Positions 1 through 42,129 of a stretch of 42,129 nucleotides of DNA are shown piece after piece (the first letter of the stretch is position 1; each line of letters begins with the position of its first letter). Under the pieces are notes generated by a model. It searched no databases and had not been told where the DNA came from. It was given only the letters and a program-made list of their open reading frames with translations. Source of the DNA: Candidatus Eiseniibacteriota bacterium (lineage in GTDB: Bacteria; Eisenbacteria; RBG-16-71-46); contig JANLWX010000205.1 in assembly GCA_031364845.1 (NCBI GenBank), positions 1 to 42,129 on the forward strand, in the 5' to 3' direction. The position numbers were made by a program, and so were the translations under genes.

Positions 1-1340
1 GGGCTGGCGATGGTGAAGCTGGTGGGTCCTTCGCCGCCGAAGCCAAGCCCGGCGTAGTTGGGGCCGTTCTTGACGAAGATCGAGCAGTCGCAGAGGCGCG
101 CCATCTTCGAGAGCTTCTCGATGTTGCGTGAGTGCATGGACGCGGTGTGGCGGAAGCCGTGCTCGACCAGCAGGGCGTAGTCGATGGCCTCGTCCACCGT
201 GCGCATCCGCACCAGGGGCATGATCGGCATCATCATCTCGGTCCACACGAACGGATGGTCGGCGTCGACCTCGCACAGCGCGATCCGCTTGGAGGAGTCA
301 CAGGGAATGCCGGCCTCGCGCAGGATGACGTCGATGTTCTTGCCGACGAAGCGGCGCTGGATCACCGCGTACTTGCGCGGGCCGTTCTCCTTCTCGAGCA
401 CCACCGCGCGCAAGCGCTCAGTCTGATGCGGCTGCAGCACGACGGCCCCGGCGCGCGCGAACGACTCCTTGAGCCGGTCCGCGATCAATGCGACCGCGAT
501 CACTTCCTTCTCGTCGGTGCAGATGATGTTGTTGTCGAGCGAAGCACCCGAGATCAGATCGCGTGCCGCGCGATCGAGGTCGGCGGTCTCGTCCACCACC
601 GATGGCGGGTTGCCGGGGCCGGCGGTGATCGCCTTCTTCCCCGCCGCGAGCGCTTCCTTGACCACGGCGGGTCCGCCGGTGACGACGTTGAGCCGGATGC
701 CGGGATAGCGCAGCAGCGCCTGCGCGACTTCGAGCGACGGCGTCTCGACCGCGTGGAACAGCGGTTGCGGAACGCCGGCGCGGCGCGCGGCGCGGTTCAT
801 GAGATCGATCGTCAGATTGGAGACTCGGCGCGCGTTCGGGTGCGGACACAGCACCACCGTGTTGCCACCCGCGATCATCGAGATCCCGTTGTTGATGATG
901 GTCTCGCTCGGATTGGTGACCGGCGTGATCACGGCGATCGGACCATACGGCGCGCGCTCCATCAGCGTGAACCCGTGGTCGCCGGTCCACGCGACGGGTT
1001 CGAGATCCTCGGTCCCCGGCGTCTTCTCGGTGACGAGCTGATTCTTGCGGATCTTGTCGTCGACCCGGCCGAGTCCGGTTTCGGAAACCGCGAGTTCGGC
1101 GAGCACCTTGTAGTTCGCCGCGAGCGTCTCGCGGATCGCGGCGATCGCCGCCGCGCGCACTGACAGCGGCACCTGATCGTACGCTTCGAACGAAGCGCGC
1201 GCCCCGGCGACCGCCGAGTCGAGATCGCGATGGATGCCGAGCGGAGCGATGCCGGGCGAATCGGCTCCGCGACCGGTGGCATCGAGCCGCTGCAGCACTT
1301 CGCCGACGATCGATTCGATGCGGCGCGAGTCGATCGTCAT
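1..1340 (-). CDS. eutE: BMC-associated CoA-acylating aldehyde dehydrogenase (EutE/PduP family), 3' end truncated by window edge
   Basis: Not in the ORF track. Manual translation from ATG 1340 (GAGGG RBS about 10 nt upstream): MTIDSRRIESIVGEVLQRL...ETGLGRVDDKIRKN...TPGTEDL...TGDHGFTLMERAPYGPIAVITPVTNPSET...GASLDNNIICTDEKE (catalytic Cys)...HGFRHTASMHS...IFVKNGPNYAGLGFGGEGPTSFTIASP. Lies directly downstream of BMC shell genes. Confidence 0.93.
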   Translation of the reverse strand, partial: MTIDSRRIESIVGEVLQRLDATGRGADSPGIAPLGIHRDLDSAVAGARASFEAYDQVPLSVRAAAIAAIRETLAANYKVLAELAVSETGLGRVDDKIRKNQLVTEKTPGTEDLEPVAWTGDHGFTLMERAPYGPIAVITPVTNPSETIINNGISMIAGGNTVVLCPHPNARRVSNLTIDLMNRAARRAGVPQPLFHAVETPSLEVAQALLRYPGIRLNVVTGGPAVVKEALAAGKKAITAGPGNPPSVVDETADLDRAARDLISGASLDNNIICTDEKEVIAVALIADRLKESFARAGAVVLQPHQTERLRAVVLEKENGPRKYAVIQRRFVGKNIDVILREAGIPCDSSKRIALCEVDADHPFVWTEMMMPIMPLVRMRTVDEAIDYALLVEHGFRHTASMHSRNIEKLSKMARLCDCSIFVKNGPNYAGLGFGGEGPTSFTIAS

Positions 1341-1365
1341 CGGGCGCGTGCCCTCGCCGCGGCCA

Positions 1366-1683
1366 TCACGCGCCGCTGCCGGCAGGACTCATGCCGCGCT
1401 TCAACCACGCGTCCTTGCCCCCGACATCCACCGCATCGACGATGCCGCAGATCACGGCGTCCACCGGCCGGTCACGCGAAACCTCCGTGAGCCGCGCCGA
1501 GGAACCCTGCGCCACCAGCACCAGCTCGCCCTCGCCCGCACCCACGGCGTCGGCCGCGACCACGAGATTCCCTGCCGGCTTGAACTGCGCATCGACTTCG
1601 CGCACCAGCAGGAGCTTGAGGCTCATGAGCGCCGGATCCTTGCGGGTCGAAACCACGCTGCCCATCACCTGGGCGAGAATCAT
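1366..1683 (-). CDS. eutN: BMC-P vertex (pentamer) protein, EutN/CcmL family
   Basis: MILAQVMGSVVSTRKD...KLLLV...VVAADAVGAGEGELVLVAQGSSAR...PVDAVICGIVD matches the EutN/CcmL pattern. Confidence 0.95.
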   Translation of the reverse strand: MILAQVMGSVVSTRKDPALMSLKLLLVREVDAQFKPAGNLVVAADAVGAGEGELVLVAQGSSARLTEVSRDRPVDAVICGIVDAVDVGGKDAWLKRGMSPAGSGA

Positions 1684-1689
1684 CGGACG

Positions 1690-2004
1690 CTACTTCTTCG
1701 CCGCCGTCTCGGCGCGGCGAATCGGCAGGACGTCTTCGAGCATGCCATGCGGACGCGGAATCACGTGGACGGACACCACCTCGCCCACCTTGGCCGCCGC
1801 TGCGGCACCGGCTTCGGTTGCCGCGCGCACCGCGGCGACATCACCGCGCACGATCGCGGTCACGTAACCGCCGCCGATCTTTTCGTACGAAACGAGTTGT
1901 ACGCGTGCCGCCTTCACCATCGCGTCGGAGGCCTCGACCATCGCCACCCAGCCGCGGGTCTCGATCAATCCCAGAGCTTCTTCCTGCATGCGATGCTCCT
2001 TCAT
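1690..2004 (-). CDS. BMC-H hexamer shell protein (EutM/PduA/CcmK-like)
   Basis: ALGLIETRG...[12 protein letters not shown]...[24 protein letters not shown]...VHVIPRPH; start may instead be the second Met (1989). Confidence 0.96.
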
Positions 2005-2033
2005 AAGAGGGATGTGTTCCGACCGGCGGTCCG

Positions 2034-2315
2034 TCAGCCGAGCGGGCCAGCGAGCAAATCGTCGAGTTGAGAATCGGGTGCCGCAATGACATGACGTCCG
2101 ACGACTTCACCGACGCGCGCCGCGGCCGCGACGCCCGCGGCGACCGCCGCTTCGACCGAGCCCACGTCCCCGCGCACCGCCACCGTCACGAGCGCGCCGG
2201 AGATGCGTTCGTAGCGGACCAGGCGTACGTTGGCCGTCTTGCACATCGCGTCCGCAGCTTCGACGGCGCCCAGGAACCCGCGCGTCTCGATGAGTCCCAG
2301 CGCTTGTGTTCCCAC
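2034..2315 (-). CDS. BMC-H hexamer shell protein (second paralogue)
   Basis: ALGLIETRG...[12 protein letters not shown]...[16 protein letters not shown]...HVIAAPD; GTG start with GGAG upstream. Confidence 0.94.
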
Positions 2316-2377
2316 CGAGTTCGGACGTCTCCAGAGTCTCTGCGGCCGGCCACCGCGACCGGCTTCGCGAGGCGCGC

Positions 2378-2406
2378 AACCTAACAGGCGGACCGGTGGG
2401 GGTCAA
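2378..2406 (-). promoter_or_regulatory. sigma70-type promoter of the BMC operon
   Basis: Minus strand TTGACC-N17-TAGGTT, about 60 nt upstream of the first BMC-H start and downstream of a terminator hairpin. Confidence 0.7.
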
Positions 2407-2469
2407 CGCTTGCGGGCGATGACGCGTGCGGCGTGAGTGCGCGCCGCCGGGCGCTTCACCCCCACGCCG

Positions 2470-2501
2470 AAACGCCGCCCCCCGTCTTTGGGGTGCGGCG
2501 T
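2470..2501 (-). terminator. Intrinsic terminator-like hairpin ending ncRNA unit 1
   Basis: Minus strand ACGCCGC-ACCCC-AAAGAC-GGGGG-GCGGCGT followed by TT (short U tract); same position relative to the repeat unit as the 2997-3034 terminator. Confidence 0.6.
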
Positions 2502-2756
2502 CGGGCGATATCATGGGCCACCTGGATCACGTCTGGAGGTGTCTGGCGCTTGAAGCGATGTCGCTCGTGAGCCAGGGGCCCGACAAATTGGTTCCCCATA
2601 TCGACCGTGCGCCGGTCCGTAAGACTCCTTCGGCTCGCGATAGGGGATCAGCCCACAGCCGGTCAACCACGCGTCGCACAGGGAACACAATGTTTGGTTT
2701 TTTTTGAGCCGCGGTCGTCGTTCGTGCTGCGTGTCTGCTCACGACTGCGGTGATAC
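2470..2756 (-). ncRNA. Putative structured small RNA, copy 1 (~287 nt, family not recognised)
   Basis: Lies between a sigma54-type promoter and a terminator. Predicted 5' hairpin, A-rich linker (AAAAAAAACCAAAC), 96-nt rod (2591-2686), and stem 2515-2581 (GGGCC-CCUGG-C-UCACG / CGUGA-U-CCAGG-U-GGCCC) whose loop carries GCGCCAGACACCUCCAG. Homologous to copy 2; G-U pairs in the rod favour the minus strand. Ends are inferred. Confidence 0.7.
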
Positions 2757-2767
2757 CGAAGTACATC

Positions 2768-2781
2768 GCAAGCTCGGTGCC
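2768..2781 (-). promoter_or_regulatory. sigma54 (RpoN) -24/-12 promoter of ncRNA copy 1
   Basis: Minus strand cGGCACCGAGCTTGCg = GG-N10-GC, close to consensus TGGCACG-N4-TTGC; conserved at the same position in copy 2. Confidence 0.72.
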
Positions 2782-2996
2782 GCGGCGCATCCCGCAGGCC
2801 GCGCGGTGGCGGAACGCGCCGCAAGTCGATGACCGCGAACGCAATGACGCGCGCGGCTCCACCATCGGAGACAGGAGTCGCGCGCGGCGCGCTGTGCTCG
2901 ATTGGGGCGTATGGCGCGATCAAGGGCGCCGGCATGGGTGGAAGCGCGGAGCGAAGTTGGGTTCGACGGCGGGCCGGTTCCACGCCGGCCGAACTC

Positions 2997-3034
2997 AAAA
3001 CAAAAGCGCCGCGCCCGGAGGAGGTGGCGCGGCG
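2997..3034 (-). terminator. Rho-independent terminator ending ncRNA unit 2
   Basis: Minus strand CGCCGCGCC-ACCTCCTCCG-GGCGCGGCG followed by CTTTTGTTTT. Confidence 0.8.
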
Positions 3035-3286
3035 TTTCGTTGAGATGAAGGGCCCCCGGTCACGCTGGAGGTGTCTGGCGCACTGGAAGTACATGAGCCG
3101 ACGGCCCGACAAAAACGTTCCCCGCCTCGACCGTGCGTCGGTCCGTAAGACTCCTTCGCTCGCGATAGGGGGTCAGCCCACAGCCGATCAATCACGAGTC
3201 GCACAGGGAACAACACTTATTCAGTTTTGGGCCGGGCGCCGCGTCCCGTTTCCGGGATCCAAGTTCGCGGCGACGCCGGCTTCACT
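2997..3286 (-). ncRNA. Putative structured small RNA, copy 2 (~290 nt, family not recognised)
   Basis: Same architecture as copy 1: 5' hairpin capped by UCCCG-GAAA-CGGGA (GNRA loop), A-rich linker, 95-nt rod (3117-3211), stem 3050-3107 with the identical 17-nt loop motif, then terminator. Ends are inferred. Confidence 0.72.
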
Positions 3287-3297
3287 GAAGTAGGTTC

Positions 3298-3311
3298 GCA
3301 AGTGCGGTGCC
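3298..3311 (-). promoter_or_regulatory. sigma54 (RpoN) -24/-12 promoter of ncRNA copy 2
   Basis: Minus strand cGGCACCGCACTTGCg = GG-N10-GC; differs from copy 1 only in the spacer. Confidence 0.72.
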
Positions 3312-3505
3312 GCGGAGGCTGCGGCATGCGAAGTCGGAAGGAGTTCGGGGTCCAATCCGAAGCGGCAGAACAGATTGTCGCCGGGGCGTGCGCCGTCAGG
3401 CGAAGGCAGCCCTCCCCTCACCCGCCGCAATTCCCGGGTGTGATCGCTCGGAATCCGCATGCGAGTGGGAAATGCCGCGCAGCCGGCAGTGCGGCGAGTG
3501 GTGAG

Positions 3506-4591
3506 CTACGCTCCGGCGGGCTCCGGGGCCGAGGTCGCCGCGGTCGCCGGAGTTCCTTCGAGCAGCGTCTCGGCGAAATGGCATGCCGACCAGTGTCCCG
3601 GCCGTACCTCGCGCAACAGCGGCTCTTCGACGGCACACATCGGCTGCGCCATGAAGCACCGTGGATGGAACCGGCATCCCGACGGCGGCTTTGACGGACT
3701 CGGCACGTCGCCCTTGAGCACGATGCGCTTGCGCCGCCGCGCGGGATCGGCGATCGGGATCGCCGACAGCAGTGCGATGCTGTACGGATGCAGCGGCCGG
3801 GCGTAGAGCCCGCGGCTCGTGGCCAGCTCGACGATCTTGCCGAGGTACATGACCGCCACGCGATCGCTGATGTGCTCGACCACCGACAGGTCGTGAGCCA
3901 CGAACACATACGTGAGGTTCATCGACTTCTGGAGGTCGCGCAGCAGGTTGATGATCTGCGCCTGGATGGACACGTCGAGCGCCGACACCGGTTCGTCGGC
4001 GACGATCAGGCGCGGGCCGACCGCGAGCGCGCGCGCGACACCGATGCGCTGGCGCTGGCCACCCGAGAACTCGTGCGGATAGCGCCGCGCGTGATCGGGC
4101 GACAGTCCGACGGTGGTGAGCAGTTCGGCGACGCGCTCGCGCGCCTTCGCGCCGCGCGCGATGCCGTGGATCGAGAGCGCCTCGCCGATCATGCTGCCGA
4201 CGGTGAGGCGCGGGTTCAAGCTCGAGTAGGGATCCTGAAACACGATCTGCATCTGGCGGCGCAGCTCACGCAATTCGCGGCGCGGCATGGTCGTGACTTC
4301 GCGTCCGTCGAAGCGCACGCTGCCCGAAGTCGGTTCGATCAGACGCAGGATGCAGCGTCCGGTCGTGGTCTTGCCGCATCCGCTCTCGCCCACCAGCCCC
4401 AGCACTTCACCGGGTGCCACCGAGAACGTGACGCCGTCGACCGCGCGCACCGCACCGACCGTGCGCGGGATCAGTCCCTTGCGGATCGGGAAGTGTTTGA
4501 CGAGACCTTCGACCGCGAGCAGCGGCGTTTCAGTCTTTGCGGTGCCGCTCGCCTGGCCTGCCGCCATCGGAACTTGGGGAGTCGCACTCAC
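3506..4591 (-). CDS. oppF: Oligopeptide/dipeptide ABC transporter ATP-binding subunit
   Basis: [32 protein letters not shown]-terminal GCRFHPRC...C...SACH domain. Confidence 0.95.
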
Positions 4592-5607
4592 ACCGCGCCC
4601 CCTTCCATCGCCTGCACCGGATCGAGCGTGCCGCGGTGGATCTCGTCCGCGCGCCAGCAGCGCGACAGCCGTCCGTCCTCGAACGCCATCATAGGGGGAT
4701 CGGTGAGACAGCGGTCCTGGCGCACCGGGCAGCGCGGATGAAAGCGGCAGCCTTTCGGAAACCGGACTGGATTGGGAACGTTGCCGGGAATCACGCGCAG
4801 GCGATCCTGAACCACCCCGAGCTTGGGCAGCGACGCCTGGAGCCCCGCGGTGTACGGATGCAGCGGCTTCTGGAACGTGGCCCCGACCGCCGCGTACTCG
4901 ACGACCTGTCCCGCATACATCACGGCGACGCGATCGGCGGTCTCCGCCACCACGCCGAGATCGTGCGTGATCAGCAGCACCGCCATGCCGAGTTCGCGCT
5001 GGAGCTGCTTCAGGAGCTCCAAGATCTGCGCCTGAATCGTGACGTCGAGTGCGGTGGTCGGCTCATCGGCGATCAGGATCGCGGGACGGCATGCGAGCGC
5101 CATCGCGATCATCACACGCTGGCGCATGCCGCCCGACATCTGATGCGGGTACTCATCGACGCGCTGCTCGGGCGATGGAATCCCGACGCGCTGCAGCATC
5201 TCGATCGCGCGCGCGCGTGCGGCAGCACGATCGACCTTCTCGTGCAGCACGACCGCTTCGATGATCTGCTCGCCGCAGGTGTAGACCGGATTGAGCGACG
5301 TCATCGGCTCCTGGAAGATCATCGAGATCTCCTTGCCGCGGATCGCGCGCATCGCCTTGGGATCGAGCTCGAGCAGGTTCTGGCCCTTTAAGCGGATCGA
5401 GCCCCCGACGATGCGGCCCGGCGGATCCGCGATCAGTCTCAGGATCGACAGCGACGTCACGCTCTTGCCGCTGCCGGACTCTCCGACGATCGCGAGCGTC
5501 TCGCCCGGCTCCACTTCGAACGACACGCCATCGACCGCGCGCACCACACCGTCGTCGGTGAAGAAGTGCGTGCGCAGATCGCGGACTTCGAGCATTGCGT
5601 GCGTCAT
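4588..5607 (-). CDS. oppD: Oligopeptide/dipeptide ABC transporter ATP-binding subunit
   Basis: [39 protein letters not shown]. Confidence 0.95.
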
Positions 5608-5650
5608 CGAGCGCCCCGCGCGTCCACTGCCGGCATCCTATTGCGCGTCG

Positions 5651-6820
5651 TCATCCTGATTTGCCTCCCTGTACCTTGCGCGGATCGAGCGCATCCCGGA
5701 GTCCATCTCCGAGGAAGTTGAATGCCATCACCGTGAGGAAGATCGCGGTTCCCGGCACGAACAGCAGCCACGGGAACGAGCTGAGCGCCCTCAGGCTCCG
5801 GGCCTGGATGAGCATGTTGCCCCACGATGCACTCGGTTCCTGAACCCCGACGCCGAGGAACGACAGAAACACCTCACCGAGAATATAGCCGGGAATCGCG
5901 ATCGTCGCCGCCACGATCACGAACGACATCGTGTTGGGAAGAATGTGGCGCGCGATGATGCGCAGACGGCCCGCGCCGAGCGCCTCGGCCGCGGTCACGT
6001 ATTCCGCGCGCCGGATCGACAACACCATGCCGCGGATCACGCGCGCGAGACCGGCCCACCCGATGAACGCGAGGATCGCCACGATCGTGAGATACACCTG
6101 CTGGCTCGGCAGATCGGCCGGGAACACCGCGCGCAACGCGATGATCAGATAGAGCCCGGGGATCGTGAGCAGCAGTTCGGTCATGCGCATGATCAGGACG
6201 TCGACCCAGCCGCCGAAGTAACCCGCAACGCCGCCCAACAGCAACCCGAGCGTGAACGAAATCGCGATCCCGACCAGCCCGACCGTGAGCGAGATCTGTC
6301 CGCCGTGCAGCAGTCGCGACATCATGTCGCGGCCGAGCGGATCGGCGCCGAGCAGGAACACGACATCCGGTGCGGCGACACCGTACAGATGGCGGTCGGT
6401 CGGCAGCACGCCGAACAGCTTGTAGCGCGCGCCGCGCACGAACAGCCGCAGCGGCACGATGCGCGAGCGGTCCTCGACGTACTCGAGGTCCATCGGCGAG
6501 GTCAGCGTCATCGGATTCACGTAGGGCCCGCGAAAGTGGCCCTGCCCGTCGAACCAGTGGATCCGGTGCGGCGGGTGGAAGAAGCGGTTGCGGTCCATGG
6601 TTTCGGGCGCGTAGGCCGCGAGGAACGGTGCCAGCAGCGCCGACAGGTAGAACACGAACAGCAGGCTGCCTCCCGCGACCGCGAGCGGGCTGCGGCGGAA
6701 CTGACGCCAGAACAACTGCCCCGGCGACTGCGGCGCGCCGAAGCGCTCCACTTCGATGGCATCCGGCGCCGGCATGGACGCGGTGGCGGGCGGCGCGGCG
6801 GTGAGTCGCGGATCAGTCAT
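5651..6820 (-). CDS. oppC: Peptide ABC transporter permease (OppC/DppC type)
   Basis: [21 protein letters not shown] (EAA loop), [33 protein letters not shown]. Confidence 0.95.
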
Positions 6821-7781
6821 ATGCGATCCGCGGATCGGTGACGGCGAGCAGCACGTCGGCGATCAGATTTCCCAGTATGAGCACCACCGACGCCATCAGC
6901 ACCGATCCCATCACGAGATACTGGTCCTGCGACAGGATCGCATCGAGCGTGATGCGCCCGAGTCCGGGCCACGAAAAGATGATCTCAGCGACGAACGAGC
7001 CCGACACCAGCGATCCGAGCGTGTACCCGAACAACGTGATGAGCGGGTTCACGGCATTGCGCAGCGCGTGCTTGAAGATCACCGAGTTCTCGGACAGGCC
7101 CTTCGCACGGGCGGTCGTCACGTAGTCGAGCCGCAGCACGTCGAGCAGGTTGCCGCGCATCTGGCGCATGCGTCCCGCCAGCGGAATCAATCCGACCACG
7201 AGGGCCGGCAGTGCGAGGTGGTGCGCGAGATCCAGCAGCCGGCCGATCGTGTCCAGCTCGTCGTGGTCGATCGAGCGCATCCCTCCGACCGGAAACCAGC
7301 CGGTCTTGGCGGCGAGCAGCAGCAGCAGGAGGCCCGACAGCACTTCGGGAATCGAGAGCCAGATGAACGCGAGCAGCGAGAGGATGCGGTCCGCCCACGA
7401 GTACTGCCGCACCGCGGCCCACACGCCGAGCGGAATCGCGAGGCCCCACGTGACGATCGCGGCCGCGCCGGCCAGCAGCAACGTGTTGAGCAGCCCTTCG
7501 CGCAGCACCGTGAACACCGGCTGATGGCGTGAGAACGATTCGCCGAAATCGAATCGCAGGAACAGGTTCTTCAAATAGAGCCCGTACTGGGCCCACCACG
7601 GCTGGTCGAGACCGAAGCGGCGGCGCATCGCCTCCAGCGTCTCCGGCGAGATCTGCGGATTCTCGGCCATCGTGTTGAGGAAGTCGCCGGGTGCGAGCTG
7701 CAGAAGCAGGAACGTGAGTGCCGAAATGCCGATCAGGAGCGGGAACACCTGCAGCAGCCGCTTGAGGAGAAACGTGCGCAT
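6813..7781 (-). CDS. oppB: Peptide ABC transporter permease (OppB/DppB type)
   Basis: LAPGD, FGLDQP, DYVTTARAKGL, HALRNA, FSWPGLG, DPRI. Confidence 0.95.
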   Translation of the reverse strand: MRTFLLKRLLQVFPLLIGISALTFLLLQLAPGDFLNTMAENPQISPETLEAMRRRFGLDQPWWAQYGLYLKNLFLRFDFGESFSRHQPVFTVLREGLLNTLLLAGAAAIVTWGLAIPLGVWAAVRQYSWADRILSLLAFIWLSIPEVLSGLLLLLLAAKTGWFPVGGMRSIDHDELDTIGRLLDLAHHLALPALVVGLIPLAGRMRQMRGNLLDVLRLDYVTTARAKGLSENSVIFKHALRNAVNPLITLFGYTLGSLVSGSFVAEIIFSWPGLGRITLDAILSQDQYLVMGSVLMASVVLILGNLIADVLLAVTDPRIAYD

Positions 7782-7787
7782 CGGCGG

Positions 7788-9608
7788 CTAGGCCCGGGTT
7801 CGTTTCTTCACGAACACGCGGTCGATGTTCCACAGCACGCGATGCGGGATCGCCGTCGGCTGCAGGTTGCCGAATGCGTTGCGGATCGGGATCTTGAGCT
7901 TCTGCACCGGCAGCCAGATGACGAAGCACTCGTCGTTCGTGATCTGGAGGATTCGCTTCCACTCATCGAGGCGCGCGCCGTCATCGGTCCCCGCGCGCAC
8001 GCTCGCGTAGAGCCGGTCGAGTTCCGCCTCGGCCGGAGTCTCGGGCGACGGCTGGCGCACGTTCCAGTAGTGCCGCAGCCCACCGGACGTGATGAAGTTG
8101 GCGTACATGCCGGGCTCGGGGGGTACGGCACTTCCGAGCCCGGCCAGGATCGCCTCGTACTGGAAGTCTTCGCGCAGATTCGTGGTCAGCGTGTTGAAGT
8201 CGACCGGGACCGGAACGCAGCGCAGTCCTATGCGTTCGAGATCGTCCTTCACCAGTGTCGCGATCGCGACGCGGACCGCGTTGTCGCTGTTGGTCTTGAG
8301 CGTGAAGGAAATCGGCACGCCGCGATCGTCCTCGCGCATGCCGTCGCCGTTGCGATCCTTCCACCCGAGGCTGTCGAGAATGCGGTTCGCACGCGCGGGA
8401 TCGTGATCCACGCCGATGACACCGAGATCGCCCCAGCGATGCGATCCGACCGAGGGCGCGGACCAGTTCTTCACGGCTTCGCCGAAGAACGGACCGCGGA
8501 TGATGGCGTCGCGATCGATCGCACTCGACACCGCGCGGCGGAATGCGCGATTGGCGAACCAGTGATACTTGTCCGGCGGAACGAGCGCATCGCCGATGCG
8601 TTTGCCGGGCTTCGCTTCACGCACGCGGTTGAGATTGAACCACAGGAAGTTCGTGGTGAGCGACGGCCCGAGATCGTGCAGCGAATAGTCGCCCGCGTCC
8701 ATGCCGTCGATGTAGGTCTTGTAGTCCTCGGGCTTCACGTTGTCGAGCGCGTCGACATCGCCCGCCTGAAACTTGAGGGCCGCAGTGCTCTGGTCCGGCA
8801 CCACCAGGAAAACGAGCTCGTCGAGATACGGGAGCCGCTGCCCGTCGCGGTCGACGCCGAGCCAGAACGGATTGCGCTCGAGCACCACCTTCTCCCCCGG
8901 CACGTAGCGCCGCAAACGAAATGCGCCGCTCGTCACGAGGCTCTCAGGAGCGGTCGTGACCGCGTAGGCCGACGCGAAGCGCCCGCGGCGATGCGCCGCT
9001 TCGAGCACGTGGCGCGGAAGAATACGCAGCGCGCCGATGCTGGCGACCGCGAGCGAATGCGGGCCCGGCATCCGGGTCACGACGGTGTAGGAGTCGGGCG
9101 CCGAAACCTCGAACGGGCGGCCATCGACCATCAGCAGATCGCGCAGCGACGGACCGAGTTCGGCGTCGTACACCAGCTCGAACATGAACATCACATCGGA
9201 CGAGGTGATGGGATGCCCGTCCGAGAACCGCGCGCCGTGCCTCAAGTGCCAGGTGTAAGTGAGGCCGTCGGCGCTCACGTCCCACGACTTTGCCAGCAGC
9301 GGGTAGACGGTCTGACTCGCGTTGTCGAACTCGGCGAGCCCGGCGTACATGAGATTGTTGACGTCGTTCGACGACTGCTCGCCCGCCATCAGCGGATTGA
9401 AGGTCTTGGGAGCATTCGTGGTGGCGATGACGAACCGCCCGCCGTGGGTACCGACTTCTGCGGTCGGGAACCTGAGCGTGTCCTGCGGCAGCGGATTCGT
9501 ATCGTGCCATGCCGCCTTCGGTGCTGCGGACCCTCCGCAACCGGAGGCCGCAGCACCGAAGGCGAACATGAGCCAGGCTGCGGTGTGCCGCAGCCGGAAG
9601 CGCTTCAT
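7788..9608 (-). CDS. ABC transporter substrate-binding lipoprotein, family 5 (paralogue 2)
   Basis: Start re-called at MKRFRLRH (ATGA overlap with upstream stop); lipobox-like ASGC; PKTFNP, LAKSWDVSADGLTYTWHLRHGARFSDGHPIT, LERNP, LPYLD. Confidence 0.93.
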   Translation of the reverse strand: MKRFRLRHTAAWLMFAFGAAASGCGGSAAPKAAWHDTNPLPQDTLRFPTAEVGTHGGRFVIATTNAPKTFNPLMAGEQSSNDVNNLMYAGLAEFDNASQTVYPLLAKSWDVSADGLTYTWHLRHGARFSDGHPITSSDVMFMFELVYDAELGPSLRDLLMVDGRPFEVSAPDSYTVVTRMPGPHSLAVASIGALRILPRHVLEAAHRRGRFASAYAVTTAPESLVTSGAFRLRRYVPGEKVVLERNPFWLGVDRDGQRLPYLDELVFLVVPDQSTAALKFQAGDVDALDNVKPEDYKTYIDGMDAGDYSLHDLGPSLTTNFLWFNLNRVREAKPGKRIGDALVPPDKYHWFANRAFRRAVSSAIDRDAIIRGPFFGEAVKNWSAPSVGSHRWGDLGVIGVDHDPARANRILDSLGWKDRNGDGMREDDRGVPISFTLKTNSDNAVRVAIATLVKDDLERIGLRCVPVPVDFNTLTTNLREDFQYEAILAGLGSAVPPEPGMYANFITSGGLRHYWNVRQPSPETPAEAELDRLYASVRAGTDDGARLDEWKRILQITNDECFVIWLPVQKLKIPIRNAFGNLQPTAIPHRVLWNIDRVFVKKRTRA

Positions 9609-11428
9609 GCGCGGGCCCGCGCCTTCGCGAAGACCTGGTGGATGTTCCACAGCACCCGATGCGGAATCACGCTCGGCCTCAAGTTGCCGAACTTGTCGCG
9701 GATCGGGATCTCGGCCTTCAACGTGGGCAGCCATACGATGAAGCCCTGCTGGTTCACGATGTTCTGCACCTCGAGCCACATCTTCTTGCGCGCCTCGATA
9801 TCGGTGGTCTCCGCCATCGCGTCCATGAGCCGGTCGATCTCGGCTTCCGCAGGGGTTTCAGGCTTCGGCTGGCGGATGTTCCAGTAGTGCGTGAGGCCGC
9901 TCGACTTCCACACATTCTGGCCGAGCGCGGGCTCGGGCGGAGTTCCGCTCTGGAGTCCGAGCAGGCCCGCTTCGTACTGGAAGTCCTGGCGGAAGTTCGT
10001 GATCAGCGTGTTGAAATCGACCGGGGTCGGGATGCAGCGGATGCCGACCTTCGCGAGATCGTCCTTGATCAGATTCATCATCGCGCTGCGCACGGCGTTG
10101 TCGCCGTTGCTCTTCAGCGTGAAACTGATCGGGTGTCCACCCTGGTCCTCGAGAATTCCGTCGCCGTCGGTGTCCTTCCAGCCGAGCCCGGCGAGCAGCT
10201 GCTTGGCTCTTTCGGGATCGTGGTCGTCGTGAACGACGTCCGGCGAGTACCACATCGTGTTGCCGGCGGTGGACTGCGACCAGTTCTTCACACCGTCGCC
10301 GAAGAACGGACCGCGGATGATCGCCTCGCGGTCGATCGCCATCGACACCGCCCGGCGGAACTCGGGCTTCGAGAACCACGCGTAGCGCACCGGATCGATC
10401 TGCGGATCGCCGATCTTCTTGCCGGGCTTTGCCTCCCGAACTTTGTTCAGATTGAACCACACGAAATTGGTCGAGAGCGCGGGCCCGAGCGGATACACCG
10501 TGTACGCCCCGCGTTTCTGGCCCTCGCGGTTAGTCTTGTAATCCTCGGGCTTCACGTTGTCGAGCGCATCCAGATCGCCCGACTGGAATTTGAGGGCGGC
10601 AGTGTTCTGATCGGGAACGATCAGGTACACCAGCTCGTCGAGGTACGGCAGCCGCTGCCCCTTGGCGTCGACTCCCAGCCAGTACGGATTGCGCTCGAGC
10701 ACCGTCTTCTCACCCGGCGCGTACTGCTTGAGCTTCCACGCGCCGCTCGTGACCAGGCTCTCGGGCGGTGTGTTGACACCGAACACCGAGGCGAAATCCC
10801 CGCGACGATAGGCGGCGTCCAACCGGTGCTTGGGCACGATGTAGAGCGAAGCGAGCACCGACGGCAGCACCGCGTAAGGTGAGGGCAGCTTCATCACCAC
10901 CGTGAACGAGTCCGGCGCCGAGAGCTGGATCTTCTGCCCGCGCACCTCGACCAGATCCTGAACCGCCGGGTGAAGCGTTTCGTCGTAGGCGATCTCGAAG
11001 CTGAACAGCACGTCGTCGGCCGAGATCGGATGGCCGTCGGAGAACGCCGCCCCGCGCCTCAGATGGAACGTCCAGGTCAAGGCATCCGGGCTCATCTCCC
11101 ACGACTTGGCGAGCTCGGGGTAGAGCTCTTCACGCGCGTTGTCGTAGTTGACGAGGTAGGCGAACATCCGCGTGTTGATGTCCGACGAGGAGGTCTCGTT
11201 CGCCATCAGCGGATTGAACGTCTTGGGCGGATTGGTCTGGCCGATCACGAACCGGCCGCCGTAGGTTCCAATCTCGGGGGCCCAGAACGTGAGCGTGTCG
11301 ATCGGGAGCGGATGCGGATCCTGGTACGTGCTGCGGGCGTGCGTGGTCTTGGAACCGCAGCCGGCGAGGAGCGCCGCCGCACCCAGTGCCAGCGCGCTGG
11401 CCGCAGCGAGTTTCCCAAATCGCATCAT
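9605..11428 (-). CDS. ABC transporter substrate-binding lipoprotein, family 5 (paralogue 1)
   Basis: Start re-called at MMRFGK after a G-rich RBS; lipobox LAGC; same family-5 motifs as 7788-9608. Confidence 0.93.
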   Translation of the reverse strand: MMRFGKLAAASALALGAAALLAGCGSKTTHARSTYQDPHPLPIDTLTFWAPEIGTYGGRFVIGQTNPPKTFNPLMANETSSSDINTRMFAYLVNYDNAREELYPELAKSWEMSPDALTWTFHLRRGAAFSDGHPISADDVLFSFEIAYDETLHPAVQDLVEVRGQKIQLSAPDSFTVVMKLPSPYAVLPSVLASLYIVPKHRLDAAYRRGDFASVFGVNTPPESLVTSGAWKLKQYAPGEKTVLERNPYWLGVDAKGQRLPYLDELVYLIVPDQNTAALKFQSGDLDALDNVKPEDYKTNREGQKRGAYTVYPLGPALSTNFVWFNLNKVREAKPGKKIGDPQIDPVRYAWFSKPEFRRAVSMAIDREAIIRGPFFGDGVKNWSQSTAGNTMWYSPDVVHDDHDPERAKQLLAGLGWKDTDGDGILEDQGGHPISFTLKSNGDNAVRSAMMNLIKDDLAKVGIRCIPTPVDFNTLITNFRQDFQYEAGLLGLQSGTPPEPALGQNVWKSSGLTHYWNIRQPKPETPAEAEIDRLMDAMAETTDIEARKKMWLEVQNIVNQQGFIVWLPTLKAEIPIRDKFGNLRPSVIPHRVLWNIHQVFAKARARA

Positions 11429-11460
11429 GAATCCCCCCTGACCCGTTGCGTGAAATGGAG

Positions 11461-12303
11461 TTATCGAAGCGCGGCAGTATAGGAACCGGATTCGGGCGGG
11501 GTCAACAGAAACGCTCCCGCCGCGCCATCGAGCCGACGGGCGCCCGGCAGTTCCGACGCGAGGACGTCCGCCCAGCGTTCGAGCGGCGCCTCGGGTTCGA
11601 GGTACTGGCCAGCTTCGATCGCGCGCGACTCGAGCGTTGCGCGAGCGGCCTCCTGATGGTCGCGATCGATCGCCAGATAGTCCGTGACCCGCAGGTGGCC
11701 CTTCCCGAGCAGCACGCTGCCCTGTTGCAGCAGCGCGCGGGCGGTACGCCGCTGGGCGCTGCCCACCAGCTTGCGGCCCTCGAGCACGACTTCGTGACGC
11801 GCGGTCGACGCAAAGCACGGTGCGGCGGGCGCAGGCTTCGCGGATGATGTCGTCGCGGCAATCCCGTGGTGCCGATCCGCCGTAAGTGCATCGTCTGCCA
11901 TCGCCACGGGGCGAGCGGTGGCGGCAGCGTGCTGCGCCGGAATGCCGAGCCGGATCAACGACCGGACAAGGAGTCTGGAGATCGCGTCATAGGATTGCGT
12001 GAGCGAGCCGCCCCATTGCGCATCCTCGAGCCGCGCGGCGAGTGAATAAGTCCACTCCTCGGCGTGGAAGATCGCGCGCCCGCCGGTGGGCCGCACCGCC
12101 CACGGCACGCCCGCGGCGCGGCAGCCATCGAGGTCGAGTTCCCACTCCGGCCGTTGCGCGTAGCCGAGCGTGATGCCATACGGACGGAAGCGGAACAGCC
12201 GCAGAACGGGTTCGGCATCGACCGCTTCGGCGCGCGAAAGCAACAGCGCATCGCGATGCATGTTCTCCGCCGGATCGTGGTCGCCGTCACACCACAGGAT
12301 CAT
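11461..12303 (-). CDS. Lipoate-protein ligase / octanoyltransferase family protein (LplA/LipM-like)
   Basis: AENMHRDALLL, PVLRLF, VRPTGGRAIFH, PCF, GRKLVGSAQRR, LLQQGS; catalytic-domain length only. Confidence 0.88.
   Translation of the reverse strand: MILWCDGDHDPAENMHRDALLLSRAEAVDAEPVLRLFRFRPYGITLGYAQRPEWELDLDGCRAAGVPWAVRPTGGRAIFHAEEWTYSLAARLEDAQWGGSLTQSYDAISRLLVRSLIRLGIPAQHAAATARPVAMADDALTADRHHGIAATTSSAKPAPAAPCFASTARHEVVLEGRKLVGSAQRRTARALLQQGSVLLGKGHLRVTDYLAIDRDHQEAARATLESRAIEAGQYLEPEAPLERWADVLASELPGARRLDGAAGAFLLTPPESGSYTAALR
11476..11505 (-). promoter_or_regulatory. sigma70-type promoter for the peptide ABC operon, inside the 3' end of the lipoyl ligase gene
   Basis: Minus strand TTGACC-N18-TATACT. 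Confidence 0.72.
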
Positions 12304-12331
12304 GACCGCGGCACTGCGATGGAGATCGCGC

Positions 12332-13021
12332 TCAGCGCAGACCGAGCCAGTTCTCGAGCAGGAACTGGAAGCGTCCGATGAGCAGAGAGATGCGCGACAT
12401 CACGGTGTAGCCGTAGCCCGCGCCGAAGCCGACCATCAGGAAGTAGATACCGAGCTTGGACGCCACGCCGAGCGCACCCTTGTGCTCGCGGCTGAAGAAG
12501 AAGAACAGCAGCGACGTGATGAGCCCGACCGTGAACACAATCGCGCTGATCGTGCCGCCGATCGTGGGCATCAGGATCGGCTGGAGGCTCGCCTGTACCT
12601 GGGCCACGAAATCGCCCTGCGCGAAGCCGGTGGTCTTGATGCCGGCGTAGACGCCGATGATCACGGCGAGCGGCCAGCGCGACAGCCACCCGATCTTTCC
12701 CATCAGGCGCGTGAACAGCAGCAGTCCGAGAATTCCGGTGAAGATCAGGAATCCACGATAGTCACCGACTTCGGCGGCGAACATTCCCGTGTGAGCGGCG
12801 TTGACGCCGGTGCCGCGGAACGCCTTGCCCAGCGGCAAAATCAGGTTCGGATAGATGACCGTCCAGAAGTTGAGGATGATGTAGTAGCCACCCGACACGC
12901 CCACGAACAGATGCTCGGCGAACTTGTAGAGCGGGTTGTCCTTGTAGAGGAAGCTGAAAACGAACAACGTCAGCGCGGCCGCGACCCATACCGCGAAGTC
13001 GGTCGAAATGTGCAGGCTCAT
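12332..13021 (-). CDS. Hypothetical integral membrane protein (about 6-7 TM), GlmL-like module
   Basis: Start re-called at MSLHIST (ATGA overlap); SFLYKDNPLYKFAEHLFVGVSGGY, FLMVGFGAGYGYTVMSRISLLIGR; mostly hydrophobic. Confidence 0.85.
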   Translation of the reverse strand: MSLHISTDFAVWVAAALTLFVFSFLYKDNPLYKFAEHLFVGVSGGYYIILNFWTVIYPNLILPLGKAFRGTGVNAAHTGMFAAEVGDYRGFLIFTGILGLLLFTRLMGKIGWLSRWPLAVIIGVYAGIKTTGFAQGDFVAQVQASLQPILMPTIGGTISAIVFTVGLITSLLFFFFSREHKGALGVASKLGIYFLMVGFGAGYGYTVMSRISLLIGRFQFLLENWLGLR

Positions 13022-13836
13022 GCCGTCTCCCGCCGCTTCGACCGGCGCACCAGGTTGCCGAGGACGATGCAAAGTGCGACGAACACGTGTCCGAGCGACT
13101 GCGCGTCCATGCCCTTGGTCGCCGAGCCGCTCTCACCGCGCGACTTCTCGTATTCGGCCGCCCCCGCCATCCCTCCGAGCAGACCCTGCAGCTGGCCCGA
13201 CTGCAGATACGGATAGAACTCGGGCGCGCTCACCGCGGTCACACCCGCGACCATCGGCAGGTGGAACCGCGCCTGCACCTGTTGCACCCATTCCTTGGTG
13301 CCGGGATAGCCGGCGGAGATGTTCACCAGCAGCGGGAACGTCGAATAGTCGCGCACGTTGCGCATGATCGGGAACCTGCGCGTGTCGCCTCCGGTGTAGT
13401 CGCGTGGGAATGCGTTCGCGATGCCCTGCCCCATCACGACCATCACCGCTTCGTTGCCGGCCTTGTAGCCGAGATTGATCCAGTCGGTCCCGTACACCTT
13501 GCCCGGAAATTCCTTCGCGGTCTCGCGCGTGATGCTGTCGACCAGTCCGGGACCCGCGTTCCACAGCACCGTGATCACGATCTTGCAGTCCTTCGACAGC
13601 AGATGGCGCATGGCGGTGCGCGTCATCGGCACCATTTCGGGGATGGCACTGGGATCGTAATCGCACGACATCAGCACGGTGGATCCGTTCGGCACCTTGT
13701 CGATGCCATCACGGAAGCCCAGCACTTCCTTGGAGACCGTGAGCGGAAGCGAGAGCGGGAACAGCAGCGGAAAGAACACCAGAAGTCCCATGACGAGGAA
13801 GATCCAGCGGCGGTCGAGGTTTTCGAGCCACTTCAT
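13018..13836 (-). CDS. Hypothetical membrane-anchored protein (N- and C-terminal TM, central alpha/beta domain), GlmL-like module
   Basis: Start re-called at MKWLENLDRRWIF after GGGGAGG; DYDPS..PEM, DWINLGYKAG, PYLQSGQLQGLLGGMAGAAEYE. Confidence 0.85.
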   Translation of the reverse strand: MKWLENLDRRWIFLVMGLLVFFPLLFPLSLPLTVSKEVLGFRDGIDKVPNGSTVLMSCDYDPSAIPEMVPMTRTAMRHLLSKDCKIVITVLWNAGPGLVDSITRETAKEFPGKVYGTDWINLGYKAGNEAVMVVMGQGIANAFPRDYTGGDTRRFPIMRNVRDYSTFPLLVNISAGYPGTKEWVQQVQARFHLPMVAGVTAVSAPEFYPYLQSGQLQGLLGGMAGAAEYEKSRGESGSATKGMDAQSLGHVFVALCIVLGNLVRRSKRRETA

Positions 13837-13840
13837 GAGA

Positions 13841-14503
13841 TCAATCCTCCCCACTCAGGTACGATCGCTCGATCCCGAGGATCACGCGCAGGCCGGTCGC
13901 CATGACGCCGAGTGCCGCGCCGATCAGAATCGCCCGTTTCGCTGCATTCTGCGGGAAGTTCATGATCCAGTCCTGCATTACGCTCAAGTGCAGCGCGTCG
14001 GGCAGGAAACCCGTGAACTTGTCTCCGACCGGCACGCGTCCGAGCATCACGATCAGTGCGGCGACCGCGAGCAGGCCGGCCTCGACCGTGCGGATCCGGA
14101 ACGCGCGGAATGCCGCCGAGGCGATGAAGAACGCGAGCAGCGAGAACAGCGTCGCCGACATCGGCGAATAGATCGTGTCGTAGATCCACTTGGAGCGCGT
14201 GCCCTGGTTGAGGAAGCCACCGTCGTGCGCGATGCCGTCGAGCGCCCCGACGCCGACCGTGATCAGCAGCGAGACCACGAGCAGAATCTTGTACTGCCAG
14301 TCAGGCGAGCGCTTGGAGATCGCGTCGAGATTGATGCGCAGCACGTTCGCGCCGCCGAGCACATAGCCGAATGCGACCACTACGATCGCGGTCGCCTGCA
14401 GGAAGTCGGCGGGGACGCTCACCCACTGATGGGGCACGAAGAACGACAGGATCATGAACAGGCCGATCACGGCCGTCATCAGCAGCGGGAGCTCGCGTTT
14501 CAT
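13841..14503 (-). CDS. Hypothetical integral membrane protein (about 6 TM), GlmL-like module
   Basis: SPMSATLFSLLAFFIASAAFRAFRIRTVEA, LGRVPVG, AAKRAILIGAALG, LRVILGIERSY. Confidence 0.85.
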   Translation of the reverse strand: MKRELPLLMTAVIGLFMILSFFVPHQWVSVPADFLQATAIVVVAFGYVLGGANVLRINLDAISKRSPDWQYKILLVVSLLITVGVGALDGIAHDGGFLNQGTRSKWIYDTIYSPMSATLFSLLAFFIASAAFRAFRIRTVEAGLLAVAALIVMLGRVPVGDKFTGFLPDALHLSVMQDWIMNFPQNAAKRAILIGAALGVMATGLRVILGIERSYLSGED

Positions 14504-14515
14504 CCGGTCACGCTC

Positions 14516-15739
14516 CTACTGGGTTTCCATCCACTTCGTGAACCCGTGGATGCCCATGGTTTCGAGCACGCATCCGACGAGGACCGAGAGGATGATGAGG
14601 ATCTTCATGTAGTCGGCGCCCTTGAGGCTGCCGACGCGCTTCGGATCGCCGGACAGATAGGCGCTCGCGGCGAACAATTCCTCACCGATCAGCGTGTAGT
14701 CGCACGCCACGACGAAGAACGGCAACTGGTGCACGTTGGCGGTGCCGGCGACCTGGATCGCGCCGGTCGAGAAACCGGTCTCGGCGAGCAGCAGCGACTC
14801 GGCGTAGAAGGCGCCCATGAAGATGTGTGCGGCCGGCTTGTCGCGCAGCATGATGCCGGTCACGGCCGCGACGTAGGCGAACTGCTCGGGCGTGATGAAA
14901 CGCACGCTGTTGGGATCGTACTGATCCGGTTTGCCGGCGTGCAGATACCCCGCCTTCACCATTTCTTCTGCGATCGTGAACGGAATCGGGTAGGTGACGG
15001 GCACCGTGATCGGCGTCTCGTACTTCGCCGTGAGTTTGGCGACGTTCTCGAGGATCACGAGGCCGGCGACGGTCTGGATCTCGTCGATGTCGAGGATGCC
15101 CGGAATGTAGAGCACCGAGCGGCCCATCTCGGTGGCGCGGCCGATCGCTTCTTCGATCGCGTCGATGCCGGGAATGCGGCGCACGAACGGCTTCTTGCCG
15201 CTCTGGGCACTGGCCATGAAGTACAGCACGAAGCCGAAGAACAGGATCGTGCCCACGAGCACGCTGTAGCGGCCGTTGTTGAACCACTGGGACGTGGCGC
15301 GCAGCGGACCGGTGACGCTGCCGGCCGGTACGACCTGCGTGAGGTTGTAGGTGCTGATGCGATAGAAGTAGTCGGTGTTGCGCCGGACCGACTGATCCGT
15401 GTACGCCGTCACGCCGGCCGCGAGCGAGTCCACACGCTGCCACGGTCCGGTGGGATCCTCGGCGCGATCGACGTAGTAGCCGACCACCTTGCCGACGCTG
15501 TCGTCCGGCGAGGCCTTCCACGTGAGCGCGAGCGAACGTCCGGCATCGTTGTCGACGTCGGTCCCGAGGAGCCCCGAGGCCGGCGCGAGCGATGCCGCGG
15601 CCACGACGGCCGTGTCGGCCGGTGCCTGGGCCAGGGCCAGGGCAGGGTTCGCAAACAGCGCGATGACGATCGAGACGACGCCGAGTCCGAGGGCGATCAG
15701 ACCCGTTCCGCAGTGCGGTGCGCGTCGCATCATGGCCAT
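14516..15739 (-). CDS. Membrane protein with signal peptide, fibronectin type III-like domain, TM helix and C-terminal domain (DUF6754-like, from recall)
   Basis: Start re-called after GGGGAGG (15739 or 15733). FN3-like pattern LTWKASPD...GYYVDR...YTD...YFYRI; TM VLVGTILFFGFVLYF; then VRRIPGIDAIEEAIGRATEMGR...FYAESLLLAETG...QVAGT...QLPFFVVACDYTLIGEELFAASAYL. Confidence 0.85.
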   Translation of the reverse strand: MAMMRRAPHCGTGLIALGLGVVSIVIALFANPALALAQAPADTAVVAAASLAPASGLLGTDVDNDAGRSLALTWKASPDDSVGKVVGYYVDRAEDPTGPWQRVDSLAAGVTAYTDQSVRRNTDYFYRISTYNLTQVVPAGSVTGPLRATSQWFNNGRYSVLVGTILFFGFVLYFMASAQSGKKPFVRRIPGIDAIEEAIGRATEMGRSVLYIPGILDIDEIQTVAGLVILENVAKLTAKYETPITVPVTYPIPFTIAEEMVKAGYLHAGKPDQYDPNSVRFITPEQFAYVAAVTGIMLRDKPAAHIFMGAFYAESLLLAETGFSTGAIQVAGTANVHQLPFFVVACDYTLIGEELFAASAYLSGDPKRVGSLKGADYMKILIILSVLVGCVLETMGIHGFTKWMETQ

Positions 15740-15816
15740 CGAACCTCCCCTGACGGGTGATGGGCTCCATAAAAAACAGGAAATCGTGCCGCGGCTCCGG
15801 CACGATCGCGTGCGCG

Positions 15817-15846
15817 AAGCTAGCAGCGCCGCCGAATTTCTGTCAA
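15817..15846 (-). promoter_or_regulatory. sigma70-type internal promoter upstream of the four membrane-protein genes
   Basis: Minus strand TTGACA-N18-TAGCTT with extended -10 TG. Confidence 0.72.
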
Positions 15847-15877
15847 CGAACATGCGACCGGCGCGGCATCCGGCGGG

Positions 15878-17002
15878 TCATGGCGCGATCAGTTCCACGT
15901 TTGCGCGCGGCACCATCGCGCGCGATCGATCGTCTGCGAACTCGACCACCAGCACGCGGACCTTGGTCTCCGACTCGAGCACCTGGAGTTCGGCGGGCAA
16001 CTCGACGACATTGCCGATGCGCCCGAAATACGGCTCGCGGATGACACGCAGCAGCGAACCGATCTCGAGGCCCATCGAGGCATCGCCATCCGCGGCATCG
16101 GTGGCCGCGGCGGCGCGCGGGATCAGGATCTCGGGCCGCATCACGCCGGCGCGGATCTGGGTTGCGCCGCTCACGCACGCGAGTTGACCGGCGTTCCCCG
16201 ACAACAACGCCCACGTGCGCTCCGCCATGCGGATGTGACCGAATCCTTCGGTGAGGACCAGCGTGAAGCCGAGATCCTCGGAGCCGGTGATGGCCACGCC
16301 GAGGTCCTTGCCCAGCAACTGGCGCAGGTCGTGATCATCGAAGCCGCCGACCACGACCGCGACCGCGCCCACTTCACGCGCGCGCATCAGGGCCGCATGC
16401 GAGACGTGCGACCCTCCCACCACGACCTTGCCCCGGTGCTCCGGCTTGAAGTGCCCGGGCGTCAGCGCCTCATCGGGCGAGGACGCGGCGATCGCGATTT
16501 CGCCGAACGTCTCGCCGCCGACTCCGAAGATGCCCTGTAGGAATGCGGCGTGCGCTTCGACGATCACGCCCTCACCCGGGATCACTTCGGCCACCACGCC
16601 ATGGACGTAGGCATTGACCTCGACCGGGATTGGCGGCTCGCGCAGGATCAATTGACCCGTCACTGTGGAAACGCTCTCGAGCGTTCCATCCACAGGCGCG
16701 GTCGCGGAGTTCTTGACCATCCCGAACAGGCTCTTCGCGGTCGCGATGATCTCGTCCTTCTTGACCTTGGAACCGATCGGCCGCACCAGCGCTTCGGCGA
16801 CCTTGGCCGGATCGACCGACAACTTGGACGCGAGGTTCACGGTCTGAACGTTGCCGGGAAGTTCGGTGCGCGCGACCACGGTGTCGGCCGCGACGCGGTC
16901 GCCCTGAGCGACCAGCACGTCGCCCTTGAGCGGCAGCCGCCGCTCGCGGCGCAGCACGGTGTGTTCGGTGACGCGCAGACCGGGAGTGTAGGCGTGTGCC
17001 AC
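15878..17002 (-). CDS. Hypothetical protein with repeated barrel-sandwich-hybrid motifs, a central alpha/beta domain and a C-terminal KOW-like domain
   Basis: VLVAQGDRVAADTVVA, IGSKVKKDEIIA...APVDGTLESV, AYVHGVVAEV; LTEGFG; IGSLLRVIREPYFGRIGNV; GTG start with GGAGG. Confidence 0.85.
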   Translation of the reverse strand: MAHAYTPGLRVTEHTVLRRERRLPLKGDVLVAQGDRVAADTVVARTELPGNVQTVNLASKLSVDPAKVAEALVRPIGSKVKKDEIIATAKSLFGMVKNSATAPVDGTLESVSTVTGQLILREPPIPVEVNAYVHGVVAEVIPGEGVIVEAHAAFLQGIFGVGGETFGEIAIAASSPDEALTPGHFKPEHRGKVVVGGSHVSHAALMRAREVGAVAVVVGGFDDHDLRQLLGKDLGVAITGSEDLGFTLVLTEGFGHIRMAERTWALLSGNAGQLACVSGATQIRAGVMRPEILIPRAAAATDAADGDASMGLEIGSLLRVIREPYFGRIGNVVELPAELQVLESETKVRVLVVEFADDRSRAMVPRANVELIAP

Positions 17003-17003
17003 G

Positions 17004-18815
17004 TCAGACCTCCCGCGGATACATGTCGAGCGCGCGATTCCAGGCGCGCAGTCTCTGGATCCGCGCCGCGGCGTCGGCCGGCATCGTGAACGGCTGCCGC
17101 CCGCGCGTGTCGATGATCAGCCCCACCACGCCCCCCTTGATCGTTTCCTCGATCGCCTTCCCCTTGCCCGCGCCGAGGTCGAAGCCGCGCTCCGGTGTCG
17201 CGAGCAGTCGCGCCGTTCCCTCGGCCGGAAGCGGCAGCAGCACCAGCTCCCCGAAGGGGATGCTGCGCTCGATGCGTTCCATGCCGGGAGCGCTGACGTC
17301 GATCTTGACGCACGACTGGCCTGGTTTGCCGCCGCCGACCGGCGCGAGCACCGCGCCGAGGCGGATCAGGCAGTCGGCCTCGAACACCTGGGTCGCGGCC
17401 TCCTCATGGACGGTGGACAACACGCCGAGCTGCGGAGCCATGAAGATGCTGTCGACCGCGAGGTGCGTGATGCCTTCGGGCAGGAAGGCATCGATCATCA
17501 TGAGCGCCGACTGCACCCGGCGCGGCGCGTGCGACAGCACGCCGCCCGAGCCGACCAGCAGCCCGAGATCGAGCAGGTTCACGAGCGACGAGCCGCTCTC
17601 ACTCTGCGACATGATGTCCGAGATGGTGCGCTGCGTCTGGATACCCTTGAGTCCGACCGCGAGGGCTTTGTGCTGCTCGAAGGCGAGCCGCAGCGCCTCG
17701 CGCGAGAGCGCCTGTTCAATGACCAGGTCCTCGAGCGTCTGCGGAATGGTGGTCGGACGGATCATCTTGTTCTTGACCCGGTTGCGGAGATCGACCTCGT
17801 CGACATCGAACGGCACCCAGCGCAGGATGTTGTCGATGCCGGCTTCCGACATGACGTTCGAGACCGAGTAACTCATGCCGAGATTCGCGGACACCGTGCG
17901 ATTGAACACATCCTGGAACACCGAGAACACGTCGGTCGTCGCACCGCCGATGTCGACCCCGACCACCGCGATCTGATCGCGCTTGGCGACCTTCTCGATG
18001 ATGAGCCCGACCGCACCCGGGGTCGGCATGATCGGAACCGGTGACCATGTCATGAGCTTCTTGTATCCCGGCGCGTGCGCCATCACGTGCTCCATGAACA
18101 GATCATGGATCGCATCGCGCGCAGGCTTGAGATTTTCGCGTTCGAGCGTGGGCCTGAGGTTCGGAACCACGCTCAGGGCGGTCCGCGATTCGAGATTCTC
18201 TCGCACCACCGGCACCGCATCGCGGTTGCCCGCGTAGATCACCGGCAGCTCGTAGCCGGCCCCCAACCGCGCGCGCGGATCCGCGGCGACGATGATCTCG
18301 GCCATCTCGGCGACGCGCTTCACGTCGCCTCCGTCGGTGCCACCCGACATCAGGATCATGTCGGGGCGCAGCTGGCGCAGCCGGCGGATCTTCTCGTGCG
18401 GGCGCCGCCCGTCGTTGAGCGCGATCACGTCCATCACGATCGCACCCGCGCCGAGTGCTGCGCGTTGCGCGCTCTCGCCGGTCATCTGGAGCACGAGGCC
18501 GGACACCATCATCTGCAGTCCGCCGCCCGCGCTCGAAGTCGAGACGTAGAGATCGACGCCTTCGGTCCCGTTCTGCGGCGAGATGATGCGGTCGCCGTCC
18601 AGCATGCGACGGCCCGCGAGTTCCTCGACTTCACGCACCGCGTTCAGCACACCGCGCGTCACGTCCTCGAACGGCGCCTCGACCGTCGTCGGGGCTTCGC
18701 CGCGCACGATCAGACGGTACTGGTCACCGCGCTTCTCGATCAGAATCGCCTTGGTCGTCGTTGAGCCACAGTCGGTGGCGAGGATCGATCGGATGTTCTC
18801 GGGAAGGATGTCCAT
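17004..18815 (-). CDS. GlmL-like (glutamate mutase L / methylaspartate mutase accessory) ASKHA-fold ATPase
   Basis: ATDCGSTTTK, APTTVE, TSSAGGGL, AALGAGA, PDMILMSGGTDGG, IYAGN, IMPTPGAV, VDIGGATTDVFS, RTVSANLGM, GSGGVL. Confidence 0.88.
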   Translation of the reverse strand: MDILPENIRSILATDCGSTTTKAILIEKRGDQYRLIVRGEAPTTVEAPFEDVTRGVLNAVREVEELAGRRMLDGDRIISPQNGTEGVDLYVSTSSAGGGLQMMVSGLVLQMTGESAQRAALGAGAIVMDVIALNDGRRPHEKIRRLRQLRPDMILMSGGTDGGDVKRVAEMAEIIVAADPRARLGAGYELPVIYAGNRDAVPVVRENLESRTALSVVPNLRPTLERENLKPARDAIHDLFMEHVMAHAPGYKKLMTWSPVPIMPTPGAVGLIIEKVAKRDQIAVVGVDIGGATTDVFSVFQDVFNRTVSANLGMSYSVSNVMSEAGIDNILRWVPFDVDEVDLRNRVKNKMIRPTTIPQTLEDLVIEQALSREALRLAFEQHKALAVGLKGIQTQRTISDIMSQSESGSSLVNLLDLGLLVGSGGVLSHAPRRVQSALMMIDAFLPEGITHLAVDSIFMAPQLGVLSTVHEEAATQVFEADCLIRLGAVLAPVGGGKPGQSCVKIDVSAPGMERIERSIPFGELVLLPLPAEGTARLLATPERGFDLGAGKGKAIEETIKGGVVGLIIDTRGRQPFTMPADAAARIQRLRAWNRALDMYPREV

Positions 18816-18821
18816 GACCTC

Positions 18822-19157
18822 TCAGGTTCGTGGTGTGCGGGCGGCGCGGCGCTCGGCGGCGGCGGCGTGTCGCGCGTTCTGTGCGGTGTCGGCGTGTTCC
18901 TCGATCGATCGCATGAGGACTTCGAGCGTCTCGCGCCGCTCGATGAGCTGGGCGAAGCGGCGGTAGTCGGGAAGCCTGAGGAACGCGCCGACGATCGGCT
19001 CGAAGAACACCATCGCCTGTCCCGCGAGCAGTGACAGCGGGCGCGCGCCCTCTATCGTGAGCAGTGCCGGAACCTCGAGACGCAACTCGACGATGCGCGC
19101 GGCGATGCGCCCGAGCAGCGCGCGATCCTCGGCGGTGATCACGAGATCAGAGCTCAT
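18822..19157 (-). CDS. Small hypothetical protein
   Basis: Start re-called at MSSDLV; LEVPALLTIEGARPLSLLAGQAMVFFEP...LIERRE; co-oriented and tightly packed in the operon. Confidence 0.75.
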   Translation of the reverse strand: MSSDLVITAEDRALLGRIAARIVELRLEVPALLTIEGARPLSLLAGQAMVFFEPIVGAFLRLPDYRRFAQLIERRETLEVLMRSIEEHADTAQNARHAAAAERRAARTPRT

Positions 19158-19638
19158 GGCGTTCCCAATGCGATCGCGCCGCGGCGAGTACTTCGTCACG
19201 CCGGGCGGCAGGCAATGGAAGCACCAGCGCGCGGAACGCATCGAGCCGGCGCGGGTGCGTGAACGGCGACATCACGATCGCGTCGCGACCGGGACGGGCA
19301 CGGCGCAGATCAGCCCAAACGCGACGCTCCCAGCCGAACGCGCTGCGCAACGCGACGCCGGCGTCGTCGATCCGGCACTGAGAGGGAATCAGCAACGGAG
19401 CCAGCGTCCCCGCCGCGGCAAGCGCCAGCAGTACTCCGAGCACGGCACTCGAGAGCAACACCGTCACCAGCGCGTACACGCCGATCGTGAACACGAGCGC
19501 GATCGCGGCGCGTCCGGGCCGCTCGCGCCATGGATTCCACCTCCACTCGATCGCGGCCAAAGCGGCATCGAGCCGGGGCGCGGGCACCGAAACCACGGGC
19601 ATCGCGCCCTGCCCGTGGAGGGCCGCCGTCGGATTCAT
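19147..19638 (-). CDS. Hypothetical membrane protein (2 TM plus a possible PH-like C-terminal domain)
   Basis: Start re-called at ATG 19638 overlapping the gcvPB stop (ATGA); WRWNPWRERP, two hydrophobic helices, PSQCRIDDAGV, LDAFRALVL. Confidence 0.7.
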   Translation of the reverse strand: MNPTAALHGQGAMPVVSVPAPRLDAALAAIEWRWNPWRERPGRAAIALVFTIGVYALVTVLLSSAVLGVLLALAAAGTLAPLLIPSQCRIDDAGVALRSAFGWERRVWADLRRARPGRDAIVMSPFTHPRRLDAFRALVLPLPAARRDEVLAAARSHWERHEL

Positions 19639-21161
19639 CGTCGCGCGACCGTCTCCGCGGCCGGAACCGGCGGGGTGCCGGGTGAAGTGCGCCACTTGAG
19701 GATCAGTTCGCGCGCGGCACGTCCTTCGTCGAGGCGGCTGACGGGAGTGTCGTGCGGCGCGTTCTGAAGGATGTCCGGGTGCTCGCTCGCCTCGCGCGCG
19801 ATGCGTTCCATCGCGAGCGCGAAGTGCTCGAGCCGGTCGAGCGTCTCGGTTTCGGTCGGCTCGATCATGAGGGCTTCCTCGATGATCAGCGGGAAGTACA
19901 CGGTCGGCGCATGAACCCCGAAATCGAGCAGCCGCTTCGCGACGTCGAGCGTCTTCACGCCGTGCTTGCGGAGCGGTTTGCCGGACAGCACGAACTCGTG
20001 CATGCAGTGCTCGTCGTGCGGGAGCTCATACGTCTTCGCGAGACGGCGCATCAGCCAGTTCGCGTTCAGGATCGCGGTGCGGCTCACGCGCCGCACGCCT
20101 TCGGGCCCGAGCGTGAGAATGTAGGTGAGCGCCCGCGCGAGAATCCCGAAGTTTCCGTGGAACGCATGCACGCGGCCGATCGACTGCGGCCGGTCGTGCA
20201 CCAGCGCGTATGCGCCGTCACGCTCGACCACGATCGGAACCGGCAAGAACGGTTCGAGATGCTTCGCCACCGCGACCGGCCCGGCGCCCGGACCACCGCC
20301 GCCATGCGGCGTGGAGAACGTCTTGTGCACGTTGATGTGCATCACGTCGAAGCCGAGGTCGGCCGGGCGCACGAGGCCGACGAGCGCGTTGAGGTTCGCG
20401 CCGTCCATGTAGACCTGCGCTCCCACCGCGTGGGCGCGGCGCGTGACTTCGAGAATGTTGCGCTCGAACTGGCCGATCGTGTTTGGCACCGTGAGCATCA
20501 CCGCGGCCGTCGTCGCATCGAGCGCTTGCGTGAGCGCTTCGAGATCGACGCCGGCGCGTTCGTCCGAGGCGATCGTCACCGTTTCCCAGCCGAGCAGATT
20601 CACGCTCGCGGGATTGGTGCCGTGCGCGGAATCGGGCACCAGCACCTTGCGGCGCGTGTCCCCTTCTCCGCGCGAACGATGGTAGGCGCGGATCAGCATC
20701 AGCCCGGTCATCTCGCCCTGGGCGCCCGCCGACGGTTGCGTCGTGACCGCGGCGAAACCGGTGATGGCGGCGAGCACCTTCTGCAGTTCGAAGATCACGC
20801 GCAGCGCGCCCTGATTCGCGGCATCGGGTCCGAGCGGATGCGCGAGCGCGAATCCGGGCAGTCCCGCGATCTCGTCGTTGATCTTCGGGTTGTACTTCAT
20901 GGTGCACGAGCCGAGCGGATAGAACCCGCGGTCGATGTGATGGTTGAGCGTCGACAGCTCGATGAAATGCCGCACGACCTCGGGCTCCGAGACCTCGGGG
21001 AAGGCGAGCGACTCGCGCAGCGCCACGCCCGCCAGCAGCTCCGCGATCGGCGTGACGGGAACATCACAGCGCGGCAGTTCGGGCCCGCGATGACCCGGCC
21101 CGCCCTGCTCGATCAGCAGCCGGCGCGGGAACGTCAGATCTTCCGATGAGCGCGTGCTCAT
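19635..21161 (-). CDS. gcvPB: Glycine dehydrogenase (decarboxylating) subunit 2
   Basis: FYPLGSCTMKYNP, QPSAGAQGE, PDSAHGTNPAS, MDGANLNA, NVHKTFSTPHGGGGPG (PLP Lys), LMIEPTETE; start re-called at MSTRSS. Confidence 0.96.
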   Translation of the reverse strand: MSTRSSEDLTFPRRLLIEQGGPGHRGPELPRCDVPVTPIAELLAGVALRESLAFPEVSEPEVVRHFIELSTLNHHIDRGFYPLGSCTMKYNPKINDEIAGLPGFALAHPLGPDAANQGALRVIFELQKVLAAITGFAAVTTQPSAGAQGEMTGLMLIRAYHRSRGEGDTRRKVLVPDSAHGTNPASVNLLGWETVTIASDERAGVDLEALTQALDATTAAVMLTVPNTIGQFERNILEVTRRAHAVGAQVYMDGANLNALVGLVRPADLGFDVMHINVHKTFSTPHGGGGPGAGPVAVAKHLEPFLPVPIVVERDGAYALVHDRPQSIGRVHAFHGNFGILARALTYILTLGPEGVRRVSRTAILNANWLMRRLAKTYELPHDEHCMHEFVLSGKPLRKHGVKTLDVAKRLLDFGVHAPTVYFPLIIEEALMIEPTETETLDRLEHFALAMERIAREASEHPDILQNAPHDTPVSRLDEGRAARELILKWRTSPGTPPVPAAETVARR

Positions 21162-22498
21162 GATGCCCTCCCCGCTTCCGCCAGCACCGCGGCCCACCGT
21201 TCGATCTCCTGAACGCTGCGCTGCTCCGTGACGGCGACCAGCAGCAGCCGCTTCCACTCGGGACGGAACTGGCCGAGATCCACACCCGCGAGGATTCCGG
21301 CCTTCATGCCGCGCGCGACTACGGCCGCCGCATCGACCGGGCACTCGAGCGCGAACTCGCGGAAGAACGCACCTTCGTGCGCGCGCCGGTAACCGGGGAT
21401 GGCGGCCGCGAGACCTGCCGCGTGGTGGGACTTCTGAACGCACAGTTCGGCGACGTCGCGCATGCCGTGCTTGCCGAGCAGGCTCATGTGAATCGTCGCC
21501 CGCAGCGCCATCAGACCCTGGTTGGTGCAGATGTTGGAGGTCGCCTTCTCGCGGCGGATGTGCTGCTCGCGCGTCTGGAGCGTGAGCACGAATCCGCGCC
21601 GCCCGTCGCGATCGACGGTCTCGGCCGCGATGCGGCCCGGCATGCGGCGCACCAGGCTCTGCTTGCACGCGAAGTATCCGAGCATCGGTCCGCCGAACGA
21701 CGGAGAATTACCGAGCGCTTGAGCCTCGCCCACCACGATGTCGGCGCCCGCCTTGCCCGGCGGTTCGATCAGCGACAGCGCGATCGGATCGCACACCGCG
21801 ATCGCGAGCGCTCCGACTTCGTGCGTCATCGCGTGGATGCCACGCGGATTCTCGAGCAGCCCGAAGAAGTTCGGCTGCTGGTAGACGACACATGCGACGT
21901 CGGGGCCGAGTGCCGGCCTCAGATCTTCGGCTGCGCACGCGCCGCCGCGGTCTTCCACTACCGTCAAGTCGTGGCCGTCGAGGTAGGTGCGCAACACGGC
22001 GAGATAGTTCGGGTGCAGAGCGCCCGCGACCACGACGCGCCGCCGGCCGGTCTGACTGCGCGCCAGCAGCACCGCTTCGACCGTGGCGGTCGAGCCGTCG
22101 TAGAGCGAGGCGTTCGCGACGTCGCAGCCGGTCAGATCCGCGATCATGCTCTGGAACTGGAAGATCACGGTGAGCGAGCCCTGCGCCACCTCGGGCTGAT
22201 AAGGCGTGTAGGCGGTCGCGAATTCGGAACGCATCGAGAGCGCATTCACCGCGGAGGGGATCCAGTGATCGTAGACACCGGCACCGAGAAACGAGACCGC
22301 GCGGTCCGCCGCGTTCGAGCGCGACCACTCTCCGAACGTCCGCCGGATCTCGATCTCGCTGAGCGGCCCGGGAATCGGCAACGGTTCGCGCAGCATCACC
22401 TGTTTCGGCAGCGCATCGAGCAGGTCGTCGAACGCGTCGACGCCGATCTCGCGCAGCATCCGCTGTTCTTCCGCCACGGTCAGCCCGGTGAAGCTCAC
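21158..22498 (-). CDS. gcvPA: Glycine dehydrogenase (decarboxylating) subunit 1
   Basis: SFLGAGVYDH, EFATAYTPYQPEVAQG, NASLYDG, LQTREQHIRREKATSNICTNQ; GTG start overlapping the gcvH stop. Confidence 0.96.
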   Translation of the reverse strand: MSFTGLTVAEEQRMLREIGVDAFDDLLDALPKQVMLREPLPIPGPLSEIEIRRTFGEWSRSNAADRAVSFLGAGVYDHWIPSAVNALSMRSEFATAYTPYQPEVAQGSLTVIFQFQSMIADLTGCDVANASLYDGSTATVEAVLLARSQTGRRRVVVAGALHPNYLAVLRTYLDGHDLTVVEDRGGACAAEDLRPALGPDVACVVYQQPNFFGLLENPRGIHAMTHEVGALAIAVCDPIALSLIEPPGKAGADIVVGEAQALGNSPSFGGPMLGYFACKQSLVRRMPGRIAAETVDRDGRRGFVLTLQTREQHIRREKATSNICTNQGLMALRATIHMSLLGKHGMRDVAELCVQKSHHAAGLAAAIPGYRRAHEGAFFREFALECPVDAAAVVARGMKAGILAGVDLGQFRPEWKRLLLVAVTEQRSVQEIERWAAVLAEAGRAS

Positions 22499-22884
22499 GC
22501 GTGCTGCTCCTCGATCAGCCGGGTGTACGCGGCACTGTCCATGAGCGCGTCCAGATCGGCGGGGTTCGCGGGTTTGATGCGGATCATCCAGCCGGTGCCG
22601 TAAGGCTCGGCATTCACGGCGGCAGGATTGTCGGCCAGCGCGTCGTTGACCTCGACCACCTCGCCGGCCAATGGCGCGTAGAGATCGCTCACGGTCTTCA
22701 CCGCTTCGACGACGCCGAACGGCTTGCCGGCCTCGATCTTCTTGCCGACCGCGGGCAGCTCGACGAACACGACATCGCCGAGCTGATCGGTCGCGTAACC
22801 CGTGATGCCGACCGTGACGACTCCGTTCGCGAGCTTCGCCCATTCGTGTTCGGCGGTGTACTTCACATCATCGGGATACGGCAA
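22495..22884 (-). CDS. gcvH: Glycine cleavage system H protein
   Basis: YTAEHEW, VGITGYA..QLGDVVFVELP, VEAVKTVSD (lipoyl Lys), VNAEPYGTGW; TTG start with AGGAGG. Confidence 0.97.
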   Translation of the reverse strand: MPYPDDVKYTAEHEWAKLANGVVTVGITGYATDQLGDVVFVELPAVGKKIEAGKPFGVVEAVKTVSDLYAPLAGEVVEVNDALADNPAAVNAEPYGTGWMIRIKPANPADLDALMDSAAYTRLIEEQHA

Positions 22885-22953
22885 GACATCCTCCTGAGCA
22901 GTTCTAAGCGTGAAATCGATCCAACAGCGGCACTGCGCCCCAAGAGCGCGTGA

Positions 22954-24060
22954 TCACTTGCGCGAGCCGTGTTTCCAGAACGGAGCAGTCACCACGCGAG
23001 CGAGGAGGCGGCTCGCACCGGCCACGACTTCGAGCGTCGTTTCCGGTGCCGTGAATTCCTTCTCGACGTAGGCCATCGCGATCGGGCGTTCGAGACTCGG
23101 ACTGAACGTGCCGCTGGTCACTGTGCCCACCATGCGATCGCCCGACTCCACCATCATGCCGTGACGCGCCACGCGGCGACCGTCGAGTTCGAGGGCCACC
23201 AGCTTTCGCGTGAGGCCCTGCTCCTTCTGGCGCACGAGCACACTCTTGCCGATGAAGTCCGCCTTCTTGAGCTTGACTGTCCATCCAATGCCGGCTTCCA
23301 GCGGCGAGGTGCTGTCGTCGATGTCGTTGCCATAGAGCATGTAGCCCATCTCGAGCCGCAAGGTGTCGCGCGCGCCGAGACCGACCGGCTCCATCGCCGC
23401 CGCGCGGCCGGATTGCTCGAGACCGTTCCACACGGTCGCCGCGTGCTTCGGATGGAAGTAGAGCTCGAAGCCGTCCTCACCGGTGTAACCGGTGCGCGCG
23501 ATCACCGCGGGAACGCCGAACAGCGGGCCTTCGATGAAACGGTAGTAACCGAGCTCGAGTGCGGCGTCCGGCACATGGCCCCGCAGCACGTCCGGAGCCT
23601 TCGGTCCCTGGACCGCGAGCAACGCGGTCTCGGCCGAACGGTCCTCGAGCGTGACACCGGCCGGGCAGTGCTCTTTCATCCACGCCAGGTCCTTCGCGAT
23701 GTTCGAGGCGTTCACGACCACCATGAAGTGATTCTCGGACCGGTAGATCAGCAGGTCGTCGACGATCCCGCCGCCGGGGCGGCACATCGGCGAGTACATC
23801 GCCTGTCCCGCCGCCACCGCGGCGAGGTCGTTCGTCACGATATGGTTCAGAAATTCAAGCGCGCCCGGCCCCGAGACGAAGAACTCGCCCATGTGGGAGA
23901 TGTCGAACAGGCCCGCCTTCTGGCGCACGCACAGATGCTCACGGACATCGCCCGAGTAACGCACCGGCATCTCGAAGCCGGCGAAGTCGATGAGCTTGCC
24001 GCCGGCCGCCTGATGGAAGGCGTGAAACGGTGTTCGCTGGGGAACAGTGTGGGTGTCCAC
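22954..24060 (-). CDS. gcvT: Glycine cleavage system aminomethyltransferase T
   Basis: FAGFEMPVRY, GLFDISHMGE, GGIVDD, AVQGP, RTGYTGEDGFE, GLGARDTLRLE; start re-called at GTG 24060 after GGAG. Confidence 0.96.
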   Translation of the reverse strand: MDTHTVPQRTPFHAFHQAAGGKLIDFAGFEMPVRYSGDVREHLCVRQKAGLFDISHMGEFFVSGPGALEFLNHIVTNDLAAVAAGQAMYSPMCRPGGGIVDDLLIYRSENHFMVVVNASNIAKDLAWMKEHCPAGVTLEDRSAETALLAVQGPKAPDVLRGHVPDAALELGYYRFIEGPLFGVPAVIARTGYTGEDGFELYFHPKHAATVWNGLEQSGRAAAMEPVGLGARDTLRLEMGYMLYGNDIDDSTSPLEAGIGWTVKLKKADFIGKSVLVRQKEQGLTRKLVALELDGRRVARHGMMVESGDRMVGTVTSGTFSPSLERPIAMAYVEKEFTAPETTLEVVAGASRLLARVVTAPFWKHGSRK

Positions 24061-24089
24061 GGGTGACTCCTGGGTGGGCAAACGCGATC

Positions 24090-24119
24090 AGGATATCGAG
24101 CGGAAGCGGCCGCGGTCAA
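24090..24119 (-). promoter_or_regulatory. sigma70-type promoter of gcvT
   Basis: Minus strand TTGACC-N18-TATCCT between the kbl stop and the gcvT RBS. Confidence 0.7.
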
Positions 24120-24122
24120 CCC

Positions 24123-25331
24123 TCAGCGCGCAACGCCCTTGAGAACACCGAGCGCGTGACCCGCACGCGTGAACGCCGCCACCGCGCGCTCGATCATCGC
24201 CGGCGTGTGCGCCGCCGACAGTTGCACGCGGATGCGGGCCTGCCCCTTCGCGACCACGGGATACGAGAAGCCGATCACGTAGATCCCGTCGTCCAGCAGC
24301 AGGCGCGCCATCTCGTGGGCGAGCTTCTCGTCGTACAGCATGATCGGAACGATCGGATGCGAGCCCGGCTTCAACTCGAAGCCTGCCGCCCCCATCGATT
24401 CGCGGAACGCGCGGGTGTTGCGCTCGAGGCGATCACGCAGTTCGGTTCCGCGCGACAGCATGTCGAACACCGCAATCGACGCCCCGACCACCGCGGGCGG
24501 CAGCGTGTTCGAGAACAGGTACGGGCGCGAGCGCTGGCGCAGGAGCTCCACGATCTCGCGCCGGCCGGTCGTGAATCCGCCGATCGCCCCGCCCAGCGCC
24601 TTGCCGAGCGTGCCCGTCACGATGTCGATCCGCCCCACGGTGCCGGTGTGCTCGGCGGTGCCGCGACCGGTCGCGCCGAGGAAGCCGAGCGTGTGGCACT
24701 CGTCGACCATCACCATCGCTTCGAAGCGGTCGGCGAGATCGCAGATGCCCTGGAGATTCGCGATCGTCCCATCCATGCTGAATGCACCGTCGGTGGCGAT
24801 CAGGATGCGGCGGCAGTTCTGCGCGCGAGCCTCGGTCACGCACCGCTCGAGCGAGGCCATGTCGTCGTGGTCATATCGCCAGCGCTTCGCCTTGCACAGC
24901 CGGATGCCGTCGATGATCGACGCGTGGTTCAGGGCGTCGGAGATCACCGCATCCTCCTCGCCCAGCAGCGGCTCGAACACGCCGCCGTTCGCGTCGAAGC
25001 ACGCGGCGTAGAGGATGGTGTCCTCGGTGCCGCAGAACTCCGCGATCCTTTGTTCGAGCGTGCGATGGAGGTCCTGGGTTCCGCAGATGAAGCGCACCGA
25101 CGACAGGCCGTATCCGTGGGAATCGATCGCGCGATGCGCGGCGGCGATCACATCGGGATGGCTCGAGAGGCCGAGGTAATTGTTCGCGCAGAAGTTGAGC
25201 ACGCGACGCCCGTCGGCGAGCGTGATCTCGACATCCTGGGGCGAGGTGATGATGCGCTCATCCTTGTACGTGCCGGCGTCGCGGATCGCCTGGAGTTCGG
25301 CTTTCAATTCGTTCTTCACCCGCTCGAACAT
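24123..25331 (-). CDS. kbl: Glycine C-acetyltransferase (2-amino-3-ketobutyrate CoA ligase)
   Basis: [67 protein letters not shown]. Confidence 0.96.
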
Positions 25332-25332
25332 G

Positions 25333-26442
25333 TCAGACCTCCTCGCCCCACGGAACCAGCACCACCTTGCCCGCGGTGCCGGTGCGCAGCAGCGCGATCG
25401 CGTCCTCGAAGCGCTCCATCGGCATCACGTGCGTGATCGCGGGACTCAGATCGAGCCGGCCCGATCCCAGCAGATTGTCCAGCTGATACCAGGTGTCGAA
25501 CATGCGCCGGCCGATGATGCCGTGCACGGTCACGCCCTTGAAGATCACGAGCCGGTTCCAGTCGAGCTCGAACGGTTGCTTCGGGAGGCCGAGCAACGAC
25601 AACCGGCCCCCGTTGCGCAGGGCCGCGAGACCATCCCGCATCGCCTGCGGATTACCGGACATCTCGAGCACGCCATCGAGACCCTGCCCGCCGGTCAGCT
25701 CGTGAACCCGCTCGACCAGCGACTCCTTCGAAACATCGATGGTGGCGTCGGCGCGCATCCGGCGCGCGAGGTCCAGCCGATAGGGCGAAACGTCGCTCGC
25801 GAACACGCGCGCGGCACCCGCGGCACGCGCGACGCCGATCGCGAACAGTCCGATCGGCCCGCAGCCGGTGACACCGATGTTGCACCCCGACAAGGGGCCG
25901 GCGAATGCGGTGTGGACGGCATTGCCGCACGGCTCCATCACCGCAGCGACTTCGAGCGTGACATTCGCGGGAACGCGCCATGCGTTGACGGCGGGGACCA
26001 CGACGTACTCCGCGAATCCGCCCGGCACATCGACGCCCAGGATTCGCGTGTTCTCGCACACGTGCCCGTTGCCGGTGCGGCACGCGAGGCAGTGGTTGCA
26101 CACGATGTGACTCTCGCACGACACGCGCTCGCCCGGAACGAAGCCCGAGACCCCGGAGCCGATCTCGACGATCTTGCCGACGAATTCATGGCCGAGTGTC
26201 ACGGGCGGGCGGATGCGGCTCTCGGACCAGCGGTCCCATTCGTAGATGTGAAGGTCGGTGCCGCACACGCCGGCGCGCAGGACCTTGAGCAGAAGCTCGC
26301 CCGCGCCGGCCGCCGGCACCGGGACTTCACGGATCTCGGCACCGGGGCCGGCGCCGGCCTTGACGATCGCATGCATGGTGCGCGCGGGTGTTCGTGTCTC
26401 TCGCGGGGATACCGTGCTGGTGGCGGGGGTTCCGGGGTTCAT
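25333..26442 (-). CDS. tdh: L-threonine 3-dehydrogenase
   Basis: [29 protein letters not shown]...[24 protein letters not shown]; adjacent to kbl; alternative start 26376. Confidence 0.94.
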
Positions 26443-26603
26443 GTCATGGGCCTCGGGAAGCGAGGGGAATGTCGGGCGGCGGAGATGATGTCAGGACGCG
26501 TGGCATCATATCCGATCGTCGCGCCGGCGACAGCCGGCCAGAAGCGGGTCACGCTCTCAGTTCCGCGCAACCCCGAGTCGATCCGCGCGGCGACCGTTCG
26601 TGG

Positions 26604-29504
<2,901 letters not shown>

Positions 29505-29513
29505 GGGGGGCGA

Positions 29514-29522
29514 ACTATAGCA
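29514..29522 (-). promoter_or_regulatory. Extended -10 promoter directly upstream of uvrA
   Basis: Minus strand TGcTATAGT followed by 9 nt and the uvrA ATG; no SD sequence. Confidence 0.55.
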
Positions 29523-29546
29523 GCAACATCAACCGGTGCACACATG

Positions 29547-29565
29547 GGCCCCAACCGAAGGGGCC
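29547..29565 (-). terminator. Short hairpin after the exporter operon
   Basis: GGCCCC-N7-GGGGCC about 20 nt after the permease stop; no U tract. Confidence 0.35.
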
Positions 29566-29584
29566 TACGGGACGATCCCCCGAG

Positions 29585-30853
29585 CTATTCGTAACGCAGG
29601 GAATCGACCGGATCAAGGCGTGAAGCACGCATGGCCGGGTAGAGCCCGAAGAACACTCCGACCGCCGCCGAGAACAAGAGCCCGGTGATGACCGACCACA
29701 GCGAGACATAGGAAGGCAGCGGACTCAGCGCCTTGACCAGCCACGCGATGCTCGAACCGAGGATGATCCCGAACACGCCCCCGGCGGCCGTGAGCAGCAC
29801 GGCCTCGACCAGGAACTGCATGAGGATCGCGCGGCGCGGCGCGCCGAGCGCCTTGCGCACGCCGATCTCACGGGTGCGTTCGGTCACCGCGACCAGCATG
29901 ATGTTCATCACGCCGATGCCGCCGACCAGCAGCGAGATCGAGGAGATCAGCGTCATCAGCGCCACGATCCCACCGGTCACGGTCTGATAGAGCTGCAGGA
30001 ATGCGTCGTCGGTGAACACGACGAAGTTGTTCGCCTTGTTGCTCGGCAGATGCCGGCGGATGCGGAGCACTTCGGTGATCTGGCGCTGGGCGACGTCGTT
30101 CTGTTCCGGACTGAACGCGATCGCGTCGAGGAACAGCTCCCCGCGCTTGGGGAACCACGGCGGCGCGTCATCGGGTGCCGGGTAGTACTTGTCGATCGTC
30201 GAGTACGGAATCACCGCGACCTCGTCGAAGTTGTTGCCGAGCATGCGGCCTTTCATTTCGAACTCGCCGATCACGGTGAACGGAATCGCCCCGATGTGGA
30301 CCTTCTTGCCGAGCGCGCTCGCATTGCCGAACAGCGCCTCGCGCGTGTCCTTGCCGATCACCGTGACGTTCGCGCGGCGGTCGACCTCCTCGCGGGTGAA
30401 AAAGCGGCCCTGGCCGAGATCGTAGCCGTGCGTGATGAGGTAGTTCTGATTGGTGCCGAACACGAACGTGGTCTTCGTGAGCTTGTCGCGATGGCGGATG
30501 CGCAGGTCGGCGTAGGGGAATTTGAACGGCGAGATCGTCCGCACGGCGGGCGCCTGCGCGAGAATCGCCTCGGCGTCGTCCATCGTGAACGCCTTGCGCT
30601 GCTTCAGGCTGTCCGGAATCTGCCCGTTGATCTGGATGCCGGGGCGGATGCGGCGGATGTAGATCGTATTGTTGCCGATCGACTGGATGCTCTGCTGGAA
30701 CGAACGCTGGAAGCCATTGATCAGCGACACCATTCCGATCACGGTGCCGACGCCGATCACGATCCCGAGCAGTGCCAGCATCGAGCGCATGCGGTTCGCG
30801 ACCAGCGCGCCGCTCGCCATCTTCACGGTTTCCTGGAACATGCGCAGATTCAT
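29585..30853 (-). CDS. MacB/FtsX-family ABC transporter permease
   Basis: [74 protein letters not shown]. Confidence 0.95.
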   Translation of the reverse strand: MNLRMFQETVKMASGALVANRMRSMLALLGIVIGVGTVIGMVSLINGFQRSFQQSIQSIGNNTIYIRRIRPGIQINGQIPDSLKQRKAFTMDDAEAILAQAPAVRTISPFKFPYADLRIRHRDKLTKTTFVFGTNQNYLITHGYDLGQGRFFTREEVDRRANVTVIGKDTREALFGNASALGKKVHIGAIPFTVIGEFEMKGRMLGNNFDEVAVIPYSTIDKYYPAPDDAPPWFPKRGELFLDAIAFSPEQNDVAQRQITEVLRIRRHLPSNKANNFVVFTDDAFLQLYQTVTGGIVALMTLISSISLLVGGIGVMNIMLVAVTERTREIGVRKALGAPRRAILMQFLVEAVLLTAAGGVFGIILGSSIAWLVKALSPLPSYVSLWSVITGLLFSAAVGVFFGLYPAMRASRLDPVDSLRYE

Positions 30854-30857
30854 GGCA

Positions 30858-32075
30858 TCACTCGTAGCGGAGTGCTTCGATGGGATCGAGGCGCGCCGCG
30901 CGCCATGCGGGATACGAGCCGAAGAAGATTCCGATCAGGCACGACATTGCGATGCCCATGAAGACGGCGGGCAGGCTGACCGCGGCAGGCAACGGACTGA
31001 CCGCTCCGACCAGCAGTGCCAATCCCACGCCGAGTGTGATCCCGAGCAGCCCGCCCGCGAGCGACAGCGTGGTCGACTCGGTGAGGAACTGGACCAGGAT
31101 GTCTTTGCGGCGCGCGCCGAGCGCCTTGCGGATACCGATCTCGCGCGTGCGCTCGGTCACCGACACCAGCATGATGTTCATGATCACGATGCCGCCGACC
31201 AGCAGCGAGATCGCCGCCACGCCGATCGACACCACGAAGATCCCGCCGGTGAGATTGTTGTAGAACTCGAGCCACGTGTCCGCCGTCGTGATCGCGAAGT
31301 TGTCGGGCTTGCCAGGGGCGAGATGGCGCCGTCCGCGCATGATGTTGCGGACCTCCTGCTGCGCGGTCGGCAGCGAAGCCTGATCGACGCTCTTGATCGC
31401 AACTTCGATCGATCCGCGCTCGCGCTTGAACTTGACGAACGTCCGGATCGGGATCACGACGAAGCGATCCTGACTCTGACCGAGCAACTTGCCCTTGCGC
31501 GCGGTCACGCCGACCACTTCGAACGTCTGCTCACCGACGCGCACCGAGCGGCCGATCGGATCGAGGCCCGGGAACAGATCGTCGGAAACTTCGGGGCCGA
31601 TCACGGCCACCGTGCGCCGGCGCTGGTCGTCGATCTCGCTCAGATGGCGGCCGTCGGCGATGGTGAGGTCGTCGATGATCTCGTAGCCGGGACTGCGCCC
31701 ACGGATGTCGGCGCCGTTCACCCGTTGCTGGCGAAATCGCACCGTCTCGCGTGAATTGGCCTGCGCGATGACGAGTGCGGCGCTCTTGACTCCGAGCCGC
31801 AGGATGTCGGCATCGTCGGCCGTGACGTCCGGATTCTTCTGCGCCTCCTCGTAGGCTTCCTGGCTCGTGATGAATCCCCACTTGTCGAGCACGAACGTGT
31901 TCGATCCTGCCTGGATGAGCTTGTCGGACACGAAGCGGTTGAGGCCCTCGACGAACGACACGACCGCGATCACCGACGCCACCCCGATGATGGTGCCGAG
32001 CAAGGTCAGGAACGAGCGCAGCTTGTTCGCGCGGATCGCCCCGAGGGCGATTCCCGAACTCTCGCGGAGGTTCAT
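30858..32075 (-). CDS. MacB/FtsX-family ABC transporter permease
   Basis: [63 protein letters not shown]. Confidence 0.95.
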
Positions 32076-32773
32076 GCCCCGGCCGACACGCGCACGGCGT
32101 TCTGGACGTCGCTCTCGATCTTTCCGTCGCGCATGCGAACGACTCGGTTCGCGTGCGCCGCGATGTCCGGTTCGTGCGTGACGAGGATCACGGTGTTGCC
32201 CTGGGTCCAGATGCGCTCGAACGCCGCCATGATCTCCGCTCCGGTCTGGCTGTCGAGATTGCCGGTCGGTTCGTCGGCGAGGATGATGCTCGGATGGTTG
32301 ACGAGTGCGCGCGCAATCGCGACGCGCTGGCGCTGGCCGCCCGACAGTTCGTTCGGACGATGCTTCATGCGGTCGCCGAGCCCGACCAGCTCGAGCGCCT
32401 CGCGCGCCCGCTTGCGGCGCTCTTCGTGACGCATGCCCGCGTACACCAGCGGCAGCTCCACGTTGTGGAGCGCGTCGGCGCGCGGCAGCAGGTTGAAGGT
32501 CTGGAACACGAAGCCGATCTCCTGATTGCGGATCCGCGCGAGCTCGTCGTCGCTGAGTTTTTCGATCTCGTTGCCTTTCAGCCGGTACGATCCGGCCGTC
32601 GGCGTGTCGAGACAGCCGAGGATATTCATCAGCGTCGATTTACCGGAACCCGACGGACCCATGATCGCGACGTATTCGTTCTGCGCGATGTCGAGGTCCA
32701 CCCCGTTCAGGGCGCGCACCAGTTCCTCGCCCACCTGGTAGACGCGCTGCATGTCGCGGATCTGGATCAGCAT
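32072..32773 (-). CDS. ABC exporter ATP-binding protein (MacB/LolD-type NBD)
   Basis: Start re-called at [57 protein letters not shown]. Confidence 0.95.
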
Positions 32774-34065
32774 CAGCCCCTCTTCGCCCCGCGTTTGCCG
32801 CCCGCGGTTTCCTGCTTCACCTTCGTTTCGGGCTTGAGCTCCCGGAGTGCCTTGTAAGGGCCCGAGACGACCTGATCGCCCGGCTTGAGATCGCCGAACA
32901 CCTCGATCATCGTTTCGCTCGCGATGCCGGTACGGACCGGAACGAACCGCGCCACGCCTTCGCGCACCACGAACACGCCCGGGATCTCCCTCTCCTTGCG
33001 TCCCGAAGTGTCCTCGTCTGCCGCGATCGCGTCGCCCTTCTTGGGCTTCGCCGCCTTCTTGTCGGCTTTCTTCGCCGCGCGCTCGAGTTCGCGATCCGTG
33101 CGCACCACGACCGCCTGGATCGGAACTCCGTTGGTACGGCTGTGGGTCGCGGTCTCGATCTCGACATCCGCGGTCATCCCGGGACGCACCGACGGGACGC
33201 TCTCGTCGAACACGACCTTCACCTCGAAATTCGTCTGGCCTTCGGTGGTGAGTGCCGAGCGCTTCGCGGTGTTGCCAATTTCGACCACGGTTCCCGCGAA
33301 CGAAGTGTCGGGCATCGCGTCGACCGTGATCTTCGCCTTCTGACCGACGACCATGTCGACCACGTCGGTCTCGTCGACGTCGGCCCGCACCAGCATCCGG
33401 GACATGTCGGACACGGTGAGAATCTGGGTGCCGGGATTGTTCATGGTGCCCGTGATCACGATCTCGCCCTGTTCGACGTTGAGCGCGCTCACCACACCGT
33501 CGATCGGAGCCTCGAAACGGCCCTTGCGCAGGTGGTCCTGGGCGCCGTCGAGTGCCGCGCGGCTGCGCGCCACTTCTTCGCGCGCCGTGGTCACCGCGAT
33601 CTCCGCGATGTCGTGGGTGCGCGACGCCTGATCCCACTCCGCCTGCGACAGCAGATTTTTCTCGAACAGCGCGCGCTGACGCGTGTAGTTCGACTTGACG
33701 ACCTTGAGCGCCGCCTCGGCGTCACGAGCCCGCGCGGTGGCCGTCGCCAGCGCCGCGCGTGCCTGGCCGTTCTCGGCGCGAACCTGGCTGTCGTCGAGTT
33801 GCAGCATGAGCTGCCCGCGCTTGACGACATCCCCTTCCTTCACGAGCAGCCGCACGACCTTGCCCGGGATGTCGGCGCTGATCTTCACCTGGGTTCGGGG
33901 TTCGATCTTGCCCGGCGCGCGCACCAGCGACGTGATGTCCTCGACGCGCACGCGAGCCATCTGCACCGGCTCCGCCTTGCCCTTGCTGCCGCGGGCGATG
34001 TTGATCGCCACCACAGCCACCAGCAGTGCCGCGCCGATCCCGATCCACAGCCATTTCTTCTTCAT
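32773..34065 (-). CDS. Periplasmic adaptor / membrane fusion protein (MacA/HlyD family)
   Basis: N-terminal [20 protein letters not shown], coiled-coil hairpin, [20 protein letters not shown]. Confidence 0.93.
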
Positions 34066-34102
34066 GAACCGCGCTCCTTGTCGACGTGCCCGAGGGGACC
34101 GG

Positions 34103-35497
34103 CTAGTTGCCGCTTCCGCGCACGCGCTCGATGAATGCTTCGGCGACTCTCATGGCGGCGAGCGCCGAGACGGCGTCGCTGCGAGCCCGCTGCAGCTGAA
34201 CTTCGGCATCGATCAGTTCCAGGATCGTGGCCGAACCCACGTTGTATTTCTGCTGGGTCAGGTTGAGATTCTCGGTCGCCGACTCCACCGCCCGACGGGC
34301 GACGATGTCGCGCTCGATCGCTTCCTGGTAGCCGAGCAGCGTGGCGTGAACTTCGCTGGCAAGATTGCGCCGCAGCGCGTCGCGCGATTCCTTCGCGCGG
34401 ATCTGGCGCGCCTTCGCCGATGCCGAGCGCGAGTCCTTGCCGAACCCGTCGAAGATGTCGAGATTGAGCGCGACCGCGCCACGCCATTCGCGGTCACTCT
34501 CCGACTGTGAGCCGCTCTGGGCGACGCTCGGAGCGCCGGCGGAATCGAATCCCGCGATCGTCGCGAGTTGCGAGCTCTTCGGATTGAACGTGACATCGCC
34601 GCTCACCGTCACGTAAGGCAGGCGCGCGAACCGGCTCGCGGTCACCCCGCCGTTCGCCGCGCGAAGCTCGGCATCGGCCGCTTTGAGATCCGGACGGTTC
34701 CGCGAAGCCTCTTCGAGCAACACGGCCTCGTCGTACGCGCGCGGCTCTGCCGTGAGCACGGTGTCGACCGCGCCGAGTTCGGCCTCCGGCAGTCCGATCT
34801 GCTGCGCGAGGTTCACGCGCGCGACGGTGACGCTCTGGCTGAAACTCAGGGAATCGAATTCGCTCTGCGCGGTGCGCACCTGCGCCTTCAGCAGATCGCT
34901 CTTCGAAACCGACCCGACCTCGAACAGCGCGCGAACGCGGCGCTCGTCGTCACGCGCGACCCGCAGGGCGCCGCCGGCGACGTTCGAGAGGTGCACTGCC
35001 TTCACCACATCGTAGAAACGCCGGCGGGTTTCGAGTGCCACATCGTGACGCGTGGAGGCCCGGCGCAGGTTCGCCGCCTTCACACCCTGGCGCGCGGCCG
35101 TGAACGACGAGATCGCGGACAGATCGAGGATCGACCACGACCCTGAAATCGAAGGTGACGTCGAATAACTCTCGACGTCGATCGTGCCGGGACCCGAGAC
35201 CAGCTTGCCGCCGACGAACCGCACTTCGCCCGCCCGCAGCGACTGATTGTCCGTGAACGCTCCCGAGCGGGAGACGCTCGCGGTCACCCGCGGCAGCATG
35301 CCGGAAGCCGCCCCATAGACGCCGCTGCGAGCATCGAGCACGTCGGCCGCCGACGTCACGATCTGAGAATTGCGCGTCAACGCGATCTCCACCGCCCGGT
35401 CGGCGGTCAGCGGCTGAGCCACCGCCATGGGGACCAGGGAACCGATTGCGATCGTGGCGCACAGCATTCCCGCGAACGTGCGGGTCATCGTCGTCAT
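34103..35497 (-). CDS. TolC-family outer membrane channel
   Basis: Start re-called at MTTMTRTF after GGAGG; signal peptide; two repeats FEVGSVSKSDLLKA / YNVGSATILELIDA; NRPDLKAA. Confidence 0.92.
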   Translation of the reverse strand: MTTMTRTFAGMLCATIAIGSLVPMAVAQPLTADRAVEIALTRNSQIVTSAADVLDARSGVYGAASGMLPRVTASVSRSGAFTDNQSLRAGEVRFVGGKLVSGPGTIDVESYSTSPSISGSWSILDLSAISSFTAARQGVKAANLRRASTRHDVALETRRRFYDVVKAVHLSNVAGGALRVARDDERRVRALFEVGSVSKSDLLKAQVRTAQSEFDSLSFSQSVTVARVNLAQQIGLPEAELGAVDTVLTAEPRAYDEAVLLEEASRNRPDLKAADAELRAANGGVTASRFARLPYVTVSGDVTFNPKSSQLATIAGFDSAGAPSVAQSGSQSESDREWRGAVALNLDIFDGFGKDSRSASAKARQIRAKESRDALRRNLASEVHATLLGYQEAIERDIVARRAVESATENLNLTQQKYNVGSATILELIDAEVQLQRARSDAVSALAAMRVAEAFIERVRGSGN

Positions 35498-35577
35498 GCA
35501 TCCTCCGTGATTGATTCGTCTCCCGGACAAGCCCGGTCTCTCGTGCACTACGCATTCATTCGAAGAAGGTTTCAAGT

Positions 35578-36324
35578 TCATGACGCCGGCACCTGGAGGG
35601 AAGCCATCGCCGCGCCGAAACACAGCAGCAACAGATAGAGTCCGCCGATCACCCATGCCGAACTCTTGCGCGGAGCACCCGACATCACCGAAGCGCCGAT
35701 CGCGAGCACCGCGACGTACCAGATGGCGAGCGGTCCGATGCCGTCGAGGAACACCCCGAGCCCGGTCATCAATCGCGAGGGCGTTTCGGACGGCGGCAAC
35801 AGGATTCCGAATCCGACGTGCGCCGCCTGGAAGTCCTCTTTGACCCACGCGAGGATGCCGGTCAGGAGCACCCCCGGCAGCGAGATGAGCGATGACCACG
35901 CCGCGACTTCGAGCGCCCAGCGATATTTCATCTTGTGGCCGAGCACGAACGACATCCCGAACCAGATCGCGAGTGCCAGTCCGAGCAGCAGCACGATGCT
36001 CATGATGAATTGCTGAACGGTGAAGAACCCCAATCCCGCGGGACCCGACATCATCTCCACCATGCGGTCGTAACTCTCGGCCGGCATCTCGCCAGATTCG
36101 ACCTTGCTCTCCCACTGTGCGGTGATCAGAGGCAGGAATGCGCGACGATAAATGGCCCCCATGATCACCGTATTGGCGATCGCGAAGATCAGCATCGGAA
36201 ACCAGAACTGAGCCCGCTCGCGCAGGCCGCTCCACGCCGAGGCGGGCCGCGCGTAGATTGCGACGAGACGTTGAAGGGGCGACAGCGAGGGACCGGGCGT
36301 CGGCTCCGGAGCGGGCGTATCCAA
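35578..36324 (-). CDS. Yip1-domain-like multi-pass membrane protein
   Basis: TTG start with AGGAGG; RLVAIYARPASAWSGL...W, about five TM segments, PLAIWY; first gene of the exporter operon. Confidence 0.75.
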   Translation of the reverse strand: MDTPAPEPTPGPSLSPLQRLVAIYARPASAWSGLRERAQFWFPMLIFAIANTVIMGAIYRRAFLPLITAQWESKVESGEMPAESYDRMVEMMSGPAGLGFFTVQQFIMSIVLLLGLALAIWFGMSFVLGHKMKYRWALEVAAWSSLISLPGVLLTGILAWVKEDFQAAHVGFGILLPPSETPSRLMTGLGVFLDGIGPLAIWYVAVLAIGASVMSGAPRKSSAWVIGGLYLLLLCFGAAMASLQVPAS

Positions 36325-36372
36325 AGGGGGGCCTCCTGCGTACGGGGACCATGGAGTTCGGATCGACCTCGC

Positions 36373-36402
36373 AGGTTATGGAAAGACCGCGACCCCCGTC
36401 AA
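36373..36402 (-). promoter_or_regulatory. sigma70-type promoter of the exporter operon
   Basis: Minus strand TTGACG-N18-TAACCT. Confidence 0.68.
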
Positions 36403-36428
36403 CGCGACTGGACGAGCGCGGTAATTGG

Positions 36429-36472
36429 TCCCCCTGGCGCGGAAGGGCAACGTACCCTCCCGCGTCAGGGGA
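36429..36472 (-). terminator. Long hairpin after the second tonB
   Basis: Imperfect inverted repeat CCCCTGGCGCGG...CCGCGTCAGGGG about 10 nt after the stop; no strong U tract. Confidence 0.5.
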
Positions 36473-36482
36473 ACGCGCCCGA

Positions 36483-37211
36483 CTAGTGGAGTCGGAAACG
36501 GAACGGGATGAGTACCCACACCGCCACCGTCCTCCCGTCGACGCGCGCGGGATCGAACGTCCAGCGGCGGACGGCTTCAAGCGCCGTCCCGTCGAGCAGC
36601 GGAACGGATCGCACGACGTTGGCCTCCTCCACCTTTCCGTCGCGCCCGATGAGCGCGCGGACCACGACCAGACCCTCGATCTGGGCCTCGCGGGCGAAGG
36701 GCGGATAGAGGGGTTCCGGTCCAATCCGAACCCGGGGTTGCTGATCCACTTCATGCACTTCGTACGGACGATCCACCGCGGGTATCACAGCGGTCGGAGG
36801 AGCCAGGGGGCCGACACCTTCCGTCGTGCCGGTCTGCGTTCCCGAATCAGTGCCCTCGACTCCGGTACCCGCGTCGACTCGTGCTTCCGGCGGCGGCGCG
36901 AGGTCATCGCGCACAGGTTCCGGACGGGCATCGGGCGACGACGCCTTCGCGGCCGGCTCCTTGAGCCGCAGCGCAGGTTGCAGCGGAGGAGTCTCGGGGA
37001 TCCTGTCGATCGTAAACACGCTCGATAGGATCGGCGGCACCGGAGCCGTCTTGAACGCACCGTTCAACGCGAGGATGGCGAGGACCGCGAAGGCCACCGA
37101 CCACCCGAGCGCGCCGGTCATCACCGCGCGAGCGAGATGGACGGGACCGCTTTCGATCAGTTCCGGAGCCCCGTAAGGCATGAATTCGAACAACGGGACG
37201 CGCGTGCGCAT
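36483..37211 (-). CDS. tonB: Energy transducer TonB (paralogue 2)
   Basis: Start re-called at MRTRVPLFEFMPYGAPEL; TM, Pro-rich linker, PLYPPFAREAQIEGLVVVRALIGRDGKV...WTFDPA...PFRF. Confidence 0.88.
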   Translation of the reverse strand: MRTRVPLFEFMPYGAPELIESGPVHLARAVMTGALGWSVAFAVLAILALNGAFKTAPVPPILSSVFTIDRIPETPPLQPALRLKEPAAKASSPDARPEPVRDDLAPPPEARVDAGTGVEGTDSGTQTGTTEGVGPLAPPTAVIPAVDRPYEVHEVDQQPRVRIGPEPLYPPFAREAQIEGLVVVRALIGRDGKVEEANVVRSVPLLDGTALEAVRRWTFDPARVDGRTVAVWVLIPFRFRLH

Positions 37212-37300
37212 GCGAACTCCCACCCCGGTCGAATCCGCGCGACGACGCCAGGCGTCACGCATCCCCGCGCCCGAGCGGCGCGAGCCCTGCACCAGCACTG

Positions 37301-37334
37301 AAAAGGAGCGTCCCTCGGAGGCCGGGGGACGCTC
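37301..37334 (-). terminator. Rho-independent terminator after the first tonB
   Basis: Minus strand GAGCGTCCC-N11-GGGACGCTC followed by CTTTT. Confidence 0.75.
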
Positions 37335-37400
37335 TCGTCACAATCATCGACACGCTGCAACTCGGCGATCGGGGAACTTTCCCCGGAGGCCGACATTCGA

Positions 37401-38123
37401 CTAGTGCAGGCTGAACCGCACCGGCACGGCAACCCACACCGCGACCGGCTTGTTGTTCGACAGCGCGGGCTTGAACACCCACTGCTTCACGGCCGCGATC
37501 GCGTTGGCTTCGAGCATCGGAACGGTCTTGCCGGGAACAACGCGCGTATCCTTCACCCGGCCGTCCTTGCCGACCAGCGCCTGAATCAACACAGTGCCAT
37601 CGACGCCGGCTTCACGCGCCATGTCTGGATACACCGGCTGCACCTTGGTGATGGCTTCAGGCAACTCTTCGACGTAGACGTACTCGCCGAACTTCGGAAG
37701 CTCGTCTTCGGACGGAGGCGCCACGACGATGTTGTCGCCAGTGGCTTCCATTCCCGGAGTCGCCGTCGCGATTTCCTCCTGCGATGCGATCGTCTGCTCG
37801 GGCGGCGCCTCGGCATCCGGAACCGGAACGGCGACACCGACCGTGGGCGGAGCCACCGGCAGCGCGATCGCCACCTGCGGCGGAGGTGCGGCATCGGTCA
37901 GCGGCGGCGGGGCCTGCATCTCGCGGTAGGGAACCACGATCACGCTGGTTTCCTTGGGCCGGCTGCGCAGAAACGCGCTCGTTCCCAACGTCAGCATGAA
38001 CAGGATGATCCACAACGCGGACCCGACCATGACGGCCCGGACCATGTATTTGCGGGCGACTTCCTTGAGCTCCGGTGCCCCGTAGGGCATGAACTGGTAG
38101 AGCGAAACGGAAGGATTGCTCAC
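37401..38123 (-). CDS. tonB: Energy transducer TonB (paralogue 1)
   Basis: LYQFMPYGAPEL, TM, Pro-rich linker, PVYPDMAREAGVDGTV...WVFKPA...VPVRF. Confidence 0.92.
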   Translation of the reverse strand: MSNPSVSLYQFMPYGAPELKEVARKYMVRAVMVGSALWIILFMLTLGTSAFLRSRPKETSVIVVPYREMQAPPPLTDAAPPPQVAIALPVAPPTVGVAVPVPDAEAPPEQTIASQEEIATATPGMEATGDNIVVAPPSEDELPKFGEYVYVEELPEAITKVQPVYPDMAREAGVDGTVLIQALVGKDGRVKDTRVVPGKTVPMLEANAIAAVKQWVFKPALSNNKPVAVWVAVPVRFSLH

Positions 38124-38620
38124 AGCGCTTCCACCTCCGCGCGTTCCTCAGGAGTCAGCGTGCTCAATGAGAAGCGCGTCAGGCTCGCGCCATCCAACTC
38201 GTCGATGACGTCCACCATGTTGTTGAACTTGGCCTCGCGGTCGATCTTGATGACCACGACGAGATCCTTGTTGGCTTGGAATGGTGCCAAAACCTGCTTC
38301 AACCCGGCGACCGATGAGCGCGCCCACGGCACGTCCTTGCCCCCGCGCTTCCAGAACACGCGATCGTCGCTCACCACCCAGAGGCTCATCACCTTCGACT
38401 CGGCGATCTCGATCTTCACGTCTTCGTCCGGCGGCAGGTTGATCTCCAGCGCCTGGGGAGTACGGAACACCGTGGTCACCATGAAGAAGATGAGCAGCAG
38501 GAAGGCGACGTCCACCATCGGCGTCATATCGATTCGAATGCCGAGACGGCGCTTCGGGCGTTTCGCGCCCTTACCCTTCTTGGCTTTACTTTTTCGTTCA
38601 GGAGTATCGACTGCACCCAC
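38120..38620 (-). CDS. exbD: Biopolymer transport protein ExbD/TolR family
   Basis: IDMTPMVDVAFLLLIFFMVTT (conserved TM Asp), IKIDREAKFNNMVDVIDEL. Confidence 0.93.
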   Translation of the reverse strand: MGAVDTPERKSKAKKGKGAKRPKRRLGIRIDMTPMVDVAFLLLIFFMVTTVFRTPQALEINLPPDEDVKIEIAESKVMSLWVVSDDRVFWKRGGKDVPWARSSVAGLKQVLAPFQANKDLVVVIKIDREAKFNNMVDVIDELDGASLTRFSLSTLTPEERAEVEAL

Positions 38621-38634
38621 GGGAACTCACCTCC

Positions 38635-39132
38635 TCAGGGTCCTTCGTTGCCCCGGCGCTTGAACAAGCCGCCCTTGGCCTCGAGATCCGTCTGCACGTT
38701 GAAGCGCGGCGCCTTCGCCTGCTGGAATGCCGGCATCAGATCCGCCATCACCCCGTACGGCGCGTCCTTGTCCATCTTGACGATCATGTAGGCCGCGGGA
38801 TTCGCCGCGCGCGCCGTCGACAGCACTCCGGGCATCTGCTCCTTGAGCGTCGCGGGCGCCAGTTCCTGCGTGATCTCCTCGCCACCCTTGCGGTAGATCA
38901 CGCGCACCAGCGGCTGATTGCCGTACTCCGGCTTCTTCGCCGTCACCGCGATCGTGATGATGTTCGATTCGGGTGACTTCGACTCGGAGTTCGACTCGGG
39001 CAGCGTGATCTTGTCCTTCTCCGGCGGCTTGAAGACGGTCGTCAGCATGAAGAAGATCAGCAGCAGAAACGCGACATCGACCATGGGCGTCATGTCGATC
39101 GCGATTCCGATGCGGCGTTTCTTCTTGAGCAT
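38635..39132 (-). CDS. exbD: Biopolymer transport protein ExbD/TolR family
   Basis: IDMTPMVDVAFLLLIFFMLTT, VKMDKDAPYGVMADLM. Confidence 0.93.
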   Translation of the reverse strand: MLKKKRRIGIAIDMTPMVDVAFLLLIFFMLTTVFKPPEKDKITLPESNSESKSPESNIITIAVTAKKPEYGNQPLVRVIYRKGGEEITQELAPATLKEQMPGVLSTARAANPAAYMIVKMDKDAPYGVMADLMPAFQQAKAPRFNVQTDLEAKGGLFKRRGNEGP

Positions 39133-39135
39133 GGC

Positions 39136-39876
39136 CTACCGCTTGTCCGATGCCGAGGCCGTCAGCAGCTGGATCGTCTCGTAGGACGCCTCGTCCATCA
39201 TGTAGTTGAAGTTGTCGACGCGGGTCACGAACACGTTGTAGGCGACGATGCCCGCGATCGCGACGATCAGTCCGCCGGCCGTGTTGATGAGCGCTTCGGA
39301 GATACCGACTGCCAGCTTCGAAGCGTCGACCGCGCCCGTGTGGCCAAGTGCGGCGAACGAGCGGATCATTCCGATCACCGTGCCGAGCAGTCCGACCATC
39401 GTTCCGATCGAGGCGATCGTCGACAGCGCGGTCAGGTTGCGCTCGAGCAGCGGGACCTCGAGACCGTTAGCTTCCTGGATCGCGGTCTGCGTCTCGGCGA
39501 CGATCTTCTCTTTCGGCGCGCCTTCTGCGCGCATCTGCTGATACCGCTCGAGCCCGGCGCGGATCACGTTCGCCGCGGAGCCGCGCTGACGCGAGCACGC
39601 TTCGATCGCGCCGTCGATGTCTCCGGCGTGCAGCCGCTTACGTACGTTGTTCAGGAATACGGGAAGCGATCCACGCCCGGCCGCCTTCTTGAGGCTCCAG
39701 ATCCGCTCGAAGATGAATGCCGTCTGAAGGATGATCAGCAGAATCAGTCCGGCGACCAGCGGTCCGCCTTCCTTCATCTGATTTCCGACCTCACCAATCA
39801 AGGGAAGGTTCCACCACAGCGTGATGGAAATCGCGAGCGCCGCAATGAAACCCAGAGGGACAATGAAACGACTCAT
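39136..39876 (-). CDS. exbB: MotA/TolQ/ExbB proton channel protein
   Basis: LSTIASIGTMVGLLGTVIGMIRSF, LAVGISEALINTAGGL. Confidence 0.95.
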   Translation of the reverse strand: MSRFIVPLGFIAALAISITLWWNLPLIGEVGNQMKEGGPLVAGLILLIILQTAFIFERIWSLKKAAGRGSLPVFLNNVRKRLHAGDIDGAIEACSRQRGSAANVIRAGLERYQQMRAEGAPKEKIVAETQTAIQEANGLEVPLLERNLTALSTIASIGTMVGLLGTVIGMIRSFAALGHTGAVDASKLAVGISEALINTAGGLIVAIAGIVAYNVFVTRVDNFNYMMDEASYETIQLLTASASDKR

Positions 39877-40032
39877 GTCTGGATCTACCTCCGTGCCCTC
39901 AGCCCGTGCTCTGAACGCAGACTGGAGCGGTTCATGATCGAGGCAGGCGTTCCCGATTCCACCTGCCGGTGGAACTGCCGATGCCGGCTTGCGCCGGCGC
40001 TAGTACTCGGTAGACCGGATGCGCCTCGCGGC

Positions 40033-40374
40033 TCACCCGGCGTATGCCGCCACGGCCTCGTCTTCGGACTCGTGATGGTCGAACACCATGATCAGCTTCG
40101 TCATGGTGAACAGGTCCTTGAGCCGCTTGCCGAGACCGCACAGCTTGATCTCGCCTCCGCGGCTCTTGTAGTTCGTGTATCCCCGCATCAGCACGCCGAT
40201 CGCGATCGAATTGAGCGACGTGCATTCGTTCATGTTGAGCACCAGCCGGGTGTTGCCCGCCGCGGCCTCGTCCAGGATCGCCTTCTGCAACTCATCGGTT
40301 TCCTTGTCGCCGAAGAATCCGCCCTTCGGATACAGGATCACGATACTCCGCACCTCGCGCCGCCGAATCGCCAA
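40033..40374 (-). CDS. STAS-domain protein (anti-sigma factor antagonist-like)
   Basis: Start re-called at TTG 40374 after AGGGAGGG; LVLNMNECTSLNSIAIGVLM...GGEIKLC...LFTMTKL...VFD. Confidence 0.88.
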   Translation of the reverse strand: MAIRRREVRSIVILYPKGGFFGDKETDELQKAILDEAAAGNTRLVLNMNECTSLNSIAIGVLMRGYTNYKSRGGEIKLCGLGKRLKDLFTMTKLIMVFDHHESEDEAVAAYAG

Positions 40375-40388
40375 AGGCCGTCCCTCCC

Positions 40389-40736
40389 TTACACCGACTC
40401 GCGCTCGGCAAAGCTCGCGATCGCGGTTTCCTCGCTCGGATACACATCGAACACCATCGAGAGCTTCGTGATCACGAAGATGTTCTGGATGCGCTGATCG
40501 ACGCTGCACAGCTTCATCTGCCCGCCGCGACGCACATAGCTCGAATGTGCCGAGATCAGGACGCCGAGCGCGGTCGAATTCAAGTGCTGGGTCTCGCCCA
40601 GATTGATCACCAGGTGCTTGTTGCCGCCCTCGCCGAGCCCCTTGATGGCCTGTTCGAGCTCATCGGTCTCGTCGCCGCCGGTCAGATAGCCCTTGGGCGC
40701 CAGAACCACCACATCACCCACCTGACGCTGCTTCAT
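40389..40736 (-). CDS. STAS-domain protein (anti-sigma factor antagonist-like)
   Basis: LVINLGETQHLNSTALGVLI...GGQMKLC...IFVITKL...VFDVYPSEETAIASF. Confidence 0.9.
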   Translation of the reverse strand: MKQRQVGDVVVLAPKGYLTGGDETDELEQAIKGLGEGGNKHLVINLGETQHLNSTALGVLISAHSSYVRRGGQMKLCSVDQRIQNIFVITKLSMVFDVYPSEETAIASFAERESV

Positions 40737-40842
40737 GTTGCTCCTTCCCGCCGCCGCATGACGGCGGACTGATCGTCCGGGTGCCGACTCTTCCGCGCCC
40801 GGCTCCGTCTGCCGGCGTGGTCGTCACCCCTGCTCCTTCAAA

Positions 40843-42129
40843 TCACTCGCAGCCGATGCTCTTCTTTCCCTTCAAGGCGTCGGGTTGCTTCGGGTCGGCT
40901 TGAAGCGCGCGGCGGTACGCGTCGCACGCCTTAGCGCGGTTGCCCGCGTTCTGATAGCCCTGCCCCAGCCACACGAGCGCCTGAACATCCTGCGGACTGA
41001 TCGTCACCGAGCGCTCCAGCATCTGGATCGCGTCCGGGTAATCCTTCGCCACCAGCCGGTAGAAGCCGAGTTGCCGCAAGGCCACACCGGTGTTCTTGTT
41101 CGTGCTCAGCGAATCCAGTTCGATCGCGCGCTTCAAGGACACCGTGGCCTGTGCGGTCGAATCCACCTGCGCGTACAGAATCCCGAGCCAGAAGTGCCGG
41201 TCGGCTTTCGCGTCGGCGAGCGAAGCCGACTTGCGAAGCGCTTCCAGCGCCTCCGGGTACTGCTTCATCTCCTTGTACGACAATCCGATATAGTAGTAAG
41301 CCTCGTCGTGGTTTGGGTCAAGCGCGATTCGTCGCTGGAAGAAGGAAATCGCTCCCGGATAGTCCTTCTCGCGGAAACGGAGCTTGCCGAGTTCGTTGAG
41401 CGCGAACTTGCCGTTGCGCGACGACGAATCCGCCGCCACCATCGAGGTGTACAGCGACTCCGCGCGGGCCGTCTCCTTCATGAACACGAGCACCTGCGCC
41501 ATGCGCAGCTGATCCTCGGGTTCCGGATCCGCACGCTGATAATCTGCGATCGCCTTGTCGTACTCCTTGCGGTCGACCATCAGGCGAAACCGGTTGCGGT
41601 ACATCTCCTTCGACTTGTCCCCCAGCGACTCCGCGCGATTCATCGCCGCCAGCGACTCGTCCCGCTGGCCGAGGAAGTACAGCGTGCGGCCGAGCACGCT
41701 CCATCCGCGGGGATCGTCGGGCCGCAGCCGCGTGTAGGCTTCGATCGGAGCCTTCGCCTCCTGGTAGCGGCGTGGATCCGCCGCACCCGAGCGATACAGC
41801 AGATCGCCGAGCGCGAGCAGGCCGGGCGCGTACTCCGGCTCCCGCGCGACCACGTCCTTGTAGATGTCGAGCGCGTCGTTGTAGCGCTGGGCGTAGAACA
41901 TGGCCTGGCCGAGCTTGTAGCGCAGTTCGATGTCGCTCGAATCCTTTTCGATCGCCGACTGGTATTCCGGCACCGCGAGTTCGAACGTGCCCCGGCGCAC
42001 ATAGAAGTCGCCGAGCGCGCGACGCGGCGTCGGATCTTCGGGCGCCTCCTCGCGGGCGCGCGTGTACCACACACCGGCATCGCGCAGCGAGTCGCGGGCG
42101 AGTTCGGCGTCGCCCAGCGCGACCATGAA
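40843..42129 (-). CDS. Tetratricopeptide repeat protein, probably 5'-truncated by window edge
   Basis: Many TPR units (LG..Y...A...Y..A...DP pattern); the frame stays open to the window end. Confidence 0.9.
   Translation of the reverse strand, partial: FMVALGDAELARDSLRDAGVWYTRAREEAPEDPTPRRALGDFYVRRGTFELAVPEYQSAIEKDSSDIELRYKLGQAMFYAQRYNDALDIYKDVVAREPEYAPGLLALGDLLYRSGAADPRRYQEAKAPIEAYTRLRPDDPRGWSVLGRTLYFLGQRDESLAAMNRAESLGDKSKEMYRNRFRLMVDRKEYDKAIADYQRADPEPEDQLRMAQVLVFMKETARAESLYTSMVAADSSSRNGKFALNELGKLRFREKDYPGAISFFQRRIALDPNHDEAYYYIGLSYKEMKQYPEALEALRKSASLADAKADRHFWLGILYAQVDSTAQATVSLKRAIELDSLSTNKNTGVALRQLGFYRLVAKDYPDAIQMLERSVTISPQDVQALVWLGQGYQNAGNRAKACDAYRRALQADPKQPDALKGKKSIGCE

Follow-up and report, generated by a model that had tools for sequence, protein, structure and literature searches.

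Introduction

In the literature cited here, 6S RNAs are described as mimics of housekeeping promoters with a length of ~160-200 nt. The pRNA of E. coli 6S RNA starts at U44 (PMC3988568). According to PMC8876501, the P2 helix of 6S RNA contacts β/β′ and, in E. coli, the terminal closing stem is dispensable for polymerase binding while trimming of the apical stem abolishes holoenzyme binding. The same source reports that a 78-nt B. subtilis 6S-1 devoid of the -35 region binds ~10-fold more weakly, makes pRNA and is released, this working truncation having retained the whole central bubble. In Actinobacteria, Ms1 and CoRP are described as 6S-like RNAs binding core polymerase (PMC4191392, PMC11077062).

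We report here the analysis of a 42,129-nt contig (JANLWX010000205.1) of a Candidatus Eiseniibacteriota bacterium, the whole of which is called the window in the following. It carries two copies of an uncatalogued half-size, sigma54-linked RNA, very probably a 6S paralogue and named here mini-6S. No description of such an RNA was found in the literature searched; subscription surveys of 6S distribution could list short paralogues.

Results

Organization of the two units

A first, sequence-only reading of this DNA had described two homologous minus-strand units located 530 bp apart, each preceded by a GG-N10-GC promoter of the sigma54 type, and both points held. Using nhmmer on the 4.6-Mb window genome, units A and B were matched and no others, with 80.7% identity over 181 nt (E=1.3e-38); their promoters, spaced by 530 bp, are listed in Table 1 with the other features. 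Each copy is composed, on the minus strand, of a sigma54-type element, a leader, a rod, a third stem and a terminator-like hairpin, and the folding z-scores of the two units were -3.33 and -3.79. The rod had been read as ~95 nt long with a compensatory C-G to U-A swap and a 1-nt indel; the alignment of the two copies, identical in 88 of 101 columns, confirmed the swap and a net 1-nt indel, copy A exhibiting one extra C in the apical loop. Other parts of that description stood only partly. The 5' hairpin and A-rich linker are present in copy B, but the leader is variable, with 39 of 75 columns identical between A and B and a length of 36-106 nt in the family, neither sequence nor length being conserved. 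The third stem does fold in both copies, but its long form was seen only in the window's family, and a terminator-like hairpin is found at both units, but with only three U in copy A.

Table 1 Features of the mini-6S locus in the window (positions on the forward strand).
Feature	Position	Strand	Remarks
Upstream neighbour, oligopeptide ABC transporter ATPase (OppF-like)	3506..4591	-	conserved upstream in the family
Sigma54-type -24/-12 promoter, copy B (upstream)	3298..3311	-	GGCAC-N5-TTGC at 3311-3298; predicted +1 at 3286
Variable 5' leader, copy B	3214..3286	-	hairpin and A-rich linker
Rod, very probably 6S-homologous, copy B	3114..3213	-	closing stem, P2-like helix, 5' bubble start, small apical hairpin; top match of the full-length-6S model R3 in the window, E=0.012
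Putative equivalent of E. coli U44, copy B	3172	-	C
Third stem, family-specific, copy B	3050..3107	-	by folding
Intrinsic terminator-like hairpin and U-rich tail, copy B	2997..3040	-	
Sigma54-type promoter, copy A (downstream)	2768..2781	-	GGCAC-N5-TTGC at 2781-2768; predicted +1 at 2756
Variable 5' leader, copy A	2689..2756	-	
Rod, very probably 6S-homologous, copy A	2588..2688	-	rank 9 of R3 in the window, E=0.31
Putative equivalent of E. coli U44, copy A	2647	-	U
Third stem, family-specific, copy A	2515..2581	-	by folding
Terminator-like hairpin and short U tract, copy A	2470..2504	-	
Sigma70-like promoter of the downstream BMC genes	2378..2406	-	TTGACC-17-TAGGTT at 2406-2378
Downstream neighbour, first BMC shell gene	2034..2315	-	

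Covariation and strand

The family alignment was built with 63 sequences out of 66 unique units. It showed pairing in 94.2% of the cells and two-sided changes in 14 of the 43 pairs; none of 500 shuffles attained either value, and slid controls paired in 34-49%. In a cross-family alignment two-sided changes were found in 15 of the 28 pairs, both counts of such changes being inflated by the relatedness of the sequences. The four top pairs by mutual information are all within the rod. G-U combinations occupied 259 cells versus 19 for A-C, and the minus strand is therefore fixed. The initial proposal of a structured non-coding RNA with covarying pairs, read on the minus strand, was thus borne out.

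The C-rich segment GAUCCCC is unpaired and nearly invariant across two phyla, and the apex past GAUCCC varies from family to family. Within the window's family a 30-nt apex is identical in 57 of 66 units, partly by construction as many loci were found with that motif.

Distribution and copy number

A search for homologues had been suggested from the sequence. By BLAST the element was found in all 24 family genomes, 23 of these matches being strong, and the core motif was retrieved at 61 loci, in records mostly titled Ca. Eisenbacteria. Two models were then used, a covariance model of the unit (R1) and a broader rod model (R2). R1 matched 78 of 88 genomes of the family and 89 of 102 of the order, and R2 matched 109 of 151 genomes of the phylum Ca. 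Eisenbacteria, many of these R1 and R2 matches belonging to the training sets and hence scoring by construction; the BLAST, R1 and R2 tallies for family, order and phylum, and the rpoN tally given below, include one unpublished genome (G026), on which alone no claim rests. In seven Ca. Eisenbacteria families (f9, f11 and f13-f17; 32 genomes) R2 found no match. In a second phylum (record titles Eisenbacteria, Effluviviaceae or 'bacterium'), 29 of 31 genomes were matched by R2. Viral contigs gave no match to the family motif and a single one to a loose pattern, unsupported by R2. With loose patterns, 0 of 95 GTDB loci from other taxa, among the matches listed, scored with R2, and four of five genomes of other groups had no R2 match. 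Five loci under titles of unrelated taxa (L041, L044, L080, L086 and L087) contain both the RNA and, downstream of it, the same BMC genes, and are probably mislabelled or mis-binned.

Most relatives have one copy at a fixed locus, and the pair of the window is a local, lineage-specific tandem duplicate of a mostly single-copy gene. The analogy first drawn with the multicopy Qrr, CrcZ and Pxr sRNAs is misleading because the relatives are nearly always single-copy. A dispersed mobile repeat (MITE or REP), considered from the start, was rejected, the genome containing two copies and most relatives one at the fixed locus. Two other arrangements were observed: a degenerate tandem rod directly behind the RNA in G008 (L022:1699-1796), and, in G100, two incomplete copies separated by 4.6 kb at the end of a contig (L121).

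Relation to 6S RNA

The Rfam scan of the window yielded no family at threshold, in agreement with the sequence-only reading, only ar14, Xoo2 and mir-375 appearing, far below; the Rfam 6S model (RF00013) gave no match in the window at E<=10. The 6S and SRP RNAs of the window genome are located elsewhere, and a small SRP RNA (RF00169) was rejected as identity of the unit, with no Rfam match in the window. In pairwise comparisons with full-length 6S RNA, one window copy scored 42.4 versus 27.7 ± 5.6 for shuffled sequences (maximum 44) and the other 34.4 versus 28.1 ± 5.3, neither being significant, and alignment of the window copies to E. coli 6S RNA gave nothing.

The further claim that the RNA belongs to no recognisable family was, however, not upheld, as the rod could be linked to 6S RNA with profiles and covariance models, whichever of the two RNAs served as query. 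Among distant homologues, Rfam 6S produced sub-threshold matches in 4 of 20 loci (best 34.1 bits, E=0.0031), the best scores of 34.1-34.3 bits being below the gathering threshold of 46.4 bits. The closing stem and P2 are aligned, the latter in two displayed f10 homologues, ~95 model positions are replaced by 15 nt and the apical arm is skipped. Eight sub-threshold Rfam 6S loci of another set lie in genomes also holding full-length 6S RNA. A model trained exclusively on 32 full-length 6S RNAs (R3) matched the rod, in the correct orientation, in all 32 mini-6S loci, 21 at E<0.005, and its top 24 matches on these loci were all rods; the displayed matches span the closing stem only, P2 and the start site not being aligned. 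In the reverse direction, R1 recognised 9 of 31 full-length 6S loci, each time where the 6S RNA lies (best E=1.8e-4). With the profile of the rod 5' arm, the corresponding arm of 6S RNA was recovered at 28 of 31 loci and the 10 stray matches were all at E>2; the 3'-arm profile matched only 9 of 31. R2 did not recover full-length 6S RNAs and gave only partial matches to them (E>=0.07). The distance between the stem motif and the putative U44 equivalent is 37-41 nt in five mini-6S RNAs and 40 nt in the 6S RNAs of E. coli and of the window genome, and the equivalent is a U in 47 of 48 sequences, copy B of the window being the exception with a C.

On these grounds, the homology of the rod to 6S RNA is, in our judgement, highly probable. 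The rod appears to keep the 6S closing stem, and probably also P2 and the pRNA start site, an equivalence that rests for these two on the Rfam alignments, the spacing and the motif. Regarding the defining features, the closing stem with conserved 6S sequence is present, according to the 5'-arm profile, R3 and covariation. The large central bubble with two long arms, the -35-like apical arm and the length of 160-200 nt are absent, the rod measuring 100-107 nt, and by these features mini-6S is not a standard 6S RNA.

Most genomes bearing mini-6S contain a full-length 6S RNA at another locus. In genus g22, mini-6S was found in 9 of 9 genomes and full-length 6S in 0/9 and 0/3 (Rfam or R3), where a divergent 6S could be missed; G022, 99% complete, is an example with mini-6S and no full-length 6S found by Rfam or R3. 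The same search in the second phylum gave 0/4 and 0/5, a divergent 6S being again liable to be missed. G185-G188 and G192 likewise have mini-6S and no full-length 6S found by Rfam or R3. Two full-length 6S RNAs and one mini-6S are present in G027 (L518, L519, L138).

Other short RNAs of this type were observed. Further rods of 92-120 nt with a 6S-type closing stem and without the sigma54 motif occur in families f3, f4, f8, f10, f12 and f13 (L136:1554-1649, L139, L141, L142, L154, L143, L152, L312 and L316-L318), in some genomes alongside the sigma54-linked mini-6S, and are possibly a second class of short 6S paralogue. A 123-nt 6S-like RNA (L320, G124:C85:37792-37914) still has the CACCUGG motif found in the 3' bubble of full-length 6S RNA and looks like an intermediate stage of truncation. 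In a third phylum, 6 of 151 genomes showed rods of 87-91 nt with a 6S closing stem and no sigma54 motif (L466, L497-L501); the centre genome also holds a full-length 6S RNA.

Sigma54 promoter and transcription

Of the 62 family units with a complete flank, 61 are preceded by the sigma54 motif, compared to 3 of 752 background windows. For distant units, 62 of 63 were positive with a loose rule (background 32/807) and 54 of 63 with a strict one (4/807), so that the promoter type proposed at the outset is conserved; upstream of full-length 6S genes the motif was found in 0 of 35. The presence of rpoN, which had been put forward as a check, was confirmed in the window genome, together with ~20 full-length sigma54 activator domains. 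With the conserved GG-N10-GC upstream and with rpoN and activators in the genome, the unit has the attributes of a sigma54-dependent gene with a predicted start. Co-occurrence of rpoN with the RNA is uninformative, 146 of 151 genomes having rpoN. Two rpoN-type matches and no detectable mini-6S were observed in most genomes of families f13 and f15. The search for enhancer motifs upstream returned no single conserved one, the best 6-8-mers occurring in at most 25 of 61 and looking clade-specific. The units would be under the control of an enhancer-binding protein.

Metatranscriptome contigs of relatives (166-252 nt; runs X1-X3) cover the unit, two having an end that falls close to a plausible start, ~100 nt upstream of the core; runs X1-X4 held only 5-11% of words. 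These contigs, all short and from relatives, show neither strand, start nor level and weakly suggest that the units are transcribed.

Proposed function and alternatives

Our preferred explanation, to which we give slightly better than even chances, is a sigma54-induced mini-6S binding RNA polymerase with little sigma70 contact. The unit would be a stand-alone gene for a shortened 6S paralogue transcribed by the sigma54 RNA polymerase, and mini-6S would accumulate once the promoter is activated by an enhancer-binding protein. The downstream-DNA channel and the active site of the polymerase would then receive the closing stem, the P2-like helix and the open loop of mini-6S, in the manner of 6S RNA. 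Mini-6S would thus keep the half of 6S that mimics the downstream DNA and the template start, and lose the -35-like arm and most of the bubble. As neither the -35-like apical arm nor the -10-like 3' bubble is left, sigma70 region 4 is expected to contribute little to binding, and mini-6S would hold the core enzyme, or the holoenzyme weakly. Synthesis of a short product RNA from the conserved U might bring about its release, and the likely effect would be a signal-dependent shift of polymerase between sigma factors. In favour of this reading are the persistence of mini-6S where no full-length 6S was found and the binding, pRNA synthesis and release of the 78-nt B. subtilis 6S-1. Against it stand the loss of holoenzyme binding upon apical trimming in E. 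coli, the dispensability there of the closing stem, to which the displayed R3 matches are confined (PMC8876501), and the central bubble, which mini-6S, unlike the working B. subtilis truncation, does not retain as a whole. It may be speculated that, owing to the U/C difference between copies A and B, initiation would take place with G in copy B instead of A, a difference separating B. subtilis 6S-2 from 6S-1 according to PMC3753640.

A 6S-derived RNA re-purposed as a base-pairing sRNA, with either GAUCCCC or the third-stem loop containing CCUCC as anti-Shine-Dalgarno seed, seems unlikely. The C-rich segment would have the invariance and the unpaired state of a seed, and the CCUCC-type motifs of the third stem and terminator loop lead to the weak ar14 match in the window (26.9 bits, gathering threshold 58.8). 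However, this segment lies at the 6S pRNA-start position, which could explain its conservation, and no Hfq was found in the 97%-complete window genome. In 2197 crude start regions, the complement of a 7-nt seed occurred 3 times versus 8.4 expected and that of 9-10 nt was absent, while the 11-nt complement in 61 family genomes is found essentially only in the RNA's own gene, with sporadic extras. An Hfq-dependent sRNA of the Qrr or ar14 type was rejected, with no Hfq, no conserved (perfect) target and no Rfam match at threshold.

We give rather little credit to a GlmY-like decoy, in which a sigma54-driven mimic of the 6S terminal stem would titrate a nuclease, an adaptor or another protein acting on 6S, and so control 6S abundance indirectly. 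The part best conserved between the two RNAs is indeed the closing stem, the one reported in PMC8876501 as unneeded for polymerase binding in E. coli, and a precedent is given by the sigma54-driven GlmY, described as protecting its homologue GlmZ by mimicry (PMC4152352). This reading is weakened because some lineages keep mini-6S and show no full-length 6S, namely g22 (mini-6S in 9/9) and the second phylum (29/31), where a divergent 6S could be missed.

Quite improbable too is the binding of another protein or ligand through the family-specific apex, the 6S-derived stem serving as scaffold only. Such a ligand could account for an apex so uniform within the family (57/66, partly by construction) and different between families, but no candidate protein gene travels with the RNA, whose neighbours vary by family, and although CsrA is present, GGA occurs only 3 and 6 times per ~290 nt. 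A protein sponge of the CsrB/RsmZ type was rejected on the same count (3 and 6 GGA in 287 and 290 nt).

A cis-regulatory, riboswitch-like leader of the BMC operon, to which the position of the BMC genes, downstream of 59 of the 64 units in the family and likewise in families f2 and f3, would point, is very improbable in view of the 5 of 64 family units without BMC genes downstream, the unrelated neighbours in other families (phosphoglycerate mutase, peptidase S49, OPT transporter, phosphofructokinase), the match to a separate sigma70-like promoter (TTGACC-17-TAGGTT) downstream of 20 of 25 units, and the strong terminator ending copy B, after which the second copy follows. A stand-alone gene, separate from the BMC operon, is favoured because of these units without BMC genes, unrelated neighbours and separate promoter; both the independence of the unit and the sigma70-type promoter of the BMC genes had been correctly anticipated. 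In the window, positions 3-2315 contain BMC shell genes, EutN and an aldehyde dehydrogenase. A run of co-oriented genes at 12300-19241, adjoining glycine-cleavage genes, includes DUF6754, a Pfam 'MutL' (PF13941) protein and several ORFs without a Pfam match.

Discussion

The sigma54-induced mini-6S that we propose would be a polymerase-binding RNA. More tentatively, and with less confidence than in that proposal itself, mini-6S may represent an ancient natural class of 6S paralogue that discarded the sigma70-recognition half and is made by the sigma54 polymerase, so that an enhancer-controlled signal would sequester core polymerase (or the sigma54 holoenzyme) and steer sigma-factor competition, ordinary 6S RNA being replaced in some lineages. 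Through a half-size 6S RNA conserved in two phyla and always preceded by a sigma54 element, 6S-type regulation would be connected to signals that act via enhancers. Mini-6S also provides a natural experiment on the parts of 6S RNA that polymerase binding and sigma specificity require, and on the conservation of a terminal stem that is dispensable in vitro. Short 6S paralogues of other lineages may likewise be missed by the Rfam threshold; a further, sigma54-less group was found here.

Among known systems, GlmY is comparable as a sigma54-transcribed paralogue without one functional part of its partner RNA, as described in PMC4152352; mini-6S has no sequence relation to it and, unlike GlmY, persists where the putative partner was not found. 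Ms1 and CoRP would be functional analogues if our preferred explanation holds. They differ in being longer than 6S RNA (~300 and ~500 nt) and in having, in the descriptions of PMC4191392 and PMC11077062, no sigma54 link; no homology to them was detected, Rfam giving no such match for the window or the distant homologues.

The closest relative is 6S RNA itself (SsrS, RF00013; E. coli 6S, B. subtilis 6S-1 and 6S-2). Mini-6S resembles it in the sequence and register of the closing stem and probably also in a P2-like helix (GRGCU/AGUY compared to GAGCC/GGUUC in 6S) and in the spacing to the putative U44 equivalent, and as in B. subtilis there is a second copy besides the normal 6S. In contrast, its rod has ~100 nt instead of 160-200, without apical arm and -35-like region and without a separate 3' central bubble or its hairpin; it scores below the Rfam threshold, has a sigma54-type promoter, which full-length 6S genes lack (0/35), and carries a variable 5' leader and, in the window's family, an extra 3' stem. 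The engineered B. subtilis 6S-1 variants 6S78 and 6S82cp share with mini-6S the absence of the -35 region and, as reported in PMC8876501, such short 6S RNAs still bind polymerase, make pRNA and are released. The reduction was nevertheless made differently: in the engineered RNAs the long terminal stem was removed and the central bubble left complete (PMC8876501), whereas in the natural mini-6S the terminal stem is kept and the bubble is shrunk to a loop of ~23 nt or a hairpin.

Follow-up and report, generated by a model that had tools for sequence, protein, structure and literature searches.

Organization of the locus

The window, by which we mean the whole 42,129-nucleotide stretch analysed (contig JANLWX010000205.1 of a Candidatus Eiseniibacteriota bacterium), contains six co-oriented open reading frames, A to F, on the minus strand between 12332 and 18815 (Table 1). 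An earlier note on this DNA had described such a contiguous row, and all six genes are real. As it had also described, B begins one base past the stop codon of A, A contains both DCGSTTTK and DIGGATTD, and four of the products are membrane proteins; hydropathy gives no transmembrane (TM) segment in A or B, a signal sequence and two TM segments in C, about six in each of D and F, and two in E. None of the 39 window ORFs scanned matches a B12-binding or a mutase family, in line with that note, which had seen no B12-binding mutase subunit. The conserved unit is nonetheless larger than the six genes claimed for it and comprises eight, with two small genes preceding A. The outermost, u182, probably starts at ATG 19638, overlapping the gcvPB stop; it finds no match in a Pfam search, and its homologues lie upstream of A in related loci. 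The other, u139, adjoins A here and directly precedes C in other loci, and is a possible adaptor.

Table 1. Features of the module and its flanks, in window coordinates. Likely starts of C, E and F were read from ribosome-binding sites and stop/start overlaps.
Feature	Position	Strand	Description	Remarks
tdh-kbl-gcvT-gcvH-gcvPA-gcvPB	19635..26442	-	Host operon receiving the module in this phylum	
u182	19147..19638	-	Small conserved 2-TM membrane protein	Eighth module gene
u139	18822..19157	-	Small soluble conserved protein	Likely start ATG 19157
A	17004..18815	-	ASKHA ATPase, 603 aa	PF13941, 412.5 bits
B	15878..17002	-	Partner protein, 374 aa	
Putative promoter	15817..15846	-	TTGACA-N18-TAGCTT, sigma-70-type motif	Conserved between B and C
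C	ORF 14516-15853, likely start 15739	-	DUF6754 protein	DUF6754, 378 bits
GRATEMG motif of C	15122..15142	-	Residues 238-244	Numbered from 15853
D	13841..14503	-	220 aa, ~6 TM	No family match
E	ORF 13018-13854, likely start 13836	-	2 TM around an alpha/beta domain	No family match
F	ORF 12332-13072, likely start 13021	-	~6 TM	No family match
Lipoate-ligase gene	11461..12303	-	Lipoate-ligase/octanoyltransferase-type catalytic domain	Outside the module

The ATPase and its partner

A has the actin/Hsp70/sugar-kinase (ASKHA) fold, with phosphate-1 (DCGSTTTK), phosphate-2 (DIGGATTD) and adenosine (GSGG) motifs; D15, G17-T21, D288-T294 and G424-G425 are at least 90% conserved across 46 rows, and from these intact motifs A would be expected to hydrolyse ATP. 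Its match to the Pfam MutL family (PF13941) spans model positions 1-450 against a gathering cut-off of 27 bits, and the likeness to GlmL/MutL of B12-dependent glutamate (methylaspartate) mutase operons and to Or-4 of the ornithine pathway is full-length, with 27-31% identity and common phosphate-1, SSAxGGL, GGxDGG, AGN, PTP and DxGGATTD motifs. However, those proteins are only about 461-467 residues long and sit beside glmS/glmE or an aminomutase gene, whereas A is accompanied by B and a membrane cassette and falls below the curated cut-offs of the GlmL equivalog (NF040745, 212 against 475), of TIGR01319 (156 against 204) and of Or-4 (NF040744, 205 against 600). A quick, midpoint-rooted tree with long branches separates 24 A-type rows from five GlmL/Or-4 rows with an SH-aLRT of 100. 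By sequence, then, A is placed in a clade of long PF13941 proteins that is the sister of GlmL/Or-4; it is about 70% identical across a phylum. Weaker Pfam matches, below cut-off, are to ASKHA proteins of the kinase and hydantoinase-activator types. The nearest named relatives of A are described as reactivation chaperones (PMC4682846).

A role for A as a B12-mutase helper is rejected. None of 151 phylum genomes has a glutamate mutase or aminomutase large subunit (PF06368 and PF09043, each 0/151 over cut-off, with the positive controls for both searches detected); mutase large subunits do not accompany this ATPase. If the membrane system proposed below is borne out, the database label 'glutamate mutase L' on A-type proteins would need correcting.

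The partner protein B is composed of barrel-sandwich hybrid repeats, a swivel/PA-like alpha/beta domain and a C-terminal NusG/Spt5-like KOW domain; T281, R284 and P290 are invariant, and its homologues form 2509 clusters at 50% identity. The swivel domain has no conserved phospho-accepting histidine (H199 and H202 are unconserved, H202 being present in 10/116), the hairpin has no biotin- or lipoyl-type lysine (its tip is a hydrophobic L-F-G-L-F, with K90 in 52/116 and K97 in 34/116), and Fe-S and flavin motifs are absent. A PDB search gave no match to the whole chain of B, 0.24 being the highest TM-score by query length, and a Foldseek search returned no reactivase among the matches listed; an Atlas cluster resembling B has RnfC_N in 19% of its members. 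A and B are naturally fused in P0146, P0218, L017, L019 and L020, and at L017-L020 the fused A-B paralogue has no cassette nearby.

The membrane cassette

The promoter motif follows the B stop codon in 59 of 85 loci, occurs at none of the five other junctions and follows F in 4/83, against a background of 113 in 8854 windows. We take it to be a predicted promoter for C-D-E-F and for the lipoate-ligase gene behind the cassette, and because of its conserved position between B and C the block is not a simple single operon.

C is a full member of DUF6754 (PF20539), a family without described function, and consists of a signal peptide, an FN3-like outer domain, a TM segment, a cytoplasmic alpha/beta DUF6754 domain and a second TM segment. 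The FN3 label of the N-terminal domain, which the earlier note also used, is a judgement by eye; Pfam at E<=0.01 makes no FN3 call, and the domain is optional among homologues. No other part of the cassette is as well conserved as the inner domain (0.62 versus 0.45-0.48), matching what a shared interface would show, and within this domain GRATEMG is near-invariant and forms a predicted ATPase-docking patch, for which GRATEMG, Y278 and K411 are predicted handles for testing. C is placed as the inner, likely ATPase-coupling, subunit of the four-gene cassette.

E, a candidate ligand-capturing subunit, carries a six-stranded alpha/beta domain between its two TM segments. The positive-inside rule, the extra TM segment of E-F fusions and a CARDB insertion in one E place this domain outside and that of C inside. 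The N-terminus of D is inside and that of F outside; in the natural E+F fusions (P0273, P0274) F follows E by way of the one extra TM segment. Conserved motifs of both E and C track beta-strand ends, and some E homologues have long acidic cytoplasmic tails and a zinc ribbon (P0275). By predicted topology, C and E, and likewise D and F, have opposite membrane orientations. Comparison of these pairs as homologous halves gave hhalign E-values of 0.02-0.03 and 0.01-0.03, but the soluble C/E score of 44.6 is level with the best unrelated controls (45.9) and the D/F score lies within shuffles.

The earlier note's view that the membrane proteins belong to no characterised family holds, as no characterised family or solved structure was matched. 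No transporter fold was found for D, E or F, no ABC nucleotide-binding, EcfT, S-component or ABC permease family for A to F, and no ECF/ABC family recurred when 98 homologues of D and 98 of E/F were searched. Literature, family and structure searches likewise yielded no match for the system.

Distribution and modularity

The block recurs elsewhere: of 46 loci with enough sequence to contain it, 45 have all six genes, as do 59/80 loci overall. Among the 151 phylum genomes, 136 have both the ATPase and DUF6754, 13 have neither and two are discordant. In a second phylum, centred on a Zixibacteria record, the system is present in 61/61 genomes; DUF6754 gives two to six matches in each genome and A gives one match in 58. 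Three C-D-E-F cassettes stand in tandem in 11 loci, and stand-alone cassettes lie among unrelated genes; no consistent pathway, and no recurring biosynthetic genes, were found in the 64 cassette flanks examined. C, D, E and F have been inherited together (r of 0.88-0.91 between their pairwise identities over 121 cassettes). E diverges faster, but this is general and not confined to co-resident paralogues, and it is therefore no demonstration of different cargoes. The block is made up of two modules, A plus B and the fixed-order C-D-E-F cassette with its own putative promoter.

In one genome, G084 (98% complete), u139 is followed directly by C-D-E-F, and A and B are nowhere in the genome. Its C inner domain is changed at 29 of 128 family-conserved sites, GRATEMG among them; at the same sites the same-genus G047 has seven changes, and 28 others have a mean of 1.3 and a maximum of six. 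D is changed at 15/103 conserved sites, about 11 of them on the inner side by predicted topology, the E outer domain at only 2/96 and F at 7/104; for comparison, gcvT has 4/169 and gcvH 0/66 changed. The Fisher p is 3e-6 with sites treated as independent, and this natural experiment is one genome from a genus of two. Decay of the C inner domain where A and B are missing points to a docking surface, and the apparent purifying selection on E and F suggests that the cassette can be worth keeping without its ATPase, a situation as compatible with a regulator or remodeller as with a motor. The suggestion that the ATPase serves a membrane assembly thus gains evolutionary support as far as the link to the cassette is concerned, and its B12 helper role falls away.

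The glycine cleavage context

The earlier note had also suggested a possible tie to threonine and glycine catabolism, which comparison does not support. It is hardly credible now that these genes work in glycine cleavage, in supplying lipoate or in reactivating some B12 enzyme from another part of the genome, even though gcvT and gcvH are upstream in 16/16 phylum loci, the lipoate-ligase gene comes after F, and this genome has five B12-binding-domain matches, all on other contigs. In G033 and G062 the module is cleanly absent and gcvPB abuts the ligase gene, an ancestral gcvPB neighbour and not a module member; the module is therefore dispensable and its link to glycine cleavage positional. 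This clean loss largely refutes the proposal, against which there also stand the lack of any GlmE or aminomutase large subunit in the 151 genomes, the presence of lipA in 143 of them with or without the module, and the absence of gcv genes at L126, L148, L151 and L162.

A possible ATP-coupled importer

The arrangement of ATPase, partner and membrane cassette matches no described system. In genetic pattern it parallels Group II ECF vitamin transporters, in which one shared energising module serves several interchangeable membrane units and occasional units occur without an ATPase. In Zixibacteria a single A accompanies two to six cassettes, a likeness of genetic pattern alone: A has the ASKHA and not the ABC fold, what would be exchanged is a set of four proteins whose soluble domains lie on either side of the membrane, and no subunit matches an ECF or ABC family. 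In the reactivases of diol and glycerol dehydratases, too, an ASKHA ATPase works with a partner subunit and a domain of the swivel type, but no dehydratase neighbours these genes, and here the swivel domain belongs to B, a protein of its own that also has barrel-sandwich and KOW domains. In its barrel-sandwich hybrid repeats, and as a soluble unit beside membrane subunits, B recalls RnfC/NqrA; however, it has no Fe-S or flavin motifs, and D and F match no Rnf or Nqr family.

The reading we favour, at a little short of even confidence, is a modular ATP-coupled importer of a small solute, in which an A-B energising unit docks on the DUF6754 domain of the cassette. A and B likely form one cytoplasmic unit, which would bind C at its GRATEMG helix and D at its inner ends and power uptake through C-D-E-F; the outer domain of E would capture the ligand, D and F, with six helices each in opposite orientation, would form the path, and each paralogous cassette may handle a different cargo. 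GlmL-type reactivases use ATP to release a tightly bound ligand or subunit, and by analogy each ATP cycle might pry open or reset the cassette, unlike an ABC-type clamp. Neighbourhood evidence weakly suggests amino acids or short peptides as the most likely cargo. The importer is supported by the gene set and the constancy of its order, the natural fusions of A with B and of E with F, the single A for several cassettes, the cassette promoter motif and the decay of the C inner domain; it is weakened by the G084 cassette without A-B, the fused A-B paralogue without a cassette, the lack of a transporter fold match and the lack of a consistent neighbour pathway.

Several of these observations can be read otherwise. 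The cassette might be a channel, facilitator or ion-coupled carrier that A-B, as a reactivase-like regulator, gates, resets or remodels without powering each cycle. We regard this as unlikely but deserving of real weight: G084 keeps E and F without A-B, a separate promoter motif precedes the cassette, the nearest named relatives of A are described as chaperones of reactivation (PMC4682846), and C/E and D/F lie in opposite orientations. Halves of opposite orientation are a layout common in secondary carriers, but the C/E and D/F comparisons score no higher than controls or shuffles, A is missing in only 1/137 DUF6754-positive genomes, and 13 genomes have neither module.

It is a good deal less probable that the genes form a trans-envelope enzyme or assembly machine, with A (or A-B) activating or phosphorylating a metabolite or lipid-linked substrate that the cassette transfers or processes across the membrane. 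Kinases and hydantoinase-type activators among the weak matches of A, the invariant T281 and R284 in the swivel-type domain of B, and motifs placed at beta-strand ends in E and C, as in active sites, are what such a machine might show; yet B has neither the swivel histidine nor the lipoyl/biotinyl lysine, C and E match no enzyme family, biosynthetic neighbours do not recur and the module is dispensable. A signalling system is, at best, no more probable than this: E would sense an outer ligand, D and F relay it, C switch the nucleotide state of A-B, and the KOW domain of B act on the transcription or translation machinery. Receptor-like multiplicity of cassettes over one downstream unit, the NusG/Spt5-like end of B and the acidic tails and zinc ribbon of some E homologues would suit it, but twelve or more conserved TM helices exceed the needs of a relay, the block contains no conserved output regulator, and once A-B is gone the cassette would have no use, although E and F are conserved in G084.

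Taken jointly, and as a tentative proposal that we think possible rather than probable, the importer would be a primary active transporter of a new kind, in which an ASKHA ATPase sister to B12-enzyme reactivases is a shared motor docking on the GRATEMG helix of interchangeable four-subunit cassettes, each built of two oppositely oriented halves (C-D facing inside, E-F facing outside), and would be one of the main ways in which many uncultured anaerobic phyla take up nutrients. The natural A-B and E-F fusions would simplify expression, and G084 offers a natural ATPase-less cassette. Nearly all ATP-driven solute transport known in bacteria depends on ABC/ECF, P-type or rotary ATPases; if the proposal is true, an actin-fold ATPase coupled to swappable cassettes would amount to a new principle of energising transport or, failing that, to a new kind of gated membrane machine.

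Gene block and surroundings

The six open reading frames placed by the earlier note at 12332..18815 are all present, all on the minus strand, and encode an ASKHA ATPase (A), its 374-aa partner (B) and a four-gene membrane cassette (C-D-E-F). Likely starts were set by ribosome-binding sites and stop/start overlaps, and residue numbering of C begins at a longer frame, at 15853. C contains DUF6754, while B, D, E and F have no family match in Pfam or NCBIfam. Upstream lie tdh, kbl, gcvT, gcvH, gcvPA, gcvPB and two small genes without a named family (u182 and u139), and downstream a lipoate-ligase-type gene and then an opp-type ABC operon; the closest relatives of the locus are mostly recorded as Candidatus Eisenbacteria.

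Positions of the six genes and the putative cassette promoter
Feature	Positions	Strand	Remark
A	17004-18815	minus	
B	15878-17002	minus	
Cassette promoter motif	15846-15817	minus	putative
C	14516-15739	minus	likely start
D	13841-14503	minus	
E	13018-13836	minus	likely start
F	12332-13021	minus	likely start

The opp-type operon (3506-11818, minus) encodes two tandem family-5 binding proteins and has its own promoter-like motif (TTGACC-N18-TATACT, 11505-11476); the cassette also precedes family-5 binding proteins in loci L001 and L045. Farther upstream, 26604-42126 (minus) holds ordinary families: uvrA, a MacAB-TolC-type exporter with two permeases, two TonB, two ExbD, ExbB, a STAS protein and a TPR protein. 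Putative plus-strand ORFs at 132-1163 (343 aa) and 1234-2070 (278 aa) have no Pfam match at E<=0.01.

Conservation and genomic context

All six genes occur in 59 of the 80 genome loci retrieved with E, and together in 45 of the 46 of sufficient length, which supports a conserved block. DUF6754 and PF13941 (the family of A) each match 137 of the 151 phylum genomes surveyed, are jointly present in 136 and are jointly missing from the same 13, counts in which kin genomes are not independent and some absences may reflect assembly gaps. Upstream gcvT and gcvH were found at 16/16 phylum loci; at L126, L148, L151 and L162 no gcv gene was found at the locus, L068 and L090 being left out of this latter judgement because their upstream DNA is too short. 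Four module-less genomes were inspected, and in each gcvT-H-P sits unbroken on a long contig without any module gene following; in two of them (G033 and G062) the ligase gene comes directly after gcvPB. With the two small upstream genes counted in, the module thus amounts to eight inserted genes that are dispensable for glycine cleavage, and the suggested tie to Thr/Gly catabolism is not borne out.

A is a full PF13941 member, yet falls under the cut-offs of GlmL, Or-4 and TIGR01319. Genuine GlmL/Or-4 proteins are 461-467 aa long and 27-31% identical to A, their genes are either flanked by glmS and glmE or placed after an aminomutase gene, and in a quick tree with long branches 24 A-type rows stand apart from five GlmL/Or-4 rows (SH-aLRT 100). 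Mutase large subunits do not co-occur with A: neither GlmE (six weak matches under cut-off) nor PF09043 was found above cut-off in any of the 151 genomes, by searches that do match in records known to contain them. Given these absences and the distinct length, neighbours and clade, we reject A as a B12-mutase helper. The five B12-binding-domain matches in the window's genome are all on other contigs. An alpha/beta insert at residues ∼98-220 of A (18525-18155), also present in GlmL, looks like a cobalamin-binding domain that lacks DxHxxG (E only 0.02 against GlmS) and could be a partner-docking part.

Two modules

A and B occur as natural fusions (P0146, P0218, L017, L019, L020), as do E and F, joined via one extra helix (P0273, P0274). 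The order C-D-E-F is invariant, with three tandem cassettes in 11 loci, and over 121 cassettes, dereplicated from 158 complete ones, the four subunits are inherited together (r 0.88-0.91). A second phylum was sampled through 61 genomes, a set centred on a Zixibacteria record; each has 2-6 DUF6754 matches, which are not strictly copy numbers, and 58 of them have a single A match. The pattern TTGAC-N-TAnnnT, picked post hoc after viewing the loci, lies behind the B stop in 59/85 loci; five other junctions have it in 0 of 63-91 loci, the position after F in 4/83 and background windows in 113/8854. By this enrichment the cassette likely has its own promoter.

The B-C junction, site of this motif, holds unrelated inserted genes in L001, L002, L045 and L099. 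Just downstream, the C leader (15807-15782, minus) has a 10-pair hairpin and T run that looks like a terminator or attenuator and is not conserved in relatives. In the second phylum, at L101, L106, L112, L118, L119 and L121, A and the first cassette lie on opposite strands, head to head. A second, divergent A-B fusion (L017:8601-11165, L018, L019:7966-10998, L020:7429-10245), whose B part stops before the KOW domain, has no cassette nearby in host genomes with many cassettes; close to that of L020 are an OPT oligopeptide transporter and a ThiD-type kinase gene.

Subunit anatomy

The predicted fold of B (pLDDT 93) combines barrel-sandwich hybrid repeats, a swivel/PA-like domain and a KOW domain, with no whole-chain match among PDB chains and neither a conserved phospho-His nor a lipoyl Lys; its invariant residues cluster in a GATQIRAGxxRPE loop. 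Variants of 448-475 aa have an additional barrel-sandwich repeat (P0174, P0189, P0191, P0210, P0234, P0263).

In the predicted E-F fusion (pLDDT 84; no Foldseek match at E<=0.001), E consists of a six-stranded alpha/beta domain with one helix on either side, and F is six long helices. Three lines put the E domain outside and the C DUF6754 domain inside, with D N-in and F N-out: the positive-inside rule (67-114 homologues), the extra helix of E-F fusions, and one E into which a CARDB domain is inserted. In this topology C/E and D/F look like oppositely oriented counterparts; by hhalign they give E 0.01-0.03, the soluble C/E score equalling the best unrelated controls and D/F falling within shuffles. 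Variants of E (P0271, P0272, P0275, P0276) show a tandemly duplicated outer domain, a large inserted CARDB region, or a long, acidic tail on the cytoplasmic side that bears a zinc ribbon or repeated LPxWL motifs.

A genome without the ATPase

In G084 (98% complete, 20 contigs) the order is gcvPB-u139-C-D-E-F-ligase; A and B are cleanly absent from the locus and were not found elsewhere in the genome. Its C inner domain is changed at 29/128 conserved sites (vs 28 family members), compared with 7 in same-genus G047, which keeps A-B, and a mean of 1.3 (maximum 6) in others. The altered sites include G238, T241, E242, M243, G244 and Y278, each >=90% conserved over 214 C sequences. D is changed at 15/103 (∼11 on the inner side), F at 7/104, the E outer domain at 2/96, and the neighbours gcvT, gcvH and ligase at 4/169, 0/66 and 1/58. 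Loss of A-B thus freed only cytoplasm-facing parts from constraint, the best evidence here, from one genome, that A-B may act on the inner domain of C. Divergence in C is greatest at three loci that share one type (L126, L137, L148), and at two of these A is divergent as well, with the phosphate-1 motif altered in L148; this pairing is in line with coupling.

Proposed function

The most likely reading, held tentatively, is that A-B and C-D-E-F form a modular ATP-coupled importer, in which E would capture ligand, D-F conduct it, C provide coupling and A-B energise the process. ECF transporters have a shared energising module, and A-B would work in like manner with unrelated parts. The contrary side of G084 is that E and F stay conserved without the ATPase; a carrier or channel that a reactivase-like A-B would gate or reset is possible and distinctly less likely than an importer. 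Opp components, an M20 peptidase, a gamma-glutamyl transpeptidase and an aminotransferase occur among the 64 cassette-flanking proteins, as do many unrelated families. An enzyme or assembly machine seems rather improbable, and a sensor improbable. That the genes assist glycine cleavage, lipoate supply or a B12 enzyme is very hard to credit: the gcv genes are intact in the module-less genomes inspected, and lipA is in 143/151 genomes irrespective of it.

The A-F system, a putative importer, is real, widespread and uncharacterised, and its parts are unlike any described system among those searched.
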